Program-made: the position numbers and the translations under genes
Part shown: piece after piece, positions 1 through 64,000 of the stretch
Layout: each line of letters starts with the position of its first letter
Numbering within the stretch: position 1 is the first letter of the stretch
Notes under the pieces: generated by a model
The model's database searches: none
The model's input: the letters and a program-made list of their open reading frames with translations, nothing else
Told to the model about the DNA's origin: nothing
Assembly: GCA_965228475.1 (NCBI GenBank)
Contig: OZ245817.1
Span: forward strand, 384,001 to 448,000
DNA: 64,000 bases
From: Myxococcota bacterium
GTDB taxonomy: Bacteria > Myxococcota_A > UBA9160 > JAFDDA01
Direction of reading: 5' to 3'

Positions 1-1
1 C

Positions 2-427
2 TCCGCCCGTGCCGAGGGCGCGCGTCTCGTCTGCGGGGGCGACCGCCCGAAGCAGCCCGAGCAGGGCTGGTACGTCGCGCCGACGCTCTTCGCCGACGTC
101 CACAACGGGATGCGCATCGCCCGGGAAGAAGTGTTCGGCCCGGTCCTCGTGGCCATCCCCTACGACGACGACGCGGACGCCGTCCGCATCGCCAACGATT
201 CGGACTTCGGCCTCGGCGGCGGCGTCTGGGGCGAAGACGCGGAGCGGGCCGCGGCCCTGGCCAAGCAGATCCGCACCGGCTCGGTGACCGTGAACAACGG
301 CGTGCTGCTCGACTTCAAGAGCCCCTTCGGCGGCTTCAAGAAGTCGGGCATCGGCCGTGAGCTCGGGCCCGAGGGCGTCGGTGCCTACACCGAGTATCAG
401 ACCGTGATCTACGCGCCGGGCACGTAG
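2..427 (+). CDS. Aldehyde dehydrogenase, C-terminal part (5' truncated by window edge)
   Basis: Frame open from base 2: GARLVCGG...GWYVAPTLF...MRIAREEVFGPV, ANDSDFGLGG and PFGGFKKSGIGRELG are hallmark ALDH C-terminal motifs. Confidence 0.95.
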   Translation, partial: SARAEGARLVCGGDRPKQPEQGWYVAPTLFADVHNGMRIAREEVFGPVLVAIPYDDDADAVRIANDSDFGLGGGVWGEDAERAAALAKQIRTGSVTVNNGVLLDFKSPFGGFKKSGIGRELGPEGVGAYTEYQTVIYAPGT

Positions 428-459
428 GCGCGAAACACCGGATCGAGGAGGGGAGAATC

Positions 460-1377
460 GTGACGGATCAGAAGATCGCCGTGGTGACGGGCGCGAACGT
501 CGGGCTCGGGTACGAGACCAGCCTGGCGCTCGCGCGCGAGGGGTACAGGGTCGTGATGGCCTGCCGGAGTGCGGAGAAGGCACGCCAGGCGAGCGAGCAG
601 ATCCGCAAGGCCGTTCCCGCGGCCGACCTCGACGCCATCCCCCTCGACCTGATCGATCGCGGGAGCATTTCGCAGTTCGCCAAGGCCTTCTCCGAGCGCT
701 ACGCGAAGCTCGATGCGCTCGTGAACAACGCGGGGGTGATGGGTCCGCCGCGCACGATCACGCAGAACGACGTCGAGCTGCAGTTCGACGCCAACCACCT
801 CGGCCACTTCTACCTGACGTCGCTGCTGATGGACCGGCTCGAGGCGGCCGGCGACGCCCGGATCGTGAACGTCTCGAGCCTCGCCGCGAAGTACCCCAAG
901 GCGGACATCTTCTTCGACAACCTGAACTTCGAGGGGAACTACGAGGAAGGGTTCGACTTCATGGGCCTGCCCGGCATGCTCGCCTACTCGCAGAGCAAGC
1001 TCGCCAACGTCCTGTTCACGATGGAGCTCAACGACCGCCTGGCGGCTGCCGGCAAGGACATCCGTGCGATCGCGGCGCACCCCGGGGCCTCCAACACCGA
1101 TCTCTCGCGGAACATGAGCTGGTACATCCGGCTCCTCGCCCCGATCCTGGTGCGCTTCATGGACATCTCGAAGCCCGAGGAAGGCGCGCAATCGCTCGTG
1201 TACGCGGCCATCTCTCCGGACGCGAAGGCCGGCGACTTCATCGGGCCGACGGGGAAGGGCGAGGCCATCGGGCCTCCCGGGCACTGCGAGCTTCCCACCC
1301 AGGCCCACGACAAGGAACTCTGCCGCAGGCCCTGGGAGCTGTCTGAGCGGATGCTCGGGATCGAGTTCGCGATCTGA
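460..1377 (+). CDS. Short-chain dehydrogenase/reductase (retinol dehydrogenase/WWOX-like)
   Basis: TGANVGLG Rossmann motif, NNAGVM, NHLGHF, YSQSK catalytic YxxxK; GAGGAGGGG RBS before GTG. Confidence 0.93.
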   Translation: MTDQKIAVVTGANVGLGYETSLALAREGYRVVMACRSAEKARQASEQIRKAVPAADLDAIPLDLIDRGSISQFAKAFSERYAKLDALVNNAGVMGPPRTITQNDVELQFDANHLGHFYLTSLLMDRLEAAGDARIVNVSSLAAKYPKADIFFDNLNFEGNYEEGFDFMGLPGMLAYSQSKLANVLFTMELNDRLAAAGKDIRAIAAHPGASNTDLSRNMSWYIRLLAPILVRFMDISKPEEGAQSLVYAAISPDAKAGDFIGPTGKGEAIGPPGHCELPTQAHDKELCRRPWELSERMLGIEFAI

Positions 1378-1397
1378 GGCGGCTCCCCGACGGGTAG

Positions 1398-1437
1398 GTG
1401 CATTCCGTGGAATGTGTTAACATTCCTTGGAATGCAC
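1398..1437. promoter_or_regulatory. Tandem palindromic operator (2x CATTCC-NN-GGAATG), probable MarR site, overlapping an extended -10 (TG-t-TAACAT, 1415-1423)
   Basis: Boxes at 1401-1414 and 1421-1434, 20 bp apart; the whole 40-mer is a near-perfect inverted repeat upstream of an operon containing a MarR gene. Confidence 0.8.
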
Positions 1438-1449
1438 TGAGGAGTCCCC

Positions 1450-1914
1450 ATGAGCCCCCTTCGGCCCGCCCTCTTCGCCCTTCCTCTACTTCTTCTCTCC
1501 GCCGCCTGCGGCCCGATCGGACCGCTGGCCGGCGGCTCCCTCGGCGGGCCCGTCGCGCCGGCGCCGGGCGATTGGCAGGCCGTCGCCGAGGTGGAGCAGA
1601 TCCAGCTCGAATCCCGGCCGGAGGACCCCCACTCGGTGAACACCTGGTGCGGCGTCGTCGACGGCGCGCTCTACGTGCCGAGTTCGCTGATCATGGGCCC
1701 GGACGATCCGGCCGAGCGCGGCTGGGTGCGCAACGTCGTGGCGGATCCGCGGGTGCGGCTGCGCATCGACGGCACGGTCTACGAGCTGCGCGCCGTGCGG
1801 GTCGAAGAGGAGGGCGAGCGGGAGCGCGTGCGCAGCGCGCTGATGGCCAAGTACGAGGTCGAGCCCGACGCACACTCCGCGGCAGCCTGGATCTTCCGCA
1901 TGGAGCCGCGCTAG
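1450..1914 (+). CDS. Lipoprotein, DUF2255 / split-barrel flavin-binding-like
   Basis: Lipobox LLSAAC; HSVNTW...DGALYV...WVRNVVADPRVRLRIDG pattern; GAGGAG RBS. Confidence 0.7.
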   Translation: MSPLRPALFALPLLLLSAACGPIGPLAGGSLGGPVAPAPGDWQAVAEVEQIQLESRPEDPHSVNTWCGVVDGALYVPSSLIMGPDDPAERGWVRNVVADPRVRLRIDGTVYELRAVRVEEEGERERVRSALMAKYEVEPDAHSAAAWIFRMEPR

Positions 1915-2409
1915 TTGCGCCCGAAGCGCCCGAAAGAGGAGCAGATCATCGTCTGGTGCGGCGTCGTCACCCAGCTCGTGCGGACGCGCTCGAACCGCAT
2001 CCTGAAGGACGCGGAGCTGCCCTATCCGCTCTTCATCCTGCTCCGCCACTTCTGCCACGATCCGGACCGGGAGTGGACCGTCACCCAGCTCGCCGCGGCC
2101 TTCGAGACGAAGCAGCCGGGCATGACGAAGAAGGTCAAGCGGCTGCTCGACCTCGGCTACCTCGCCGCGCGGCCCGACGACGAGGACAAGCGGGTCCGCT
2201 GGCTGCGCGTCACGCCGCGAGGCGTTCGCCTGCGCGACGCCATGACGAACCGTCTCGCGCCGGACCAGGCCGGATACTTCGAAGGCTGGAAGCGTTCCGA
2301 GGTCACCGAGCTGCATCGTCACCTCGAGCGGCTCAAGACCTGGCTCGACGATCACCGGGACGACATCGTGCTCCCGGACACCCCGCGCCCGAGAAGGAGA
2401 ACCCCGTGA
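1915..2409 (+). CDS. MarR family transcriptional regulator
   Basis: wHTH pattern TVTQLAAAF...MTKKVKRLLDLGYL...DEDKRVRWLRVTPRG; TTG start directly after the upstream stop. Confidence 0.9.
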   Translation: MRPKRPKEEQIIVWCGVVTQLVRTRSNRILKDAELPYPLFILLRHFCHDPDREWTVTQLAAAFETKQPGMTKKVKRLLDLGYLAARPDDEDKRVRWLRVTPRGVRLRDAMTNRLAPDQAGYFEGWKRSEVTELHRHLERLKTWLDDHRDDIVLPDTPRPRRRTP

Positions 2410-2816
2410 AGAACCTTCGAACCCTCCCCGCGTGTTTCGCCGCCTTGCTCGGCCTGCTGGCCTCGGGTTGCGGCGGCCCGTTCGCGATCTTTCCCGGCGG
2501 AGCGCTCTCGGGGGAGGTCGTCGTCGAAACGCCCGCAGACTGGTCTCACGTGGAGACGGGCGCCTTTGCGCTCGAGACGCGGCCGAGTGATCCCTACTCG
2601 GTGAACGTGAACGTGATCTCCCGCGGCGGTTCGCTCTACATCGACCCGGCCCCCGAGCGTCGCTGGGCCGAGAACATCGCGGCCGACCCCCGGGTGCGGC
2701 TGCGCGTGGACGGCCGCGTGCATCCCCTGACCGCCACGCGCGTCACGGACGAAGCCGAGCTTGCGGGCTTCGACGCCGGGCGCACGGTCTACCGCCTCGA
2801 TCCGCGGAGCCCCTGA
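2406..2816 (+). CDS. Lipoprotein, paralog of 1450..1914 (DUF2255-like)
   Basis: GTGA overlap with marR stop, AAGGAGA RBS; lipobox LLASGC; PGGALSG, LETRPSDPYSVN, WAENIAADPRVRLRVDG match the upstream paralog. Confidence 0.75.
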   Translation: MKNLRTLPACFAALLGLLASGCGGPFAIFPGGALSGEVVVETPADWSHVETGAFALETRPSDPYSVNVNVISRGGSLYIDPAPERRWAENIAADPRVRLRVDGRVHPLTATRVTDEAELAGFDAGRTVYRLDPRSP

Positions 2817-2825
2817 GCGCGCACT

Positions 2826-2845
2826 TCGCCCATTCGGGGGATGCC
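2826..2845. promoter_or_regulatory. Putative NarL/LuxR response-regulator binding site, copy 1 (TCGCCCATTCGGGGGA-TGCC)
   Basis: Imperfect palindrome of TCCCCC-N4-GGGGGA type; shares 13 identical bp (TTCGGGGGATGCC) with 5430-5442. Confidence 0.65.
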
Positions 2846-2877
2846 TGTCGCGCGCCGCGGCGGGGTACCCTGGGGCC

Positions 2878-3552
2878 ATGACGGACGCGAACGCGCAGCC
2901 GGCCTCGGTCTTCCTGGTCGAAGACGACGAAGCGACGCGTCGGCTCCTGGCCGGTGTGATCGAAGGGCATCCGCTCCTGGAACTCGCGGGCGAGGCGGAT
3001 TCCTGCGCGGCGGCCCTCCCGCAGCTCGAAGAGCGGCCGCCCGACGTCCTGCTGACCGACCTCGGGCTTCCGGACGGCAGCGGCATCGCACTCATCCGCG
3101 CGCTGCGCGGCTGGCGCCAGGATGCCCTGGCGATGGTGATCACCGTGATTGGCGACGAGCAGACGGTGCTCGCGGCGATTGCCGCCGGGGCGAGCGGTTA
3201 CCTCTTGAAGGGCGGGCCGGGCCCGCGCGTGGCCGAGGCGGTGCTCGAGCTCCTCGCGGGCGGGTCCCCGATGACGCCGACCATCGCACGCTCGGTGCTC
3301 CGCCTCGTCCGGGACACGACCGGCGACGACCCGTCGAAGGCCGACGCGCCGAAGCTCACCGAGCGCGAGCACGAGGTCCTCCGCCTCATCGCCAAGGGCT
3401 TCAAGTTCGGCGAGATCGCGAGCATGCTCTCGATCTCGGAGTACACCGTGAAGACCCACGTGCGGCACATCTACCGCAAGCTCGAGGTCGACTCGCGCGG
3501 CTCCGCGGTCTACGAGGCGCTCCAGTGGGGCCTCGTGAAGGCGGGCGACTAG
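2878..3552 (+). CDS. NarL/FixJ-family response regulator (REC + LuxR HTH)
   Basis: LVEDD, DLGLPDGSG, GASGYLLK, LTEREHEVLRLIAKG...TVKTHVRHIYRKL; ATG preceded by TACCCT-N6. Confidence 0.95.
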   Translation: MTDANAQPASVFLVEDDEATRRLLAGVIEGHPLLELAGEADSCAAALPQLEERPPDVLLTDLGLPDGSGIALIRALRGWRQDALAMVITVIGDEQTVLAAIAAGASGYLLKGGPGPRVAEAVLELLAGGSPMTPTIARSVLRLVRDTTGDDPSKADAPKLTEREHEVLRLIAKGFKFGEIASMLSISEYTVKTHVRHIYRKLEVDSRGSAVYEALQWGLVKAGD

Positions 3553-5402
3553 GGCGCTGCCGGACCGCCTCCGGAGGGGATCCACAGCCGGACTTCGGTG
3601 CCCGTCGCGCTGCCCTCGACGTGCAGGCGCCCGCCGAGGGCTCGTGCGCGGGCCCGCATGTGCTCGAGCCCGCGCCCGGAGTGGGAGTCCGCGCCCGGCC
3701 CCGAGCCGTCGTCGCGGATCGAGAGCACCACGCCGCCCTCGCCCTCTTCCGTCGCCACGCGCACCGTGCTCGCCTGCGCGTGCTTCAGCACGTTGGTGAT
3801 CGCCTCTTCGACGATGCGCAGCAGGTGCAGCGAAGCCTCCGGGGAGAGCGGCTGCTCGGGCAGGTCGCCCACCTTCCACTCGAGGGTGAGGGCGTGGCCC
3901 TCGAGCCGCGCGTCGATCCGCTCGCGGATGCCTCCGAGCAGCGCGCCGAGCTCGGCGTCCTCCGGGTCGAGGGATCGGATCAGCAGGCGCATGTCGTCGA
4001 GGGACTCGCGGAGCGTCCGGATCACGCGTTCGCCGTGCTCCGGGCCGGTCTCGAGCAGGGCGAGGCTCGAGACGATCTTGCCGCCCATGCCGTCGTGCAC
4101 CTCGCGGACGATGCGCTCGCGCTCGAGCGAAAGCGCGCGTTCGCGTTCGAGCTGCGAGAGCCGGCCGTAGTTGCGTTCGAGCTCGGCCTGCTTGCTGCGC
4201 ACGCGCTCCTCGAGCTCGGCGTTCAGGCTCTCGGCCAGGTCGTAGGCGCGGATGAAGCGCGCGCCGAGCGTGGTCGCGAAGGCCAGCAGGATGACCGGCC
4301 CGGCGAGGGGGAGCAGGCGCATCGCTTCCATCTCGACCCAGCCGGACTGGATCGCCAGGTCGTGGGCGGCGATTACGACGAACGTGGCTGCCGCCGCCAG
4401 GAACACCGGCAGCTCGCGCTGCTCGAGGAGCCGCCGGTGCCGGCCGATGGCGAACGCTCCATAGCCGACGACCAGCACGTGGGAGAGGCCCGCCCACTGG
4501 ACGAAGTCCGTGAACGCCGCCTCGCGCAGCGTCAGGAAGAGCAGCAGAACGACGGCCCCCCAGGCGAGGAGCGCCGCCTCTACGCGCGGCCGCCGCATCC
4601 CGAGCAGGCGGTGCACCGCGAAGGCGCTCGAAACCGCGCCGATCGCAAAGCTCCCGTGCACGATTCGCTCCCACGTCCAGAACGAAACGGGGACCTCGCG
4701 GACGTGATAGTTGAAGCTGCCGACGACCCACGCCGCCGCGGTGAGGAGGAAGAACCCGTAGAGCGGGTCGCGCCGGGCGGCCAGCCAGATGATCCCGAGG
4801 AAGAGCGAGAGCGCGACGCCGACGCCGCTCGCGAGCTCGGCCAGGGTGACGTGCCAGAAGCGCTGCTGGCGGTGGCTCGGCGCGAGCGCGGCGGCCGGCC
4901 CGATGTACACGGGCTCGAGGCGATCCCACGAGCCGCGGTGCGCGAACAGGGCGACGTCGAGGCGGTTCTCGCCGGCCTCGAGCAGGCCGGCCGAGAACGG
5001 GAAGAAGAGCGGCCGGTTCGAGTTGAGGGTGACCGGCTCCTCCATGCGGCCGCCGTCCCCGACGAAGGCGCCGTTCACGAAGACCGCCGCGTTCGAGGCC
5101 ACGCCGGGGAGGAAGACCGCCCATCGCTCGTCGGGCGTGGCATCGAGGGCGAAACGGAAGCGGTACCAGCCGCGGCCGTGGGCTTCGGGCCGGCTCTCCC
5201 GCCACACGTCGGTCAGGGTCACGGGCTCCCACGCTGCCGTCTCGGGCGGGGGTTTCTCGGCGGGGTCGAGCCGGAACCGGCCGCTCTCGAAGAGGTGCGT
5301 CTGCGAGCCAGGGTCCGGCGTCTCGAGGGCGCAACCGGCAGCCAGCACGCAGGAAACCAGGAGTCCGAGGCTCCATCGGAGGCGCTGCTTGCGGGCCGTC
5401 AT
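3549..5402 (-). CDS. Sensor histidine kinase (periplasmic beta-sandwich + 7TM-DISM-like + HisKA_3/HATPase)
   Basis: Signal/lipobox-like N-terminus, GWYRFRF jelly-roll-like domain, about 7 hydrophobic helices, ERERIVREVHDGMG H-box, EAITNVLKHA, IRDDGSG, GRGLEHMRARA; convergent with the response regulator. Confidence 0.92.
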   Translation of the reverse strand: MTARKQRLRWSLGLLVSCVLAAGCALETPDPGSQTHLFESGRFRLDPAEKPPPETAAWEPVTLTDVWRESRPEAHGRGWYRFRFALDATPDERWAVFLPGVASNAAVFVNGAFVGDGGRMEEPVTLNSNRPLFFPFSAGLLEAGENRLDVALFAHRGSWDRLEPVYIGPAAALAPSHRQQRFWHVTLAELASGVGVALSLFLGIIWLAARRDPLYGFFLLTAAAWVVGSFNYHVREVPVSFWTWERIVHGSFAIGAVSSAFAVHRLLGMRRPRVEAALLAWGAVVLLLFLTLREAAFTDFVQWAGLSHVLVVGYGAFAIGRHRRLLEQRELPVFLAAAATFVVIAAHDLAIQSGWVEMEAMRLLPLAGPVILLAFATTLGARFIRAYDLAESLNAELEERVRSKQAELERNYGRLSQLERERALSLERERIVREVHDGMGGKIVSSLALLETGPEHGERVIRTLRESLDDMRLLIRSLDPEDAELGALLGGIRERIDARLEGHALTLEWKVGDLPEQPLSPEASLHLLRIVEEAITNVLKHAQASTVRVATEEGEGGVVLSIRDDGSGPGADSHSGRGLEHMRARARALGGRLHVEGSATGTEVRLWIPSGGGPAAP

Positions 5403-5422
5403 GGTCCCATCGTACCCGGGCC

Positions 5423-5442
5423 TCCCACTTTCGGGGGATGCC
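5423..5442. promoter_or_regulatory. Putative NarL/LuxR response-regulator binding site, copy 2 (TCCCACTTTCGGGGGA-TGCC)
   Basis: Second copy of the 2826-2845 motif, in the divergent kinase/Rhs intergenic region. Confidence 0.65.
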
Positions 5443-5495
5443 GCTGCGCCCTCGATTCTGGCTGAATCGTCCCAGCGGATTGCGAGGGCTCGCAG

Positions 5496-8400
5496 GTGAT
5501 GCTCCGGCAAGTGCAGCAACGAAGGTCTCCCTGGCAGGGGCCGGCCCTGGCCGTTCTCGCGGCGATGCTGGTCGGCGTCTCGTGCCAGCCCGCGCCCGGG
5601 GACCTCACGGTCGGTACGCCCGAGTGCAAGTCGAAGCCCGGCTCGGTCGTCGTGCTGTGGAAGGCCCCGGCCGGGGCTGCCTCCTACCGCGTCTTGCGCG
5701 GGCCGGCCGATGGCTCCGCGCCCCCCGCGCCGCTCGCCGAAGCCGTGATCCACGGCCCGAAGCCGGCCTACGTCGACGAGAGCGCGCCGGTCGGCGTCGA
5801 GCAGGCCTACGGCGTCGTGGCGCTCGGCGCCGACGGGAGCGCGGGGGCGCCGTCGCCGTACTGCGTCGCGGCTGCGAAGGATCCGGAGGAAGCGCTTCGC
5901 CCGTACTTCGTGACGGAGCCCGTGCTGACGGCGCTCGTCGGCCAGGCCTACCGGTACGATGCGGACGCCGAACACCCCGACCCCGCCGCGCGGCTCACCT
6001 ACTCGCTCTTCATCTCGCCGGAGGACATGGTCATCGACCCGGAGACGGGGGTCGTCGCCTGGACGCCCGGCCCGGAGGACGTCGGCGCGCACCCGGTGAA
6101 GATCCTCGTCGAAGACGAGGCGGGCCGTTCGGCCAAGCAGTTCTACACGCTCGTCGTGAGCGACGGCGGCCCGCCGACGAACCTGCCGCCGGAGATCGTC
6201 TCGGATCCGGTGGGCTCCGCCGTCGCGGGGGAGGCCTACGTCTACCTCGTCGACGCCGAAGACCCGGACGGCGACGTGCTCGCGTTCTCGCTGGAGGTGG
6301 CTCCCGTCGGCATGACCGTCGACCCGGTCTCCGGGCGGATCGACTGGACGCCCACGGACGCGCAGGTCGGGACGGCGAGCGTCCGCGTTCGCGCGACGGA
6401 CCCCGGCGGCCTCTTCGACGCCCAGGACTTCGGCATCATGGTCGCCTCGCCGCCCAACCGCGCGCCCGTGGTCCAGGCGCTGCTCTCCGATGCGGCCCGT
6501 CCCGCGCAGCGGTTCCAGACGTTCTTCGGCGAGGACGTGAACCGCACCGAGGACCCGGCGACGCCCACCGTCGACGACCCGGTCCGCCCCGCGGCGCTTC
6601 CGGCTTCGCAGGCCGCCCGCGACCGCTTCCTGCGGGAGCTCGCCACCGGCGTCGCTGTCGGAACCTTCGAGGATCTCTCGCCCGGCCCGACGCCGAACCT
6701 CCTCGAGATCGGTGAGGAGTCCGTCGCACTGCTCGGCCCGAGCGCGCTCATCGTCGATCGGCCCACCGGGACGAAGGCGGGCCGCTACCCGATCTCCGGC
6801 CGTCGCTTCCTCGAGGGCGAGACCCGCGGGTTCGAGTTCACGGTGCGCTTCGAGGCGCCCGTCGGCGCCTTCGGATTCTTCGCCACCGACGTCGCGGACG
6901 AAGCCAGCATCTCGGGGCAGCTCGTCCTCGACCTGCTCGACGCTGATGGAGGCGTCCGCTCCGTCGAGGTGCCTCACGCTCCGCCCCCCGAGATCGGAAG
7001 CAACAGCGGCAGCGCGCTCTTCTTCGGCGTGATCAGCACGGACCGCCCGATCACGGAGATCACCTTCCGCAACAGCGAGGACGTCGTCGACGCGATCGGC
7101 TTCGACGATCTCGTGATCGCGCGCCCGGACCAGGTGATCTCGGGGCTGCTCGAAGGCGAATCCGTAGCGCTCGCCCCGGCGACCTTCACGGACGCGGAGC
7201 CCGAGCAGACCCACGTGGCGAACGTTTCGTGGGGCGGTGTGCCGGATCCGGGCGCGGTGCTCATCGAGAGCGCCGGCGCGGGCACCGTCGCTTCGCGCCG
7301 CTCCTTCCCGGACGACGCCGACACCTCCGTCGAGGTCTGCGTCACGGACAGCGAAGGCGCCACGGGCTGCGACAGCGCGCCGGTCGAGGTGCAGAACCTG
7401 CCGCCCCGCATCGAGTGCTCGCTCGAGGGCTTCCGGCTGCTCGGAATCCTCGGGGACGGGACGCTGGTCGAGAACGACCCGCTCACCGGTGAACAGACGG
7501 TGCTGGCCGAAACCGGTTTGCCTTCGTGGGGTGGCCTCGACTGGCACCCGCAGCGTGGTGTGCTCTACGGCATCCCCGAACAATCCACCAATCCCCAGCT
7601 CGCCAGACTCGATCCCTTGACGGGAGAAGCCGAGATCATCGGCCCCATCACCCTCGATGGCGTGCAGGTCGGGTTGGCCGAAGGGATCGCCTTCGATCCT
7701 CACTCGGGAGGATTGCTCGCTGCGGTCGGAATCGACCTGCCGCCCAGGGACTTCACGTCGGAACTCCTGGTTTCGCTCGATCCCGACACCGGCGAGGCCA
7801 CGCTCGTCGCGCCCTTCGGCGAAACGAGCGTCCTCACTTCGTCGCAACGCCCGCCCGGAGAGGGGGATGCCGACGACATCGAGTTCATCGGCGCTCAGCT
7901 GATGTTGGCCGACGTCAGCGGTCAGCCGCCCCTGGTCGCCGGGCTCGTGCGCGCTGATCATCGAACCGGGGAAACGGAGATCGTCTTCGAGGGCGAGCCG
8001 AACATCGCCACGCTCGCATACAGCGAAACCACCCAGCAGCTCTTCGCTGCTCAGGCGCTGCCGGAGCCGGCGCTCTACCGGATCGACCCGGCCAGCGGTG
8101 CGGCCACCCTCATCCAGGCGGGGACGGTTCCGGGCGTGCTGGCCGTCGTCCCGCCGCGATCGGTCCCGGTCACGATCGACTTCGATTCGCTGCCCGGCAT
8201 GTTCAACTCCCCCGGGGATCTAGTTCCGGAACCGAGCCGCCTGGGCGACGCCTTTCTCTCGACCCTGGGTGTCTCGTTCCGGTCCGATGCCGACTACGTG
8301 GCGGTGTCGGAGCACGCGCCCTTCCCGACCGTCAGCCCGCCCAACGTGATCGGCGGCGTCACGGCCTCAGGCGAGTTGAGCTACGGCACCCCGATCGAGA

Positions 8401-11400
8401 TCTCCTTCTTCGACCCGGCGAACCCGACGATCCAGCGTGTCACCGACTTCGTGACCATCCGCGGGGAGCAGGCGCCGATCGTCGGATCGACGGCCACCAT
8501 GGAGGCCTTCGACGTCTTCGGGGCCTCGCTCGGTTCCGTCACAGCGGCCGACTCGGTGGACGGGCTCACCCTCCACCTGAACGTCCCCGGGATCCACTCC
8601 GTTCGCCTGACCCAGGATTCGCCGGGCTTTGGCTTCGATGGCACGATCGGCTTCGACGATCTCTCGTTCACGATCGACCCCGGCTGTTCGACGGGCGGGC
8701 TCTACGCGATCGTCGGCCCGCCGCAGCCGTCCCTGGAGGAACCCGCCGAAGGGCCACGGCGCCTCGTCCAGATCGATCTCGACTCGGGGCGGGCGCGGGA
8801 GATCGGCGACCTCACCGGCGACGAGTCGATGGGGCCCGACTCGCTGACGTACGATGCCGTCCGCGGCGCGCTCTTCGCCTCCTTCCGTGATCCGGCCGCG
8901 CTCGTGCGCATCGACCCCATTACGGGGACGTCGCTCGAGGTCGGTTCGTTCCCCGTCAGCACTGGGGAGAGCGCCACCGCCGTGTGTGGCCTCGACGTGA
9001 ACCCGCGAGACGGAAGGCTCTACGCGATCTTCTCTGCCGAGCCGTCCCAGAACCCCTGCGACCGCATCGGGACCGTGGATCCCGAGACGAGCGAGATCAC
9101 GCCGCTCGCGACGCTCTTCCAGGACGACCCGGTGGGTGACCACGACGAGCGGGTCGACGCGGACGCCATCGAGTGGGTCGACGGCGTGCTCTACGCGGTC
9201 GACGCCCACGCCGATGGTGACAACGCCACCGGCCGGACGCTCGCCTACCGGATCGATCCGGAGACCGGGTTCTCCGAACTGATCGGCGAGTTCGGCGAGG
9301 CCGGCGACTTCCTGTTCTTGTTCGGCCTCGCGTATGCGGAGCCTCTCGGAACGCTCTTCGGCGCTTCGAGCGTCGACGAACGGATCGTGAGCCTCGATCT
9401 CGAGGGGTTCCAGTTCGAGGAACGCTTCCGGCCGCGCGAGCGGACGTTCGACATCGCCTTCGCGGTCCCCCCGCCCTTCCGGGGAAGCACCTCGGTCGTG
9501 GAGGGCGAGGCCGCAAGCCTGACCCTGCGCTTCAGCGACCCGGGCGTCCTCGACACCCACGAAGGCGTGATCGACTGGGGCGACGGCTCGGTCGATTCGC
9601 CCCGAGCCATCAGCGACGACGGAACGGGCTTCGTCGGGGGAAGCCACGTCTACGTCCAGGACGGCACCTACGACGTGGAGGTCTGCGTACGAGACGACGA
9701 CGGCGGCGAGGGCTGCACCACCGTCTCCGTCCAGGTCTTCAATGCGTCGCCCGAGATCGCGCCGATTCCCGACGCGGCCCTCGACGAAGGGGGCCTGCTC
9801 GAGATCGAGGCCGACTTCACGGATCCGGGCCGCGAGGACGTCCACGTCGCGAGGATCGATTGGGGCGATGGGTCGCCCGAAGATGCATTCCTCGTGACTC
9901 AGGGAGTGGAGGGCGGGATCGTCTCCGCCAGCCACGTCTACGTGGAGCGCGGCGAGTACGACGCACGGCTGTGCATCGACGACGGAAGCGACCTCGGCTG
10001 CCGGTCCTTCGTGGTCTCGGTCAACGGGGCACCGGCGATCGTCTCGTCGCCGCCGGTGAGTACGGTCCCCGGCGCGCCCTACGCCTACGCGGTCGCTGCG
10101 GAAGACGATCCCTCCGACGTGCTCGCGTTCGCACTCGACGAGGCACCCGCCGGCATGACCATCGACCCGGTGACGGGCCTCGTCCTCTGGACGCCGGTCG
10201 TGAGCCAGCTCGGCGACCACGACGTCTCCGTCCGCGCGACCGACTCCCGCGGCCTGTCCGACGTGCAGTCCTACACCGTCGCCGTGGCGCCCGACGTGAC
10301 CCCGCCCGGCGTGACCGTGATCCTCGATACGCCGCGCATCGACCCGGGAGGCGAGGCCGTCCTCACCGTCACGGCAGAAGACGACGGGGCGCCCCCGGAC
10401 GTCTCCGTCACCGTGAACGGCGTGCCCATTCCGCTCGACGACGACGGGCGTGCCACGATCCCCGGCACGGAGTCCGGCCCGATCGTGATCATCGTCGTGG
10501 TGACCGACGGCGCCGGCAACGAAACGACCGAGACCACCGTTCTCGCGGTGACCGACCCCGACGACGACACGCCGCCCGTGGCGCAGATCGACGCGCCCGC
10601 GGACCTCGCCGAGGTGACGTTCATCGAAGACCTCATCGGCACGGCGACCGACGAGAACCTCTTCCGCTACCAGGTCGGGCTGGCACGCGGGACGGATGCG
10701 CCCTTCGAGCTGCTCGAGGAAGGCTTCGCACCCGTCGTGAGCGATGTCCTGGCAACCCTCGACGCCACGCTCCTCGAGAACGGCCTCTACCGGGTCCGGC
10801 TCGTCGCCGAGGACGTGAACGGCGCCACGGCGGTGGCCGAGCGCGCCGTGCGCATCGCCGGTGATGCCAAGGTCGGCCGCTACCGCCTCACCTTCCTCGA
10901 CCTCCACGTTCCTGTCTCGGGTGTCCCCGTGCGCATCGAGCGGGCCTACGACAGCCGTGATGGCAAGCGGGGCGATTTCGGCCTTGGCTGGCGACTGGAA
11001 CTGCGGCGCGGGAGCTTCGACCACAACCGCTTGCCGGGTCGGGGATGGGACATTCGGGCCGGAGGCGGCTTCTTGGGGCTGCCGTGTCAGGTCGTGGTGG
11101 AAGACCAATCTCATCTGACGGAGGTCCGGCTCTCCGACAGCGAGTTCTATGCCTTCCGGCCCGTTCTTTCCGAGCCCTTCAGCATCGCCGGCGGGTGCGT
11201 GGCGGAGGCCTCTTACGAGTTCGTCGACGGATCCACGCGCGGAGCGGCCCTCGAGATCCTGGACGGGGCCACCGTCTTCCAGGCGAGTGGCTCGGCGGAC
11301 GTGACCCGCTTCGACGATCCGACCGGGGAAACCTACGAGCCGCGTCGGGTTCGCCTGCGAACGCGAGACGGCCGGGTCGTGGATCTCGACGCCGACGCTG

Positions 11401-14400
11401 GCGGCGTGACGCGCATCGTCGACCCGAACGGCAACACGCTGACGATCGAGCCGGACGGCCTGCTTCATTCGACCGGCCTCGAGATCCTCTTCGTGCGGGA
11501 TGCCGAGGGTCGCATCGCGCGAATCGAGGACCCCGAGGGACAGTCCCTCCTCTACTCGTACGACGCAGATGGAAATCTCGATGCCGCCGTCGATCGGTCG
11601 GGCAACGAAACACGCTTCACCTACGAGGCGCCGGGCCGGCTCTCGGAGATCCTCGATCCGCTCGGGCGCCCGTACGTTCGCAGCGAGTACGATGCCGACG
11701 GTCGACTGGTTGCAACGGTAGACGGAAACGGGAACCGCACGGAGTTCCAGCACGATCTCGCGGATCGGCGTGAGGTCCAGATCGACCGTCTCGGCAACGT
11801 CACCGTGCAGGAGTACGACCTGCGCGGGAACGTCGTGACGAGCACCGACCCGCTCGGACAGGTAACGACGACGACGTACGATGCAGACGACAATCGGACG
11901 TCCCGGACGGACCCGGAGGGGCGAGTCTCCCTTTGGAGCTACGATGCAGCCGGGGACGTGGTCTCCTGGACCGACTTCGACGGGAACACCACGCTCTCGA
12001 CCTACGACTCCGCCGGAAGGCTTCTAGCCCAGGTCGACCCCGAGGGAGAGACGACGCAGTACGTCTACGACGCCTCGGGAAACCTGACCGAGATCCTCGA
12101 CCCCGACGGAGGCGTCGCGCGGTTCGCCTACGACGACGCGGGCAACCCCGAGAGCGAGACCGACCCGCTCGGGAACGTTCGCACCTATACATACGATGAG
12201 CGCGGCAACCGGATGACCGAGACCGATCCGCTCGGGAACGTCCGCTCCTTCACCTGGGACGCGACCGGCAACATGCTCTCGGAGAGCGCCATCCGTACGC
12301 AGGGGGACGGCTCGGTTGAAACAGAGACGGTACGCTTTGCCTACGACGCGGACGGCAGGATCGTGCGCCGGACCGACGCCAGCGGTGCGGTTTCCACGCG
12401 CGAGTACGACGGGCTCGGCCGCGTGGTGCGTACGGAAGACGCCAACGGGAACGTCGTCCGCTTCTCGTACGACGGGATCGGGAACCTCGCCGAAGTCTCG
12501 TATCCCGATGGCTCGACGGCCCTGCGCGATCACGACGCCGAGGGGCGACTCGTCCGGTCCGTCGACCGGGATGGACGCGAGACCCGCTTCGAGTACGACG
12601 CGCTCGGGCGGCAGACGGAGACCCTTCACCCCGACGGCACCCGGACGACGCGGGCCTACGACGGAGCGGACCGCCTCGCCGCGCGCACCGACGAGCGGGG
12701 GAACGTGACCACCTTCGCGTACGGACAGAATCAGGTAAGCCGGACCGATCCTCTGGGCCACGTCTGGATCGAGGATCGGGACTCGGCGGGTCGCCTCGAG
12801 CGCCAGGTGGATCCCCTTGGGCGCGAGACCCGCTTCGAGCACGACGGCCGTGGCAACCTCGTGCGGACGGTTTTCGCAGACGGCACCGAGCGCCGAAGCG
12901 TGCATGACGCGGCGGGTCGGGTGATCGAAGAGATCGACGAGGCGGGTTTGGTGACCCGATTCGCCTACGACGGTCGAGGTCAGCTCGCGGCGGTCACGGA
13001 CGCGCTCGGGAACGTGACGCGCTACGGCTACGACGAGCGGGGCAACCAGGTCTCGCGGACCGATGCGCTCGGCCGGGTGACGCGGATGGAGTACGACGCC
13101 GAGGGCCGCCTCGTCCGGCGAACCCTGCCGCTCGGTGAGTCGGAGCTCTTGACCTACGATCTCGTCGGGAACCGGACCTCCCAGACGGATTTCCGCGGTG
13201 AGACGACCACCTTCGAGTACGATGCCGATCGCCGCGAGGTCGCGCGCCGCTTCACCGACGGCTCGAGCATCGAGTCCTCCTGGTCGCCTGCCGGACTCCG
13301 TCTGACGGCTGGAGGCGACGCCTACCTCTACGATGCGCGCAGTCGACTCACCAGCGAAATCAAGGCCGACGGCTCGGTCCTCGCCTACGGCTACGATGCC
13401 GCAGGCAACCGCACCGAGGTTTCGATCGGCGCGGAGACCACGACCTACCTCTACGATGCGGCGAATCGGCTCGCCTCGGTCACCGACTCGGAGCTCGGCA
13501 CCACGAGCTACGTCCGCGACGCCGTCGGCAATCGCGTCGCGGTGGTGTACCCGAACGGGACGATGGCGACGTTCTCCCATGACGCAAGGGACCGGGTCGA
13601 ACAGGTTCGCCACGAGGGGCCGACCAGCCTCCTTCAGTCATTCGTCTACGACATCGGTCCCACCGGCCGGCGCCTGGGGGTCACGGAGGCGCCATCCGGG
13701 CGCCGCGTCGACTACGTCTACGACGACCTACACCGCTTGGTGGAGGAGCGGATCGACGAGGGAGGGGGCGTTCGGACCCTCGCCTATGCGTACGATGCGG
13801 TCGGCAACCGCGTGTCACGGGTCGACTCGCTCGAGGGCGCGACCGCCTACGTCTACGACGCCAACGACCGGTTGCTCGAAGAGCAGGGCCCCCTCGGGAC
13901 GATCTTCCACGCGTACGATGCCAACGGAAGCCTCGTCTCGGTTGACGACGGGCTGGGTCTGGACGAGTACGGGTACGACGCCGAAGGCCGTCTCGTCGCC
14001 GCTTCGCTGGACGATGGGAGCGATCTCGTCGCAGTCGCGTTCGCGTACGACGCGGACGGCCTGCGCACGTCGGCGACCGTCGACGGCGTCGAGACGCGGT
14101 ACCTGGTCGACAAGAACCGCGCCTACGGGCAGGTGATCTCGGAGGTGACGGACGGCGGGACCCGGCGATACGTCTACGGGGAAGCCCGGCTCGCCATGGA
14201 CTCGGACGAGGGGGAGCGCTTCTTCCACCACGACGCCCAGCGCTCCACGCGGCTCCTCACCGATGGTACCGGCGCCGCGAGCGACACCTACGACTACGAT
14301 GCCTTTGGCGTCGCCCTCTCGGAGAGTGGAAACAGTGCCAATCCCTATCGATACGCAGGCGAGCCGCTCGATGCGGCCACGGGCCTCTACTACCTCCGGG

Positions 14401-14945
14401 CCCGCTACTACCAGCCAGGCGTCGGACGCTTCACGGCGCGAGACCCATGGCGTGGCGACGTCTTCCAGCCGCTGACGCTCCATCCGTACGTGTACGTGCA
14501 GAACGACCCGATGAATCGCCTCGACCCTTCGGGAGCGATCGGCATCCTGTCCACCATCGGGAACGCGCTGAACTCGGCCTTCGTCCGATCGATCGGTTTC
14601 CTCTCTGCCGCCGGAACGCTCCTGACCCGGGGCCTCGACAGATCCCGATCCCTGCGCTTCAACACGAGCATCAATCTGCCGAAGATCTTCAACGCAGTGC
14701 AGAACAGGGGTGCCGCGGCAGGGTACCGCCGGGCGACCCAGCTCCTGAACGAGGCGATCAAGCCGAGCTTCCGCCGGGCTCAATGTTTCGCTCTGCGAAA
14801 CGCGCTCGCCGTGGACCTCGCAGCCCGGGTTCTGAACGTCGAGGAGTCGGGCACCCTGTTCGTTCCGGACCCGAGGGACCTCCGCATCCTGAGGGTCAAC
14901 GTTCTCGAGCCGTTGCGAGATACCCTCTGTCAGGGGATCGAGTGA
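5496..14945 (+). CDS. Giant Rhs/YD-repeat lipoprotein (FN3-like, cadherin-like/He_PIG, PKD, propeller-like regions, DUF6531-like, YD shell, Rhs core, 136-aa C-terminal tail)
   Basis: 3149 aa; lipobox LVGVSC; GMTVDPVSGRIDWTP-type Ig repeats; IDWGDGS PKD motifs; RAYDSR..GDFGLGW; many YDxxGR/N repeats; NPYRYAGE..D..TGLYYLRARYY and PYVYVQNDPMNRLDPSG. Start is GTG 5496 or ATG 5499. Confidence 0.93.
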   Translation: MMLRQVQQRRSPWQGPALAVLAAMLVGVSCQPAPGDLTVGTPECKSKPGSVVVLWKAPAGAASYRVLRGPADGSAPPAPLAEAVIHGPKPAYVDESAPVGVEQAYGVVALGADGSAGAPSPYCVAAAKDPEEALRPYFVTEPVLTALVGQAYRYDADAEHPDPAARLTYSLFISPEDMVIDPETGVVAWTPGPEDVGAHPVKILVEDEAGRSAKQFYTLVVSDGGPPTNLPPEIVSDPVGSAVAGEAYVYLVDAEDPDGDVLAFSLEVAPVGMTVDPVSGRIDWTPTDAQVGTASVRVRATDPGGLFDAQDFGIMVASPPNRAPVVQALLSDAARPAQRFQTFFGEDVNRTEDPATPTVDDPVRPAALPASQAARDRFLRELATGVAVGTFEDLSPGPTPNLLEIGEESVALLGPSALIVDRPTGTKAGRYPISGRRFLEGETRGFEFTVRFEAPVGAFGFFATDVADEASISGQLVLDLLDADGGVRSVEVPHAPPPEIGSNSGSALFFGVISTDRPITEITFRNSEDVVDAIGFDDLVIARPDQVISGLLEGESVALAPATFTDAEPEQTHVANVSWGGVPDPGAVLIESAGAGTVASRRSFPDDADTSVEVCVTDSEGATGCDSAPVEVQNLPPRIECSLEGFRLLGILGDGTLVENDPLTGEQTVLAETGLPSWGGLDWHPQRGVLYGIPEQSTNPQLARLDPLTGEAEIIGPITLDGVQVGLAEGIAFDPHSGGLLAAVGIDLPPRDFTSELLVSLDPDTGEATLVAPFGETSVLTSSQRPPGEGDADDIEFIGAQLMLADVSGQPPLVAGLVRADHRTGETEIVFEGEPNIATLAYSETTQQLFAAQALPEPALYRIDPASGAATLIQAGTVPGVLAVVPPRSVPVTIDFDSLPGMFNSPGDLVPEPSRLGDAFLSTLGVSFRSDADYVAVSEHAPFPTVSPPNVIGGVTASGELSYGTPIEISFFDPANPTIQRVTDFVTIRGEQAPIVGSTATMEAFDVFGASLGSVTAADSVDGLTLHLNVPGIHSVRLTQDSPGFGFDGTIGFDDLSFTIDPGCSTGGLYAIVGPPQPSLEEPAEGPRRLVQIDLDSGRAREIGDLTGDESMGPDSLTYDAVRGALFASFRDPAALVRIDPITGTSLEVGSFPVSTGESATAVCGLDVNPRDGRLYAIFSAEPSQNPCDRIGTVDPETSEITPLATLFQDDPVGDHDERVDADAIEWVDGVLYAVDAHADGDNATGRTLAYRIDPETGFSELIGEFGEAGDFLFLFGLAYAEPLGTLFGASSVDERIVSLDLEGFQFEERFRPRERTFDIAFAVPPPFRGSTSVVEGEAASLTLRFSDPGVLDTHEGVIDWGDGSVDSPRAISDDGTGFVGGSHVYVQDGTYDVEVCVRDDDGGEGCTTVSVQVFNASPEIAPIPDAALDEGGLLEIEADFTDPGREDVHVARIDWGDGSPEDAFLVTQGVEGGIVSASHVYVERGEYDARLCIDDGSDLGCRSFVVSVNGAPAIVSSPPVSTVPGAPYAYAVAAEDDPSDVLAFALDEAPAGMTIDPVTGLVLWTPVVSQLGDHDVSVRATDSRGLSDVQSYTVAVAPDVTPPGVTVILDTPRIDPGGEAVLTVTAEDDGAPPDVSVTVNGVPIPLDDDGRATIPGTESGPIVIIVVVTDGAGNETTETTVLAVTDPDDDTPPVAQIDAPADLAEVTFIEDLIGTATDENLFRYQVGLARGTDAPFELLEEGFAPVVSDVLATLDATLLENGLYRVRLVAEDVNGATAVAERAVRIAGDAKVGRYRLTFLDLHVPVSGVPVRIERAYDSRDGKRGDFGLGWRLELRRGSFDHNRLPGRGWDIRAGGGFLGLPCQVVVEDQSHLTEVRLSDSEFYAFRPVLSEPFSIAGGCVAEASYEFVDGSTRGAALEILDGATVFQASGSADVTRFDDPTGETYEPRRVRLRTRDGRVVDLDADAGGVTRIVDPNGNTLTIEPDGLLHSTGLEILFVRDAEGRIARIEDPEGQSLLYSYDADGNLDAAVDRSGNETRFTYEAPGRLSEILDPLGRPYVRSEYDADGRLVATVDGNGNRTEFQHDLADRREVQIDRLGNVTVQEYDLRGNVVTSTDPLGQVTTTTYDADDNRTSRTDPEGRVSLWSYDAAGDVVSWTDFDGNTTLSTYDSAGRLLAQVDPEGETTQYVYDASGNLTEILDPDGGVARFAYDDAGNPESETDPLGNVRTYTYDERGNRMTETDPLGNVRSFTWDATGNMLSESAIRTQGDGSVETETVRFAYDADGRIVRRTDASGAVSTREYDGLGRVVRTEDANGNVVRFSYDGIGNLAEVSYPDGSTALRDHDAEGRLVRSVDRDGRETRFEYDALGRQTETLHPDGTRTTRAYDGADRLAARTDERGNVTTFAYGQNQVSRTDPLGHVWIEDRDSAGRLERQVDPLGRETRFEHDGRGNLVRTVFADGTERRSVHDAAGRVIEEIDEAGLVTRFAYDGRGQLAAVTDALGNVTRYGYDERGNQVSRTDALGRVTRMEYDAEGRLVRRTLPLGESELLTYDLVGNRTSQTDFRGETTTFEYDADRREVARRFTDGSSIESSWSPAGLRLTAGGDAYLYDARSRLTSEIKADGSVLAYGYDAAGNRTEVSIGAETTTYLYDAANRLASVTDSELGTTSYVRDAVGNRVAVVYPNGTMATFSHDARDRVEQVRHEGPTSLLQSFVYDIGPTGRRLGVTEAPSGRRVDYVYDDLHRLVEERIDEGGGVRTLAYAYDAVGNRVSRVDSLEGATAYVYDANDRLLEEQGPLGTIFHAYDANGSLVSVDDGLGLDEYGYDAEGRLVAASLDDGSDLVAVAFAYDADGLRTSATVDGVETRYLVDKNRAYGQVISEVTDGGTRRYVYGEARLAMDSDEGERFFHHDAQRSTRLLTDGTGAASDTYDYDAFGVALSESGNSANPYRYAGEPLDAATGLYYLRARYYQPGVGRFTARDPWRGDVFQPLTLHPYVYVQNDPMNRLDPSGAIGILSTIGNALNSAFVRSIGFLSAAGTLLTRGLDRSRSLRFNTSINLPKIFNAVQNRGAAAGYRRATQLLNEAIKPSFRRAQCFALRNALAVDLAARVLNVEESGTLFVPDPRDLRILRVNVLEPLRDTLCQGIE

Positions 14946-15079
14946 GGGCATCGGCGGTTCCACCCGCTGCGCCTGGGTAGTCCCACCGGAGTCATTCTCT
15001 GGCACCATCGAGCCCACGGGCGAATTCCCCGCTCGCGTCCGCGTCCAACGCGGACCCAGACCGCCAGGGAGGAAGTCTC

Positions 15080-15763
15080 GTGAGCCGCAAGAACCAATGG
15101 ACCGTCGGAGCCTGTGCGATCGGCCTGATCGGAATGATCTTCACCGCGATGCCGAGCGATGCCAACGAGCCCGTCATGGGCCGCACCGTCGGCTCACCCG
15201 CCGGCCAGATGAAGGCGCAGGAGGAGGCCGGCGAGGCCGAGCGGAAGACCCCGCGCACCGGCCCCATGAAGAAGGCGCCGCGCGGGCTGCAGGTGCGGCC
15301 GGGGGCGCCGCAGTCGCCGACCGGACCGACCGGCATCCAGAACACGCCGCACCACGGCGCGGGCCAGGCGAACCTCGTCGTCGAGCTGATCGTGCCGGTG
15401 AGCCATCCGGAAGGACTGCCCGGGACGGGGATGTGCGCCGAAGCGCCGCCCTCGGGAGGCCCGTCGACCCAGGTCCGCTTCCGCGCGCGGAACGCCGGCA
15501 GCGCCCCCGCGCCGCCCAGCACCACCGCGGTGCACTGGACCGGCCCGAACGGCTTCGCCTGGATGAGCATCGTGCAGCACCAGGAGATCCAGCCCGGAGG
15601 CGCACAGAACACCTACGTGAACCTACCGCCCGGCTGCTACGGGCTCGCGGCTCACGGAACCTGCCAGTTCCTCGTCGAGCTCGACCGCAACGACACGGTG
15701 GTCGAGTCGGAGGAGGACGCCGACAACAACCGCAGCGGCTCCTGCATGAAGGCGGGGACGTGA
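15080..15763 (+). CDS. Secreted protein with CARDB-like domain
   Basis: Signal peptide, low-complexity linker, ANLVV...RNAGSAPA...ELDRNDTVVESEEDADNN CARDB-like pattern; GGGAGG RBS. Confidence 0.7.
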   Translation: MSRKNQWTVGACAIGLIGMIFTAMPSDANEPVMGRTVGSPAGQMKAQEEAGEAERKTPRTGPMKKAPRGLQVRPGAPQSPTGPTGIQNTPHHGAGQANLVVELIVPVSHPEGLPGTGMCAEAPPSGGPSTQVRFRARNAGSAPAPPSTTAVHWTGPNGFAWMSIVQHQEIQPGGAQNTYVNLPPGCYGLAAHGTCQFLVELDRNDTVVESEEDADNNRSGSCMKAGT

Positions 15764-15779
15764 GGCTGACGCCTCGCGG

Positions 15780-16664
15780 CTACCGCCCGGTGTACGGCGG
15801 CGAGCCGGGCGCGCGGTAGCGGTCGAGCGGGCTGCGCCGGCCGTCGCTGCCGTAGTAGAGGCCGTTGCCCTCGAGTTCGCCGAAGAGCAGGTGCAACGGG
15901 CAGCGGGCTCCCTCGGCCGGCGTCTTCATCCCCATCTCGCTCGGGCTCCTCGCCCCCGCTTCCGTGCGGGGCACGGTGAGGTCGGTGGCGATGTAGCCGG
16001 GCGTGCAGGCGTTGATGGCGAGCCCAGGGTGCTCCCGCGCGAGGATCTGCGTGTAGGCGTTGGCACAGGCCTTGGAGAATCCGTAGGGGTTGACCTCGCC
16101 GAGGCCTTCGGCCTCGAAGTGGGCGGCGTCGGGTGCGGCCAGGCACGAATCGATGAAGGCCAGGAGTTCGGCCTCGTCGAGGCCGCGGTCGAGGAAGAAG
16201 CGCTGGCGTTCGGGGTTGCACCGCGCGACGAAGTTCGGGCCCGCCGCCGAGGTGACGTTCACGATGCGTCCCTGCTCCGCGTCGAGCAGCGGGAGGAACG
16301 CCTCGCACACGCGCCGCATGCCGAGGGTGTTGACCTCGACGACGGCCGCGAGGTCCGCATCGCCCAGGCCGATTCCGGCATTGTTCACTAATCCGTAGAG
16401 CGGCCGTACCTCGCCCGCGCATCGCTCGGCCACGCGCGACGCCGCGGCGCGCACGGAGGCGTCGTCCGCCACGTCGATCGGGAGGAATTCGAGCCGCGAG
16501 GCCCAGGCGGCTTCGTCGCCGGCCAGGGACGCACGGGCCGCTTCCCCTCGCGCGGCATCCCGCGCACCGAGGAACACGAACGTGTCGTCGTGCTCGGCGA
16601 GGATGCCTTCGACGATCGCCCGCCCGATGCCCTTGTTCGCGCCCGTGACCAGGATTCTCTTCAT
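15780..16664 (-). CDS. SDR, carbonyl reductase-like
   Basis: TGANKGIG, NNAGIG, YGFSK, ACTPGYIATDL. Confidence 0.92.
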   Translation of the reverse strand: MKRILVTGANKGIGRAIVEGILAEHDDTFVFLGARDAARGEAARASLAGDEAAWASRLEFLPIDVADDASVRAAASRVAERCAGEVRPLYGLVNNAGIGLGDADLAAVVEVNTLGMRRVCEAFLPLLDAEQGRIVNVTSAAGPNFVARCNPERQRFFLDRGLDEAELLAFIDSCLAAPDAAHFEAEGLGEVNPYGFSKACANAYTQILAREHPGLAINACTPGYIATDLTVPRTEAGARSPSEMGMKTPAEGARCPLHLLFGELEGNGLYYGSDGRRSPLDRYRAPGSPPYTGR

Positions 16665-17500
16665 GCGTCCGGATCCTCTCCGATTGGAGTCGGTGCCACC
16701 TCGGCGAGGAACTCGCCGATGCGCTCGAAGTAGCGCGCGCCGCCCACCCCGACCGTATCGTTGTGGCCCGCGCCCACCAAGGTCTCGAAGGCCTTGGGCT
16801 CGCCCGCCCGCTCGAACAGCCGCAGCCCGAGTTCGTGGGGAACGATCCCGTCCCGGTCGCCGTGGAAGAAGAGCAGCGGGGCGCGAACGCGGCCGATCTT
16901 CTCCTCCGAGGCGAAGCGGTCTCCGGCGAAGAAGCCCCCGGCCGCGCCGTAGTAGTGGCGAGCCACGTCGGCCGCCGAGGAGAAGGTGCTTTCGAGGATC
17001 ACGCCCGCGAGCGGCCGGTCCTGGGCGAGGTCGACCGCCACGGCGCCGCCGAGCGAGCGGCCGAAGACCACCACCCTGTCTTCGCGCACGCCCGTCTCCT
17101 CGAGGAGGCGTGCGAGTGCGGCACGGGCATCCCGGTAGACGCCCTCTTCACTCGGCCGGCCCTCGCTCCGGCCGTACCCGCGGTAGTTCAGAACCATCAC
17201 GCTCGTGCCGAGCGCGCGCAGGCGGGCGGCGTTGGGCAGCCGATGAGAGGCGTTTCCAGCGTTCCCGTGCAGGAAGAGCAGGGCCCGGGCGCTGCCCGCT
17301 GCCGGGAGCAGGTAGGCGTGCAGGCGGATGCCGTCCCCGGCTTCGAAGGAGACGTCGCGAACTTCGCTGCCCAGGTCGCCCGGGCGCCGCTCTTCACCCG
17401 GGATCGGATGGAAGACCATCCGATCGACGAGCCAGCCGAGCGGGGAGAACCCCGCGACGAGCACCAGGCCGACCGCGACCGCGGCGAGGGTTGCGTGCAC
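16661..17500 (-). CDS. Alpha/beta hydrolase (ABHD13/Bem46-like)
   Basis: HGNAGN, YRGYGRSEG, GRSLGG nucleophile elbow, HGDRDGIV, GAGHND. Confidence 0.92.
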   Translation of the reverse strand: MHATLAAVAVGLVLVAGFSPLGWLVDRMVFHPIPGEERRPGDLGSEVRDVSFEAGDGIRLHAYLLPAAGSARALLFLHGNAGNASHRLPNAARLRALGTSVMVLNYRGYGRSEGRPSEEGVYRDARAALARLLEETGVREDRVVVFGRSLGGAVAVDLAQDRPLAGVILESTFSSAADVARHYYGAAGGFFAGDRFASEEKIGRVRAPLLFFHGDRDGIVPHELGLRLFERAGEPKAFETLVGAGHNDTVGVGGARYFERIGEFLAEVAPTPIGEDPDA

Positions 17501-17566
17501 GCCGCCAGTGTACAGCGCGCTTGCGAGGATGCCGCGGTCGCCCGTCCGGTCTCGGCCGGGCTGGCT

Positions 17567-18967
17567 TCAGCCTTCCGCGGCGAGTGCGTCGAGGACGCTT
17601 CGCAAGAGGGGTTCGATGCCGTGCAGCGCATCACCCTCGCTCTGCGCGAGCCCCAGACGCACCAGTACCAGACCGGCCGAAGGAACGACGACCACGTACT
17701 GCCCGCTCATGCCGCGCGCCGCGAAGGTGTCCCGAGGAAGACTCGGCCACGGGCGACGGACCGGGTCGTCGGGTTCGCCGCCGTTCGTCCACCAGCCCGC
17801 GCCGTAGCGGCCTTCGGGGGCCGCCGGGGTCGGCGTGCGCGAGTAGGCCACGAAGCCTGGGGGCAGCAAACGGCGTCCGTCGACCACGCCGTCGTCGAGG
17901 AAGACCTGGCCGAAGCGGGCCCAATCGCGCGCGGTGGCGAACATCAACGAGGAGCCGACGAAGCTGCCCGAGGCGTCGGTCTCGAAGACCACGCGGCGCA
18001 TGTGCGCCGGGTCGAAGAAGGCACGGCGGCTCCAGCGCACCATGGCTTCGACATCGTCCGAGAAGGCCTGCCGCAGGATGCGCGCGAGCAGGTTCGAAGT
18101 TCCGCTCGAGTAGGACCAGACGGAGTCGGGCTCGTGGGTGAGCGGGAAACTCGCGGCGAAGGCGCCGCCATCCGGCTCGACGAACAGCATGCGCGAGACG
18201 TCGTTCACTGCACCGTAGTGCTCGTCAAAGGCGAGGCCGCTCGACATGCGCAGCAGCTGGTCGACGGTGATCTCGGCGCGCGGGTCGCCGGCGCCGCGCC
18301 ATTCGGGCACGGGCGCCGGCGCCTCGATCTCGATGCGGCCCTCGTGGGCGGCGACACCGACGAGTGCAGCGAGGACGCTCTTGGCAGCCGACCAGGAGAG
18401 CAGCGGGGTCTCCGCGTCGACGCCCGGCGCGTAGCGCTCGGCGATCAGCCGGCCCCGGTGGGCGACCACCACCGCGAGCGTCTGGCGTCGACGCCCCGGC
18501 ACGTCCTCGGGCTCGGCGAAGGCCGTTTCGATGGCCGTCGCGATCGCGGCGGGCGGCGGCGCTGCGAGGGGCGCTTCGCCGCGGGGCCAGGGTACGTCCC
18601 GGGGAACCGGGTCGGCGTGAGGTGGGTCGCGGAAAGTGCGCAGGGTCGCTTCCTCGACGCCTCGCACGAGGACGCACCCGGTGCCGTCGCGGTGGACGGC
18701 CCGCACGCGTGCCATGCCGGCCGCCGTGGTTTCGATGGCCCGCGCCTCGCGCTGGACCTCGCTTCGAACCAGGGGGGCGAGCGGCCCGATCAGATGGGCG
18801 ACGTAGTCACCTTCGACGAACGCCGGATCGAGCTCCGTGTTGTAGACGAGCCCGCAGGTCACGCGAGCTGCCAGGCCCGCTCCGACCTCGACGGCGACCC
18901 ACGGGCGGAGCCGGACGACCCCGGCGACGAGGAGGGCGGCAACGACGAGTAGGACGAGCCTGCGCAC
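17567..18967 (-). CDS. Serine hydrolase, beta-lactamase class C/esterase family
   Basis: SWSAAKS (SxxK), LLRMSSGL, WSYSSG, ARDWARFG, ARGMSGQ; N-terminal signal/anchor. Confidence 0.9.
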   Translation of the reverse strand: MRRLVLLVVAALLVAGVVRLRPWVAVEVGAGLAARVTCGLVYNTELDPAFVEGDYVAHLIGPLAPLVRSEVQREARAIETTAAGMARVRAVHRDGTGCVLVRGVEEATLRTFRDPPHADPVPRDVPWPRGEAPLAAPPPAAIATAIETAFAEPEDVPGRRRQTLAVVVAHRGRLIAERYAPGVDAETPLLSWSAAKSVLAALVGVAAHEGRIEIEAPAPVPEWRGAGDPRAEITVDQLLRMSSGLAFDEHYGAVNDVSRMLFVEPDGGAFAASFPLTHEPDSVWSYSSGTSNLLARILRQAFSDDVEAMVRWSRRAFFDPAHMRRVVFETDASGSFVGSSLMFATARDWARFGQVFLDDGVVDGRRLLPPGFVAYSRTPTPAAPEGRYGAGWWTNGGEPDDPVRRPWPSLPRDTFAARGMSGQYVVVVPSAGLVLVRLGLAQSEGDALHGIEPLLRSVLDALAAEG

Positions 18968-18992
18968 GAGGGGACCGCGTTGCGGGTGCCCG

Positions 18993-20315
18993 CTACTTCC
19001 GGCTCACCACCACCGGCAGCCGCGTGTAGCCGTTCACGAAGGAGGAGAAGGTGCGCGTCGGCTCCTCCTGCACCTCGATGCGATCGAAGCGCTGGAGGAT
19101 CTCCTCCCAGAGGACGCGCAGCTGCATCTCGGCCAGCCGGCTGCCCATGCAGAAGTGGATGCCGAATCCGAAGGAGAGGTGGCGCACGGCGTTCGGCCGC
19201 TCGATGTCGACGACGTCTGCGTTCTCGAAGACGTCCTCGTCGCGGTTGCCCGAGACGTACCACATGAGCAGCTGGTCGAACTGCCGGATCTTCTTGCCGC
19301 CGAGCTCGGTGTCGCGCGTGGCGGTGCGGCGCATGTAGTTGAGCGGCGTCTGCCAGCGGATGACCTCGGACACCATGTTCTTCATGAGGCCGGGGTCGGC
19401 GACCAGCTTGGCGAACTGGTCGGGGAACCGGTGGGCGAGCGTGTAGACGCTGGCGGACATCGTGTTGCGGGTCGTGTCGTTCCCGCCGACGATGAGCAGC
19501 AGCACGTTGCCGAGATGCTCTGCGGCCGAGAGATCGCGCGTGGCTTCGCCGTGGGCGAGCATCGAGATCAGGTCGTCACCGGGCTTCTCTCGTCGCTCGT
19601 CCCAGAGCCGCGAGAAGTACTGCATGCACTCGAAGAGCTCGGCGCGCTTCTGCTCCATCGATTCGACGACCCCACCGGGCTCCGGGATCGCGAAGACGAT
19701 GTCCGACCAGCGCGTCAGCATGCGGCGATCCTCGAGCGGGAAGTCGAAGAGCGTCGCGAGCATCAGGGTGGTCAGCTCGATCGAGACCGTGTCGACCCAG
19801 TCGAAGGTCTCGCCTTCGGGAAGGGAGTCGAGCACCTGGCAGGTCCGCTCGCGGATCAGGGGCTCGAGCTTGGCGAGGTTCTTCGGCGCGACCGAGGGCC
19901 GCACCGTCTTGCGCTGCTCCGTCTGGGTGGGCGGGTCCTGGGAGATGAACGGGGGGCGCGTGCCGAGGAAGAACTGGGGCTCGGTGCCCGGCCGGAAGCC
20001 CAGCGAGATTCCCTTGGCGGACGAGAAGGTTTCCCAATCCGAGCTCACGGCCTTGATGTCGTCGTACTTCGTGACGGACCAGTACCGGCCGGCCGTCTCG
20101 ATCTCGTTCAGGTGGATGGGATCCTCGCGGCGGAGCCGTTCGAAGTAGCCGTGCCAGCGGTTGTCGCGGAACAGGTGCGCGTTGAAGGGATTGATGTCTT
20201 CGAGGGCGAGCTGATCCGCCGGGGCGACGTCGCGGCCCTTCTCGGCCTGCTCCTGCTCGGGGGTTCGGTAGGTGGGCTGTACGGGCGGGCTCTCTTCCGT
20301 CGCCATCTCGCTCAT
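18993..20315 (-). CDS. Cytochrome P450, CYP153-like
   Basis: YWSVTKYDDI, LLIVGGNDTTRN, EVIRWQTP, MWYVSGNRDE, HLSFGFGIHFCMG heme-Cys motif, all typical of CYP153. Confidence 0.92.
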   Translation of the reverse strand: MSEMATEESPPVQPTYRTPEQEQAEKGRDVAPADQLALEDINPFNAHLFRDNRWHGYFERLRREDPIHLNEIETAGRYWSVTKYDDIKAVSSDWETFSSAKGISLGFRPGTEPQFFLGTRPPFISQDPPTQTEQRKTVRPSVAPKNLAKLEPLIRERTCQVLDSLPEGETFDWVDTVSIELTTLMLATLFDFPLEDRRMLTRWSDIVFAIPEPGGVVESMEQKRAELFECMQYFSRLWDERREKPGDDLISMLAHGEATRDLSAAEHLGNVLLLIVGGNDTTRNTMSASVYTLAHRFPDQFAKLVADPGLMKNMVSEVIRWQTPLNYMRRTATRDTELGGKKIRQFDQLLMWYVSGNRDEDVFENADVVDIERPNAVRHLSFGFGIHFCMGSRLAEMQLRVLWEEILQRFDRIEVQEEPTRTFSSFVNGYTRLPVVVSRK

Positions 20316-20486
20316 CGGTACTCCTCCAGGGGCGGGGCGCGTTCCGGCGCTCGCGGCCCCGGCGCTCGGTCAGGGTACCTCACGGAGTGGGGATCGTCGT
20401 CGAAGAGGGGCGGCGGCGTGGGCCAACGGCACCCCCATCCGCCTCGGAGGCTGTCAGAATGTCCCGAGGCCGGCACCGGGAGGAAC

Positions 20487-21416
20487 GTGGAAGAGCAATC
20501 GTTGATCGTACGGCTCGAGGAGGTCGGCCCGCTGCTGCTCGGCGCGATGGTCGTCTACATCGTCGCCGAAGTGCTCTTCCTGCGCTTTCGCCGCAAGCGC
20601 CTCGACACGCGCGTCGCGCGAATGGCGGGCCTCGGCATCCTCTCGGGCGGGGTGCTCGGCGCCGTGCTCGCGCGCGGTCTCGGCGCGGTCGGGATCCTGG
20701 CGGCGGCCACGGTCGGCGCGTCCTTTTCGCCGATCCAAAGCGACCTCTCCTGGCCGTGGTGGGTCTGGGCCTGGGTGGCGTACGAGTTCTGGTACTGGTT
20801 CATGCACTGGGCCGCCCACAAGGTCCGCTTCCTCTGGTGCATCCACTCACCCCATCACGCGCCGGGCCGGATCGACATGCTGATCGGCGCGAACCACCAC
20901 TGCCTCGAGTCGGTCGTCTACTTCCCGATCTTCCTCGGGTTCATGCCGGCCCTGTGCGGCGTACCGCCGGTCCTCTGCCTCGGGATGAACCTCGTCGACG
21001 TCCTGTGGGGAAGCTTCCTTCACATCAGCGACGAGGTCGTGCCGCGCGGCCGCTACGGCTTTCTCGAGCGCTTCCTGCAGACCCCGTCCCACCACCGCGT
21101 CCACCACGCGAAGAACGTCCGCTACATGGACACCAACTACAACTCGATCACCCTTCTCTGGGATTATCTGATGGGGACGCTCCAGCCGCTTCGCGAGAAG
21201 GAGCCCGTGCGCTTCGGGATCACGCGGGAGGTCGACACCGGAAGCTTCTGGGACGTGCACTTCGGCGAGTTCCGCCTGCTCGCGCGGGACGTCGCCCGAG
21301 CGGAGACCTTCCGCGATCGTCTCGGCTACCTGCTCCGCCCTCCGGGCTGGTCGCCCGGGGACGACTCGAAGACCGCGGCCGCCCAGAAGCGCGCGGCGGG
21401 GCTTCTCGGAGCATGA
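20487..21416 (+). CDS. Sterol desaturase/fatty-acid hydroxylase family (alkylglycerol monooxygenase-like)
   Basis: His boxes HWAAH, HSPHH, TPSHHRVHH; MDTNY...LWDYLMGT; RPPGWSP; GGAGG RBS before GTG. Confidence 0.88.
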   Translation: MEEQSLIVRLEEVGPLLLGAMVVYIVAEVLFLRFRRKRLDTRVARMAGLGILSGGVLGAVLARGLGAVGILAAATVGASFSPIQSDLSWPWWVWAWVAYEFWYWFMHWAAHKVRFLWCIHSPHHAPGRIDMLIGANHHCLESVVYFPIFLGFMPALCGVPPVLCLGMNLVDVLWGSFLHISDEVVPRGRYGFLERFLQTPSHHRVHHAKNVRYMDTNYNSITLLWDYLMGTLQPLREKEPVRFGITREVDTGSFWDVHFGEFRLLARDVARAETFRDRLGYLLRPPGWSPGDDSKTAAAQKRAAGLLGA

Positions 21417-22930
21417 CGGATCGCCCCCGGCGCAGCGCGTTCGCGCGAGCGTTCAAGGGTGTTTCGACGGCGATCGGCTCCGCCCTGCTCGCCGTTCTGT
21501 TCCTGGGTGTCTTGCTCGGCGGGCTTCGCACGGCCTGGGTGCTCGCCTTCCCCGCGCATCCGGATGCGCCGCGCGCAGAGGAGAAGGAGCGCTACCTCGC
21601 GAGCCTCCCGGCACGGCCCGTCGCCGGTGCGCCGAACTTCATCGTCGTCTTCTTCGACGACCTCGGGTATGGCGACCTCTCGAGCTACGGGAACCGGCTC
21701 ATCGAGACGCCGCGCATCGACGCGCTCGCCGAGGACGGTGTCCGGCTCACACACTTCTATGCGGCCGCGCCGGTCTGCACGCCCTCGCGCGCGGCGCTCC
21801 TCACGGGCCGCCATGCCTTCCGCTCGGGCTCCCACGTCCAGGTGTTCTTTCCCGAAGGGAGCTTCGTCGGGACGCTGCGGCGGGTGCTCGGCCTTCAGAA
21901 CGAGATCGCTGCGGACGAGATCCTGCTGCCCGAGGCGCTCGGCCGGGCCGGCTATGCGACGGGAATGGTCGGCAAGTGGCACCTCGGCGAGCGGGAGGGG
22001 CATCGCCCAAACGATCTCGGCTTCGACTTCTTCTACGGCGTCCAATGGAGCAACGACATGCTCCCGCTCCACGTCTACCGGGATCGAGAGATCGAGGAGC
22101 GCGACACGACGGAGCTCGCCGTCTCCGCCTTCGGCTACCGGCACGAGGACATGCCCTTGGCCCGGAAGGGTGTGGACCAGGCGACGCTGACGGCGCGCTA
22201 CACGGACGAAGCCATCGCGTTCATCGAGCGAACGCAGGACGCCCCCTTCTTCCTGTACTTCTCGCACACCTTCCCGCACGTTCCGCACTTCGCCTCGGCC
22301 GAGCAGGCGGGGCGCTCGCGGGGCGGCCTCTACGGCGACGTCGTCGTGGATCTCGATCGCAGCGTCGGGCGGCTCCTCGACGCCCTCGACCGGCTCGATC
22401 TGGCTGGGAACACCGTCGTTGTCATCACGAGCGACAACGGTCCGGACTACGGCGGGAGCGCCGGCGGTCTCCGCGGGCGGAAGACGGAGAGCTTCGAAGG
22501 CGGCCAGCGCGTCCCGTTCATCGTGCGCTGGCCCGCAGGGCTTCCGGTCGGAGTCACCCGCGATGCCATGGCGTCGAACCTCGACCTCTTCCCTACGTTC
22601 CTCGGCCTCGCGGGCCTGCCGTTGCCCGAGGATCGGAAGATCGACGGGCGCGGCCTCCTTCCGGTGCTCGAACGCAACGAGCCGACCCACGAGCACCTCT
22701 TCTACTTCTCCGGGATCCTGGGCGGCCTCGAGGCCGTGCGCGGTCCGCGGCTGAAGTGGCTCGCGAACACCGGCGACGTCGGCCGGGAGCGACCGCATCT
22801 GACGGACGTCACGAACGACCCCGAGAATCACGACCTCCACGAGCGCTTCCCGGAGGAAGCCCGCTCCCTCGAAGCCGCCTTCGAGGCCATGAAGCAGGAG
22901 ATCGCCGAGAACCGCCGGGGCTGGCGGTAG
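21413..22930 (+). CDS. Sulfatase (arylsulfatase A-like), N-terminally anchored
   Basis: PNFIVVFFDDLGYGD, CTPSRAALLTGR (CxPxR formylglycine motif), GKWHLG, SDNG, EGGQRVP; ATGA overlap with the upstream gene. Confidence 0.95.
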   Translation: MTDRPRRSAFARAFKGVSTAIGSALLAVLFLGVLLGGLRTAWVLAFPAHPDAPRAEEKERYLASLPARPVAGAPNFIVVFFDDLGYGDLSSYGNRLIETPRIDALAEDGVRLTHFYAAAPVCTPSRAALLTGRHAFRSGSHVQVFFPEGSFVGTLRRVLGLQNEIAADEILLPEALGRAGYATGMVGKWHLGEREGHRPNDLGFDFFYGVQWSNDMLPLHVYRDREIEERDTTELAVSAFGYRHEDMPLARKGVDQATLTARYTDEAIAFIERTQDAPFFLYFSHTFPHVPHFASAEQAGRSRGGLYGDVVVDLDRSVGRLLDALDRLDLAGNTVVVITSDNGPDYGGSAGGLRGRKTESFEGGQRVPFIVRWPAGLPVGVTRDAMASNLDLFPTFLGLAGLPLPEDRKIDGRGLLPVLERNEPTHEHLFYFSGILGGLEAVRGPRLKWLANTGDVGRERPHLTDVTNDPENHDLHERFPEEARSLEAAFEAMKQEIAENRRGWR

Positions 22931-23040
22931 GGGTCCGCCTGGCGCGGCTCTCCGTGGGCCCGACTCAAGCCATCCTCCGGTCGGGACGATCTCCAGGCAG
23001 GTTCGATCCGATTCGGGATTTAGGGCTTCGGAGGTCCGTG

Positions 23041-23595
23041 ATGAAGGCGATATCGACCGCTCTGGCGCTGCTGGCCGTCGCCGCCGTAACGGTGGGCGCG
23101 AGCCACATCCACCTTCACAACCAGCTCGTCGCGCTCGACGTCGATGCCGAGGCGCAGTGGAAGCAGGTCGAGAACCAGCTCGCGCGCCAGCACGAGCTCC
23201 TGCCCAAGCTCGCGACCGTGGCCCAGCGCTATGTCGAGCACGAGCGGGAGGTCCTGGATTCGCTCTTCGCTGCCCGCAAGGACTACGCCGCAGGCGGCCC
23301 GCAAAGCCGGCCGGCGCTGGCGAGCGATCTCGATGGTGCGCTGGTGGAGGTGCTCGCCCTGGCCGAGGCCTATCCTTCGCTTCGCGCGGACGGCCAGTAC
23401 CGTGATCTCGCCCACGAGATTGCGGGGACCAAGAACCGCATCGCGGTCGAGCGGAAGCGCTACAACGAAGCGGTCGCGAGCCTGAACGCGCGGCTGCGTC
23501 AGATGCCGTGGCGTCTGGCTGCCTCGGGGATCGAGCCGAGGGCGTTCTACGACGCGCCCGCCGAGCAGCTCGTCGAGCCCGAACTCACACTCTAG
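23041..23595 (+). CDS. lemA: LemA family protein
   Basis: N-terminal TM; NQLVALD..AEAQWKQVENQLARQHELLP, AEAYPSLRAD, NRIAVERKRYNEAV. Confidence 0.9.
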   Translation: MKAISTALALLAVAAVTVGASHIHLHNQLVALDVDAEAQWKQVENQLARQHELLPKLATVAQRYVEHEREVLDSLFAARKDYAAGGPQSRPALASDLDGALVEVLALAEAYPSLRADGQYRDLAHEIAGTKNRIAVERKRYNEAVASLNARLRQMPWRLAASGIEPRAFYDAPAEQLVEPELTL

Positions 23596-23597
23596 GC

Positions 23598-25643
23598 GTG
23601 CGACACCTCCTGCTGGTTGCGGCCTCGCTTGCCCTGATCGCGATCCTCGCGGATCGCATCTCATTGGTTCCGTCGTCCGAATCTCCGTCGTCCGAATCTC
23701 CGTCGTCCGAATCGCCATCATCCAGATCAGGAACGGGGATCGCGTCACCCTCGGGCGACATCGAGCAGCTCGCCGGCGAACCCGGCCGGGTCGTCGATCG
23801 CGCGAACGTCCTGGGAAACTACCTGGCCGCGCTCGAGTGGCAGACGGATTCCTGGCACGGCGATCTCGGAATCGACTTTCACGTGGTGACCGTCGCCGAC
23901 TCGGGCAGGAGCGTCAGCGATCTGGCAGCGACGCTGCTGACCGCCCGCAACGTCGGGCGGGAGGCTCCGACTGGGGGGCTCCTGCTCCTGCTCGACCCCG
24001 TTCGACGCGAGGCGCACATCGAGGTCTCCTACGCTCTCGAAGGCGCGCTGCCCGACGCGCTCATCGGACGCCTCGCCGAAGACCAGCTCGCGCCCTACGC
24101 GGCCAGTGCGGCGATCGGAATGGCCGTCGCCGATACGCTGCACCTGCTGAAGGACGTCCTGATCCTCCAGGTTGCCAAGGGGCAGTTCGAGATCGACCCC
24201 GCGTACCGGGGGAGAGCCTCCTTCGCGGCACGGGAGAAGTTCCTCTCTGGCGGTGCGGGCGCGCACGTGGTGATCCCGGACGCGCAGACCCTGGCCGGTC
24301 GGAACCTGAAGGCTCGCGTCCCGGACGCCGAGCGCGGACGCTACGCCCCGTCGACGCAGCCGATTGGCTCCGTCGAACGATTCCTGGCCGTGGCACGCGA
24401 TCTTGCCGGGGATCCGACGCTTCCCCTGTTCACGCCCGGCTCGCAGTGCATGAAGGCCTATTACCCCTTCGCACCCTACGAGCAGATCGAGCGCGCGGCG
24501 CGGCTCGACGCTTCGCGGCCGTGGCAGGTCGAGCAGCAGGGGGACCGCGCGGTGGTTCGATCCGCCGTGCCCGTGCAGGGAGCCGTTCCGGTCCTGCTTC
24601 ACCGGATCGACGGCACCTGGCGCATCGACGAGGTCGAGACCTGGAAGAACCTCTTCTATGACGAACGGGGCGAGTACAACCTGAAGAACCGGAACATGCC
24701 CTACGCCTTCGGGTTTCCTGCCGCCCGTTCGGTCCGTTCACTCGACGTTGCAGCCCATCCGCTCGGAGGGGCACATCCCCAGCGCGTGGTGGACGCGCTC
24801 GTCGAATCGGGTGGCGCGCTCGAACGCTTCCTCGCCGGAGACATCCTCTTCCGCAACTGCTTCCTGCCCGACCCCGCGATCGCCCTCTACGAGCAGGCGA
24901 TCGCCGCATCGGAGGCGCCGATGTTCCTCGAGACCCTCGCGGACCGAGCGGCCTATGTCGGGTTCCGGCAGGCGGCGATTCGCGCCTATCGGAAGCTCGG
25001 CCGTCAGGCCTATGCGAAGCTCGCCTGGCAGGAGCAGGCGGCCGGCCGCGGCGACGTCGCGGAGGCGGTGGCGAGGCGGGCCGTCGAGCAGAATCCCTTC
25101 GATCTGATTTCCCTCGCGACCCTGCAGCGCGCACTCGAGGTCGCGGGGAAGGCCTCCGAAGCCGCGGTCGCCGCGAGAGAGGTCGACCGCGCTCGACGGG
25201 ATCCGCTGCGTCGGCACCTCGGTGTCGAGCTGAAGGTGTCGCCGGAGGCTCCGCGCTACGACATCGGTGAACCTACACGGGTCGGACGCACTCTCGTGTA
25301 TGACCACGCTTACTTCGAGGTGCGCCTGACGAACCGGTCGCGCCGGCCCGTCACCGTGACCCGGCTCCGCCTCGGCACGGCCGGAACCGATTCCCGCAGT
25401 GGGCTCGGAGACATCCGTCACTACTTCGATTGGAGCGCCAGCGGCGGGCCGAACCGGCTCGGTCCGGGCGCTTCGGCTGCGGTCGAGCGCACCTGGGGCT
25501 TCACCGTCGATACCGCCCACGATCAGCTCAGCTACGTCTTCGATCTTTGTTGGCAGGGTGACGGCGACCCGGTGCAATGCCGCGTCGAGCGACTCGACCT
25601 GATCGCGCCCCCGGCTCTACGCCTGGCTTCCGACGGGAGCTAG
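23598..25643 (+). CDS. TPM-domain protein with additional TPR-like and C-terminal beta domains
   Basis: VVDRANVL...GGLLLLLDPVRREAHIEVSYALEGALPD TPM pattern directly after lemA; helical repeats later. Confidence 0.75.
   Translation: MRHLLLVAASLALIAILADRISLVPSSESPSSESPSSESPSSRSGTGIASPSGDIEQLAGEPGRVVDRANVLGNYLAALEWQTDSWHGDLGIDFHVVTVADSGRSVSDLAATLLTARNVGREAPTGGLLLLLDPVRREAHIEVSYALEGALPDALIGRLAEDQLAPYAASAAIGMAVADTLHLLKDVLILQVAKGQFEIDPAYRGRASFAAREKFLSGGAGAHVVIPDAQTLAGRNLKARVPDAERGRYAPSTQPIGSVERFLAVARDLAGDPTLPLFTPGSQCMKAYYPFAPYEQIERAARLDASRPWQVEQQGDRAVVRSAVPVQGAVPVLLHRIDGTWRIDEVETWKNLFYDERGEYNLKNRNMPYAFGFPAARSVRSLDVAAHPLGGAHPQRVVDALVESGGALERFLAGDILFRNCFLPDPAIALYEQAIAASEAPMFLETLADRAAYVGFRQAAIRAYRKLGRQAYAKLAWQEQAAGRGDVAEAVARRAVEQNPFDLISLATLQRALEVAGKASEAAVAAREVDRARRDPLRRHLGVELKVSPEAPRYDIGEPTRVGRTLVYDHAYFEVRLTNRSRRPVTVTRLRLGTAGTDSRSGLGDIRHYFDWSASGGPNRLGPGASAAVERTWGFTVDTAHDQLSYVFDLCWQGDGDPVQCRVERLDLIAPPALRLASDGS
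23670..23729 (+). repeat. 15-bp coding tandem repeat (CCGTCGTCCGAATCT) x3 plus one degenerate unit, encoding PSSES
   Basis: Units at 23670, 23685, 23700 and a degenerate unit at 23715. Confidence 0.85.
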
Positions 25644-25664
25644 GGCCGGCCTGAAGAGATCTGC

Positions 25665-27638
25665 CTAGCTGAGCTCCCCCACCGCACGCCAGGCCTCGTC
25701 GATGGCGGCGTCCATGTAGGCGCGGGCGGCCGCGTCGGAGTTGGCGATGTGGATGCGGCCGAAGGGCCGCCGGCCGACTTCGTGAGGGGCCTCGCCTTCC
25801 GCGTAATCCGGATCGAAGAGCGGGTTGTAGTCGTACGCGTAGCCGTGGGAGTGGCGGTTGACCGTGATGCCGAGGATGTCCTCCGCCGGGTCGAGGCCGC
25901 CGGGGCCGAGCATTCCGGCGAGGTGGGTTCGGGTGCGGCGCTCGATCGTCTCGAAGGAGGTCGCGAGGAGTGCGTAGCGCCCCGCCCGGTGCTGTTCGCG
26001 CGGCGGAAGGCCCGGTGCCGTCGGTACGTGGCCCATGGCGAGCATGATGGGTTGGTCGGGGTCGTTCGCGAATCGGTAGTCGCCCATGCTCACCGGGAAA
26101 TCGACCAACACGTTCTGGTGCCAGCTGCCCGGACAGTGGGCCAGGCCGAGGCGCTGTTTCTTCAGCGCGCGCCAGTTGCGCAGCAGCACGTTCGTGTAGA
26201 CGAGGGGCACCTTGCTCTGGGTCGCCAGGGCGGCCCGCTGGGCCTCGGGGAGCGAGGGGCAGAGGTGCGGAACGATCACGCCGTAGCAGGCGAGGATCAC
26301 GTGCTTCGCGCGGACCTGTTCGGTCGTGCCGCTCCGTACGTAGGTGACGCCGACCTCCTTCGCCGAAGGCATCGGGCCTTCGTGCTCGACGCGCACCACG
26401 GTGCTGTTCAGCCGGATCCGCGTCGGCGCACCGGGTCGATCGAGCTTCGTGTAGTCGAAGTGCGCGGTCACGATGTCCTCGGCGCTGCTTCCGGTCGTCG
26501 CACCGGGGACGAGCCGACGCACCAGGAGCCGTGCGAGAGAAGCACCGCCGTCGGGGAAGTGACCCGTGTAGGGCTCGAGGAACAGGCCGATGCCGCGCCG
26601 CGCGATCCCTGCGAAGTGGCGCAGGCTCGTCAGGTTGGCCCCCGGCATCCCGAAGCCGATGCACCAGGAGGCGGGCAGGGCGTCGATACTGACCCCGAAG
26701 TAAGGTGCAGCCAGGTCCTGGAGAATCTTCAGGACCTGCTCGTTGGTCACGCCGGCGTGGCTCGTCAGGAATTCGCGATAGCTGATGCTTTCCAGAAAGG
26801 ACGGCTCGGAGAAGATGCCGTGGTCCGGGAGCCGATCCTCCGACGCCGTGCTCAGCCGTAGAAGTTCGCGGCGCGCTTCCTCCGAGATCGGCATCCGGCC
26901 GACCGACTCCTCGAGGGAGATGCCGGCCGGCGCCGTGGGGAGGAAGTAGGAGGGGTCGAGGGCGGGGTAGGGAACCGTGCGGTCGGCGCCGAAGGTCTCC
27001 TCGTCGAAGAAGATCGCAGCGGTGAGGCCGTGCCGCCGGTAGAAATCGTGGTCGTAGTACTCGTCGTCGAAGCGGCCGAGGTCGATCGAGAGTTCCGCGA
27101 GCAACCCCTTGGCGACGTCGCTGTAGTCGCCGGGCTGTTCGAAGGACTGCGTGCCGCCGTAGCCGAGGACGGTCCGTCCGCCCACCTGGAACTCGTTGCG
27201 CTTGGCGTGGCCGCCGAAGTCGTCGTGGTTGTCGAGCAAGAGGACGCGCGCATCCGGGTGCTGCTGACGGTAGAAGTAGGCCGCGGAGAGGCCGCTGATG
27301 CCGCCGCCGACGACCACGAGATCGTAGACCCCGTCGTCCGGCGCGGAGGCGACGCCCCAATCGGTCTTGCCCTCGCGCGCCAGCGCGTGGGCGACCGGGT
27401 ACGAACCTTCGTGGCTCCCGCGGAGCCCGGTGCGGATCGGCGGGTAGCCGGCCGCGTTCGGCGCGCTCTCGCGTGCGTAGCCGACCGGTCCGGGAGAGGG
27501 CGGGTCTGCGTGCGGCTCGTCGGGGCCGCAGCCGGTTCCGAGCAGGGCTGCGCCGGCGGCCGTGCCGGCGACCCCGTTCAGGAAGTCGCGCCGGGAGATC
27601 TTCCGGTCCATCCCGAGTTCGCGGTCGCGCCGGTTCAT
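25665..27638 (-). CDS. Tat-exported FAD-dependent oxidoreductase, spermidine dehydrogenase (SpdH)-like
   Basis: SRRDFLNG Tat motif, YPPIRTGLRGSHEGS, VVGGGISGL, LDNHDDFGGHAKRNEF, ITVNRHSHGYAY, IANSDA. Confidence 0.88.
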   Translation of the reverse strand: MNRRDRELGMDRKISRRDFLNGVAGTAAGAALLGTGCGPDEPHADPPSPGPVGYARESAPNAAGYPPIRTGLRGSHEGSYPVAHALAREGKTDWGVASAPDDGVYDLVVVGGGISGLSAAYFYRQQHPDARVLLLDNHDDFGGHAKRNEFQVGGRTVLGYGGTQSFEQPGDYSDVAKGLLAELSIDLGRFDDEYYDHDFYRRHGLTAAIFFDEETFGADRTVPYPALDPSYFLPTAPAGISLEESVGRMPISEEARRELLRLSTASEDRLPDHGIFSEPSFLESISYREFLTSHAGVTNEQVLKILQDLAAPYFGVSIDALPASWCIGFGMPGANLTSLRHFAGIARRGIGLFLEPYTGHFPDGGASLARLLVRRLVPGATTGSSAEDIVTAHFDYTKLDRPGAPTRIRLNSTVVRVEHEGPMPSAKEVGVTYVRSGTTEQVRAKHVILACYGVIVPHLCPSLPEAQRAALATQSKVPLVYTNVLLRNWRALKKQRLGLAHCPGSWHQNVLVDFPVSMGDYRFANDPDQPIMLAMGHVPTAPGLPPREQHRAGRYALLATSFETIERRTRTHLAGMLGPGGLDPAEDILGITVNRHSHGYAYDYNPLFDPDYAEGEAPHEVGRRPFGRIHIANSDAAARAYMDAAIDEAWRAVGELS

Positions 27639-27697
27639 GCCAGCGCCTTATACCATGCGCGAAGGTCCGTGGGAGCGGGATGCCTGCCGGCGCGCCG

Positions 27698-28063
27698 CTA
27701 CCCCATCATCGCGGTCGCTCGCGAGCGGCTTCGTGCGAGCTCGGCCGGCCGGCGAGGCGAACGAAGGCTACGCGGCATCGGCTCGCGGGTGTCGTGCTGC
27801 CGGGCCACTTCGCGAACCGCGGATTCGAGCAGGCGGGCCGCGCGGGTGACGGCGTCGAACCGATCGCCCGCCACGGCGCCGGAGGAGATCTCGCCCAGCG
27901 CAGCGCAAGAAGCCCGCATCGCGCAGTACACGACGCCGGGCGCGTCCTCGACCAGGTGGACCTCGAGCCCCCCGAGGTCGTACCAGGGGTGCCACACCGC
28001 GAACTCGATGTGGGTGCGGGCGAAGCGCGCGATCTCGGTGTCGGCGTCGAGCTGGATCTGCAT
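27698..28063 (-). CDS. Small protein, divergent HPF/RaiA (S30AE)-like
   Basis: MQIQL start and C-terminal GDRFDAVTRAARLLESAVRE resemble HPF helix 2; GGAGGA RBS. Confidence 0.5.
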   Translation of the reverse strand: MQIQLDADTEIARFARTHIEFAVWHPWYDLGGLEVHLVEDAPGVVYCAMRASCAALGEISSGAVAGDRFDAVTRAARLLESAVREVARQHDTREPMPRSLRSPRRPAELARSRSRATAMMG

Positions 28064-28209
28064 GGGGCCGGTTCCTCCTGCCCTCCACTACGTCCCGGTT
28101 CCGACTCGGGTTTCATGAAATCGCGTGCGCCACGCTGCAGCGAGTGTTGCGCGCAACTCTTGCGAAAGCAGGCGAGCGATCGGATCTTGCCCGTGGCGCT
28201 ACGGGCGGC

Positions 28210-29208
28210 TCAGGGGCAGGTCGTGTTGCCGTTGCAGAGGTTCGAGCCGAGCTCCACGCCGCCCGTGACCGTGCTCTGGGTGGGCGCGGCCCTGATCATG
28301 TTGCGACCGTAGGCCGCACTGAGGTTGGCCCCGAAGTCGAGCTGGGCCCCACCGTTGATGGCGAGAACTGAATCGACGACGAGCGCGCGTCCGATCTCGC
28401 CCGTGAGCTCGACGCCGTCGAGCTGGTTGAACTCGGCCCGCGTCGCATCGACCAGGCAGGTGCCGGAACAGGTGATGCCGTTGCCGTCGTTGTTGGAGGC
28501 GACCGAATTCACGATCGTCGCCGTTTCCGCTGCGATTCCACCCATCTGGTTGAAACGGCTCGACGTCCCGGAAACCGAGAGGGTGCTGACCGAAGTGACG
28601 CCCGCCCCTCCATTGAAGTGCGAGGCACTGCCCTCGACGGCACTCTCGAGCGCCTGGAAGGAAAGTCCGTGGCGACGGCAGTCCGTGACCCGTAGGTTCC
28701 GGACCGTCGCCGAGCGACTGGCCGAGAGGGCGATTCCGTCGTTCTGACAGCTCGCGACCTGGCCATCATGAACATCGACCGTTCGAACGCCGGCTCCGGA
28801 CGACCGGATGCAATCGAAGGCCGCCGTGCCGCCTTGTCCGCGAACCGTGAAGCCGTTGAGGTCCAACACGACGGAGACTCCGGTGATCTCGATCCCGTGG
28901 GTGCCGGCCGGGAGGAGCAGGTTTCCCGTGAGCTGGTAGCTACCACTCGTGGAGATCGTGACCGGATAGCCGGCAGCGTCCCCGGCAAAGCAGCCGGTCG
29001 CCGCGCAGGCCTCATTGATCTCGAGCGTTCCGTCGAGTGCGTGTCCGCGGCCGGCAAGGACCAAGGTGAGAGAGAGGACGAGGAAGGCGTTGAAGGCGCG
29101 CACGGTCCGGCTTTCCGGCCCGGCTGCGGCAGGTAGGGGGGCAGCGCCGATCCTGCCGGACCGCTCTGGGACCGGGCGCCACTGGCGAGACCCTCCAGGG
29201 GGCGCCAT
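28210..29208 (-). CDS. Secreted right-handed beta-helix protein with Cys-capped N-terminus
   Basis: DGTLEINEAC..GCFAGD..GYPVTI..GSYQLTGNL, LDLNGFTVRG, NxxxGI repeats, C-terminal NLCNGNTTCP. ATG 29208 has TACTAT-N6 upstream; GTG 29103 gives a cleaner signal peptide. Confidence 0.8.
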   Translation of the reverse strand: MAPPGGSRQWRPVPERSGRIGAAPLPAAAGPESRTVRAFNAFLVLSLTLVLAGRGHALDGTLEINEACAATGCFAGDAAGYPVTISTSGSYQLTGNLLLPAGTHGIEITGVSVVLDLNGFTVRGQGGTAAFDCIRSSGAGVRTVDVHDGQVASCQNDGIALSASRSATVRNLRVTDCRRHGLSFQALESAVEGSASHFNGGAGVTSVSTLSVSGTSSRFNQMGGIAAETATIVNSVASNNDGNGITCSGTCLVDATRAEFNQLDGVELTGEIGRALVVDSVLAINGGAQLDFGANLSAAYGRNMIRAAPTQSTVTGGVELGSNLCNGNTTCP

Positions 29209-29288
29209 GGCTTCATAGTACGGGGCGCGGGCGTCCCTGAGCGGGTTTTGTTCCTCGCTCTGTCCGTTCCCCGGTAGAATCGGAACGC

Positions 29289-32200
29289 ATGCCGGCCTGC
29301 GTCACCTGCGAGTTCGAGAACCGCGAGACGGCAAAGTTCTGCGGAGGGTGCGGCCAGTCCCTCATGACGCCCCGCGTCTGCATCGCGTGCGGGCAGGAAA
29401 ACGCCAGCGGTCAGCGTTTTTGCGACGAGTGCGGAGCGGCTTTGGATGCGCCGCAATCGCCGGCGCCCGCCGCCGCCGCCGCGGGTGAGCCCGAGATGCT
29501 GGCGGGCGGTCGCTACGAACTCCTCCGATTCCTGGGAGAGGGGGCGAAGAAGCGGGTCCATCTGGCCCGCGACACCCGTCTGGATCGCGAGGTCGCGATC
29601 GCATTCATCAAGAGCGAAGGCCTCGATCTGGTTCGCGTCCGCCGTGAAGCCGAGTCGATGGGGCGCCTCGGCGATCATCCCCACATCGTCACCGTGCACG
29701 ACGTCGCCGAGGAAGGCGGACGGGTGTATCTCGTCTGTCAGTACATGGCGGGGGGCGACCTCGAGCGGCGGCTCGACGAAGCGGAGGGGCACCGGCTCCC
29801 GGTCGAGGAAGCGCTCTCGGTGACCGAGCAACTATGCGCCGCGCTCGAGCACGCACACGGACACGGCATCGTTCACCGTGATTTGAAACCGGAGAACATC
29901 TGGCTCTCGAAGAACGGCACCGTTCAGCTCGGCGACTTCGGCCTGGCCGTTGCACTCGATCGGACGCGCGTCACCCAGGAAGGCTCGATGGTCGGGACTG
30001 CCGCGTACATGCCGCCCGAGCAGGCCGTCGGTGGCGACGTGACGGCGAGTTCCGATCTCTATTCGCTAGGCGCGGTGCTCTACGAGATGCTCGTCGGGCG
30101 GCCGCCCTTCGTCGGCGACGACATGGTGGCGGTGATCAGCCAGCAGTTGAATACGCGGCCGGTCGCGCCTTCGTGGCACAACCCCGACGTGCGCCCCGAA
30201 CTCGAAGCCCTGGTCCTCGAGCTGCTCGAGAAGACGCCCGGCTCCCGGCCGCCCGATGCGGCGACGGTCCGGGACCGGATCCAGGCGGTCCGCGATGCTC
30301 CCGAGATTCCCCAGGCGGCTCGTCCGGCCCCGGCGCCCGGCCGAAGCGCACCCCAAGCCTTCGTCGGGCGTACCCTCGAACTCGACCGCCTGAACCGAGC
30401 GGTCGACGAGGCGCTCGGTGGGCACGGCTCCCTCGTCATGCTGGCCGGCGAGCCGGGCATCGGCAAGACGCGCCTCGCCCAGCGTGCCGGCGAGTACGGC
30501 GGCCTGCGGGGGGCGCAGATGCTGCTCGGACAGTGTCACGAAACGCAGGGTGGCGTTCCGTACCTCCCATTCATCGAAGCGATCCGGCAACACGTGCAGG
30601 TCCGCGCGGACGAAGACCTGCGCGACCAACTCGGGAGCGTCGGGCCTGCGGTGGCGCGGGTCGTCTCCGAGGTGACGACTCGCCTGGAGATCGAGCCCGC
30701 GCCGGCGGGCGACCCCGAATCCGATCGCCAGAAGATCTTCGACGGTATCGCGACCTTCCTCGTGAACGTCTCCAAGGCCGACCCGGTGATCCTGGTGCTC
30801 GACGATCTCCACTGGGCGGACCGCCCGACCCTGATGCTGCTTCAGCACCTGGCCCGGCGCCTCGCCGGGAGTCGCGTGTTGGTGATCGGAACCTATCGGG
30901 ACATGGAACTCGACCGGCGTCACCCGCTCTCGGAGGCACTCGGGAGCCTGCGCCGCGACCCGGGCTTCGAGCGCATCCTGATGCGCGGGCTGACCGCGGA
31001 GGACGTCTTCGCGCTCTTCCAGGCGCAAGCGCAGGGCGCCCGGATCGGTGACGCGGAACAGGCCGCGCAGCTCGCGGCGGCCGTCCACCGCGAGACCGAG
31101 GGCAACCCGTTCTTCATCGGGTCGGTGCTTCAGCATCTCATCGAGAGTGGCGCCGTCTTCGAGCGCGACGGGAAGTGGACCGCCGAGGTCAGCATCGACC
31201 GGATGGGAATTCCCGAGGGCGTGCGCGAGGCGGTCGGCCGCCGCCTGTCCGCACTCTCCGATCCGTGCGGCCAGGCGCTCTCCGATGCGGCGGTGCTCGG
31301 CCGCACGTTCGCCTTCGAAGCGCTTCGCCAGATGTCCGGCATGGATGACGATGCCCTGCTCGACGCGATCGACGAGGCCATCGAGAAGCATCTCGTCGAA
31401 GAGTACGAGCGCGGAGGCGCCGCCCACTATCGCTTCGTTCACGCGTTGGTTCGACAGACCCTGTACGACGAGCTCTCGCTCCCGCGTAAACAGCGAGCGC
31501 ATCTCCGCGCCGGGGAGGCGCTCGAGGCCGCCTACGCGAACAAGATCGACTCCAACGTCACCGAGATCGCGATGCACTATCGAACGGCCGGCGCTGCGGC
31601 GGATTCGGGCAAGGTGCGCGACTACGCCGTCCGCGCAGGGCGCGCAGCGTCGCGCGCCGTGGCCTGGGAGGAAGCGATCACCCATTGGCAGTCGGCTCTC
31701 GACGCCTGGGGAGAAGAAGACCCGGCCGGTCGGGCGGCGCTCCTCGAGCGGATCGCCGAGGCCTACTACACCTCCGGCCTCGACCACGCCGCAGGAATCG
31801 CGGCCTGTGAGGAAGCCCTGCGAATCCAGAGGGAACTGGGGGACGAGATCGGCGAGGCGCGGATCCACGCGCGGATCGGCCGTGCGCTGGGAGGGCTGCC
31901 CGCAGACCTCGCGAACATTCCCAGGGCCATCGAGCACTGCACCCGCGGCCTGGAGATCTTCGAACGGCGGGGCGAGCTGATCCCGATGGCGGTGACGCTG
32001 ATCGCCAGAGCAACGGCATTGGGCATGGGAGGGCGGCTCGAGGAAGCGAGCGCCGACCTCGAGCGAACGCAGGGGATCCTCGACGAGGTGGGGGTCGAGG
32101 CCTTGCAAGCGGGTGCCGACCTGATCGCGAATCTCGTGGCGCAGCCGGCCGGGCACTTTGCGTTGGCCGATGCGAAGGCGCGGAGCGCATTGGAGATCGC

Positions 32201-33659
32201 GGAACGCCAGGGACTGCGCTTCGTGACCACGCTCGCCAGCGCGTGCCAGGCAGTCTACTGGCGATTCCTCGATCCAGGCCCGAGCCTCGTCATCTTCGAG
32301 AAGGCCCTGGCAGAAGTAGGCACCGCGCAGGCGCCTTTCCAACGCGAGATCCTGACGAACACCCGCGCTTCGGCGTTGGTCCTGGCCGGGCGCCTGGAGG
32401 AGGCGCAAGAGGCTCTCGAGCAGGCCCCGACCCGCTGGATGAACACGGACTTCGTGCAGTTCTTCTTCGACTGGGATCTCGCGGCGGCGACCTCCGCCGC
32501 CAAGTTCGAGGACATGGAGGCCCGCGGGGTGCACGTGCTCGCCACCTCGCACTACGACATTCGCGCCCGGATCCGCGACGTGAAGGGCGACGACGAGGGC
32601 GCACGCGCGGCATACCTCGAGGTCATCGAGTACGCCGAGCCGCTCGGGTTCGTCGAGCAGCTCGACCGGCCCCGGATGGCGCTCGCCGTCCTCGAAGCCC
32701 GCTGCGGAAACCTCGAAGCCGCGGAGGAACACCTGGCGCGGGCCCGCGAACTGATCGAGGGGCCCGAGGACTATCGTGGCATGGTCGGCGTCTTCGAGCG
32801 GGCCCAGGGTGCCGTGGCCGCTGCCCGCGGCGATTGGAACGTCGCGCGCGGCGCCTTCGAGCGTTCGATCGAGATCCTGGACCGCTTCGGCGTTCCCTTC
32901 GAAGAGGCGGAGACGAACTTCGTCTGGGGCAATGTGCTCGCGAGGCGCGGCGATCGCCGCGGAGCGCTCGAACGGCTCGACCGTGCGCTCGAGATCTACC
33001 GCCGAATCGGCGCCGCGTCACAGTGGCTCGAGCGGGCCCTCGCCGCGAAGATGCGCGCGCAAGGCAGTCAGTCCACCGATGCCAAGGCAACCATCGCCGT
33101 CGTGGCGGCCTCGGTCGAGGCCAAGCGGCCGAGTATGTCGATCGCGGCCGGGTCCGACGGCACGGTCACCCTCATGTTCAGCGACATGCACGACTACACG
33201 GGCATGATGGAGCGGCTGGGCGATCGCGATGCGCTTCGCGTGGTCGAGGACCACAACCGCATCGTCCGGACCCAGTGTGATGCGCACGGAGGCTTCGAGG
33301 TGGAGCTGCGCGGCGACGGCTTCCTCGTCGCTTTTCCGACGCCGGCGGCGGGTGTCCGCTGCGCCATCGCGCTACATCGGGCCTTCGATGCCTACAACCG
33401 GGGCAACCCGGCCCAGCCCATCCGCATCCGGATCGGGCTCCATGCGGGCGAGGCGATCCGCGACGAGGACAAGTTCTTCGGCAAGACCGTGATTCACGCC
33501 TTCCGGATCGCGGACATGGCGGCCCGCGACGAGATCCTCGTCTCCGGCGAAGTCCAGTCGCAGGTGGCGCAGGAGGGCTTCCGCTTCAGTCGCGAGCGCG
33601 ACGTGGCGTTGAAAGGCTTCTCGGGCAAGCACTCCATCGCCTGCATCGAGTGGGAGTAG
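29289..33659 (+). CDS. Double Zn-ribbon / Ser-Thr kinase / STAND AAA ATPase / TPR / class III nucleotide cyclase
   Basis: 4x Cxx[44 protein letters not shown]; helical repeats; LMFSD...GDGF...RIGLHAGE...FGKTV. Confidence 0.93.
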
Positions 33660-33668
33660 GGCGCAGTC

Positions 33669-34775
33669 TCATCCGCTCTGCAGCAGGCGGTAGCAGAGCA
33701 TCTTCGAAACGTTGAGGAGGAGCTGCGCCGCGACCTCCGAATCGCTGGCGATGGCCTTGCGCAGCGTTCCCTCGCTCAGGCTGAGGATGCGCCCCTCGGT
33801 GGCCGCGTCGACGTCGGCGGAGCGTGGCCGTTCGAGGAGGAAGGCCATCTCACCGAAGACATCGCCCGGTGAGAATACGCGCACGAGCTCGCCATTCACC
33901 CGCACCTCGAAAGTGCCTTCAAGCACCACGAACATGTTGCGGGCCACGCCGCCCTGTTTCAGGACGCGATCGCCGGGAGCGCAGCGGATGATGTTGCTCT
34001 TGCCCAGAACGCGCTCCGCTTCCTCCTCCGAGAGCCCGTCGAGGGCCGAGAGTCGATTCTCGGCCAGCTCGTCCAGCGAATCCTGGACTTCGTCGAGGTA
34101 GCGATCCGGGTTGCTCAGGCGCTGGCTCACGACGCCGCTCGCGTCGATCAAGCGCTCCACGCAGGTGGGGATACGGGCATCGTCACCATGATCTTTCGTG
34201 ACGGCTGCCATTGGTGAGCCGATCCGCCGCAGATACTCGACGTCCTCGACGACCGTGACGATCGGGATCAGATAGCCCGATTCGGCGCTGTTGATGTGCT
34301 TCTTTGCGAACGTGCGGCTGCCCTGGCTCATGTACAGGCCGAGCAGGTGCGGCTCGCAGGCGCCGAAGATGAGTTGGATCCGCTCGCCCTGGATGAAGCT
34401 GGATGACTCCTGGCCGAGGCTGAAGAAGACGTCGCTACCGCGCAGGGCGGGTGTCACCATGCCGCGCTCGCCGACGGCGAGGGTTTCGGGCGGCAGCTCC
34501 TCCAGGAAGGGCGCGAGCTGGTAGTGGTCGATCAGTCGCTCGGTGAAGGGCGCGTCGCCGCCCCAGCTCATGCGTTGAGTTGCCACGACCGCTCCATCCT
34601 GCGCCGCGTACCAGATCCGGGCCGTCTCGTCTTCGGGCTCGACGAGACGCTGATTCTCGTGGTCGGCCGCCTCGCCGTAGCGCCCCATCTCCTCGACGTA
34701 GACGTCGTATCGGAAGCGGTAGACCGCCTCCTTCTCCTCCTCGGTCGTGGCCAGATGGAATCCGTCTCGAAGCAT
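33669..34775 (-). CDS. FeeM/LuxI-like GNAT acyltransferase fused to a C-terminal cNMP-binding domain
   Basis: ATTEEEKEAVYRFRYDVYVEEMG is typical of N-acyl amino acid/AHL synthase N-termini; MFVVLEG, PGDVFGEMAFLLERPRSADV phosphate-binding cassette. Confidence 0.82.
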   Translation of the reverse strand: MLRDGFHLATTEEEKEAVYRFRYDVYVEEMGRYGEAADHENQRLVEPEDETARIWYAAQDGAVVATQRMSWGGDAPFTERLIDHYQLAPFLEELPPETLAVGERGMVTPALRGSDVFFSLGQESSSFIQGERIQLIFGACEPHLLGLYMSQGSRTFAKKHINSAESGYLIPIVTVVEDVEYLRRIGSPMAAVTKDHGDDARIPTCVERLIDASGVVSQRLSNPDRYLDEVQDSLDELAENRLSALDGLSEEEAERVLGKSNIIRCAPGDRVLKQGGVARNMFVVLEGTFEVRVNGELVRVFSPGDVFGEMAFLLERPRSADVDAATEGRILSLSEGTLRKAIASDSEVAAQLLLNVSKMLCYRLLQSG

Positions 34776-34977
34776 CGCGCCCGACGAGAGTGCCTCGGCG
34801 GCGGGCCGCGTGTCCAGAGCGAATGCTGCTCGGTGTCGAGTGTTGTGCGGGTCCTTGGAGGCGACGCCGAGAGGGCTGAAACGCGAAAATCGCCGCGGAG
34901 AGGTGGGGAGGGAGGAACCCTCGAGCCCGGGCGGCGTCTTACCCAGGTGGCCGGGCGGTTCCCGGACGGAGCGTGGC

Positions 34978-36423
34978 ATGGGTTGGAGTTTCAGGCGTGG
35001 GGCCGCGGTGGCGGCGGGGCTGGTGATCGGAGTGCTGGCGTGCGGCAGCGAGGGCGCCAGCGACACCCCCGCGGCCGCCGGGGGCGGCGTCGAAGCTTCG
35101 GCTGCGGACGTTCGCCCGACCTCGCCCGAGGCGCTACGTGCGAAGCTCCCGAAGGCCCGGCCGCGGGTCTTTGCCGAGGCGCCCGCCGTTCCGAGCGGCC
35201 CGCTCGCGCCGGAGGTGGCCGCCGCCGTCGCGACCGCCTTCGGAGACAACCTCGCGAGCGGCGCCTGGGGGGAGGAGGAGGTCGAAGCCCTGCGCGCGAT
35301 GGCCGGTTCGGGCGATCCGCGCCTCGCCTGGATCGTGGCCGACTTCATGCGGATCGTGCGCGACGCCACGCTCCAGGGCCTGCTCGCCGCCGCCGCGAGC
35401 CAGCTGCTCGGCGTCGACGTCGCGGCCGGCAGTCCGTGGAGCGACACGACGGATCACCTGATCGCCTGGGACGTGCCCGCACCGCCCGGCTACCTGGCCG
35501 TGAAGCGCCGCATCTACACGCTCATCGTCCCCGAATGGGAGCGGCTGTTCGTCGAGGGCGACATCGATTGGCGTCACGTCTCCTGGGGCGGGGTCCGCAT
35601 CGACGACCGCCCCTTCGGGACGACGGACCAGCCCTGCAACTGCATCCCCGCCGCGGACGATCCCCCGGTGACCTCCGCGGCCGAGGCGGCCTGGCTCGCC
35701 GACGACGACATCGTGTTCGGGATCGTCTTGAACGGCGAAGCGCGCGCCTACCCGCGCCGCATCATGGAAGTGCGCGAGATGGTGAACGACACCCTCGGCG
35801 GCCGGCACCTCGGCATCCCCTACTGCACGCTTTGCGGCTCCGCCCAGGCCTACCTGACCGACGACGTCCCCGAAGGCGTCGCGCGGCCGGTGCTGCGGAC
35901 CTCGGGCCTGCTGATCCGATCGAACAAGGTGATGTACGACCTGAACACGTACTCGGTGCTCGACACCTTCCGCGGGTTCGCCGCGACGGGGCCGCTCGCC
36001 GAGCGCGGGGTCAAGCTCCGCCAGGCCGGCGTGGTCACCACGACCTGGGGCAAGTGGAAGGCCGCCCATCCCGAGACGACCGTCCTGGCGGAGCGGCTCG
36101 CCCTCGGGCGCGACTTCGACTTCCGCAACACCCGCGACGCGAACGGCCCGATCTTCCCGATCGGCGACGCGGACCCGCGGCTTCCCGTGCAAGAAGACGT
36201 GCTCGGCGTGATCACCGCCTCGGGGAAGCCCGTGGCGTTCCACATCGAGACGGCGAGGGCCGCGCTCGAGCGGGGCGAGACCGTCGCCTTCGAGAACGTC
36301 CGGTTGGCGCTCGACGGCAGCGGCGTCCGCGCGCTCGGCGCCGAGGGCGAGGACCTCGGCGGCCACCAGGCCTTCTGGTTCGCGTGGTCCCAGTTCCATC
36401 CCGGGACGGCGCTCTGGCCGTAG
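34978..36423 (+). CDS. DUF3179-family lipoprotein
   Basis: Lipobox VLAC; IPAADDP, WLADDDIVFG..NGEARAYP, EMVNDTLGG, YCTLCGS, TSGLLIRSNKVMYD, FWFAWSQFHPGT; Cys codons, no in-frame TGA. Confidence 0.85.
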   Translation: MGWSFRRGAAVAAGLVIGVLACGSEGASDTPAAAGGGVEASAADVRPTSPEALRAKLPKARPRVFAEAPAVPSGPLAPEVAAAVATAFGDNLASGAWGEEEVEALRAMAGSGDPRLAWIVADFMRIVRDATLQGLLAAAASQLLGVDVAAGSPWSDTTDHLIAWDVPAPPGYLAVKRRIYTLIVPEWERLFVEGDIDWRHVSWGGVRIDDRPFGTTDQPCNCIPAADDPPVTSAAEAAWLADDDIVFGIVLNGEARAYPRRIMEVREMVNDTLGGRHLGIPYCTLCGSAQAYLTDDVPEGVARPVLRTSGLLIRSNKVMYDLNTYSVLDTFRGFAATGPLAERGVKLRQAGVVTTTWGKWKAAHPETTVLAERLALGRDFDFRNTRDANGPIFPIGDADPRLPVQEDVLGVITASGKPVAFHIETARAALERGETVAFENVRLALDGSGVRALGAEGEDLGGHQAFWFAWSQFHPGTALWP

Positions 36424-36482
36424 GCCGCTTTCGTCACACTTTCCGGTGAAACGCTGCGGGCGGCCGAAGACTCCAACCGGCC

Positions 36483-36911
36483 ATGGATGCAGCGGGCGTC
36501 ACGGGGTTGCAGCGGCTGGCCGAAGCCGGTCTCGGGTTCTCGGCCCTGGTCTACGCGGGAGCGGTGCTGGCGGATCTCGCCGAACACTTCCGACTCGAGC
36601 GCCGCACCTCCGGACGCTGGTTCGGCTGGCGTGCGGTGACGCCCGGGGAGACCGCCGTTCATCTGGCGATCGGATCGCTGCTGTTCGGTCTCTTCTGGCT
36701 CGCGCGTCCGCTCCCCGCGGCACCCGTCCTGCGCGACGTCTTCGTCGTGGCCGCTCCGCTCGGAATCCTCGCGCTCGGCTGGCTCGACGAGCTCGGTTTC
36801 CATCGCCGCCGGGTCGAGCACCGCGAGCACCTGATGCACACCACGAGCCACCTGGCGCTCGGTTCGTGCGTGGTCTTCCTGCTCTGGGCGAGGGTCTACC
36901 CGTGGCCGTGA
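36483..36911 (+). CDS. Hypothetical 4-TM membrane protein, His/Glu-rich
   Basis: Four hydrophobic segments; DLAEHFR, ETAVH, DELGFHRRR, EHLMH; coupled by GTGA to the next gene. Confidence 0.6.
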   Translation: MDAAGVTGLQRLAEAGLGFSALVYAGAVLADLAEHFRLERRTSGRWFGWRAVTPGETAVHLAIGSLLFGLFWLARPLPAAPVLRDVFVVAAPLGILALGWLDELGFHRRRVEHREHLMHTTSHLALGSCVVFLLWARVYPWP

Positions 36912-37558
36912 CGCCCAGGCCCGTCGTCTGGGTCCTGGCCGCGCTGCTCGTGGCACCGCTTGCGCACGGGCAGCAGGACCAATCGAACTGGGAGTTCCTC
37001 GAAGAGAAAGCCGGCGTGCGCGTCGAGCGCTCGCCGGCCAAGGCGGGCCAGGTCGCCTATCGCGCCACCGCGCGCATCGAACAGCCCGCCGACGCCGTTC
37101 GCGAGGTCTTGAAGGACCTCGAGCGCTTCCCCGAGTGGGCCGACCGGCTGCACACCTGGGAGGTCCTGGCCCGCGAAGGCGATGCGACGCTCGTCTACGG
37201 GCGCCACGACGTCCCCTGGCCGATCGCGGACCGCGACTACGTCGTTCGCTATCGCTGCGGCGGTGGCGACGACGCCTTCTTTCTCGAAGCCCGCTCGGTC
37301 GAGTCTTCCGAACGTCCCGTCCCGGAAGGCGTGGTGCGCATCGCGGACCTCCATACGCTCTGGGAGGTGACCCCGGCGCCCGAACCCTCCGCCTCCGTCG
37401 TCCGGTACACGTACCGTGGCGGTCTCGGGGGCCGCGTGCCGGAATGGGTGCAGGAACTCGTGCGGGGCGGCTCGATGCGGAGCTCCTTCGAGCGGCTCGA
37501 GGCCCGGGTCGCGGCGGTTCGACAGCCGGAGGCCGGTCCATCCCGCCCTTCCCGATAG
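36908..37558 (+). CDS. Secreted START-domain lipid-binding protein
   Basis: Signal peptide; WEFLEEKAGVRV, FPEW, PWPIADRDYV, GVVRI, GGRVPEW. Confidence 0.85.
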   Translation: MTPRPVVWVLAALLVAPLAHGQQDQSNWEFLEEKAGVRVERSPAKAGQVAYRATARIEQPADAVREVLKDLERFPEWADRLHTWEVLAREGDATLVYGRHDVPWPIADRDYVVRYRCGGGDDAFFLEARSVESSERPVPEGVVRIADLHTLWEVTPAPEPSASVVRYTYRGGLGGRVPEWVQELVRGGSMRSSFERLEARVAAVRQPEAGPSRPSR

Positions 37559-37577
37559 CTGGCTGCCGTTGCAAGTG

Positions 37578-37594
37578 GCTTGTCAACTGAATAA
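37578..37594. promoter_or_regulatory. Putative TetR operator GCTTGTCAACTGAATAA
   Basis: 16/17 identical to the reverse complement of 39312-39328; overlaps the tetR -10 (TAACAT 37592-37597). Confidence 0.8.
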
Positions 37595-37603
37595 CATGCC
37601 CTC

Positions 37604-38218
37604 ATGGCGGCGAGCTCCCCCACCCAGCGGCAGATCCAGCGCGAGGCGACGCGCGAGCGGATCCTCGAGGCGGCGGTCGAAGCCTTTGCGGAGCAGGGCT
37701 TCCTCGGCGCGAGCACGCGCGAGATCGCGCGCCGGGCCGGCACGAACCAGGGGCTCATCACCTACCACTTCAAGAGCAAGGAAGAGCTGTGGCGCGCCGC
37801 CGCGGACAGCATCTTCGCGCGGCTCGGCGGGCAGCTGGCCGAGCGGCTCGCGGCGCCGGAGTTCGCGGATCCGCGCGAGCGCTCGCGCGAAGCGATCCGC
37901 GAGTACGTGCGCTTCGCCGCGGCCTACCCCGAACTCTTCCGCATCATGGTCGACGAGGGCCGCGTCGCCGGGGAGCGCCTCGAGTGGCTCGTCGACACCC
38001 ACCTGCGGCCGCGCTTCGAGGAGATCTCGAAGGGGCTTCTCGAGGTGGTCGGCATCGACGAGGCGCTCGTCCCCCACGCCTTCTACGTGCTCGCCGGCGC
38101 CTCTTCCCTGATCTTCGCCGTGGCACCCGAGTGCCGGCGGCTCACGGGCCTCGACCCCCTGCGCGCCGAGGCCATCGAAACGCACGCGGACTACGTGGCG
38201 CAGCTGCTGGTCCCCTGA
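37604..38218 (+). CDS. TetR/AcrR family regulator
   Basis: TRERILEAAVEAFAEQGFLGASTREIARRAGTNQGLITYHFKSKEELW. Confidence 0.95.
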   Translation: MAASSPTQRQIQREATRERILEAAVEAFAEQGFLGASTREIARRAGTNQGLITYHFKSKEELWRAAADSIFARLGGQLAERLAAPEFADPRERSREAIREYVRFAAAYPELFRIMVDEGRVAGERLEWLVDTHLRPRFEEISKGLLEVVGIDEALVPHAFYVLAGASSLIFAVAPECRRLTGLDPLRAEAIETHADYVAQLLVP

Positions 38219-38257
38219 GAACAGCGCGGGCGCCCGAGCTCGCACCGGAGGAACGGA

Positions 38258-39298
38258 ATGCGGCGGACTCTCGCCTGGGCAGTGCTGGTCTTCGCGATCG
38301 TCGCCCTCGTCGGTGGCTTCCTCGCCTTTCGCGGCGTCGGCGGGATGGACGGTCTCCAGCGCGCGGCCGCCCGGCGCGCCCTCGAACCGCGGCACGATGC
38401 GCTCTTCGAAGACGGGCGCCTCCACGTCTTCACCCTCGGCACCGGCTCTCCGCAGCTCGGGGGCGGCCGCATGCCCGTCGCGAACGCGGTGATCGCGGGC
38501 GGGGAGTTCCTGCTCATCGACGTCGGCGAGGGCGCGAGCCGTACGATGGGCGAGCTGGGCCTGCCGCTCGAGCGGATCACCGGCGCCTTCATCACCCACT
38601 GGCACTCGGACCACTTCGCCGGGCTCGGCCAGGTCTTGAACCAATCCTGGAACGCGGACCGCCCGCACGAGGTCGAGGTCCACGGCCCGCCTGGCATCGA
38701 GCGTGTCATGGACGGCCTCGAGCGGATGTACCGCGACGACATCGGCTACCGCTCGGCCGGGAAGGTCGAGGACAACGACCCGGCGCTGGCGCTCGGAAGA
38801 CCCATCGCCGTCTCGATTCCGACCGGCGAGGCTTCGGCGATCGTCTTCGATCGCGGCGGCGTCCGGGTCCGCGCCTTCCACGTCGACCATGGGCACATCG
38901 AGCCGGCGTACGGCTACCGCGTCGAGTACAACGGCCGCTCGGCCGTCTTCAGCGGCGACACCGTCGCGTCCCCGCTCGTGGCGGAAGCGGCGCGCGGCGC
39001 CGACCTGTTGGTGCACGAAGCGGTGAACACGCGCCTCATGCGCAACGCGATCGCCGTGCTCCGCGAGATGGGCAACGAGGTGAACGCCCGCCGGGCGGAG
39101 GGCGTCATCGGCTACCACGCCGATACGATCGGGGTCGCCAAGGTGGCCGCGGAGGCGGGCGTCGGCCGCCTGGTCCTGGCCCATCTGATCCCCGCGATCC
39201 CGAACCCCCTGTTCCCGCGGCTCTTCGTGGCGGGAATGGCCGAGCACTACGACGGCCCGATCGTCGTGGCGGCCGACGGTCAGCACTTCGCCCTCTGA
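38258..39298 (+). CDS. MBL-fold hydrolase, RNase Z/AtsA arylsulfatase-like, membrane anchored
   Basis: LGTGSP, IDVGEG, THWHSDH, VDH, FSGDT, LLVHEA, YHA, LVLAHLIP. Confidence 0.9.
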   Translation: MRRTLAWAVLVFAIVALVGGFLAFRGVGGMDGLQRAAARRALEPRHDALFEDGRLHVFTLGTGSPQLGGGRMPVANAVIAGGEFLLIDVGEGASRTMGELGLPLERITGAFITHWHSDHFAGLGQVLNQSWNADRPHEVEVHGPPGIERVMDGLERMYRDDIGYRSAGKVEDNDPALALGRPIAVSIPTGEASAIVFDRGGVRVRAFHVDHGHIEPAYGYRVEYNGRSAVFSGDTVASPLVAEAARGADLLVHEAVNTRLMRNAIAVLREMGNEVNARRAEGVIGYHADTIGVAKVAAEAGVGRLVLAHLIPAIPNPLFPRLFVAGMAEHYDGPIVVAADGQHFAL

Positions 39299-39311
39299 TT
39301 CCAGGCCTGAT

Positions 39312-39367
39312 TTATTCACTTGACAAGCGAGATCCCTGCTGGCATCATTCGCTTGTCAATCGAACAG
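39312..39367 (+). promoter_or_regulatory. Sigma-70 promoter (TTGACA 39320-39325, 17 bp, TGgCATCAT) flanked by two TetR operator copies (39312-39328 inverted, 39351-39367)
   Basis: Perfect -35, 17-bp spacer and extended -10; operator copies match 37578-37594. Confidence 0.8.
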
Positions 39368-39412
39368 TCAGAGATCGAACCCCAGGGAAAACCAAGAGAA
39401 TCGGAGGAGAGG

Positions 39413-41149
39413 ATGGAGACGCTTCGGACGGACGTACTGGTGGTCGGCGCGGGCCCCGCCGGCCTCACGGCGGCGAGCCTGCTCGCGCGGCTCGGGGTCG
39501 ACGCCCTGACGCTCACGAAGTTCGGCACGGCGAACGCGCCCCGGGCCCACATCACGAACCAGCGGGCGGTCGAGATCCTGCGGGACCTCGGGATCGAGGA
39601 GGCCGCCAAGGCCCGGGCACTCCCCCACGAGCTCATGGCGAAGCAGGTCTTCGCGACGTCCTTCGCCGGGCGAGAGCTCTCGCGGATGATGACCTGGGGC
39701 ACCGGCGACGATCGCATCGGCGAGTACCGCGCCGCGAGCCCCTGCGAGATGTGCAACGCACCGCAGCACGTGCTCGAGCCGATCCTGCTCGACCGCGCCC
39801 GGGAGCTCGGCGCGGACGTCCGCCAGCACCACGAAGTGGTCTCGCTCGAGGAGACGGAAGACCACGTCACCGCCCGCGTGCGTCCGGGCGACGGGGGCGC
39901 GGAGTTCGAGGTCGAAGCCCGCTACGTGCTCGGCTGCGACGGCGCCCGCACGGTGGTCGGCCGGGAAGGCGGCTTCGAGTTCGAAGGCGAGGCGGGCCTC
40001 GGCGATGCCGTGACGGTCTGGATCGAAGCCGATCTCTCCCGCTACACGAAGCACCGCTCGGGGGCGCTGTTCGTCACCGTGACGCCCGGGAGCCGGGACA
40101 TGGTGAGCATCTGGACCTGCGTCGAGCCGTGGAACGAATGGAGCACGATCTTCATCCGCACCGACATGTCCCCGAACGATCTCGACGAGTCGGCCGTCAC
40201 CGAGAGCGTTCGCGCCGCCATTGGCGACGACAGCGTCCCGTTCAAGATCAAGAAGATCAGCCCCTGGCAGTTCAACCACGTCGTCGCCTCGAACTACCGG
40301 CGCGGCCGGCTCTTCATCGCCGGGGACGCCGCGCACCGACATCCGCCCGCGAACGGCCTCGGCAGCAACACGTCGATGCAGGACAGCTACAACCTGGCGT
40401 GGAAGCTCGCGCTCGTCCTGCGGGGTCAGGCCGACGAGGGGCTGCTCGACACCTACAGTTCCGAGCGCCAGCCGGTGGGCCGCCAGATCATCGACCGCGC
40501 CATGCAGAGCGTGCACGAGATGCCCGGCTGGCTCGTGGCGCTCGGGATCCGCCCGGACATGACTCCCGAGGAGGCCGAAGCGCACCTCGACGAGGTGTAC
40601 GGCCCGGAGGGCGAGGAGCAGCGCGCCGCGATGCTGGAGGCGCTCGACGTGATGAATGCCCAGTTCAACGCCCACGGGGTCGAGCTCGGGCAGCGCTACC
40701 GCTCGCGCGCCGTGGCGGTCGAAGCGTCGCCGCCGCCCGAGCCCACGCGCGACCCCGTGCTCCACCACGAGCCGTCCACGTACCCGGGAAGCCCGATCCC
40801 CCACGCCTGGCTCGCGCGCGGCGATCAGGACGTCTCCACTCTCGACCTCTGCGCCTACGACCGCTTCACCCTGGTCACCGGTGCGGGAGGCCAGGACTGG
40901 CTCGATGCCGCGGCGAAGGTCTCCGCCGAGCTCGGCGTCGAGATCGCCGGCGTGCAGGTCTCGCTCGGCCTCGAGACGAACGACGTCTACGGGGATTGGA
41001 CCCGCCGCCGCGAGGTGGGCGACCGGGGCTGTGTGCTCGTTCGGCCGGACCGGATCGTCGCCTGGCGCTCCCCGGGTGCCGCCCGGGACGCGAAAGAAAC
41101 CCTGCGAGACGTGATGTCTGGCATTCTGGGAACTGGAGGCTCGGTATGA
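39413..41149 (+). CDS. FAD-dependent monooxygenase, 2,4-dichlorophenol 6-monooxygenase (TfdB)-like
   Basis: VGAGPAG, PRAHITNQR, GCDGART, GDAAHRHPPANGLGSNTSMQDSYNLAWKL, FNAHGVELGQRY, LVRPD; GGAGGAG RBS. Confidence 0.9.
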   Translation: METLRTDVLVVGAGPAGLTAASLLARLGVDALTLTKFGTANAPRAHITNQRAVEILRDLGIEEAAKARALPHELMAKQVFATSFAGRELSRMMTWGTGDDRIGEYRAASPCEMCNAPQHVLEPILLDRARELGADVRQHHEVVSLEETEDHVTARVRPGDGGAEFEVEARYVLGCDGARTVVGREGGFEFEGEAGLGDAVTVWIEADLSRYTKHRSGALFVTVTPGSRDMVSIWTCVEPWNEWSTIFIRTDMSPNDLDESAVTESVRAAIGDDSVPFKIKKISPWQFNHVVASNYRRGRLFIAGDAAHRHPPANGLGSNTSMQDSYNLAWKLALVLRGQADEGLLDTYSSERQPVGRQIIDRAMQSVHEMPGWLVALGIRPDMTPEEAEAHLDEVYGPEGEEQRAAMLEALDVMNAQFNAHGVELGQRYRSRAVAVEASPPPEPTRDPVLHHEPSTYPGSPIPHAWLARGDQDVSTLDLCAYDRFTLVTGAGGQDWLDAAAKVSAELGVEIAGVQVSLGLETNDVYGDWTRRREVGDRGCVLVRPDRIVAWRSPGAARDAKETLRDVMSGILGTGGSV

Positions 41150-41703
41150 CGGCAACGAACCCGACGCCCCGGCTGACGCTGGGCCACAGCACCCTGGCCG
41201 CGCGGGATCTCGACACGCTCTCGGCCTTCTACCGCGACGTGCTCGGTTTCCACGTCACGAACCGCGGGACCGTGCCCGGCGGCGCCGACGTCGCCTTCCT
41301 GTGTCAGGATCCGAGCGCGCACCATCAGATCGCCATGGTCGGCGGCGGGGAGCCGCCGAACCCGGCCTTCGTCATGGTCGACCACCTCGCCTTCCGGACG
41401 GGCACCCTCGACGACCTCCGCGCGATCCGCGCGAAGCTCGAAGCCGCCGGCGTGGAGGGCGTGCTCCCGATCTGCCATGGCAACGCCTGGTCGCTCTACT
41501 TCAACGATTGCGAGGGCAACGGCCTCGAGTGCTTCGTCGACACCCCGTTCCACGTCGCCCAACCCTTCGCCACCGGCTACGACCTCGACCAGACCGACGA
41601 AGAGATCCTCGAAGCCACCCGCAAGCTCGTCGAGTCCGAGCCCGAGTTCCAGCCGTTCTCCGAGTGGCGCGAGGCGTTCGCGAAGCGGTTGGCGGAGGGC
41701 TGA
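41146..41703 (+). CDS. VOC (glyoxalase/extradiol dioxygenase-like) protein
   Basis: LGHSTL..RDL...FYRDVLGF, HHQIAM, DHLAF, HGNAWSLYFNDCEGNGLE; ATGA overlap. Confidence 0.88.
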   Translation: MTATNPTPRLTLGHSTLAARDLDTLSAFYRDVLGFHVTNRGTVPGGADVAFLCQDPSAHHQIAMVGGGEPPNPAFVMVDHLAFRTGTLDDLRAIRAKLEAAGVEGVLPICHGNAWSLYFNDCEGNGLECFVDTPFHVAQPFATGYDLDQTDEEILEATRKLVESEPEFQPFSEWREAFAKRLAEG

Positions 41704-41709
41704 CGGCGC

Positions 41710-43359
41710 ATGAAGTGGGCCGCCGGGACCCTCGCCGTGCTCGTCGTCCTCGGCGGGGTCGTGGCCGCGAACCTCGAGGAGATCGTGCTCGGGCTCGTCG
41801 GCTTCGCGATGGAGCGGCGGCTTCCGGTCGGGCCGAACCAGGACGTCGAGTGGGCCTCCGGGGCCGATCCGCTCGCACGCGGTCCGGGCGAGCGGCCGCC
41901 GAACGTCGTCCTGATCCTCGCCGACGATCTCGGTTGGAACGATCTCACGTTCGGGGGCGGCGGCGTCGCCGGGGGCACCGTCCCGACGCCGCACATCGAT
42001 TCGATCGCCGCCGAGGGCGTGAACTTCACCAACGGCTACGCGGCGAACGGGACCTGTGCACCCTCGCGCGCGGCACTGATGTCCGGCCGCTACGGAACGC
42101 GCTTCGGCTTCGAGTTCACGCCGACGCCGCCGGCGATGATGCAGCTCGTCTCCTTCCGGTCCCAGCCGCCCGGCCGCCTGCGTCCGATTCTCACGAACGA
42201 GGGCGTCGAAGGGATTCCCTACGAAGAGATGGGCATGCCCGCCTCCGAGATCACGATCGCGGAGCTCCTCGCCGCGCAGGGCTACCACACGGTGCACATC
42301 GGCAAGTGGCACCTCGGCCGCACCCAGGGCATGGCGCCGGAGGATCAGGGCTTCGCCGAGAGCCTGCTCATGGCGAGCGGCCTCTATCTCCCGGAGGACC
42401 ATCCCGATGTGGTCAACGCCAAGCAGGAGTTCGACCCGATCGACCGCTTCCTCTGGGCCGCGATGCGTTTCGCCGCGCAGTTCAACGGCGGGCCCGCCTT
42501 CGAGCCCGACGGCTATCTGACGGACTACTACACCCAGCAGGCGGTCGAGGTGATCGACGCCAACAAGGACCGGCCGTTCTTCTTGTACCTCGCCCACTGG
42601 GCGCCGCACACGCCGCTGCAGGCGACGCGCGAGGACTACGAGGCGCTCTCGCACATTCCACTCCACCGCGAGCGCGTCTACGCCGCGATGATCCGAAGCC
42701 TCGACCGCGGCGTCGGGCAGGTGCTCGAAGCGCTCGAGCGCAACGGGCTCGACGAGAACACGCTCGTGCTCTTCACCTCGGACAACGGCGGCGCGGGCTA
42801 CATCGGCCTGCCGGAGGTGAACCATCCCTTCCGCGGCTGGAAGATCACGCTCTTCGAAGGCGGCATCCACGTGCCGTTCTTCGCGAAGTGGCCCGCGCGG
42901 ATCGCGGCCGGGAGCGAGGTGAGCGCGCCCGTCCACCACTTCGACGTCTTCGCCACGGCCGCCGCCGCCGCGGGCGCGCCGCTGCCCACGGACCGCACGA
43001 TCGACGGCGTCGATCTCACGCCCTTCGCGGCTGGCGAGGCCAGCGGCGTTCCCCACGAGGCGCTCTTCTGGCGCAGCGGCGCATCGCAATCCGCGCTCGT
43101 CGGGGGATGGAAGCTCAACGTGAGCGACCCGCCCGGCCGGAGCTGGCTCTTCGATCTGCGAGCCGATCCGAACGAACGGCACGATCTCTCGGCCGAGCGC
43201 CCGGAGAAGCTGGCGGAGCTGCGGGCCGCCCTCGCCGCACACAACGCGGAGCAGGCCGAGCCCGCCTGGGCGAGCCGGATCTCCGCACCGGTGAACGTCG
43301 ACAAGGATCTCACCCAGCCCGACGCCCCGGACGACGAATACATCTACTGGTCGAACTGA
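41710..43359 (+). CDS. Sulfatase
   Basis: PNVVLILADDLGWND, TCAPSRAALMSGRY, GKWHLG, APHTPLQA, TSDNGG, FEGGIHVP. Confidence 0.95.
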   Translation: MKWAAGTLAVLVVLGGVVAANLEEIVLGLVGFAMERRLPVGPNQDVEWASGADPLARGPGERPPNVVLILADDLGWNDLTFGGGGVAGGTVPTPHIDSIAAEGVNFTNGYAANGTCAPSRAALMSGRYGTRFGFEFTPTPPAMMQLVSFRSQPPGRLRPILTNEGVEGIPYEEMGMPASEITIAELLAAQGYHTVHIGKWHLGRTQGMAPEDQGFAESLLMASGLYLPEDHPDVVNAKQEFDPIDRFLWAAMRFAAQFNGGPAFEPDGYLTDYYTQQAVEVIDANKDRPFFLYLAHWAPHTPLQATREDYEALSHIPLHRERVYAAMIRSLDRGVGQVLEALERNGLDENTLVLFTSDNGGAGYIGLPEVNHPFRGWKITLFEGGIHVPFFAKWPARIAAGSEVSAPVHHFDVFATAAAAAGAPLPTDRTIDGVDLTPFAAGEASGVPHEALFWRSGASQSALVGGWKLNVSDPPGRSWLFDLRADPNERHDLSAERPEKLAELRAALAAHNAEQAEPAWASRISAPVNVDKDLTQPDAPDDEYIYWSN

Positions 43360-43373
43360 TTCTCGCCTGCCGC

Positions 43374-46300
43374 TCAGGCGCGCCCGCCGCCGGGTGCGAT
43401 GCGGGCCAGGCTGCCGTGCTGCTCCTTCAGGCCTTGCACGCGCCCGAGCACGTGGGGCATGCCGACCTCGCTGGCGAGGCGGTGCGCTTCGGCGAGGTGC
43501 CCTGCGGCCTCGCGGCGTGACTCCGGATCGCCGAAGCGCAGCAGCAGCTCGCCGAGGCCGGCCTCGACGTGCGCGAGGCTCGGGCGTGCACCGAGCTGCT
43601 CTTCGCGCTCGCGTGCGAACTCGAAGTGCCGCAGCCCCGGCTCGAATCGCTCGAGCACGATGGCGAGCTCGCCCAGGTAGCGCGAAGCGCAGCTCACGTA
43701 CGAGGTCGCCTGCCCGACCACCACGCTCTGGCGGGCGTAGGGGATGAGCGCGCGGTAGAGCACGTCCGCGGCGTCGCGGTCGCGCAGGCCGACGGCGACG
43801 TCGGAGAGCACGACGAGGGAGATCAGCCAGTTGATGTCCCGGCGGACGGCGGCGAGGTCGTTGCGAAGGCTCGCCTCGAGCCGGGCCCGCGCGGCGTCGG
43901 GTTCGCCCTTCAAGACGTGGATGTGGGCGAGGCCGTGACGCCAGGGCGATTCCGGATGACGCAGGGAGGCTTCGCGCACGAGCTCCTCGATCTCCGTCAC
44001 ACGGCCCTGGTCGCGTCGGAGGCCCCAGAGCTGGCAGAGGTACCAGATGGGCGCGAGCACGCCGCTCGTCTCGAGGCCGAGCGCGTAGCCACGCTCGATG
44101 GCCCGGTCGGCGCGGTCGAGCTCGCCGCGCAGGTGGAGGACCATCGCCTCGTGCATGGCGGCCCACCACTGGTGCTGCGGCTGGCGCAGCAGGTCGGCCT
44201 CGTGCCGATAGGTCTCGATCTCGACGAAGAGCCGGCCTGCGTCGCCCGCTTCCGTGAGGTCGTCGATCAGGGAGCCGCGGGCCGCGAGGCGCTCGAGGGG
44301 GTCGCCGAGCCGGTCGGATTCGATGAGGAGCTCTTCCACCAGGACGAGCCGCTCGTCCAGGTGGTCGGCGTCGAACACGGAGAAGTGTCGCCTGCGCAGG
44401 GCGAAGACGAGATCGGCGCGGTCGCCTTGCTCGCGGGCGAGCCGCACGGCTTCGAGGCTCAGCTCCCGAGCGCGTGCGCGGGTGCTGGCGAAGTAGAGCG
44501 CCTCCGAGAGCCGCGCCAGGAGGCGGATGCGCAAGGACGGCGAGCGGGCGCCGAGCGCTTCCAGGGCTTCCTCGAGCATGCCGATGCGCTTCGGGTCCGC
44601 ATCGAGGGCCTCTCCCTCGGCGCAGTAGCCGAGCGCCGCGCGAGCGAGGCCCTCGGCGTCGCCCAGGCTGCGGGCGAGGTCACGCGCGCGGAGCAGGATG
44701 GGCTTCGCATCTCCGTAGTCGGCGTAGCCGTTCAGCGCCTCGCCGAGATCGAGTAGCAGGGCGAGGCGCTGCGGCGGTTCGAGGGAAGCGCGGGGGCTCA
44801 CTTCGAGAGCACGGCGGTAGTGGGCCACGGCGTCCTCGAAGGCGAGAGCGTCCGAGGCGCGGGCGCCGGCCTGGATCGCGTAGTGGACCGCCTTCACCGC
44901 GTCCTCGGCCGCGGGGGCCAGGGCGTAGTGGCCGGCCAGCTCGGCGAAGCGCGCTTCTTCGACGGGGTCGACCGTTTCGATGGCGCGCGCCGTGCGCGCG
45001 TGGAGCGCCATGCGCTCGGCGGGGTCGAGCTGCTCGTAGAGCACCTCGGGGATCAAGCCGTGGCAGAACTCCCAGGCCGGCGTGTGATCCGCGAGCTGCG
45101 CAATGACGCCTGCCGCGACGGCCGGTGCCAGCCGTTCGGGCAACGCCTCGGGCGGCAACGACGTCACGTGGGCGAGCACCGCGAGTTCGAACTGCAGCCC
45201 CGTGGCCGATGCGGCGGTGAGGAGGCGGAGCGTTTCTTCGGGCAACGCTTCGAGGTGAAGGCCGATGGCCTCCCGGGTGCTCGCCGGCAACGCACTCGCC
45301 GGGCCGAAGGCCGCGCCGCTCGCCACGAGCTGGGTCAGGAAGAACGGGTTGCCGCCGCTTCGGCGGTGCAGCGCGTCGCTGAGCTCGGGCCCGGCGTGGC
45401 GCCCCGTCCGGAGCTCGAGGTATCGGCCGACGTCGGAGGGAGCGAGCCCTTCGAGCGTCTGGATGCGGACGCTCGGGCAGCGGCCGAGCGCGCCCAGCAC
45501 GCGCGCGCGCTGCGGGTCGGCGCGCAGCTCGGCCTCGCGGCTCGTCGCGACGATCCAGACGCGCGCCTCCTCGATCTCGCGCGCGAGGAAGTCGAGCAGC
45601 AGGAGGGAAGGCAGGTCCGCGAGATGGAGATCGTCGAGCAGGATCGCGAGCGGCTGCCGGGCGGCTGCGGCGCGCAGGGCGTGGGCCAGGGCGTCGAAGA
45701 GGAGGAAGCGTTCGCCCTCCGGGCTGGCCGCGCTGGCCGGCGTCGCGCCGCTCGGCTCCGGGAGGAGCGAGGCGAGCTCGGGCATGGCATCGGCGACGAG
45801 GCTCGCGCGGTCGGCGGGTACCTCGAGCCGTTCGAGTGCGCCGAGGGCCCGCGTCCAGGGCCAGTAGGCCGGGGCCATGCCTTCCCCCGAGCAGCGCCCC
45901 GCGAGGGTGCGGGCGCCCCGTGCGGGGAGGCGCTTCAGCAGTTCCTGGGCGGTCCGCGTCTTCCCGATGCCGGCCTCGCCGGTGAGGATCAGGACCCGCC
46001 CGGTGCCGGCCTGGGCGGAGTCGGCGTCCGCCAGGGCAGCGCGCACCACGGCGTCGCGCCCCACGAACGGGTCCGCCACGGTCTCCCGCGGCTCCGCTTC
46101 GCCGAAGCGCGCTTCGGCGACGAATCGGTAGCCGCGCCCGCGCACCGTCTGCACCACGGCCTGGGCGGTGCCGTCGTCGCCCACCGCCTTGCGGACTTGT
46201 TTGACGGCCTGGGTCAGCGCGGACTCGCTCACCACCGAGCCCGACCACACCGCCTGGAAGAGCTCGCCCTTCTCGACCACGCGGTCCGCGTTCTCGATCA

Positions 46301-46412
46301 GAAAGCGCAGCAGGTCCATGGCGCGGCGCTGGAGCGCCACGGCCTCACCGCCCCGGCGAAGCTCCATGGCCTCGAGGTCGAACTCGACGTCGGCGAAGCG
46401 GACGACGCTCAC
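43374..46412 (-). CDS. OmpR/CadC-type wHTH - STAND AAA ATPase - TPR transcriptional regulator
   Basis: RFADVEFD..ELRRGG...VQTVRGRGYRF; FVGRD, GEAGIGKT, LDDLHLAD, SGGNPFFL; helical repeat C-terminus. Confidence 0.92.
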   Translation of the reverse strand: MSVVRFADVEFDLEAMELRRGGEAVALQRRAMDLLRFLIENADRVVEKGELFQAVWSGSVVSESALTQAVKQVRKAVGDDGTAQAVVQTVRGRGYRFVAEARFGEAEPRETVADPFVGRDAVVRAALADADSAQAGTGRVLILTGEAGIGKTRTAQELLKRLPARGARTLAGRCSGEGMAPAYWPWTRALGALERLEVPADRASLVADAMPELASLLPEPSGATPASAASPEGERFLLFDALAHALRAAAARQPLAILLDDLHLADLPSLLLLDFLAREIEEARVWIVATSREAELRADPQRARVLGALGRCPSVRIQTLEGLAPSDVGRYLELRTGRHAGPELSDALHRRSGGNPFFLTQLVASGAAFGPASALPASTREAIGLHLEALPEETLRLLTAASATGLQFELAVLAHVTSLPPEALPERLAPAVAAGVIAQLADHTPAWEFCHGLIPEVLYEQLDPAERMALHARTARAIETVDPVEEARFAELAGHYALAPAAEDAVKAVHYAIQAGARASDALAFEDAVAHYRRALEVSPRASLEPPQRLALLLDLGEALNGYADYGDAKPILLRARDLARSLGDAEGLARAALGYCAEGEALDADPKRIGMLEEALEALGARSPSLRIRLLARLSEALYFASTRARARELSLEAVRLAREQGDRADLVFALRRRHFSVFDADHLDERLVLVEELLIESDRLGDPLERLAARGSLIDDLTEAGDAGRLFVEIETYRHEADLLRQPQHQWWAAMHEAMVLHLRGELDRADRAIERGYALGLETSGVLAPIWYLCQLWGLRRDQGRVTEIEELVREASLRHPESPWRHGLAHIHVLKGEPDAARARLEASLRNDLAAVRRDINWLISLVVLSDVAVGLRDRDAADVLYRALIPYARQSVVVGQATSYVSCASRYLGELAIVLERFEPGLRHFEFAREREEQLGARPSLAHVEAGLGELLLRFGDPESRREAAGHLAEAHRLASEVGMPHVLGRVQGLKEQHGSLARIAPGGGRA

Positions 46413-46461
46413 GTGGCGGGGCTCCCATCGGAACAGGGTACGACGGATCGGTGCCGGTGCG

Positions 46462-48135
46462 TCAGTCTTCGATGCACCAGACCTGCGAGTTGGCGTTGCA
46501 GCTCGTGTGGTTCCGGTCGAAGATCGGGAAGCTCGGGTCCTCGAACCATCGAGGATTGAACGATGCTCTGCTCCCGTAGTCAGTGGAGGCGTCGCTCGAC
46601 CAGTTCACGCAATTGGACCGGCCCGGTTGGTCGGGCAGGTTCCAGGGTTGGAAGCCGGTGCGGATCCAACCGGCCGCGGTCGCAGGAGGCCCGCTTCCGG
46701 AGTCGGGCACCTGGAACCCCCTCGAGAGGTCGTACTCGAGGTTGGACGGGTACGTGAGCTCGTAGAGGGAGGCCATGTGGAACCCCTCGTCGCAAGCCGT
46801 CAGGGCGAGATCGGCTCCCGCGACCGTATCCGCGGTCAGGTAGTAGCGCTTGCGCAGCACGGGCCGGCAGCGGCCATCGTCGCAGCGGTTGCCGCCGCCC
46901 TCGGTGATCCCGGCGGTGAAGGTCTGGTTGCCGACGAAGCTCACCTGGTTGTCGCGCGTGACGACGCGCTCCGCGCCCGCGCGCCGCGTGATGCCGTCGC
47001 CGCCGACCTCCCAGATCTGCACGCCCGCGACGACGGAGTCCGAGTCGACGGTGATCGCGTTGGTGCTGACGTCGGAGACGCGCACGTCTTCCACGCGCCC
47101 GAACTCGGCCAGGTCGATCCCGTTGCCGACGATGCCGTGCACGCCCCCGTTGCGGACGGTCGTGCCCTCGGCCTGGCTGATGATCGCGACACCGAAGCCG
47201 ATCTGATTGCAGGAGACGTTGCCGCCCACGGCCGTGCAGTCGTTCAGACCCCGCACGTTGTAGCCCCCGAGGTCGATCGTCGTGAACGGGGCGTTCACCG
47301 TGATGGCGATCGGGTCCGCGAGGCCGAGGATCAGGTTGCTCGTGAGCTGGTAGCTCCCGGAGGAGAGGGCGGAGATCTCGACGGGGAAGCCCGGTGCGTC
47401 GCCCGGGAAGCAGCCGGCGATCGCGCAGGCCTGGTCGATGCGCCGCGGCCCGGGGATCTCGGGCTCGGGGACGGGCGGAACCGTCGTGCAGACCGCCCCG
47501 TCGCAGAGGTTGCCGTCCGCCTGGGTCACCGCTCCGTCGATGGGCTCGTCGCCCGCCTGGCTCACGTGGTTGCCCGCGGCGAGGACGCGCACGGCCGACG
47601 CGGCGCCCGTGATGCCGTCGCCGCCCACCTCCCAGACGCGGCTGTTGCGGACGGTCGAGTCCGAGCCCACCTGGATGCCGTCGCCGGAGGCGTCCGTCAC
47701 GCGCACGGACTCGACGTTCGCGTGGTCGATCAGCGCGATCCCGTGGCTGCCCACACCGTGCACGCCGCCGTTGCGCACCGTGGTGCCGGTCGCGCGGCTC
47801 ACGATCCCGATCGTCGCGTTCTGCACGTCACAGCGGACCGCGCCGGCGGTTCCGCTGCAGTCGTTCAGGCCGAGGATGTTGAACCCGTTCAGGTCGATCG
47901 TCACGAAGGGTGCGTCGACCTGGATGGCGCCCGGGTCGCCGGTGCCGAGCACGAGGTTGCTCGTGAGCCGGTAGCTCCCCGAGGAGAGGGCGCCGATCTC
48001 GACCGGGAAGCCCGGCCGGTCGCTCGGGAAGCAGCCCACGGCGACGCAGGACTGGTGGATCTCGCGGACGCCGTCGACGGCCCGGGCCGGTTGAGGGAGG
48101 AAGAGCAGCAGGCAGGCGAGAGCGATCCAGGGCAT
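46462..48135 (-). CDS. Secreted protein: two Cys-capped beta-helix modules plus a C-terminal C-type-lectin-fold-like domain
   Basis: Signal peptide; two GCFPxDxPGFPVEI..SGSYxLTSNL units; C-terminal ALTACDEGFHMASLYE...GWIRTG...NCVNWSS...CNANSQVWCIED. Confidence 0.78.
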   Translation of the reverse strand: MPWIALACLLLFLPQPARAVDGVREIHQSCVAVGCFPSDRPGFPVEIGALSSGSYRLTSNLVLGTGDPGAIQVDAPFVTIDLNGFNILGLNDCSGTAGAVRCDVQNATIGIVSRATGTTVRNGGVHGVGSHGIALIDHANVESVRVTDASGDGIQVGSDSTVRNSRVWEVGGDGITGAASAVRVLAAGNHVSQAGDEPIDGAVTQADGNLCDGAVCTTVPPVPEPEIPGPRRIDQACAIAGCFPGDAPGFPVEISALSSGSYQLTSNLILGLADPIAITVNAPFTTIDLGGYNVRGLNDCTAVGGNVSCNQIGFGVAIISQAEGTTVRNGGVHGIVGNGIDLAEFGRVEDVRVSDVSTNAITVDSDSVVAGVQIWEVGGDGITRRAGAERVVTRDNQVSFVGNQTFTAGITEGGGNRCDDGRCRPVLRKRYYLTADTVAGADLALTACDEGFHMASLYELTYPSNLEYDLSRGFQVPDSGSGPPATAAGWIRTGFQPWNLPDQPGRSNCVNWSSDASTDYGSRASFNPRWFEDPSFPIFDRNHTSCNANSQVWCIED

Positions 48136-48215
48136 GGGCGGCTCCGGGCTGGGCCGCACCGCCCCCCAGGGCAAGCTCGGGCGCGGCCGGTTTCCAGCAC
48201 GCTACGGCTCACGCT

Positions 48216-48240
48216 CCTGAGCTGCGTGAGTTCTCCGTGA
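48216..48240 (-). promoter_or_regulatory. Direct repeats TCACG-N6-TCACG-N4-TCAGG, candidate wHTH regulator site
   Basis: Two TCACG 11 bp apart on the minus strand, upstream of a TAGCGT -10 candidate (48199-48204) and the 48135 start. Confidence 0.4.
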
Positions 48241-48403
48241 TCTCGGGGCTCGGACTCCACGGGACGCCGCGCCCGCTCGCCTCCGCCCGCCCGGAAAACG
48301 CCAAGGGCCGCGGCTTTCCTGACATTTCGCCGTGTCGGCTGCCACGCGCCGCCCGCCCGGGCCCACAGACCCTTTCGAAGCCCACCCTTCGAAGGAGGCC
48401 GCC

Positions 48404-49267
48404 GTGCTCGCTCACCCCCCGCTTCGCTCGCTGTTCCGCTCGCTTCTGGTCCTGGTCTGCCTCACCGTGCCTTTCCTGGCCCAGCCGGCATCCGCCTATT
48501 TCATTCGGCCCTTCATCACCTTCGGCCCCGGCCAGACCACCGACGGCCTGATCGTCGACGGCGCCACCTCGAGCGGCGTCCAGTTCAACGACGCGGCGCG
48601 CTCGGCGCGCTCCTTCGTGGATCTCGAGACCGGCGAGATGGCCCTCTACGCCGAGGGCAGCGGCTCCACCGTCTCGAGCTCCGGCCAGGGCGTCATGGGC
48701 GACACGCTGAACTTCCAGAACGGCATGGGAACCGAGGTGTTCTTCGGCTTCGAGCTCGAGGCCCTGATCGACGTCGAGGTGCTCGCGGACACGCCGGGGC
48801 GCAATTCCTTCGTCTCCTGGTTCGTCGCCATCGCGGTGTTCGAGGCCGGCCTGGTCGACCACACGAACTTCTTCGGCAACGCCCAGCAGGACGACCCCGA
48901 GGACATCGCCCCGCTCTTCTACGCCGAGGACGGCGGCGACTTCAACAACCCCTCCGAGGACATCTTCGGCGCCGACGTCTTCGCCTCCGTCGACGGGTCC
49001 ATCCTCCTCGAGAGCAACAACGAGACCGTGGACGTCTTCTACCTCGCCCGCCTCTCCGGCATCTCGAACGAAGAGCTGAACTTCTACCTGCTGGACGGCG
49101 AGAACACCGCGGCCGCGTTCGTCGACGTCGACCCGGGCGTGGAGGTCGGCTCCGGCTCCGGCGTCTTCCTCGGCTTCCCGCACATCGTCCCGGAGCCCGG
49201 CCCGGCCGCACTGCTCGCGGGCGCCTGGCTGTTGGCGTTCGGGCTGGGGCGCCGCGGCGGGCGCTAG
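48404..49267 (+). CDS. PEP-CTERM sorting-domain protein
   Basis: AAGGAGG RBS + GTG; signal peptide; VPEPGPAALLAGAWLLAFGLGRRGGR C-terminus. Confidence 0.9.
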   Translation: MLAHPPLRSLFRSLLVLVCLTVPFLAQPASAYFIRPFITFGPGQTTDGLIVDGATSSGVQFNDAARSARSFVDLETGEMALYAEGSGSTVSSSGQGVMGDTLNFQNGMGTEVFFGFELEALIDVEVLADTPGRNSFVSWFVAIAVFEAGLVDHTNFFGNAQQDDPEDIAPLFYAEDGGDFNNPSEDIFGADVFASVDGSILLESNNETVDVFYLARLSGISNEELNFYLLDGENTAAAFVDVDPGVEVGSGSGVFLGFPHIVPEPGPAALLAGAWLLAFGLGRRGGR

Positions 49268-50742
49268 CGCGAGATCGCCGGGTCGACCGCGATCTGTTTC
49301 GCGACCAGCGCGTTCAGCATCTGCTGGAAGACCTGGGCATCCTGGTTGACGTCGCTTCCGCTCGAGGCACCGATCACCGTCGCCGGGACGTTCCGCTTGG
49401 CGTAGGCCTCGGCCCAGGCCCCGTGCACCTCGACCAGCGCATCGAGCTTCGGCTGGAGCGCATCGTCCGCTTCGATGGCCTTGCGGCGCTTGTAGGCGTC
49501 GGCGTCGGCGATGGTCTTGATGCGCGTGGCTTCGAGGCTCGCGGTCTGGACACGGATCTCCTCGGCCTGCTTCTCGAGGTCCGCCTGCTCGAGTTCCTTC
49601 TGGCGCGCGATCACGGCGATCTTCTTCTCGGTCTCGGCGGCGATCGTCTGCTGGGTTTGTTTGGCGGTCTCGGCCGCGCGGTTCTCCGCAACCTTCTTCT
49701 GGCCCTCGGCTTCGGCGGCCTCGGCCTCGAGCAGCGAAGCCCTGCGCAGGTTCTCGGCCAGGGCGGCGCGCGCCTCCGCGTCGCGCTGCTTGGCGATCAG
49801 ATCGCGGACCTTCTTCTCCGGGTTCACGTAGGTGATGCGGGCCGTCACGATGTCGAGCTGGTAGCGCTCGACGTCCGGGAGGCCGAGGCGCACGATCGCT
49901 CCGCTCGCGTCGCGCTGGATCTCGACCGTTTCGATGATGGTTCGCCCCTGCGGGTCGATGCGTACGCGCCCTGCGAAGGACTGTGCGCCCTCCACCTGCA
50001 TTCCCGTCGAGCCGGGTTCTTCGGGGGTGGCTCGCTCGACGATCTCTTCGCGCACGGCAGTCCGGTAGAGGCCCGCTCGGAGCTGATCCGCGAAGTAGTC
50101 CTCGAAGTCGCTCCCGCGCTTGGTGATGTACTCCTGGATGGACATGAGGCGAGCGGACGCCAGCGCCGAAGCGCGAAAGGAGCTTCGCAGGACGTTGTCG
50201 ACCAGGGCCTCGTCGCTCCCGAACTCCCGGTGGATCCGCAGCATGCCCGTTTCGTCGAGCGGGAGCGCAACGCGAATGACGCCGTAGACCCTCGCCTTGG
50301 CCGCATCGTTGAAGCGCACCACCGGCGGGTGGATCGATCCCGTGACGGTCGTCCCGCTCCCGCGGTCTTCGACGGCCATCGTGCTGGCGTCGTCGGACTC
50401 CTCACGTCCCTGGTCCACGCGCTCCGAGACGAAAGCCGGGGTTGCGACGGCGACCACGCGATCATACTCGTAGACCCGGCCGAAGAGCTTGTTCGTGATT
50501 CCGGGTTCGGCCACGACGAGCAGGCGGCCGGTCGGCCACTGGACGACGTAGATCTTGTCGGCGTTCGCGATGAAGAACATGCCCGTGAGCATCACGTACC
50601 CGGCTATGGCGAACAGCATCGACGCGAGCAGGACGGACACGTAGGTCTTGCCCTCGGCCGTCTGGATGAAGCGGAACGGCTTGAACCAGATGAGCCCCAG
50701 GCCGATGAACACCGCGAGCGCGGAAACCATCAACGAACCCAT
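49264..50742 (-). CDS. SPFH (band 7/flotillin-like) membrane protein with coiled-coil C-terminus
   Basis: Two N-terminal TMs, VRFNDAAKA..YGVIRVALP..MLRIHREFGS, FEDYFADQLRAGLY, AEA/EK-rich coiled coil. Confidence 0.75.
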   Translation of the reverse strand: MGSLMVSALAVFIGLGLIWFKPFRFIQTAEGKTYVSVLLASMLFAIAGYVMLTGMFFIANADKIYVVQWPTGRLLVVAEPGITNKLFGRVYEYDRVVAVATPAFVSERVDQGREESDDASTMAVEDRGSGTTVTGSIHPPVVRFNDAAKARVYGVIRVALPLDETGMLRIHREFGSDEALVDNVLRSSFRASALASARLMSIQEYITKRGSDFEDYFADQLRAGLYRTAVREEIVERATPEEPGSTGMQVEGAQSFAGRVRIDPQGRTIIETVEIQRDASGAIVRLGLPDVERYQLDIVTARITYVNPEKKVRDLIAKQRDAEARAALAENLRRASLLEAEAAEAEGQKKVAENRAAETAKQTQQTIAAETEKKIAVIARQKELEQADLEKQAEEIRVQTASLEATRIKTIADADAYKRRKAIEADDALQPKLDALVEVHGAWAEAYAKRNVPATVIGASSGSDVNQDAQVFQQMLNALVAKQIAVDPAISR

Positions 50743-50844
50743 GTGTCCCTCCCTACGGTTTCGCGCGATTCTACGCTCGCGCCGCCGCGGGGTGGGACTT
50801 TCCTTCGAGGCCGCTACGACGCGAGGCGACGCGCTCGGGCAGCG

Positions 50845-51732
50845 TCAGAGCCCGAGCTCGCTCCGCTTCCGCGGCTGTTCCTCCCGCGGTGCCTGGCTGT
50901 AGTCGCCGAAGGGTCCGTCGCGGCGGATGATGGCTTCGCGCACGCCCCCGCTCGCGGCGACGCGCACGAACTCGCGGCCCTCGGGCGTGTTGCGCATGAT
51001 GCCGTCGAGGATCGGGCCGAGGGTCTGGGTGCTCTGGAGACCCATGTTGTCGTGGGCCTGGTTCACGATCAGCTTCATCGCGACGAGCTGGGTGAGCGGG
51101 ATGGTCACGAGCTTCTCGGCGAGCTTCTGGACCTCGGCATCGAGTTCCTCGAGCGGGTACGAGAAGTTGATCAGCTCGATCGCGGCGGCCTCCTTGCCGC
51201 TCACCCATTCGCCCGTGAGCGCGTAGTACTTGGCCTTGGCGAGGCCGAGCCGCTGGATCCACATGCCGGTCAGGTGGCAGCCCCAGACGCGCGCATAGGG
51301 GGTTCCGATGCGCGCGCAGTCCGAGGCGATCACCAGGTCCGCGCAAAGGGCCATCTCGGAGCCGCCGCCCACGCAGTAGCCGTGGATCTTCGCGATCGTC
51401 GGCTTCCCGCCGCGCCAGAGGCCCATGAAGCTCCGGATGTAGGTCGTGTACTGGTTCGTCACCATGTCGACGTCGAGGCCCGGGTCGTAGCCCTCTTCCT
51501 GGAGGTTCCCGTAGTGCTCGAGGCCGCCCGAGAAATCGAAGCCGCCGCAGAAGTTGTCGCCGGCGCCTTCGAGGACGATGACCTTCACCTCGGGGTCGCG
51601 GTTCGCTTCGCTGAGCCGTGCGTCGAGGCCCTCGATCACCTCCATGCGCAGCGTGTTCGCCTTGGCCGGGCGGTTGAGCGTGATCGTGGCAATGCCCTGG
51701 TTCTTCGAGTAGAGGACGACGTCTTCGGACAT
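50845..51732 (-). CDS. Enoyl-CoA hydratase/crotonase family
   Basis: ATITLNRPAKANTL, FCGGFDF, KPTIAKIHGYCVGGGSEMALCADL. Confidence 0.93.
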   Translation of the reverse strand: MSEDVVLYSKNQGIATITLNRPAKANTLRMEVIEGLDARLSEANRDPEVKVIVLEGAGDNFCGGFDFSGGLEHYGNLQEEGYDPGLDVDMVTNQYTTYIRSFMGLWRGGKPTIAKIHGYCVGGGSEMALCADLVIASDCARIGTPYARVWGCHLTGMWIQRLGLAKAKYYALTGEWVSGKEAAAIELINFSYPLEELDAEVQKLAEKLVTIPLTQLVAMKLIVNQAHDNMGLQSTQTLGPILDGIMRNTPEGREFVRVAASGGVREAIIRRDGPFGDYSQAPREEQPRKRSELGL

Positions 51733-51748
51733 GGGGTCTCCTTGGGAG

Positions 51749-52372
51749 TCAGGGGGTGAAGGGTTCGCGGGTGGGGAGGCCGAGGGCCCCTGCGATGAGG
51801 CCCCAGAGCTGGGCGGTGAGTACGCTCGCCTCCGGCGGCTTGTCCGACTGGAAGGCCTGGCGTGCCGCCTGGCTGATCGCGCCGATGATCGCGGCGGCCG
51901 CGACGCCGGCGTCGATCGTCTCGGCGATGTCGCCGGCCCTCTGGCCGAGTTCGATGTTGCGGCGCGCGAGGTCGATCAGCTCGTCCTGCCGCGCGCTCTC
52001 GAGCCCCGCGACCTGTACGGTCCGCCCCATGCGCCCCAGGACGATCGGCGCGAGCGGCTCTCCGTAGAGGAAGGCGAGCCAGGCCTGCAGGCGCTCGAAC
52101 TCGCGCTCGGGCCAGGGGCGCGCGCCGTCGAGGGGGCGGTTCACGACCGCCGAGTAGCGGTCGTAGAAGTCGTCGATCACGGCGGAGAGCGCGCCGGCCT
52201 TCGAACCGAAGTAGTGGTACGGGAGGCCGTCCGAGACGCCCGCCCGCTGGGCCAGGGCACTCATCTCGAAGTCACCGCCGCCGGCGAGGAGGGCCTCGGT
52301 GGCCGCCTCGAGCAGGCGGCCGCGGGTCGCCTCGCTCTTCTTCGGCTTCGATTTCGTCCGTGCCGGGCTCAA
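51749..52372 (-). CDS. TetR/AcrR family regulator
   Basis: TRGRLLEAA...LAQRAGVSDGLPYHYFGSK; GAGGAG RBS before TTG. Confidence 0.9.
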   Translation of the reverse strand: MSPARTKSKPKKSEATRGRLLEAATEALLAGGGDFEMSALAQRAGVSDGLPYHYFGSKAGALSAVIDDFYDRYSAVVNRPLDGARPWPEREFERLQAWLAFLYGEPLAPIVLGRMGRTVQVAGLESARQDELIDLARRNIELGQRAGDIAETIDAGVAAAAIIGAISQAARQAFQSDKPPEASVLTAQLWGLIAGALGLPTREPFTP

Positions 52373-52402
52373 GGCGGCTCCTCGTTGGGATGCGCCCTGT
52401 GT

Positions 52403-52423
52403 ACCTCAATATTGAGTTGAGGT
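52403..52423. promoter_or_regulatory. Inverted repeat ACCTCAA-N7-TTGAGGT (contains perfect CTCAATATTGAG), probable TetR operator
   Basis: AT-rich palindrome in the divergent tetR/DUF1993 intergenic region. Confidence 0.7.
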
Positions 52424-52498
52424 CAAATAAACATGAGCGAGGCCTCCAGAACGGGCCTAGGCTCCGGCCAACCGAGCCGCGCCCTACCAGGGGAGCCC

Positions 52499-53017
52499 AT
52501 GTCCGTTTCGTTCTACGACCTTACCGTCGGCAGCTACCTCCAGATCGTCGAAGCCTTCGCGGGGGTGCTCCAGAAGGGCGCCGACCACTTCGCCGCCGAG
52601 GGCATCGACCTCGGCGAGGTCGTCGAGGCGCGGCTCATCCCGGACATGGCGAACTTCCACTTCCAGGCGACGAGCGTCACCCACCACTCCCTCGGCGCGG
52701 TGAACGCCTTCAAGACGGGCGAGTTCGGCCCGCCGAGCTTCGAACCCTGCGACTACGCCGCGCTCCAGGCGATGACGGCATCGACGCTCGACGAACTGAA
52801 GGCGCAGAAGCGCGACGAGATCGATGCGCTTGGCGAAGGCAGCGTCATCTTCAAGCTCGGCGGAAACGAGATCCCCTTCACCGCGCAGAACTTCGCGCTC
52901 TCCTTCTCCGTCCCGAACTTCTACTTCCACACGACCACGGCCTACGACATCCTCCGCATGAAGGGCGTCCCGATCGGGAAGCGCGACTACCTGGGCGCGA
53001 TGAAGGTGGGGGCCTAG
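52499..53017 (+). CDS. DUF1993 family protein
   Basis: SFYDLTV, ARLIPDM, SVPNFYFHTTTAYDILRMKGVPIGKRDYLG. Confidence 0.92.
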   Translation: MSVSFYDLTVGSYLQIVEAFAGVLQKGADHFAAEGIDLGEVVEARLIPDMANFHFQATSVTHHSLGAVNAFKTGEFGPPSFEPCDYAALQAMTASTLDELKAQKRDEIDALGEGSVIFKLGGNEIPFTAQNFALSFSVPNFYFHTTTAYDILRMKGVPIGKRDYLGAMKVGA

Positions 53018-53121
53018 CGGCCCCCGACCGGGCACTGGTGCGATTCGCCCCATTGACGACGGCCCTCGGCGGCACGATGCCTTCCTCATGGGCGGCGCGC
53101 GTGTCGCCCGAGGAGGGCCGC

Positions 53122-53397
53122 ATGGGTCGTGAAGTCCGTCTGTTCAAGAGCGAGGAGCGTAAGAGCCGCAAGGAGGTCGTGGCGTTCCTGCGCCAGATCG
53201 CCGACAAGCTCGACGGCGGGGAGCTGGTGCTGCGCCTCGGCGCGGAGGAGCTCCGCCTCGAGGTGCCGGAGGGTCTGGTTCTCGAACTCCAGGCCGAGGA
53301 CGAGGACAAGGGCGAGCGTGGAACGCAGCACAGCCTCGAGATCGAGCTCAAGTGGTTCGACGGCGACGCGGGTGCCGCCACGGTGGAGATCGGCTGA
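53122..53397 (+). CDS. Amphi-Trp domain protein
   Basis: SRKEVVAFLRQIADKL...SLEIELKW; GAGGAGG RBS. Confidence 0.85.
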   Translation: MGREVRLFKSEERKSRKEVVAFLRQIADKLDGGELVLRLGAEELRLEVPEGLVLELQAEDEDKGERGTQHSLEIELKWFDGDAGAATVEIG

Positions 53398-53454
53398 GCC
53401 ACGTCGCCGCCCGTCCGACGCGATGACGCCGGGGCCGCCCGGTATGATTCCCGG

Positions 53455-54531
53455 ATGGGAACCGTCCGCCCGCGCGATTTTGGAGCCTTCCTCTCCCAGG
53501 TTCCGGGGTTCCTGGGCCGCTTCCACGCCCCGCCGCGCGAACTCGACGGCGCACCGCTCGACGGTGCCTTCTCGAACCGCGAGGGTGCCCCTCCCGACCT
53601 CTACGGCGCAGCCGATGCGGCCTATGCGCTGTGGATCCTCGGTGAACTCTCGGAGCGCACGGACCCGGCGAGCCGGAAGGTCTGGGCCGAGCGCATTCGA
53701 GAACACCAGAACCCGGAAACGGGTTGGTTCGACCGCTCGATCCTCGCGGGCCACGGTGCGCCCCATGCGACCGCTTTCGCGACCGGCGCGTTGGCCTTGC
53801 TCGGCGCGGAACCAGCCCATCCGCTGCGCTACGCGGAAGCCCTGTTCGGGAGCCGCGCGCGGATCGAGCGCTGGCTCGAAGGGTTCGGCTGGCAGCAGAT
53901 CTGGACCGGCTCCCACGCGGCGGGTGCCGCGGCGGCACTGATCGACGCTCCGCGCGGCGTCGCCCTCGGCGGCGGTTGGCTCGGTGCGGTTCTCGACGCC
54001 CTCGAGGCGCGCATCGACCCCGCGACCGGGTTCTGGAAGCGCGCCTGGCACGACCGGCTCTGGCGAAGGCCGACGCCCCTCGACCTCGGAGGCGCGGCGC
54101 ACTTCTGGTGGCTCCTCGAGCGCGGCGGCCGTCCGCTTCCTCACGCCGACCGGGTGCTCGACGGAATCCTCGGCCTGCAGCGAAGCGACGGGCTATGGGG
54201 AAGCCGCTGGTTCGGCGGCGCCTACCCGCACGGTCTCGACTTCGACGCCCTGCACGGGCTCCGGCGCGCCTGGCTCGACGCCACCCCCGCCGCGAGCGAG
54301 CCGCGGCGTGCGCGCCTGGCCGAATGCCTCGTGCGCTACGCGGATGCTGCGCACGCCTTCCTCACACCGCCGGGTGCCGTGGCGCGCTGGTTCCGCACGC
54401 CCCACAAACTCGTCGGCACCCTCGACGCCCTCGCAGAGCTCGAGCGCGCCGCCCGCGTCGTTCTCGGGTCTTCCCTCGTCACGACGCCGCGGCCCCTGCG
54501 AAGCGCGCTCGAACGGGTGAGCTGGCAGTAG
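53455..54531 (+). CDS. Hypothetical protein, possible alpha/alpha-toroid (prenyltransferase-like repeats)
   Basis: QNPETGWF, IDPATGFW, LQRSDGLW resemble QW-like repeats; TATGAT-N6-ATG. Confidence 0.55.
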   Translation: MGTVRPRDFGAFLSQVPGFLGRFHAPPRELDGAPLDGAFSNREGAPPDLYGAADAAYALWILGELSERTDPASRKVWAERIREHQNPETGWFDRSILAGHGAPHATAFATGALALLGAEPAHPLRYAEALFGSRARIERWLEGFGWQQIWTGSHAAGAAAALIDAPRGVALGGGWLGAVLDALEARIDPATGFWKRAWHDRLWRRPTPLDLGGAAHFWWLLERGGRPLPHADRVLDGILGLQRSDGLWGSRWFGGAYPHGLDFDALHGLRRAWLDATPAASEPRRARLAECLVRYADAAHAFLTPPGAVARWFRTPHKLVGTLDALAELERAARVVLGSSLVTTPRPLRSALERVSWQ

Positions 54532-54601
54532 GCAGTAGGGCGGAGTCGCCCGGGCGAGGCTCGGTTGCGGGCGAGCCCCGCCCGGACGAAGGGCGTGCGC
54601 G

Positions 54602-55465
54602 CTAGGCGCGGCGGCGGCCGATCGCGGCCGCTCCCACGAGCAGGAGCAGCGCCGTCGTGGGCTCCGGAACCACGTTCAGGCTCCACGAAGCGTGGATTCC
54701 GTCGTTCAGCGGGCTGCGGCCCCAGGTGCTGTAGTCGTCGCCGACCGTGCTGGAGAGGAAGCCGAAGAAGTCCATCACGTCGTCGACCCCGAAGAGACAG
54801 GCCGCCTCATCGCCGGAGTTGAAGATGCTGGTGCTCTCCGACCAGGCGTCGCAGTCGAGCTGGAAGCGGTAGGTCACCGTCTGGTCGCCCGTCCCCGACG
54901 TCGAGAACAGGGCGTCCGCGTCGATCACGGCCGAGTTCCCCGAGCCGACGAGGTTCCCGATGTTCAGCGTTGCAGCGTTGCCGATCCCGACCTCGTCCAC
55001 CGTCAGGGCCGAGACGTCCGCCGTGCCCGAGCCGTTGTGGTTGTCGTGGACGCCGATCAAGCCGTCGATCTCGACGCTTCCGTCGAGCGTCCAGGCGGCG
55101 CCGCCCGTCCCCGCGATCGTGAGGGTGATGCTGTAGTCGAGCTCACCGCGCTCCCACTCGTCGTTCGCCAGGGCCGAATCCGCTGCCACGGCGAACTGCG
55201 AAACGAACGTGGCCGTCGTTCCGCTGGCGTTCGCTGAGTCGGTCATCTGGAACGCGTTGTTGTCGGCGAGGTTCCCCGCTTCGAAGCAGGGGTCGACGTT
55301 CTGGTTCCCGATGTAGGGGGCGTCGTTGTTGTTGGGGTCGTTGTTGTTGTTGCTCTGGTGGCAGATGCTGTTGTTGGTGACCGAGATGCCGAGCGTTGCC
55401 GCCCCGGCCGGCGTAGCGATCGCTGCAACCAGAACGATCGATCCAAACCATGCGAACCGTTTCAT
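54602..55465 (-). CDS. PEP-CTERM sorting-domain protein (Asn/Asp-rich)
   Basis: Signal peptide; VPEPTTALLLLVGAAAIGRRRA. Confidence 0.92.
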   Translation of the reverse strand: MKRFAWFGSIVLVAAIATPAGAATLGISVTNNSICHQSNNNNDPNNNDAPYIGNQNVDPCFEAGNLADNNAFQMTDSANASGTTATFVSQFAVAADSALANDEWERGELDYSITLTIAGTGGAAWTLDGSVEIDGLIGVHDNHNGSGTADVSALTVDEVGIGNAATLNIGNLVGSGNSAVIDADALFSTSGTGDQTVTYRFQLDCDAWSESTSIFNSGDEAACLFGVDDVMDFFGFLSSTVGDDYSTWGRSPLNDGIHASWSLNVVPEPTTALLLLVGAAAIGRRRA

Positions 55466-55520
55466 TGCGAATCCTTCCCTTTCCCAAGCCGGCGCGAAGC
55501 CGGCGAATCATGGGTGGATT

Positions 55521-55536
55521 TGCAATCAACATGCCG
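55521..55536 (-). promoter_or_regulatory. Sigma-54 (-24/-12) promoter CGGCATGTTGATTGCA
   Basis: GG-N10-GC with TTGCA, 55 bp upstream of a PEP-CTERM start. Confidence 0.7.
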
Positions 55537-55760
55537 CGGACGAGGTTTCGGAGTCGCACGTTCCCATCGCGATCGCAGAGATGATTCGTTCGACGAAGCG
55601 ACGCGTTGTATGGCGGATTGGACCGGGCGTTCTCGAAACGATCGCTTCGCGAACCGAAGTGCTGTGAGACGCGACGGAACGCGTCAACTCACTTCGAGAA
55701 AGGGATTTCCAAACCAGCATGACCGTTACGGTCTGTGAGGCGAACCGAAGGCTGGAACGA

Positions 55761-55794
55761 GAAGCGCCCCGGACCGTAGGGTCCGAGGCGCCTC
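55761..55794 (-). terminator. Stem-loop downstream of PEP-CTERM gene 55818..56483
   Basis: 15-bp stem (2 GU pairs) GAGGCGCCTCGGACC-CTAC-GGTCCGGGGCGCTTC; weak U-tail. Confidence 0.5.
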
Positions 55795-55817
55795 GAGGGT
55801 CGCGTTCGCAACGACGG

Positions 55818-56483
55818 TCAGCGCTGGCGGCACCGTCGGACGGCGAGGCCGGCGACACAGCTCGCGACGAGCAGCGCCGTGCCGGGCTCCGGAACGGGGG
55901 TCCCGCCGGAGCCGTAGATCGTGCCGCCGGGGCCGGAGAGGACGACGAACAGCTGCGAGGCGAGGTCGATCGTCTCGAACAGGAACTGATCCCAGGTGTC
56001 TCCGCCGAGCAGCTCGCCATCGGCAGCGGTGTAGAAGTTCAGCACGTCGTCGCCCGGGTCGAGCACGTTCGAGATGTCGCCGAAGATGTCCTGCCCGCTG
56101 TTGCCGTCGAAGTCGATCGACTCGGTGTCCCAGTTCGAGCCATCCAGGTTCGACGCGAAGTAGCACCAGCTGCTGTCGGAGTCGGAGCCGCAGCCGAAGC
56201 TGTCCCCGAAGCTCTCGATCCAGGCGATGCTGAAGGAGTTCGAGATGCCGAAGGCGATCAGCCCGTAGTCGGCGCTGTTGTTGGTGACGGTGTAGCGGCC
56301 GCCGCCGGGGATCGCGGTTTCGGTGAAGTAGACGGCTTCGTTCGCACCGTCGAGCACGGCGGGTGCGGAAACCGTGTTGCCGGCCGCGTCCTGGAAGACG
56401 AGTACGGCGTGGGCGGGAGCGTTCGCGAGGAGCAGCAGGGTGGCGGCGAGCAGGGCGGTCGCCGTCTTCGGCAGGCGGAGCAT
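55818..56483 (-). CDS. PEP-CTERM sorting-domain protein
   Basis: Signal peptide (..PAHA); VPEPGTALLVASCVAGLAVRRCRQR. Confidence 0.92.
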   Translation of the reverse strand: MLRLPKTATALLAATLLLLANAPAHAVLVFQDAAGNTVSAPAVLDGANEAVYFTETAIPGGGRYTVTNNSADYGLIAFGISNSFSIAWIESFGDSFGCGSDSDSSWCYFASNLDGSNWDTESIDFDGNSGQDIFGDISNVLDPGDDVLNFYTAADGELLGGDTWDQFLFETIDLASQLFVVLSGPGGTIYGSGGTPVPEPGTALLVASCVAGLAVRRCRQR

Positions 56484-56594
56484 CAGGGGGGTCCTTCCGG
56501 TCGGTTCCCGGCCGGGCCCTCGCAACCCATGGAGCCACTCTCAGGGCTGGACATAGAAAAGGAAGGTGCCCGACAGGCCCCTTCCCGTGGGGCG

Positions 56595-56623
56595 ATTCTG
56601 CTACGGAGCGCGGGGTGTGGCAA
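56595..56623 (-). promoter_or_regulatory. Sigma-70-type promoter TTGCCA-N17-CAGAAT
   Basis: Correct 17-bp spacing, about 110 bp upstream of the 56483 start. Confidence 0.5.
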
Positions 56624-56743
56624 GCCCTTCCGGGCCCCGTGCTCAACTTTGGCCCGAAGGAACCGCAGAGGAAAACCCCTGATCGAGAAGCGTTTTTCCG
56701 CGCGCCGTCCGGTCCGCTGCCGCCTCGCTTCCTGTCGCGCGCC

Positions 56744-58135
56744 TCACGGTGGTTCGACGAGGAAGACCTCGAGCTCGCCCTTCCCCTTGACCGGAACCGG
56801 GCCGAGCGAGGTGGCGGCAAACCGCCCTTCGATTGCCCGCCAGGCCTCGGCCGAGACCGCGATGCGGCCGTCGCGCGCGAGCCGCTCCATACGGGCCGCC
56901 GTGTTGACGGTATCGCCCCAGAGATCGAAGCTGAACTGGCGCTGACCCATGATGCCCGCGACGACGTCGCCGACGTGCACGCCGACGCGAACCTCCCAGG
57001 GTGGCTCCGCGCGGGCTCCCGCCGCCAACAGGTCGAAACCGCAGCGGACGGCGGCCTCCACCGGATTCGCGAGTGGGTCGAGCAAGCCGCCGGTCGCCAT
57101 GAACGCGTCGCCGATGGTCTTGATCTTCTGGAGCCCGTGGCGTTCCGCGGCTCGCTCGAAGGCCTCGATCATCCGGCTCAGGCCGTCGACGACTTCTTCG
57201 GGCGTGCGCTTGTCGCACCACGCCGTGAAGCCCGCCAGATCGCAGAAGAGGATGGAGACATCGCGGTGCCGCATCGGCCGCGCGCTTCCTTCGCGCGTGA
57301 GCTCCTCGACGATCGGATCGGGCAGGATGCGCCGCAGCAGCCGGTCGGTGCGCTCGTTCGCCTCCCGGATCTCGCGCTCGGCGGCGCGGGCCCAGGTGAC
57401 GTCGCGGTTGATGCTCTCGATGGCGACGGTCGCGCCGTCCGGGCCGAGGATCGGCGTGTCGCTGCACTCGATGATTCGCGTCGAGCCGTCCTTGTGCCGG
57501 ATCTCGAGGTCGTAGGGCGGAGGCGTCATCCCGGCGCGCTCCTGCGCGAGGATCTCGTCCGCCCGGGCGTTCATCGCGTGCTCCGTCAGGAACGTCTTGA
57601 AGCTCCCGCCGATCTCCTCGCTCGTGTAGCCGAGGATCGCTTCCACGGACGGGCTCACGTAGCTCACCACGCCGTCGGGTTCGAGGGTGGCGAAGAAGTA
57701 GGCGCCCCCGAGCGCTTCCACGACGCGCCGGAACTTCGCCTCGCTGGCCGCGAGGCGCTCCTCCGTTTCGCGTCGCTTCGTGACGTCCCGGATGACGCTC
57801 GCCACGTGGAGGCCGCCCTCCATCGCGAGGGGCATCATGTTGATCTCGACGGGGAACTCGCTCCCGTCCTTGCGCAGGGCCATGAGGTCGAGCCCCGCGC
57901 CGAGCCGCCCGCCCGGCTTCACCTGGCTCGTGTCCATGGCGTCGAGAAGGGGACGGAACCGCTCGGGGATGAGCAGGTGGATGGTGCGGCCGAGGACCTC
58001 GTCGGACCGCCAGCCGTAGAGCCTCTCCGCGAAGCCGTTGAAGAAGACGATCTCGCGCTTCGCGTCGACGACGATGAACGCGTCGGGTGCGCGTTGCACC
58101 ATCTCTTGAAAGAAGGCGTCGGACGGCTTCGCCAC
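56744..58135 (-). CDS. PAS-PAS class III adenylate cyclase
   Basis: APDAFIVVD..FFN..AERLYGW, RKDGSEFPVE, YVSPSVEAILGY; ILFCDLAGFT, KIKTIGDAFM, FDLWGDTVNTAARME (canonical K/D/N/R); TGgTATGAT-N6-GTG. Confidence 0.93.
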   Translation of the reverse strand: MAKPSDAFFQEMVQRAPDAFIVVDAKREIVFFNGFAERLYGWRSDEVLGRTIHLLIPERFRPLLDAMDTSQVKPGGRLGAGLDLMALRKDGSEFPVEINMMPLAMEGGLHVASVIRDVTKRRETEERLAASEAKFRRVVEALGGAYFFATLEPDGVVSYVSPSVEAILGYTSEEIGGSFKTFLTEHAMNARADEILAQERAGMTPPPYDLEIRHKDGSTRIIECSDTPILGPDGATVAIESINRDVTWARAAEREIREANERTDRLLRRILPDPIVEELTREGSARPMRHRDVSILFCDLAGFTAWCDKRTPEEVVDGLSRMIEAFERAAERHGLQKIKTIGDAFMATGGLLDPLANPVEAAVRCGFDLLAAGARAEPPWEVRVGVHVGDVVAGIMGQRQFSFDLWGDTVNTAARMERLARDGRIAVSAEAWRAIEGRFAATSLGPVPVKGKGELEVFLVEPP

Positions 58136-58197
58136 GGGGGGATCATACCAGCGCGGCCGGGAACGAATCCGCCGTTCGCCGCCCGGGCCCTCCGTGC

Positions 58198-59412
58198 TCA
58201 GCCCACCCGGACCGGCAGGCGCCCGGGGACCCGGAACAGCGAGCGGCCCCACTCGACGGTGTCGGACTCGAGCTCGAGCTTCTCGAACCGGCGCACGAGG
58301 CCGCCGATCGCCTCCTGTGCCTCCATGCGTGCGAGGTGATGCCCGAGGCACAGGTGCGCGCCGCCGCCGAACGAAAGGTGGGCGTTGTCCGGGCGCTCGA
58401 TCCAGAAGCGGCCCGGGTCTTCGAAGCGGCGCGGGTCGCGGTTGGCGGCGGCGAGCAGCAGCCAGACCTCCGCGTCGCGCGGCAGGACGTAGTCGCCGAT
58501 CCGCGCGTCCTCGTGCAGCACGCGCAGGGTCATCGAGATCGGCCCGTCGAAGCGCAGGCACTCCTCGACGGCCGGGCCGATGAGCTCCGGGTTCGCGCGC
58601 AGCCGCGCGAGCTCTTCGGGGTGGCGGATCAGCTGGCGGATGCCGTTGCCGATCAGCCCGATCGTGGTCTCGAAGCCCGCGATCAGCAGGCCGATGGCCT
58701 GGACGAGAAGTTCGCTCGGGGAGAGACGGTCGCCTTCCTCTTCGGCCCGGATGAGCTGCGAGAGCAGATCGTCCGAGAGCGCGCCGCGTCGCTCCGCGAT
58801 GCGTTCCTGGAAGTAGCCGGCCAGGTGGATGGCGGCCGCCCGGGCGCGCGCCTGGACGTCGGCCGGTGCGCGCTCCCCGGCGAGGCCGTGGGTGGCGTCG
58901 GCGGTCCAGACCGTGAAGCGCTCGCGGTCCTCCACGGGAACGCCGAGCATCTCGCAGATCAGCGTCGAAGGGACGGGCAGGGCGAGGTCGGCGATCACGT
59001 CCATGGAGCCGCCGCGGGATTCGACGGCGTCGAGCAGTTCGTCGACGAGCTTCCGCGCCCGCGGGCGCCAGCTCTCCGTGGCGCGCGGCGTGAAGGCCTT
59101 GCTCACGAGCTTGCGCAGCCGCGTGTGGTTCGGCGGATCCTGCTCGAGCATGAACTCGGCCGGGCCTTGCGCCTCCTCCACCGCCGGCAACCGTCCGTCC
59201 GTGGTGCGCACGCCCGCCGGAAGCTCCCGCAGCACGCGCACCACGTCGTCGTAGCGGCTGACGCGCCAGAAACCCATCGGCGTCAGGTGGACCGGCGCCT
59301 CCTCGCGCACGCGGTCGAAGATCGGATACGGATCCTGGAGCTCGCCATCGCTCTCGAGCCCCATCCCGTGCCACGCGGGCTCGGGCGTCGGAAGGGCGGG
59401 GGATTCGGACAT
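58198..59412 (-). CDS. Cytochrome P450
   Basis: DPPNHTRLRKLV, AGFETT, EECLR, AANRDP, HLSFGGGAHLCLG. Confidence 0.95.
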   Translation of the reverse strand: MSESPALPTPEPAWHGMGLESDGELQDPYPIFDRVREEAPVHLTPMGFWRVSRYDDVVRVLRELPAGVRTTDGRLPAVEEAQGPAEFMLEQDPPNHTRLRKLVSKAFTPRATESWRPRARKLVDELLDAVESRGGSMDVIADLALPVPSTLICEMLGVPVEDRERFTVWTADATHGLAGERAPADVQARARAAAIHLAGYFQERIAERRGALSDDLLSQLIRAEEEGDRLSPSELLVQAIGLLIAGFETTIGLIGNGIRQLIRHPEELARLRANPELIGPAVEECLRFDGPISMTLRVLHEDARIGDYVLPRDAEVWLLLAAANRDPRRFEDPGRFWIERPDNAHLSFGGGAHLCLGHHLARMEAQEAIGGLVRRFEKLELESDTVEWGRSLFRVPGRLPVRVG

Positions 59413-59483
59413 GGGGAGAGGGTAGCGGGTCGGCGGCGCGCGGCGTGTGCGACGGAGCGAGCCACTTTTCGTAGTCTCCTCTC

Positions 59484-59831
59484 ATGGCGTTTCGGACCGT
59501 TGCCCGCCTCGAGGACGTCCCGGCAGGACGTGGCCTGCGCGTCCAGGCCGACGGCATCGACGTCGGACTGTTTCGCGCCGAAGGGCGAATCTGGGCGATG
59601 GAGAACCGCTGCCCGCACCAGGGGAGGCCGCTCTCGGAGGGCTGCCTCGAAGGTCCGATCGTCCGCTGCCCGGCCCACGGCTGGGAGTTCGACGTACGGA
59701 CCGGCGAGCGGCCCGTCGACGCGGACGGCTTCCCGATCCCTTGCTTCCCGGTCGAGGTCCGGGGCGATGAGGTCCGCATCGATCTCGAGGCGCCGACGAA
59801 CCTGCGGCGGCGGAAAAGGGGGAATGAATGA
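59484..59831 (+). CDS. Rieske [2Fe-2S] ferredoxin
   Basis: NRCPHQG...RCPAHGWEFDVRTG. Confidence 0.93.
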   Translation: MAFRTVARLEDVPAGRGLRVQADGIDVGLFRAEGRIWAMENRCPHQGRPLSEGCLEGPIVRCPAHGWEFDVRTGERPVDADGFPIPCFPVEVRGDEVRIDLEAPTNLRRRKRGNE

Positions 59832-60379
59832 AGTCCGGGATCGTTCTCCCCATCGGCCTGGTCGCGGCGCTCGCCTGTGCTTCGCCTCGGGCCGAGACGG
59901 CGCACCTCGGCATCGAGATCCGGGGTAGCGAGCGATTCGTGCGCGAGACGCGGGAGGCATTGGATCTGCTTCGCACCCGGTGCCCCGCCGAGTTCGACAG
60001 CGTGCAGCGCTCGATCGGCCGGATCCGGGAGTCCCGGCGAAGCGGGATGGACGTGCATGCCTCTCCCCCGACCCTCGGGGTGAGCGAGCAGAGTTCGAGC
60101 TATTCGCCGACGTGGTACGCAAGCGTGATCGCGCACGACGCCCACCACGCCACCGCCTACTTCGACCATCTCTCCCGGAACGGACCCCCGGTGCCCGACG
60201 CCGTGTGGGTCGGAACGGAGGCGGAGGCCGCCGCGAACCGCTTCCAGTTGGGTGTGCTCGAAGCTCTCGGGGCCCCGCAGCACGAGATCGCCTACCTCGG
60301 TTCCCTCGACGGCTCACACCACGACGTCAACCGCGACGGCACCTACGACCAGCGGGACTACGACGCGCGCTCCTGGTAG
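59828..60379 (+). CDS. Hypothetical lipoprotein, zincin-like (HDAHH) with an EF-hand-like tail
   Basis: Lipobox ALAC; YASVIAHDAHH...EAEAAANRFQ; DVNRDGTYD; ATGA overlap with the ferredoxin gene. Confidence 0.6.
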   Translation: MKSGIVLPIGLVAALACASPRAETAHLGIEIRGSERFVRETREALDLLRTRCPAEFDSVQRSIGRIRESRRSGMDVHASPPTLGVSEQSSSYSPTWYASVIAHDAHHATAYFDHLSRNGPPVPDAVWVGTEAEAAANRFQLGVLEALGAPQHEIAYLGSLDGSHHDVNRDGTYDQRDYDARSW

Positions 60380-61641
60380 CTCTTGCCAGGCTCGGTCTCG
60401 ATCCGCCTGGCCACGCCCACCGCAGAGGCCGCCGCGCTTTCGAGCAGGGGGACGCCCGGGCGGGAGTAGGAGCCGCAGAGCCACAGCCGACGGTCCGGTT
60501 CCGCGTGCAGCGCCTCGATCCGGCGGACGGCCTCGGCGCTGCCCCGGTCGACGACGGGGCGATCGAAGGTGGCCTCGGCGAGGACGGTCTCGTCGGCGGG
60601 CTCGCGCAGCGGGTTCCACGTCTGGAAGGTCGGCGGCAGGCCCGGCTGGATCGGCAGCACGCGGTCGAGCCAGATCGTGGCCATCGGGCGGTCGGCGGCT
60701 TCGTCGACGAGGAAGTTCACCGGCGCCCAGGCGCGGCGGTCGGCGGGCGCGAGGGCCGGATCGCGGTGGACCAGCACCCGGCTGCGCTCGTAGCGGAACG
60801 CGGCCAGCGCTTCGCGCTCGGCGAGGCTCGCGTCGTCGAGCATCGCGAGTGCGCGGTTGGCCTGGGTGGCGAGCACGACGTGGTCGAAGGTGTCGCGGCT
60901 GTCGTCGTCGGCGGCGACGGTGACGCCCCGTGGTGTGCGCTGGATGCCCTGGATCGCGACGCCGCAGCGCGTCTTGGCCACGCGGCTCGAGAGGCGCTCC
61001 ACGACGTGGGCGGCGCTTCGGTCCGTGCGGCGCACGCCGTCGAGCAGCACGCCTCGGGTCAGGTAGCCGACGATCACGTCGGCCGGGTATTCGCGCACGC
61101 TCTCGTAGCTGCAGGTGCCGATGCCCGCGAAGGCCGGCAGCAGGAAGAGATCGACGAAGGGGCGCGAGTAGCCCTTGCGCGCGAGGTAGGCGGCGATCGT
61201 CTCGCGCTCGAGGCCCCCGCGGCGAAGATCGGCCGAGGCGGTCGCATAGAAGCGGGCGAGGTCGCCGACGATGCGCCACGACGTCGCGCCGAGCAGCTCG
61301 CGGCCGAACACGTAGGGCAGGGAGCGCGAGCCGATCCGCCAGTTGCGATAGCGGAAGTAGGTGTCGCCGCCGAGGCGCCCGAACGAGGAGGCGTAGTCGA
61401 CCGGGCGCGTCTCGATCCCGGCGTCGCGATAGAGCGCGACGAGGCTCGGGTAGTAGGCCTCGTAGATGACGCGGAGCGGGACGTCGACCCGGCGCGCGTG
61501 GTCGCCTTCGCCGATCTCGATGCCGTGGGCCGCCATGCCGAGGGAGGGCAGCCGTTCGTAGACGGTGACTTCGTGCTCGCGCCCCAGGTGCCAGGCCGAG
61601 GCGAGCCCGCCGATGCCGGTCCCGATGATCGCGATACGCAT
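60358..61641 (-). CDS. FAD-dependent oxidoreductase (COG2907/UfaD-like)
   Basis: IAIIGTGIGGL, VDVPLRVIY..YYPSL, FDHVVLATQA, LHRD-like VHRDP, WLCGSY...LLESA. Confidence 0.82.
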   Translation of the reverse strand: MRIAIIGTGIGGLASAWHLGREHEVTVYERLPSLGMAAHGIEIGEGDHARRVDVPLRVIYEAYYPSLVALYRDAGIETRPVDYASSFGRLGGDTYFRYRNWRIGSRSLPYVFGRELLGATSWRIVGDLARFYATASADLRRGGLERETIAAYLARKGYSRPFVDLFLLPAFAGIGTCSYESVREYPADVIVGYLTRGVLLDGVRRTDRSAAHVVERLSSRVAKTRCGVAIQGIQRTPRGVTVAADDDSRDTFDHVVLATQANRALAMLDDASLAEREALAAFRYERSRVLVHRDPALAPADRRAWAPVNFLVDEAADRPMATIWLDRVLPIQPGLPPTFQTWNPLREPADETVLAEATFDRPVVDRGSAEAVRRIEALHAEPDRRLWLCGSYSRPGVPLLESAAASAVGVARRIETEPGKSYQERAS

Positions 61642-61719
61642 TCACACCGAGGCTGCCCGGCAGGCCCCTCCCTGTCAAACGACCTGTCGGGCCCGCGGCG
61701 GATCGGGTACCTCGGCGCG

Positions 61720-62502
61720 ATGGACGCACTCGCGGTCGCACGCCACCTCCAGCCCGACGGGGCGAGCACCTGGGCCAACCTCGGCTTCTGGGGCGAGGCG
61801 CAGGAGGAGACGTCCTACCCGCGTGCGGCACGGGCGCTCGCCGAGGCGCTCGGACGGGCGGCGAACCTCGAGGGCGCCGAGGCCGTGCTCGACGTCGGGG
61901 TCGGAGCCGGCGACCAGCTCTCGGTGTGGGGCGAGGCGTTCGGCGTCGCACACGTCACGGCGCTCGAGCCCGAAGCGCGAGTGCACGCGGCCGCCCGGGC
62001 GCGGCTCGCCGCGGAAGGGATCGAGGGCGTCACCCTGAAGCACGCCGGTGCCGACGACGTCGCCGCACTGCCCGCCGCCGCCTTCGACCGCGTACTGGCG
62101 CTCGACTGCGCCTACCACTTCCCCTCGCGCGATCGCTTCTTCGCCGACGCCCGCGCCCGCCTTCGGCCCGGCGGTTGGCTCGGCCTGACCGATCTGGTCG
62201 CCGGGCCGCGCGCCGGCTTCGCGGCGAGCGCCCTGCGCAGCGTCTTCGGTGTTCGCCAAAGGCTCGACGACGTCGAGGCGTACCGTGCAAGGCTCGAGGC
62301 GGCGGGCTTCGGGGAGATCGCGATCACGAACTGGACCGCGCCGGTTCTCGGCGGCTTCGCACGCTGGGTCGCCAGGCATCCGCGCGCCTGGGCACGCCCG
62401 ATGAAGTCCGCCCTGGCCGTTGGCGCCACAGCCCTCGCGGCGCGCACGCTCGGCGGGTGGGGCGTCGTCGACTACATCGGCGTGGCCGCTAGGACTCGCT
62501 AG
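61720..62502 (+). CDS. Class I SAM-dependent methyltransferase
   Basis: WANLGFW, VLDVGVGAG, FDRVLALDCAYHF, LRPGG. Confidence 0.9.
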   Translation: MDALAVARHLQPDGASTWANLGFWGEAQEETSYPRAARALAEALGRAANLEGAEAVLDVGVGAGDQLSVWGEAFGVAHVTALEPEARVHAAARARLAAEGIEGVTLKHAGADDVAALPAAAFDRVLALDCAYHFPSRDRFFADARARLRPGGWLGLTDLVAGPRAGFAASALRSVFGVRQRLDDVEAYRARLEAAGFGEIAITNWTAPVLGGFARWVARHPRAWARPMKSALAVGATALAARTLGGWGVVDYIGVAARTR

Positions 62503-62615
62503 ACGCCCGTTCTCGGCGACACAACCCGCCTCGAGAAACCACTCAAAAGGTGCCGGGCCAGACCCTCGCGGTGTGGCCGGGCGCCAATCGTTGCCGCTGC
62601 TCTTGTCGAGGAATC

Positions 62616-63347
62616 ATGCCCCACGCCACCCTCTGGATCGCCCTGGCCCTCCTGCTGCTGGCCCCGCCCGTCGGCGCCGACACCATCGAAGCCACCGCGT
62701 CGACCAGCGGCTCGGCCACCTTCGTCTCCTACCTCTCCACGCCCGGCCCCGGCTTCTCCGTCCAGTTCGCCCCCTTGCCGGGCGTCATCAACGACGGCGT
62801 CGACACCACCGGCAGCGGAACGGGCAGCACCGGTGGGTTCGCGACCCACGACGCGGTCGACCCGAACGACGTGCAGCCGGGCGAGAGCATCTCCTGGGAG
62901 ACCTTCGCGATGGCATCGGCGGGCGCGGCCGTCGGAACGGCGGACGCCTTCTTCGACGTCGCGGGCGAGATCCTCTTCGTCAATTCCGACACGGCACCCG
63001 TCGACGTGCGGATCCGCTTCGACTACTCCGTGGCGGCCGACGCCACGGTCGATGGCCCGACGGCCTCGGGATTCACGTTCACCGACTTCCAGATCGTGAA
63101 CCCGGACGTGTCCGACTTCTTCGTCTTTGCGGAGTTCGGCGAGGCGTTCTCGGACAGCCTCGTGCTCGACCTCACCGTTCCCGCGGCGGATCAGAGCACG
63201 AACGGCGTGCTCGGCGTTCCCTTCTTCTCGGGTTCGACTCTGCAGCTGGCCGTCCCCGAGCCGCGGGCGCCGACGTTGCTCGCGATCGGGCTCGTCGGCC
63301 TGCTCGGCCCCGTGCGGCGACGGCTCGCCGCCATCATCGCGCGGTAG
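62616..63347 (+). CDS. PEP-CTERM sorting-domain protein
   Basis: GAGGA RBS; signal peptide; VPEPRAPTLLAIGLVGLLGPVRRR. Confidence 0.9.
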   Translation: MPHATLWIALALLLLAPPVGADTIEATASTSGSATFVSYLSTPGPGFSVQFAPLPGVINDGVDTTGSGTGSTGGFATHDAVDPNDVQPGESISWETFAMASAGAAVGTADAFFDVAGEILFVNSDTAPVDVRIRFDYSVAADATVDGPTASGFTFTDFQIVNPDVSDFFVFAEFGEAFSDSLVLDLTVPAADQSTNGVLGVPFFSGSTLQLAVPEPRAPTLLAIGLVGLLGPVRRRLAAIIAR

Positions 63348-63492
63348 ATCGGCCAGATCGGCGTCCGACCTCGGGTTGGCCCAGCCGAACGCGTGAGGGC
63401 GTCGCCTCCCTTCCGGCCTGCAGGCCAGAGCCTGCACCTTCGCTCCGGCCGCGTCGGATACAATCTGTGGTGTACGCGATGGGAGGTCCGCC

Positions 63493-63957
63493 ATGCGCGA
63501 GGACACCATGGACGAAGCGAAAATCGTGGACGAAGCGAACTCGGAGCAGCTCGAAGGCATCGACGGCTGGCTCATCTGGCCCGCGCTCTACCTGGTCGCC
63601 GTGCCCCTGTTCTGCCTGGGCGACCTGATCGATTCGCCGCTGCCGCGGCTCCGGCCCGAGGTGCTCGGCGGCAACGTCGCCCTCGTCGTGGCGTCCGTCG
63701 TAATGCTGGTGCTCTTCTACCAGAAGCGCAGCGTAGTGCCGGCCCTGATGGTCGGGTACTACGTGATGGTCGCGGCGGTGGCCGGGCTCGAGTACGCGGT
63801 GCTCGCGCTTCCGGCCGAGGACGTCGGCGCGGCCGTCGTCGCTGCCCACATCGACGAGGCACGCGGGGCGCTCGAATACACGGGCGCGACCGCCATCGTC
63901 TGGATCCCCTACTTCCTGGTCTCGAAGCGCGTCCGCAACACCTTCGTCGCAGGCTAG
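63493..63957 (+). CDS. DUF2569-like membrane protein
   Basis: EGIDGWLI N-terminus, LFYQKRSVVP, IWIPYF-like VWIPYFLVSKRVRNTFV C-terminus. Confidence 0.8.
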   Translation: MREDTMDEAKIVDEANSEQLEGIDGWLIWPALYLVAVPLFCLGDLIDSPLPRLRPEVLGGNVALVVASVVMLVLFYQKRSVVPALMVGYYVMVAAVAGLEYAVLALPAEDVGAAVVAAHIDEARGALEYTGATAIVWIPYFLVSKRVRNTFVAG

Positions 63958-64000
63958 ATCGGCGGAGAGCGCGTAGCCGCCCTTGCCTGGTTTCCGATGC

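Follow-up and report, generated by a model that had tools for sequence, protein, structure and literature searches.

Recurrent pairing of a kinase-STAND-cyclase gene with a gene for a FeeM/LuxI-fold acyltransferase carrying a cyclic-nucleotide-binding domain

A cyclase that works with a linked enzyme regulated by a cyclic-nucleotide-binding domain (CNBD) is an already known logic, and the two genes described here very probably form an unstudied signalling switch built on it. Rv0998 (Mt-Pat, cAMP-regulated) is a fusion of a CNBD with a GNAT-superfamily acyltransferase, and its substrates are protein lysines. FeeM and the LuxI-type AHL synthases, none of which carries a CNBD, are acylators of small amines. 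In Xanthomonas campestris, the cyclase-TPR protein XC_0250 adjoins XC_0249, a CNBD-GGDEF protein. According to the available part of the report on this cGMP pathway, the same logic was shown there experimentally: the product of XC_0250 stimulates the XC_0249 enzyme, and the role is one of physiological signalling, not defence (PMC3770947). In Pycsar and Pucsar systems, a cyclase stands beside a CNBD-carrying effector. Pycsar cyclases are stand-alone and the effectors are TIR or transmembrane proteins, as stated in the accessible portion of a preprint (10.64898/2026.08.12.744502).

The window analysed here is a 64,000-nucleotide stretch of contig OZ245817.1 from a Myxococcota bacterium. Gene A (29289..33659, + strand) was identified by ORF call and translation and encodes 1456 aa. 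Gene B (33669..34775, − strand) encodes 368 aa and converges on it, and by their coordinates the two stop codons are separated by 9 bp (33660..33668). This two-gene arrangement, first noticed in a preliminary description made from the sequence, was confirmed, and the domain calls made there held up for both proteins.

Gene A combines a Zn-ribbon, a Ser/Thr kinase, an AAA_16 STAND NTPase, a TPR region and a class III cyclase, all by Pfam and all on the + strand. The double zinc ribbon (aa 4-49, 29298..29435; PF12773 DZR) scored 35.2 bits (cut-off 27.3). The kinase domain (aa 76-321, 29514..30251; PF00069 Pkinase, 160 bits) has the HRD...N and DFG catalytic motifs of Hanks-type kinases, with H196, R197, D198, K200, N203, D216, F217 and G218 invariant among 11 orthologs. 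Likewise, the STAND-type NTPase (aa 358-533, 30360..30887; PF13191, 97.3 bits vs cut-off 32.6) has an intact Walker A (G387-T394, GEPGIGKT) and Walker B (D505, D506), both invariant in the same alignment. It is followed by a helical/TPR region (aa ~540-1280, 30906..33128), with TPR_12 at ~1173-1238 (53 bits) and lower conservation elsewhere among the 11 orthologs; this region is presumed to be the sensor arm. The C-terminal domain, a class III nucleotidyl cyclase (aa 1289-1448, 33153..33632; PF00211 Guanylate_cyc), scored 58.7 bits, above the curated cut-off of 21.9. Catalytic residues were thus kept in all three enzymatic modules of the 11-ortholog alignment.

Like XC_0250, gene A joins a class III cyclase to TPRs beside a CNBD-fused enzyme; the Zn-ribbon, the Ser/Thr kinase and the STAND NTPase are extra in gene A, and the effector enzyme is a GGDEF diguanylate cyclase in XC_0249 but a FeeM-fold acyltransferase in gene B. 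The best NCBIfam model for gene A was TIGR03903, the TOMM system kinase/cyclase fusion protein, which likewise has kinase, cyclase and AAA/TPR parts. Gene A was not assigned to it: the score was 295 bits against a cut-off of 705.75, and the match covered the NTPase part only (aa 357-807 vs model positions 482-921). The surroundings of gene A also showed no TOMM genes.

Gene B begins with a Met codon at 34775 on the − strand, and a 368-aa protein of 100% identity is on record. Pfam, alignment and the predicted fold (model pLDDT 87) describe it as a putative FeeM/LuxI-fold N-acyltransferase with a C-terminal CNBD. In the model, the N-domain (aa 3-199, 34179..34769, − strand; VIA-align and Foldseek) has the predicted fold of a FeeM-like GNAT. 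Its top match among 48,161 chains was FeeM 2g0b (VIA-align Z 17.1, rmsd 2.8, 173/188 aligned, model residues 3-192). AHL synthases followed at Z 13.6-15.4 (RpaI, LasI and TofI at 15.2-15.4), a range overlapping that of generic GNAT acetyltransferases (Z 12.6-15.1), and the best Foldseek match was BjaI (E 1e-9). The FeeM/LuxI-type fold proposed earlier was thereby recovered in the model. Sequence similarity to these enzymes is remote (9-18% identity), and an N-terminal R-x-R-x-x-V/I-aromatic-V-x-E motif aligns with the equivalent stretch of BjaI.

Taken alone, the window protein stayed just below the Acetyltransf_5 cut-off (22.1 vs 22.4 bits) and below that of FeeM (PF21926; 15.6 vs 27 bits). 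At the family level, all 40 aligned members matched both models at E<=0.1, with best values of 4.7e-10 for FeeM and 1.2e-8 for Acetyltransf_5, and the family has invariant residues of its own, C140-E141-P142-H143. No match to the autoinducer-synthase Pfam models was found at E<=0.1 among the 40 members, and the N-domain profile reached BjaI with only E 0.13. By sequence, gene B was therefore not classed as a LuxI-type AHL synthase; the resemblance is one of fold.

The CNBD (aa 240-368, 33672..34058, − strand) was matched by PF00027 at E 6e-17 (aa 264-344, 61.8 vs 27.5 bits; motif FGEMAFLLERPRSA). Its putative phosphate-binding cassette, G304-D-V-F-G308-E309...R318-S319, holds the Gly, Glu and Arg expected by sequence: among 40 homologs G304, G308 and R318 were invariant and E309 was at least 90% conserved. 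The domain thus appears intact, as had been proposed.

From fold and family, we infer that gene B would acylate a small amine, with acyl-ACP or acyl-CoA as the donor. The acceptor is most likely an amino acid, and the product a lipid or signal of the N-acyl amino acid type. The alternative that gene B acylates protein lysines or N-termini, as Rv0998 does, with the nucleotide still supplied by gene A, seems unlikely to us. Rv0998 already provides an example of a CNBD fused to a GNAT, and its CNBD (4ava) aligned with that of the model at Z 12.9; the generic GNAT acetyltransferases aligned to the N-domain fit this alternative as well. So do neighbours that handle CoA thioesters, namely an acetyl-CoA hydrolase/transferase in L013, L018, L029, L034 and L046 and an enoyl-CoA hydratase in L048, with homologous ORFs in L050-L052 by clustering. 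However, the best folds are those of small-amine acylators, FeeM and then the AHL synthases, even if the scores of the latter overlap those of the GNATs. The GNAT family also differs: FeeM and Acetyltransf_5 were matched by every family member, whereas Acetyltransf_1 gave weak matches in 8/40, and the NCBIfam Pat model scored 23.1 bits against a cut-off of 460, over a part of the CNBD only (aa 258-328). The domain order is reversed too, as had been noted before, with the CNBD N-terminal in 4ava (residues 8-142) and C-terminal in gene B. An assignment as an Rv0998-type lysine acetyltransferase was rejected on the Pat score and the domain order.

The preliminary description had made the functional link between the two genes depend on neighbourhood conservation. 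Co-location did recur. A forward survey covered 80 loci with a gene B homolog. In 27 of them, a cyclase gene of the kinase-STAND-cyclase, cyclase-STAND or another type lay within ~0.5 kb; in 5 of these 27 the contig stops short of the cyclase domain. One more locus had a cyclase at 0.9 kb, and nine more had a cyclase domain within 8 kb. Linked loci were spread over five or more distinct clades of the gene B tree, and co-location was seen in Myxococcota-type, Chloroflexota, Acidimicrobiia, Thermoleophilia and Binatia-type clades. The layout was convergent in the window and in L003, L008, L009, L021, L026, L040, L041 and L081; in L012, L015, L016, L019, L037-L039, L061, L078 and L080, the genes ran in the same direction, one directly downstream of the other, as in an operon. 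In the Thermoleophilia, the sensor architecture becomes cyclase-STAND-TPR. Convergent orientation had been held against the pair, a reservation that no longer applies because the linkage recurs across clades, co-directional layouts included.

For statistical control we used the 35 loci whose flanks both span 8 kb. A cyclase domain lay within 8 kb in 16 of them, against 2.4 expected from 543 PF00211 matches in 134.8 Mb of the same genomes (~seven-fold). The immediate neighbour was a cyclase gene in 12 of the 35, against ~0.3 expected (~forty-fold). These loci come from related genomes, so P values overstate their independence. The adjacency is far beyond chance.

The linkage is one-sided: among the matches listed, such a partner is missing from most kinase-STAND-cyclase relatives. 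A reverse survey kept 80 loci of gene A relatives from the matches listed; among these 80, gene B was present in 2 (L103, L107), and any CNBD ORF within 4 kb in one further locus (L168). On the gene B side, about half of the loci with adequate flanks have no nearby cyclase (in the gene B tree, 24/75 rows carry the label 'none' and have flanks of at least 3 kb on each side). These figures would suit an absence of any dedicated pairing, in which gene B reads the general cNMP pool, whichever of the genome's cyclases made it, and adjacency reflects shared regulation or history. The genome of the window carries a single gene B and, over its 5.0 Mb, 17 cyclase matches; genomes in the survey have from 2 to 41 cyclase matches. 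We consider this reading very unlikely given the enrichment, and since the linkage is kept when gene orientation or sensor architecture changes. Moreover, G004 (L021) and G005 (L023) have just 2 and 3 cyclase matches, yet in each genome one match adjoins gene B.

The pairing recurs across several phyla, and the two genes therefore very probably form a signalling switch. With moderate confidence, we regard them as a dedicated cyclic-nucleotide module controlling small-molecule N-acylation. Gene A would be a cytoplasmic sensor whose TPR arm and STAND NTPase answer a ligand by nucleotide-dependent oligomerisation. Class III cyclases require a dimer for catalysis, and oligomerisation would bring the C-terminal cyclase domains into such a dimer; both steps are suggested by the established behaviour of STAND proteins and of such cyclases. 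A second output or feedback could come from the kinase. Binding of the cNMP to the CNBD of gene B would then allosterically alter the activity of its N-acyltransferase, making acylation cNMP-dependent.

Defence, an option that had been raised alongside signalling, is disfavoured, as no defence genes were seen among the neighbours in the window and in the homolog loci. Here the STAND arm would sense a phage component, the cyclase would raise the cNMP, and gene B would be a toxic effector, for example by acylating an essential cellular amine. We consider such a Pycsar-kind role quite unlikely. The best PADLOC matches of the CNBD were Pycsar effector/cyclase models (PycTIR, E 4.7e-16), and gene B is patchily distributed within its own order (14/121 genomes, 7/60 genera). 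The preprint, in its accessible portion, also predicts an immune clade of STAND-fused cNMP cyclases; that portion does not mention a kinase, GNAT or acyltransferase (10.64898/2026.08.12.744502). But the PADLOC matches were confined to generic kinase and CNBD domains, those of gene A being all to the kinase domain among the matches listed (25 of 33), and no whole-system model was matched. Many gene B copies lack a nearby cyclase partner, and the flanking genes, in the window as in the loci, have metabolic or regulatory roles (P450, CoA transferase, sigma-70, TetR, oxidoreductases). Gene B is also highly conserved, with ~60% identity between the Myxococcota-type and Chloroflexota proteins, a slow evolution unlike that of arms-race effectors. 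The pair was not classed as Pycsar, as PADLOC matched gene B in the CNBD only and its effector domain is a GNAT.

Within the favoured module, the sequence of the cyclase bears on the identity of the messenger. The closest solved relative of the gene A cyclase is Ma1120, an active adenylyl cyclase (E 1.4e-34). Two metal-binding aspartates (D1299, D1343) and the transition-state R1406 are present in the window protein and invariant in 11 orthologs. The canonical transition-state Asn position is Ile in gene A; Ma1120 has Ala there and is still active (PMC4215837). The adenylyl cyclase Lys/Asp pair is absent from gene A, which has Glu and Lys at the substrate-specifying positions of Ma1120 K101 and D157. 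The same Glu/Lys pair was found in the partner cyclases of L003, L009, L021, L022, L081 and L100 (in L026 the Lys position alone is visible, as the contig stops inside the domain), while the gene B partner cyclases of other phyla have Lys/Asp, unlike the window clade. In an ungapped alignment with PKA/PKG CNBDs, the beta5 residue of the gene B CNBD is Arg299. A beta5 Arg is a mark of cGMP selectivity in PKG.

In the window clade, the specificity residues of the cyclase and the beta5 residue of the CNBD shift together, a covariation that also argues against gene B reading a general pool. Glu/Lys in place of Lys/Asp, together with the beta5 Arg, hints that this clade uses a messenger other than cAMP, with cGMP as the leading candidate. 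More speculatively, and in our view unlikely, the module could synthesise a diffusible N-acyl signal (an N-acyl amino acid or an AHL-like compound) under cGMP gating, in bacteria outside the Proteobacteria. If so, the messenger of the family would have changed from cAMP to cGMP on at least one occasion, through paired substitutions in the cyclase (Lys/Asp to Glu/Lys, and a Phe) and the receptor (beta5 Arg), and the STAND-kinase sensor would set the timing at which the cell emits a lipid-like signal. Compared with guanylyl cyclases, for which Glu is listed at the first position and Cys, Ser, Thr, His, Ala or Gly at the second (PMC4215837), gene A has the Glu, but its second residue, Lys, lies outside that set. 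It has Phe where the guanylyl cyclase Cya2 has Tyr. XC_0250 differs again: one of its substrate-specifying residues is Ala and its transition-state pair is Leu/Ala, where gene A has Glu/Lys and Ile/Arg, respectively.

Gene A and gene B very probably form a conserved two-gene second-messenger module. It would combine a STAND-type sensor (an AAA_16-type NTPase class) that has kinase and cyclase outputs with a putative FeeM/LuxI-fold acyltransferase gated by a cyclic-nucleotide-binding domain (CNBD). The two are proposed to communicate through a diffusible nucleotide and not by protein contact. Modules of this logic have precedents; what is new is the effector family, the architecture of the sensor and the possible switch of messenger.

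Gene A (29289-33659, + strand) is an ORF of 1456 aa in a window with a G+C content of ~70%. Pfam models placed a double zinc ribbon at aa 4-49, a Ser/Thr kinase at aa 76-321 (160 bits), an AAA_16 STAND-type NTPase at aa 358-533 (97 bits), TPR_12 at ~aa 1173-1238 and a class III cyclase domain at aa 1289-1448 (58.7 bits, cut-off 21.9). The top NCBIfam model was the TOMM kinase/cyclase fusion. Its score of 295 bits was below the cut-off of 705 and only the NTPase part was aligned, so gene A is a relative and not a member of that family. The kinase HRD...N and DFG motifs, Walker A and Walker B, and both metal-binding aspartates and the transition-state Arg of the cyclase were invariant in 11 gene A orthologs. 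Gene B (33669-34775, - strand) is an ORF of 368 aa, located 9 bp downstream of gene A on the opposite strand. Its cNMP-binding domain (Pfam, E 6e-17) carries the cassette FGEMAFLLERPRSA, and its N-terminal GNAT was slightly under the Pfam cut-offs for Acetyltransf_5 and FeeM. The preliminary description of the two genes, with their ORFs, domains, 9-bp gap, convergent orientation and cNMP cassette, was thus correct in every detail.

The gene B family comprised at least 1,199 proteins (E ≤ 0.001, 8,000 candidates scored). All of the best 120 of these were 361-412 aa long. The MAG labels of the relatives included Myxococcota, Chloroflexota, Binatia, Acidimicrobiia, Thermoleophilia, Alpha- and Gammaproteobacteria, and others. 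An alignment of 40 members, 43-86% identical to gene B of the window, showed that G304, G308 and R318 of the cassette were invariant and E309 was at least 90% conserved; all 40 members matched the FeeM, Acetyltransf_5 and cNMP_binding models. An AlphaFold2 model of gene B, built from this alignment (mean pLDDT 87, pTM 0.73), was compared with 48,161 representative PDB chains. The top match was FeeM, an N-acyl amino acid synthase (2g0b; Z 17.1, rmsd 2.8 Å, 173 of 188 residues), followed by the AHL synthases RpaI, LasI, TofI and MesI (Z 13.6-15.4); generic GNATs reached Z 12.6-15.1. The predicted fold therefore agrees with the FeeM/LuxI-like GNAT assignment made earlier. Foldseek ranked BjaI, a CoA-dependent AHL synthase, first (E 1e-9). 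A profile of the N-domain gave no significant match to PDB sequences, the best being again BjaI (E 0.13), and kinship with LuxI enzymes is only a hint at this level. Several automatically named ESM Atlas clusters have the same FeeM and CNBD architecture, so the fusion is already catalogued in databases. The non-subscription literature searched gave no account of a CNBD fusion with an N-acyl amino acid synthase, OlsB or an autoinducer synthase, nor of a CNBD-GNAT with a STAND cyclase.

A few irregular copies were seen. At L100, a locus from the window's order, gene B is damaged or shortened, the match ending at residue 256, ~180 bp short of a gene A homolog in convergent orientation; at L101, from the same order, it is broken into two pieces. 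A single Acidimicrobiia contig carries a second gene B paralog (L043:14027-15115, - strand) 5 kb from the first. In the predicted protein P0123 (653 aa), part of a STAND NTPase is continuous with a gene B copy without ~20 N-terminal residues. This protein was met once, on a contig of 5 kb, may be a real fusion or an assembly chimera, and was excluded from the evidence.

For linkage analysis, 80 loci with gene B homologs were scanned by tblastn and with HMMs that represented the kinase, STAND, TPR and cyclase regions of gene A. A kinase-STAND-cyclase, cyclase-STAND or shorter cyclase gene started or ended within ~0.5 kb of gene B at 27 of the 80 loci, in 5 of which the contig stops short of the cyclase domain. 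At L041 the distance was 0.9 kb. Nine further loci had a cyclase domain within 8 kb, and many of the remaining ones were short contigs. A control set was formed by the 35 loci flanked by 8 kb on either side, with the expectation taken from 543 PF00211 matches in 134.8 Mb of the same 35 genomes. A cyclase domain lay within 8 kb at 16 of them, versus 2.4 expected (Poisson-binomial P ~9e-11), and a cyclase gene was the immediate neighbour at 12, versus ~0.3 expected (P ~4e-17); the genomes are related, so both P values overstate independence.

Co-location in other genomes, one of the points on which the preliminary description had let its proposal stand or fall, was thus found, and in both orientations. 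A tree of 75 gene B proteins distributed the linked loci over at least five separate clades (Myxococcota-type, Chloroflexota, Acidimicrobiia, Thermoleophilia and Binatia-type). The genes are convergent in the window and at L003, L008, L009, L021, L026, L040 and L041, and co-directional, with gene A directly downstream, at L012, L015, L016, L019, L037-L039, L061, L078 and L080. The STAND protein beside gene B in Thermoleophilia has an N-terminal cyclase. Gene A also led to a Polyangiales contig (71% identity) that carries a convergent gene B 19 bp away. The functional tie is strongly evidenced, because linkage persists through these changes of orientation and architecture. All-against-all clustering of the flanking ORFs, a result blurred by shadow ORFs, revealed no widely shared neighbour except cyclase genes. 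The window neighbours of gene B (beta-helix protein, DUF3179, TetR, MBL) were not conserved beside it elsewhere, and with ten window proteins as tblastn queries, the 80 loci yielded only one DUF3179 and one TetR match.

The tie between the two genes is one-sided. Among 80 loci of gene A relatives kept from the matches listed, gene B was present only at L103 and L107, and another CNBD ORF within 4 kb only at L168. This fraction is a rough sample, its loci coming from an alignment-based search among the matches listed; a single-protein locus search with gene A gave 6 loci. Within the window's order, gene B is patchy, occurring in 14 of 121 genomes (11 of 78 of good quality) and in 7 of 60 genera. 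Gene A stood beside it in 4 of the 13 other gene B genomes (14 loci, 1.5 kb flanks fetched).

The closest solved relative of the gene A cyclase was Ma1120 from Mycobacterium avium (E 1.4e-34). In this enzyme, ATP is specified by K101 and D157, the usual Asn gives way to A164, A167 is the counterpart of a Tyr in the guanylyl cyclase Cya2, and the conserved Arg is R168; guanylyl cyclases have Glu where the Ma1120-type Lys stands (PMC4215837). The gene A residues aligned with K101, D157, A164, A167 and R168 are Glu, Lys, Ile, Phe and Arg. This set was kept in all Myxococcota-clade orthologs examined (L003, L009, L021, L022, L081 and L100; partially in L026). The kinase-STAND-cyclase and cyclase-STAND partners of Chloroflexota, Acidimicrobiia and Thermoleophilia have the Lys/Asp pair of adenylyl cyclases. 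Guanylyl cyclases are not known to have Lys at the second specificity position, as gene A does.

In the receptor, position 299 in strand beta5 of the CNBD was Arg in 13 of 16 window-clade members and in none of the 59 other rows. R299 aligned without gaps to a Thr of PKA RI-beta CNB-A. From its spacing, 20 residues before the residue after the cassette Arg, as T192 before A212, this Thr is taken to be the equivalent of RI-alpha T192; RI-alpha/RI-beta equivalence is otherwise assumed. With the changes T192R/A212T and G316R/A336T, PKA acquires the Arg and Thr that are cGMP-specific in PKG I (PMC4565163). The top PDB sequence matches of the gene B CNBD were Plasmodium cGMP-dependent kinases, which have Arg at the R299 position. 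The residue after Arg318 in the phosphate-binding cassette (Ser, Thr or Ala) did not separate gene B clades. Since the Glu/Lys set and Arg299 occur in the same clade, cyclase and receptor appear to shift jointly, in the direction expected for cGMP. This covariation, read from aligned residues, is a lead rather than a test, because it has two exceptions and is otherwise confined to one clade: L023 and L024 keep the beta5 Arg, yet adjoin short Lys/Asp cyclases. It is essentially one phylogenetic event.

The preliminary description had left room for the pair being an anti-phage defence device rather than part of physiological signalling. A 2026 preprint (10.64898/2026.08.12.744502) predicts STAND-fused cNMP cyclases to be immune; its text mentions no kinase, GNAT or acyltransferase. 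The PADLOC matches listed were all to generic domains, kinase (PD-T4-6 and others) or CNBD (PycTIR). Among systems established by experiment, the nearest in logic is Xanthomonas XC_0250/XC_0249, where the cyclase-TPR protein XC_0250 makes cGMP and the adjoining CNBD-GGDEF protein XC_0249 is cGMP-stimulated (PMC3770947). Defence is disfavoured, as gene B is strongly conserved across phyla, its neighbours at other loci are metabolic or regulatory, and many copies are without an adjoining cyclase. A further point against it is the absence of defence genes from the window, where the genes besides A and B include those for a giant RHS-repeat protein, hydrolases, P450s, TetR, oxidoreductases and a SARP-like regulator.

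To our knowledge, few bacterial enzymes are gated directly by cAMP or cGMP. Those met for comparison were a lysine acetyltransferase, a diguanylate cyclase and Pycsar effectors. Gene B stands for a further family, large and putatively cNMP-gated, of FeeM/LuxI-fold acyltransferases fused to a CNBD. This family occurs in many phyla, has no description in the literature searched and often keeps its own STAND-type sensor cyclase adjacent. If confirmed, the signalling module would tie second messengers to N-acyl lipid or signal synthesis. Its cAMP-type and putative cGMP-type versions would be a natural pair in which to study the co-evolution of cyclase and receptor specificity, and the module itself would be a physiological counter-example to STAND-fused cyclases as immune devices.

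Other cNMP-related genes and P450s were observed. A P450 fused to a C-terminal CNBD directly adjoins gene B homologs at three related loci (L031:2804-4645, L033:1301-3223 and L035:5762-7654, all - strand). At L033 and L035, a cyclase-STAND gene with Gln/Thr at the specificity positions follows just beyond it. Plain P450 genes lie beside or near gene B at L004, L014 and L024. The P450-CNBD and gene B neighbourhoods suggest a wider set of cNMP-gated enzymes, possibly of one pathway. In the window, a P450 (58198-59412), ~39% identical to the P450 part of these fusions, precedes a co-directional gene for a PAS-PAS-class III cyclase (56744-58180; together 56744-59412, - strand), the second cyclase of the window, 22 kb from gene A and gene B. 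Elsewhere in this genome (L087, G000:C1:3636000-3650000), a CHASE2-cyclase, a two-CNBD protein, a thiolase-like protein and a P450 are consecutive on one strand, another cyclase and CNBD neighbourhood with a P450.

The MBL-fold protein downstream of the TetR gene (38258-39298, + strand) matched the anti-Pycsar nuclease Apyc1 with 30 bits, versus a cut-off of 50. It was not conserved beside gene B elsewhere and is probably a generic MBL hydrolase. N-acyl amino acid synthases have been connected with PEP-CTERM/exosortase systems; a small protein with a PEP-CTERM motif is encoded at 55818-56525 (- strand), 21 kb from gene A and gene B. The RHS-repeat protein (5466-14945, + strand) has 3159 aa, with PKD and Ig-like domains. 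The SARP/AfsR-like regulator (43374-46604, - strand; Trans_reg_C, AAA_16 and TPR) has the same NTPase type as gene A.
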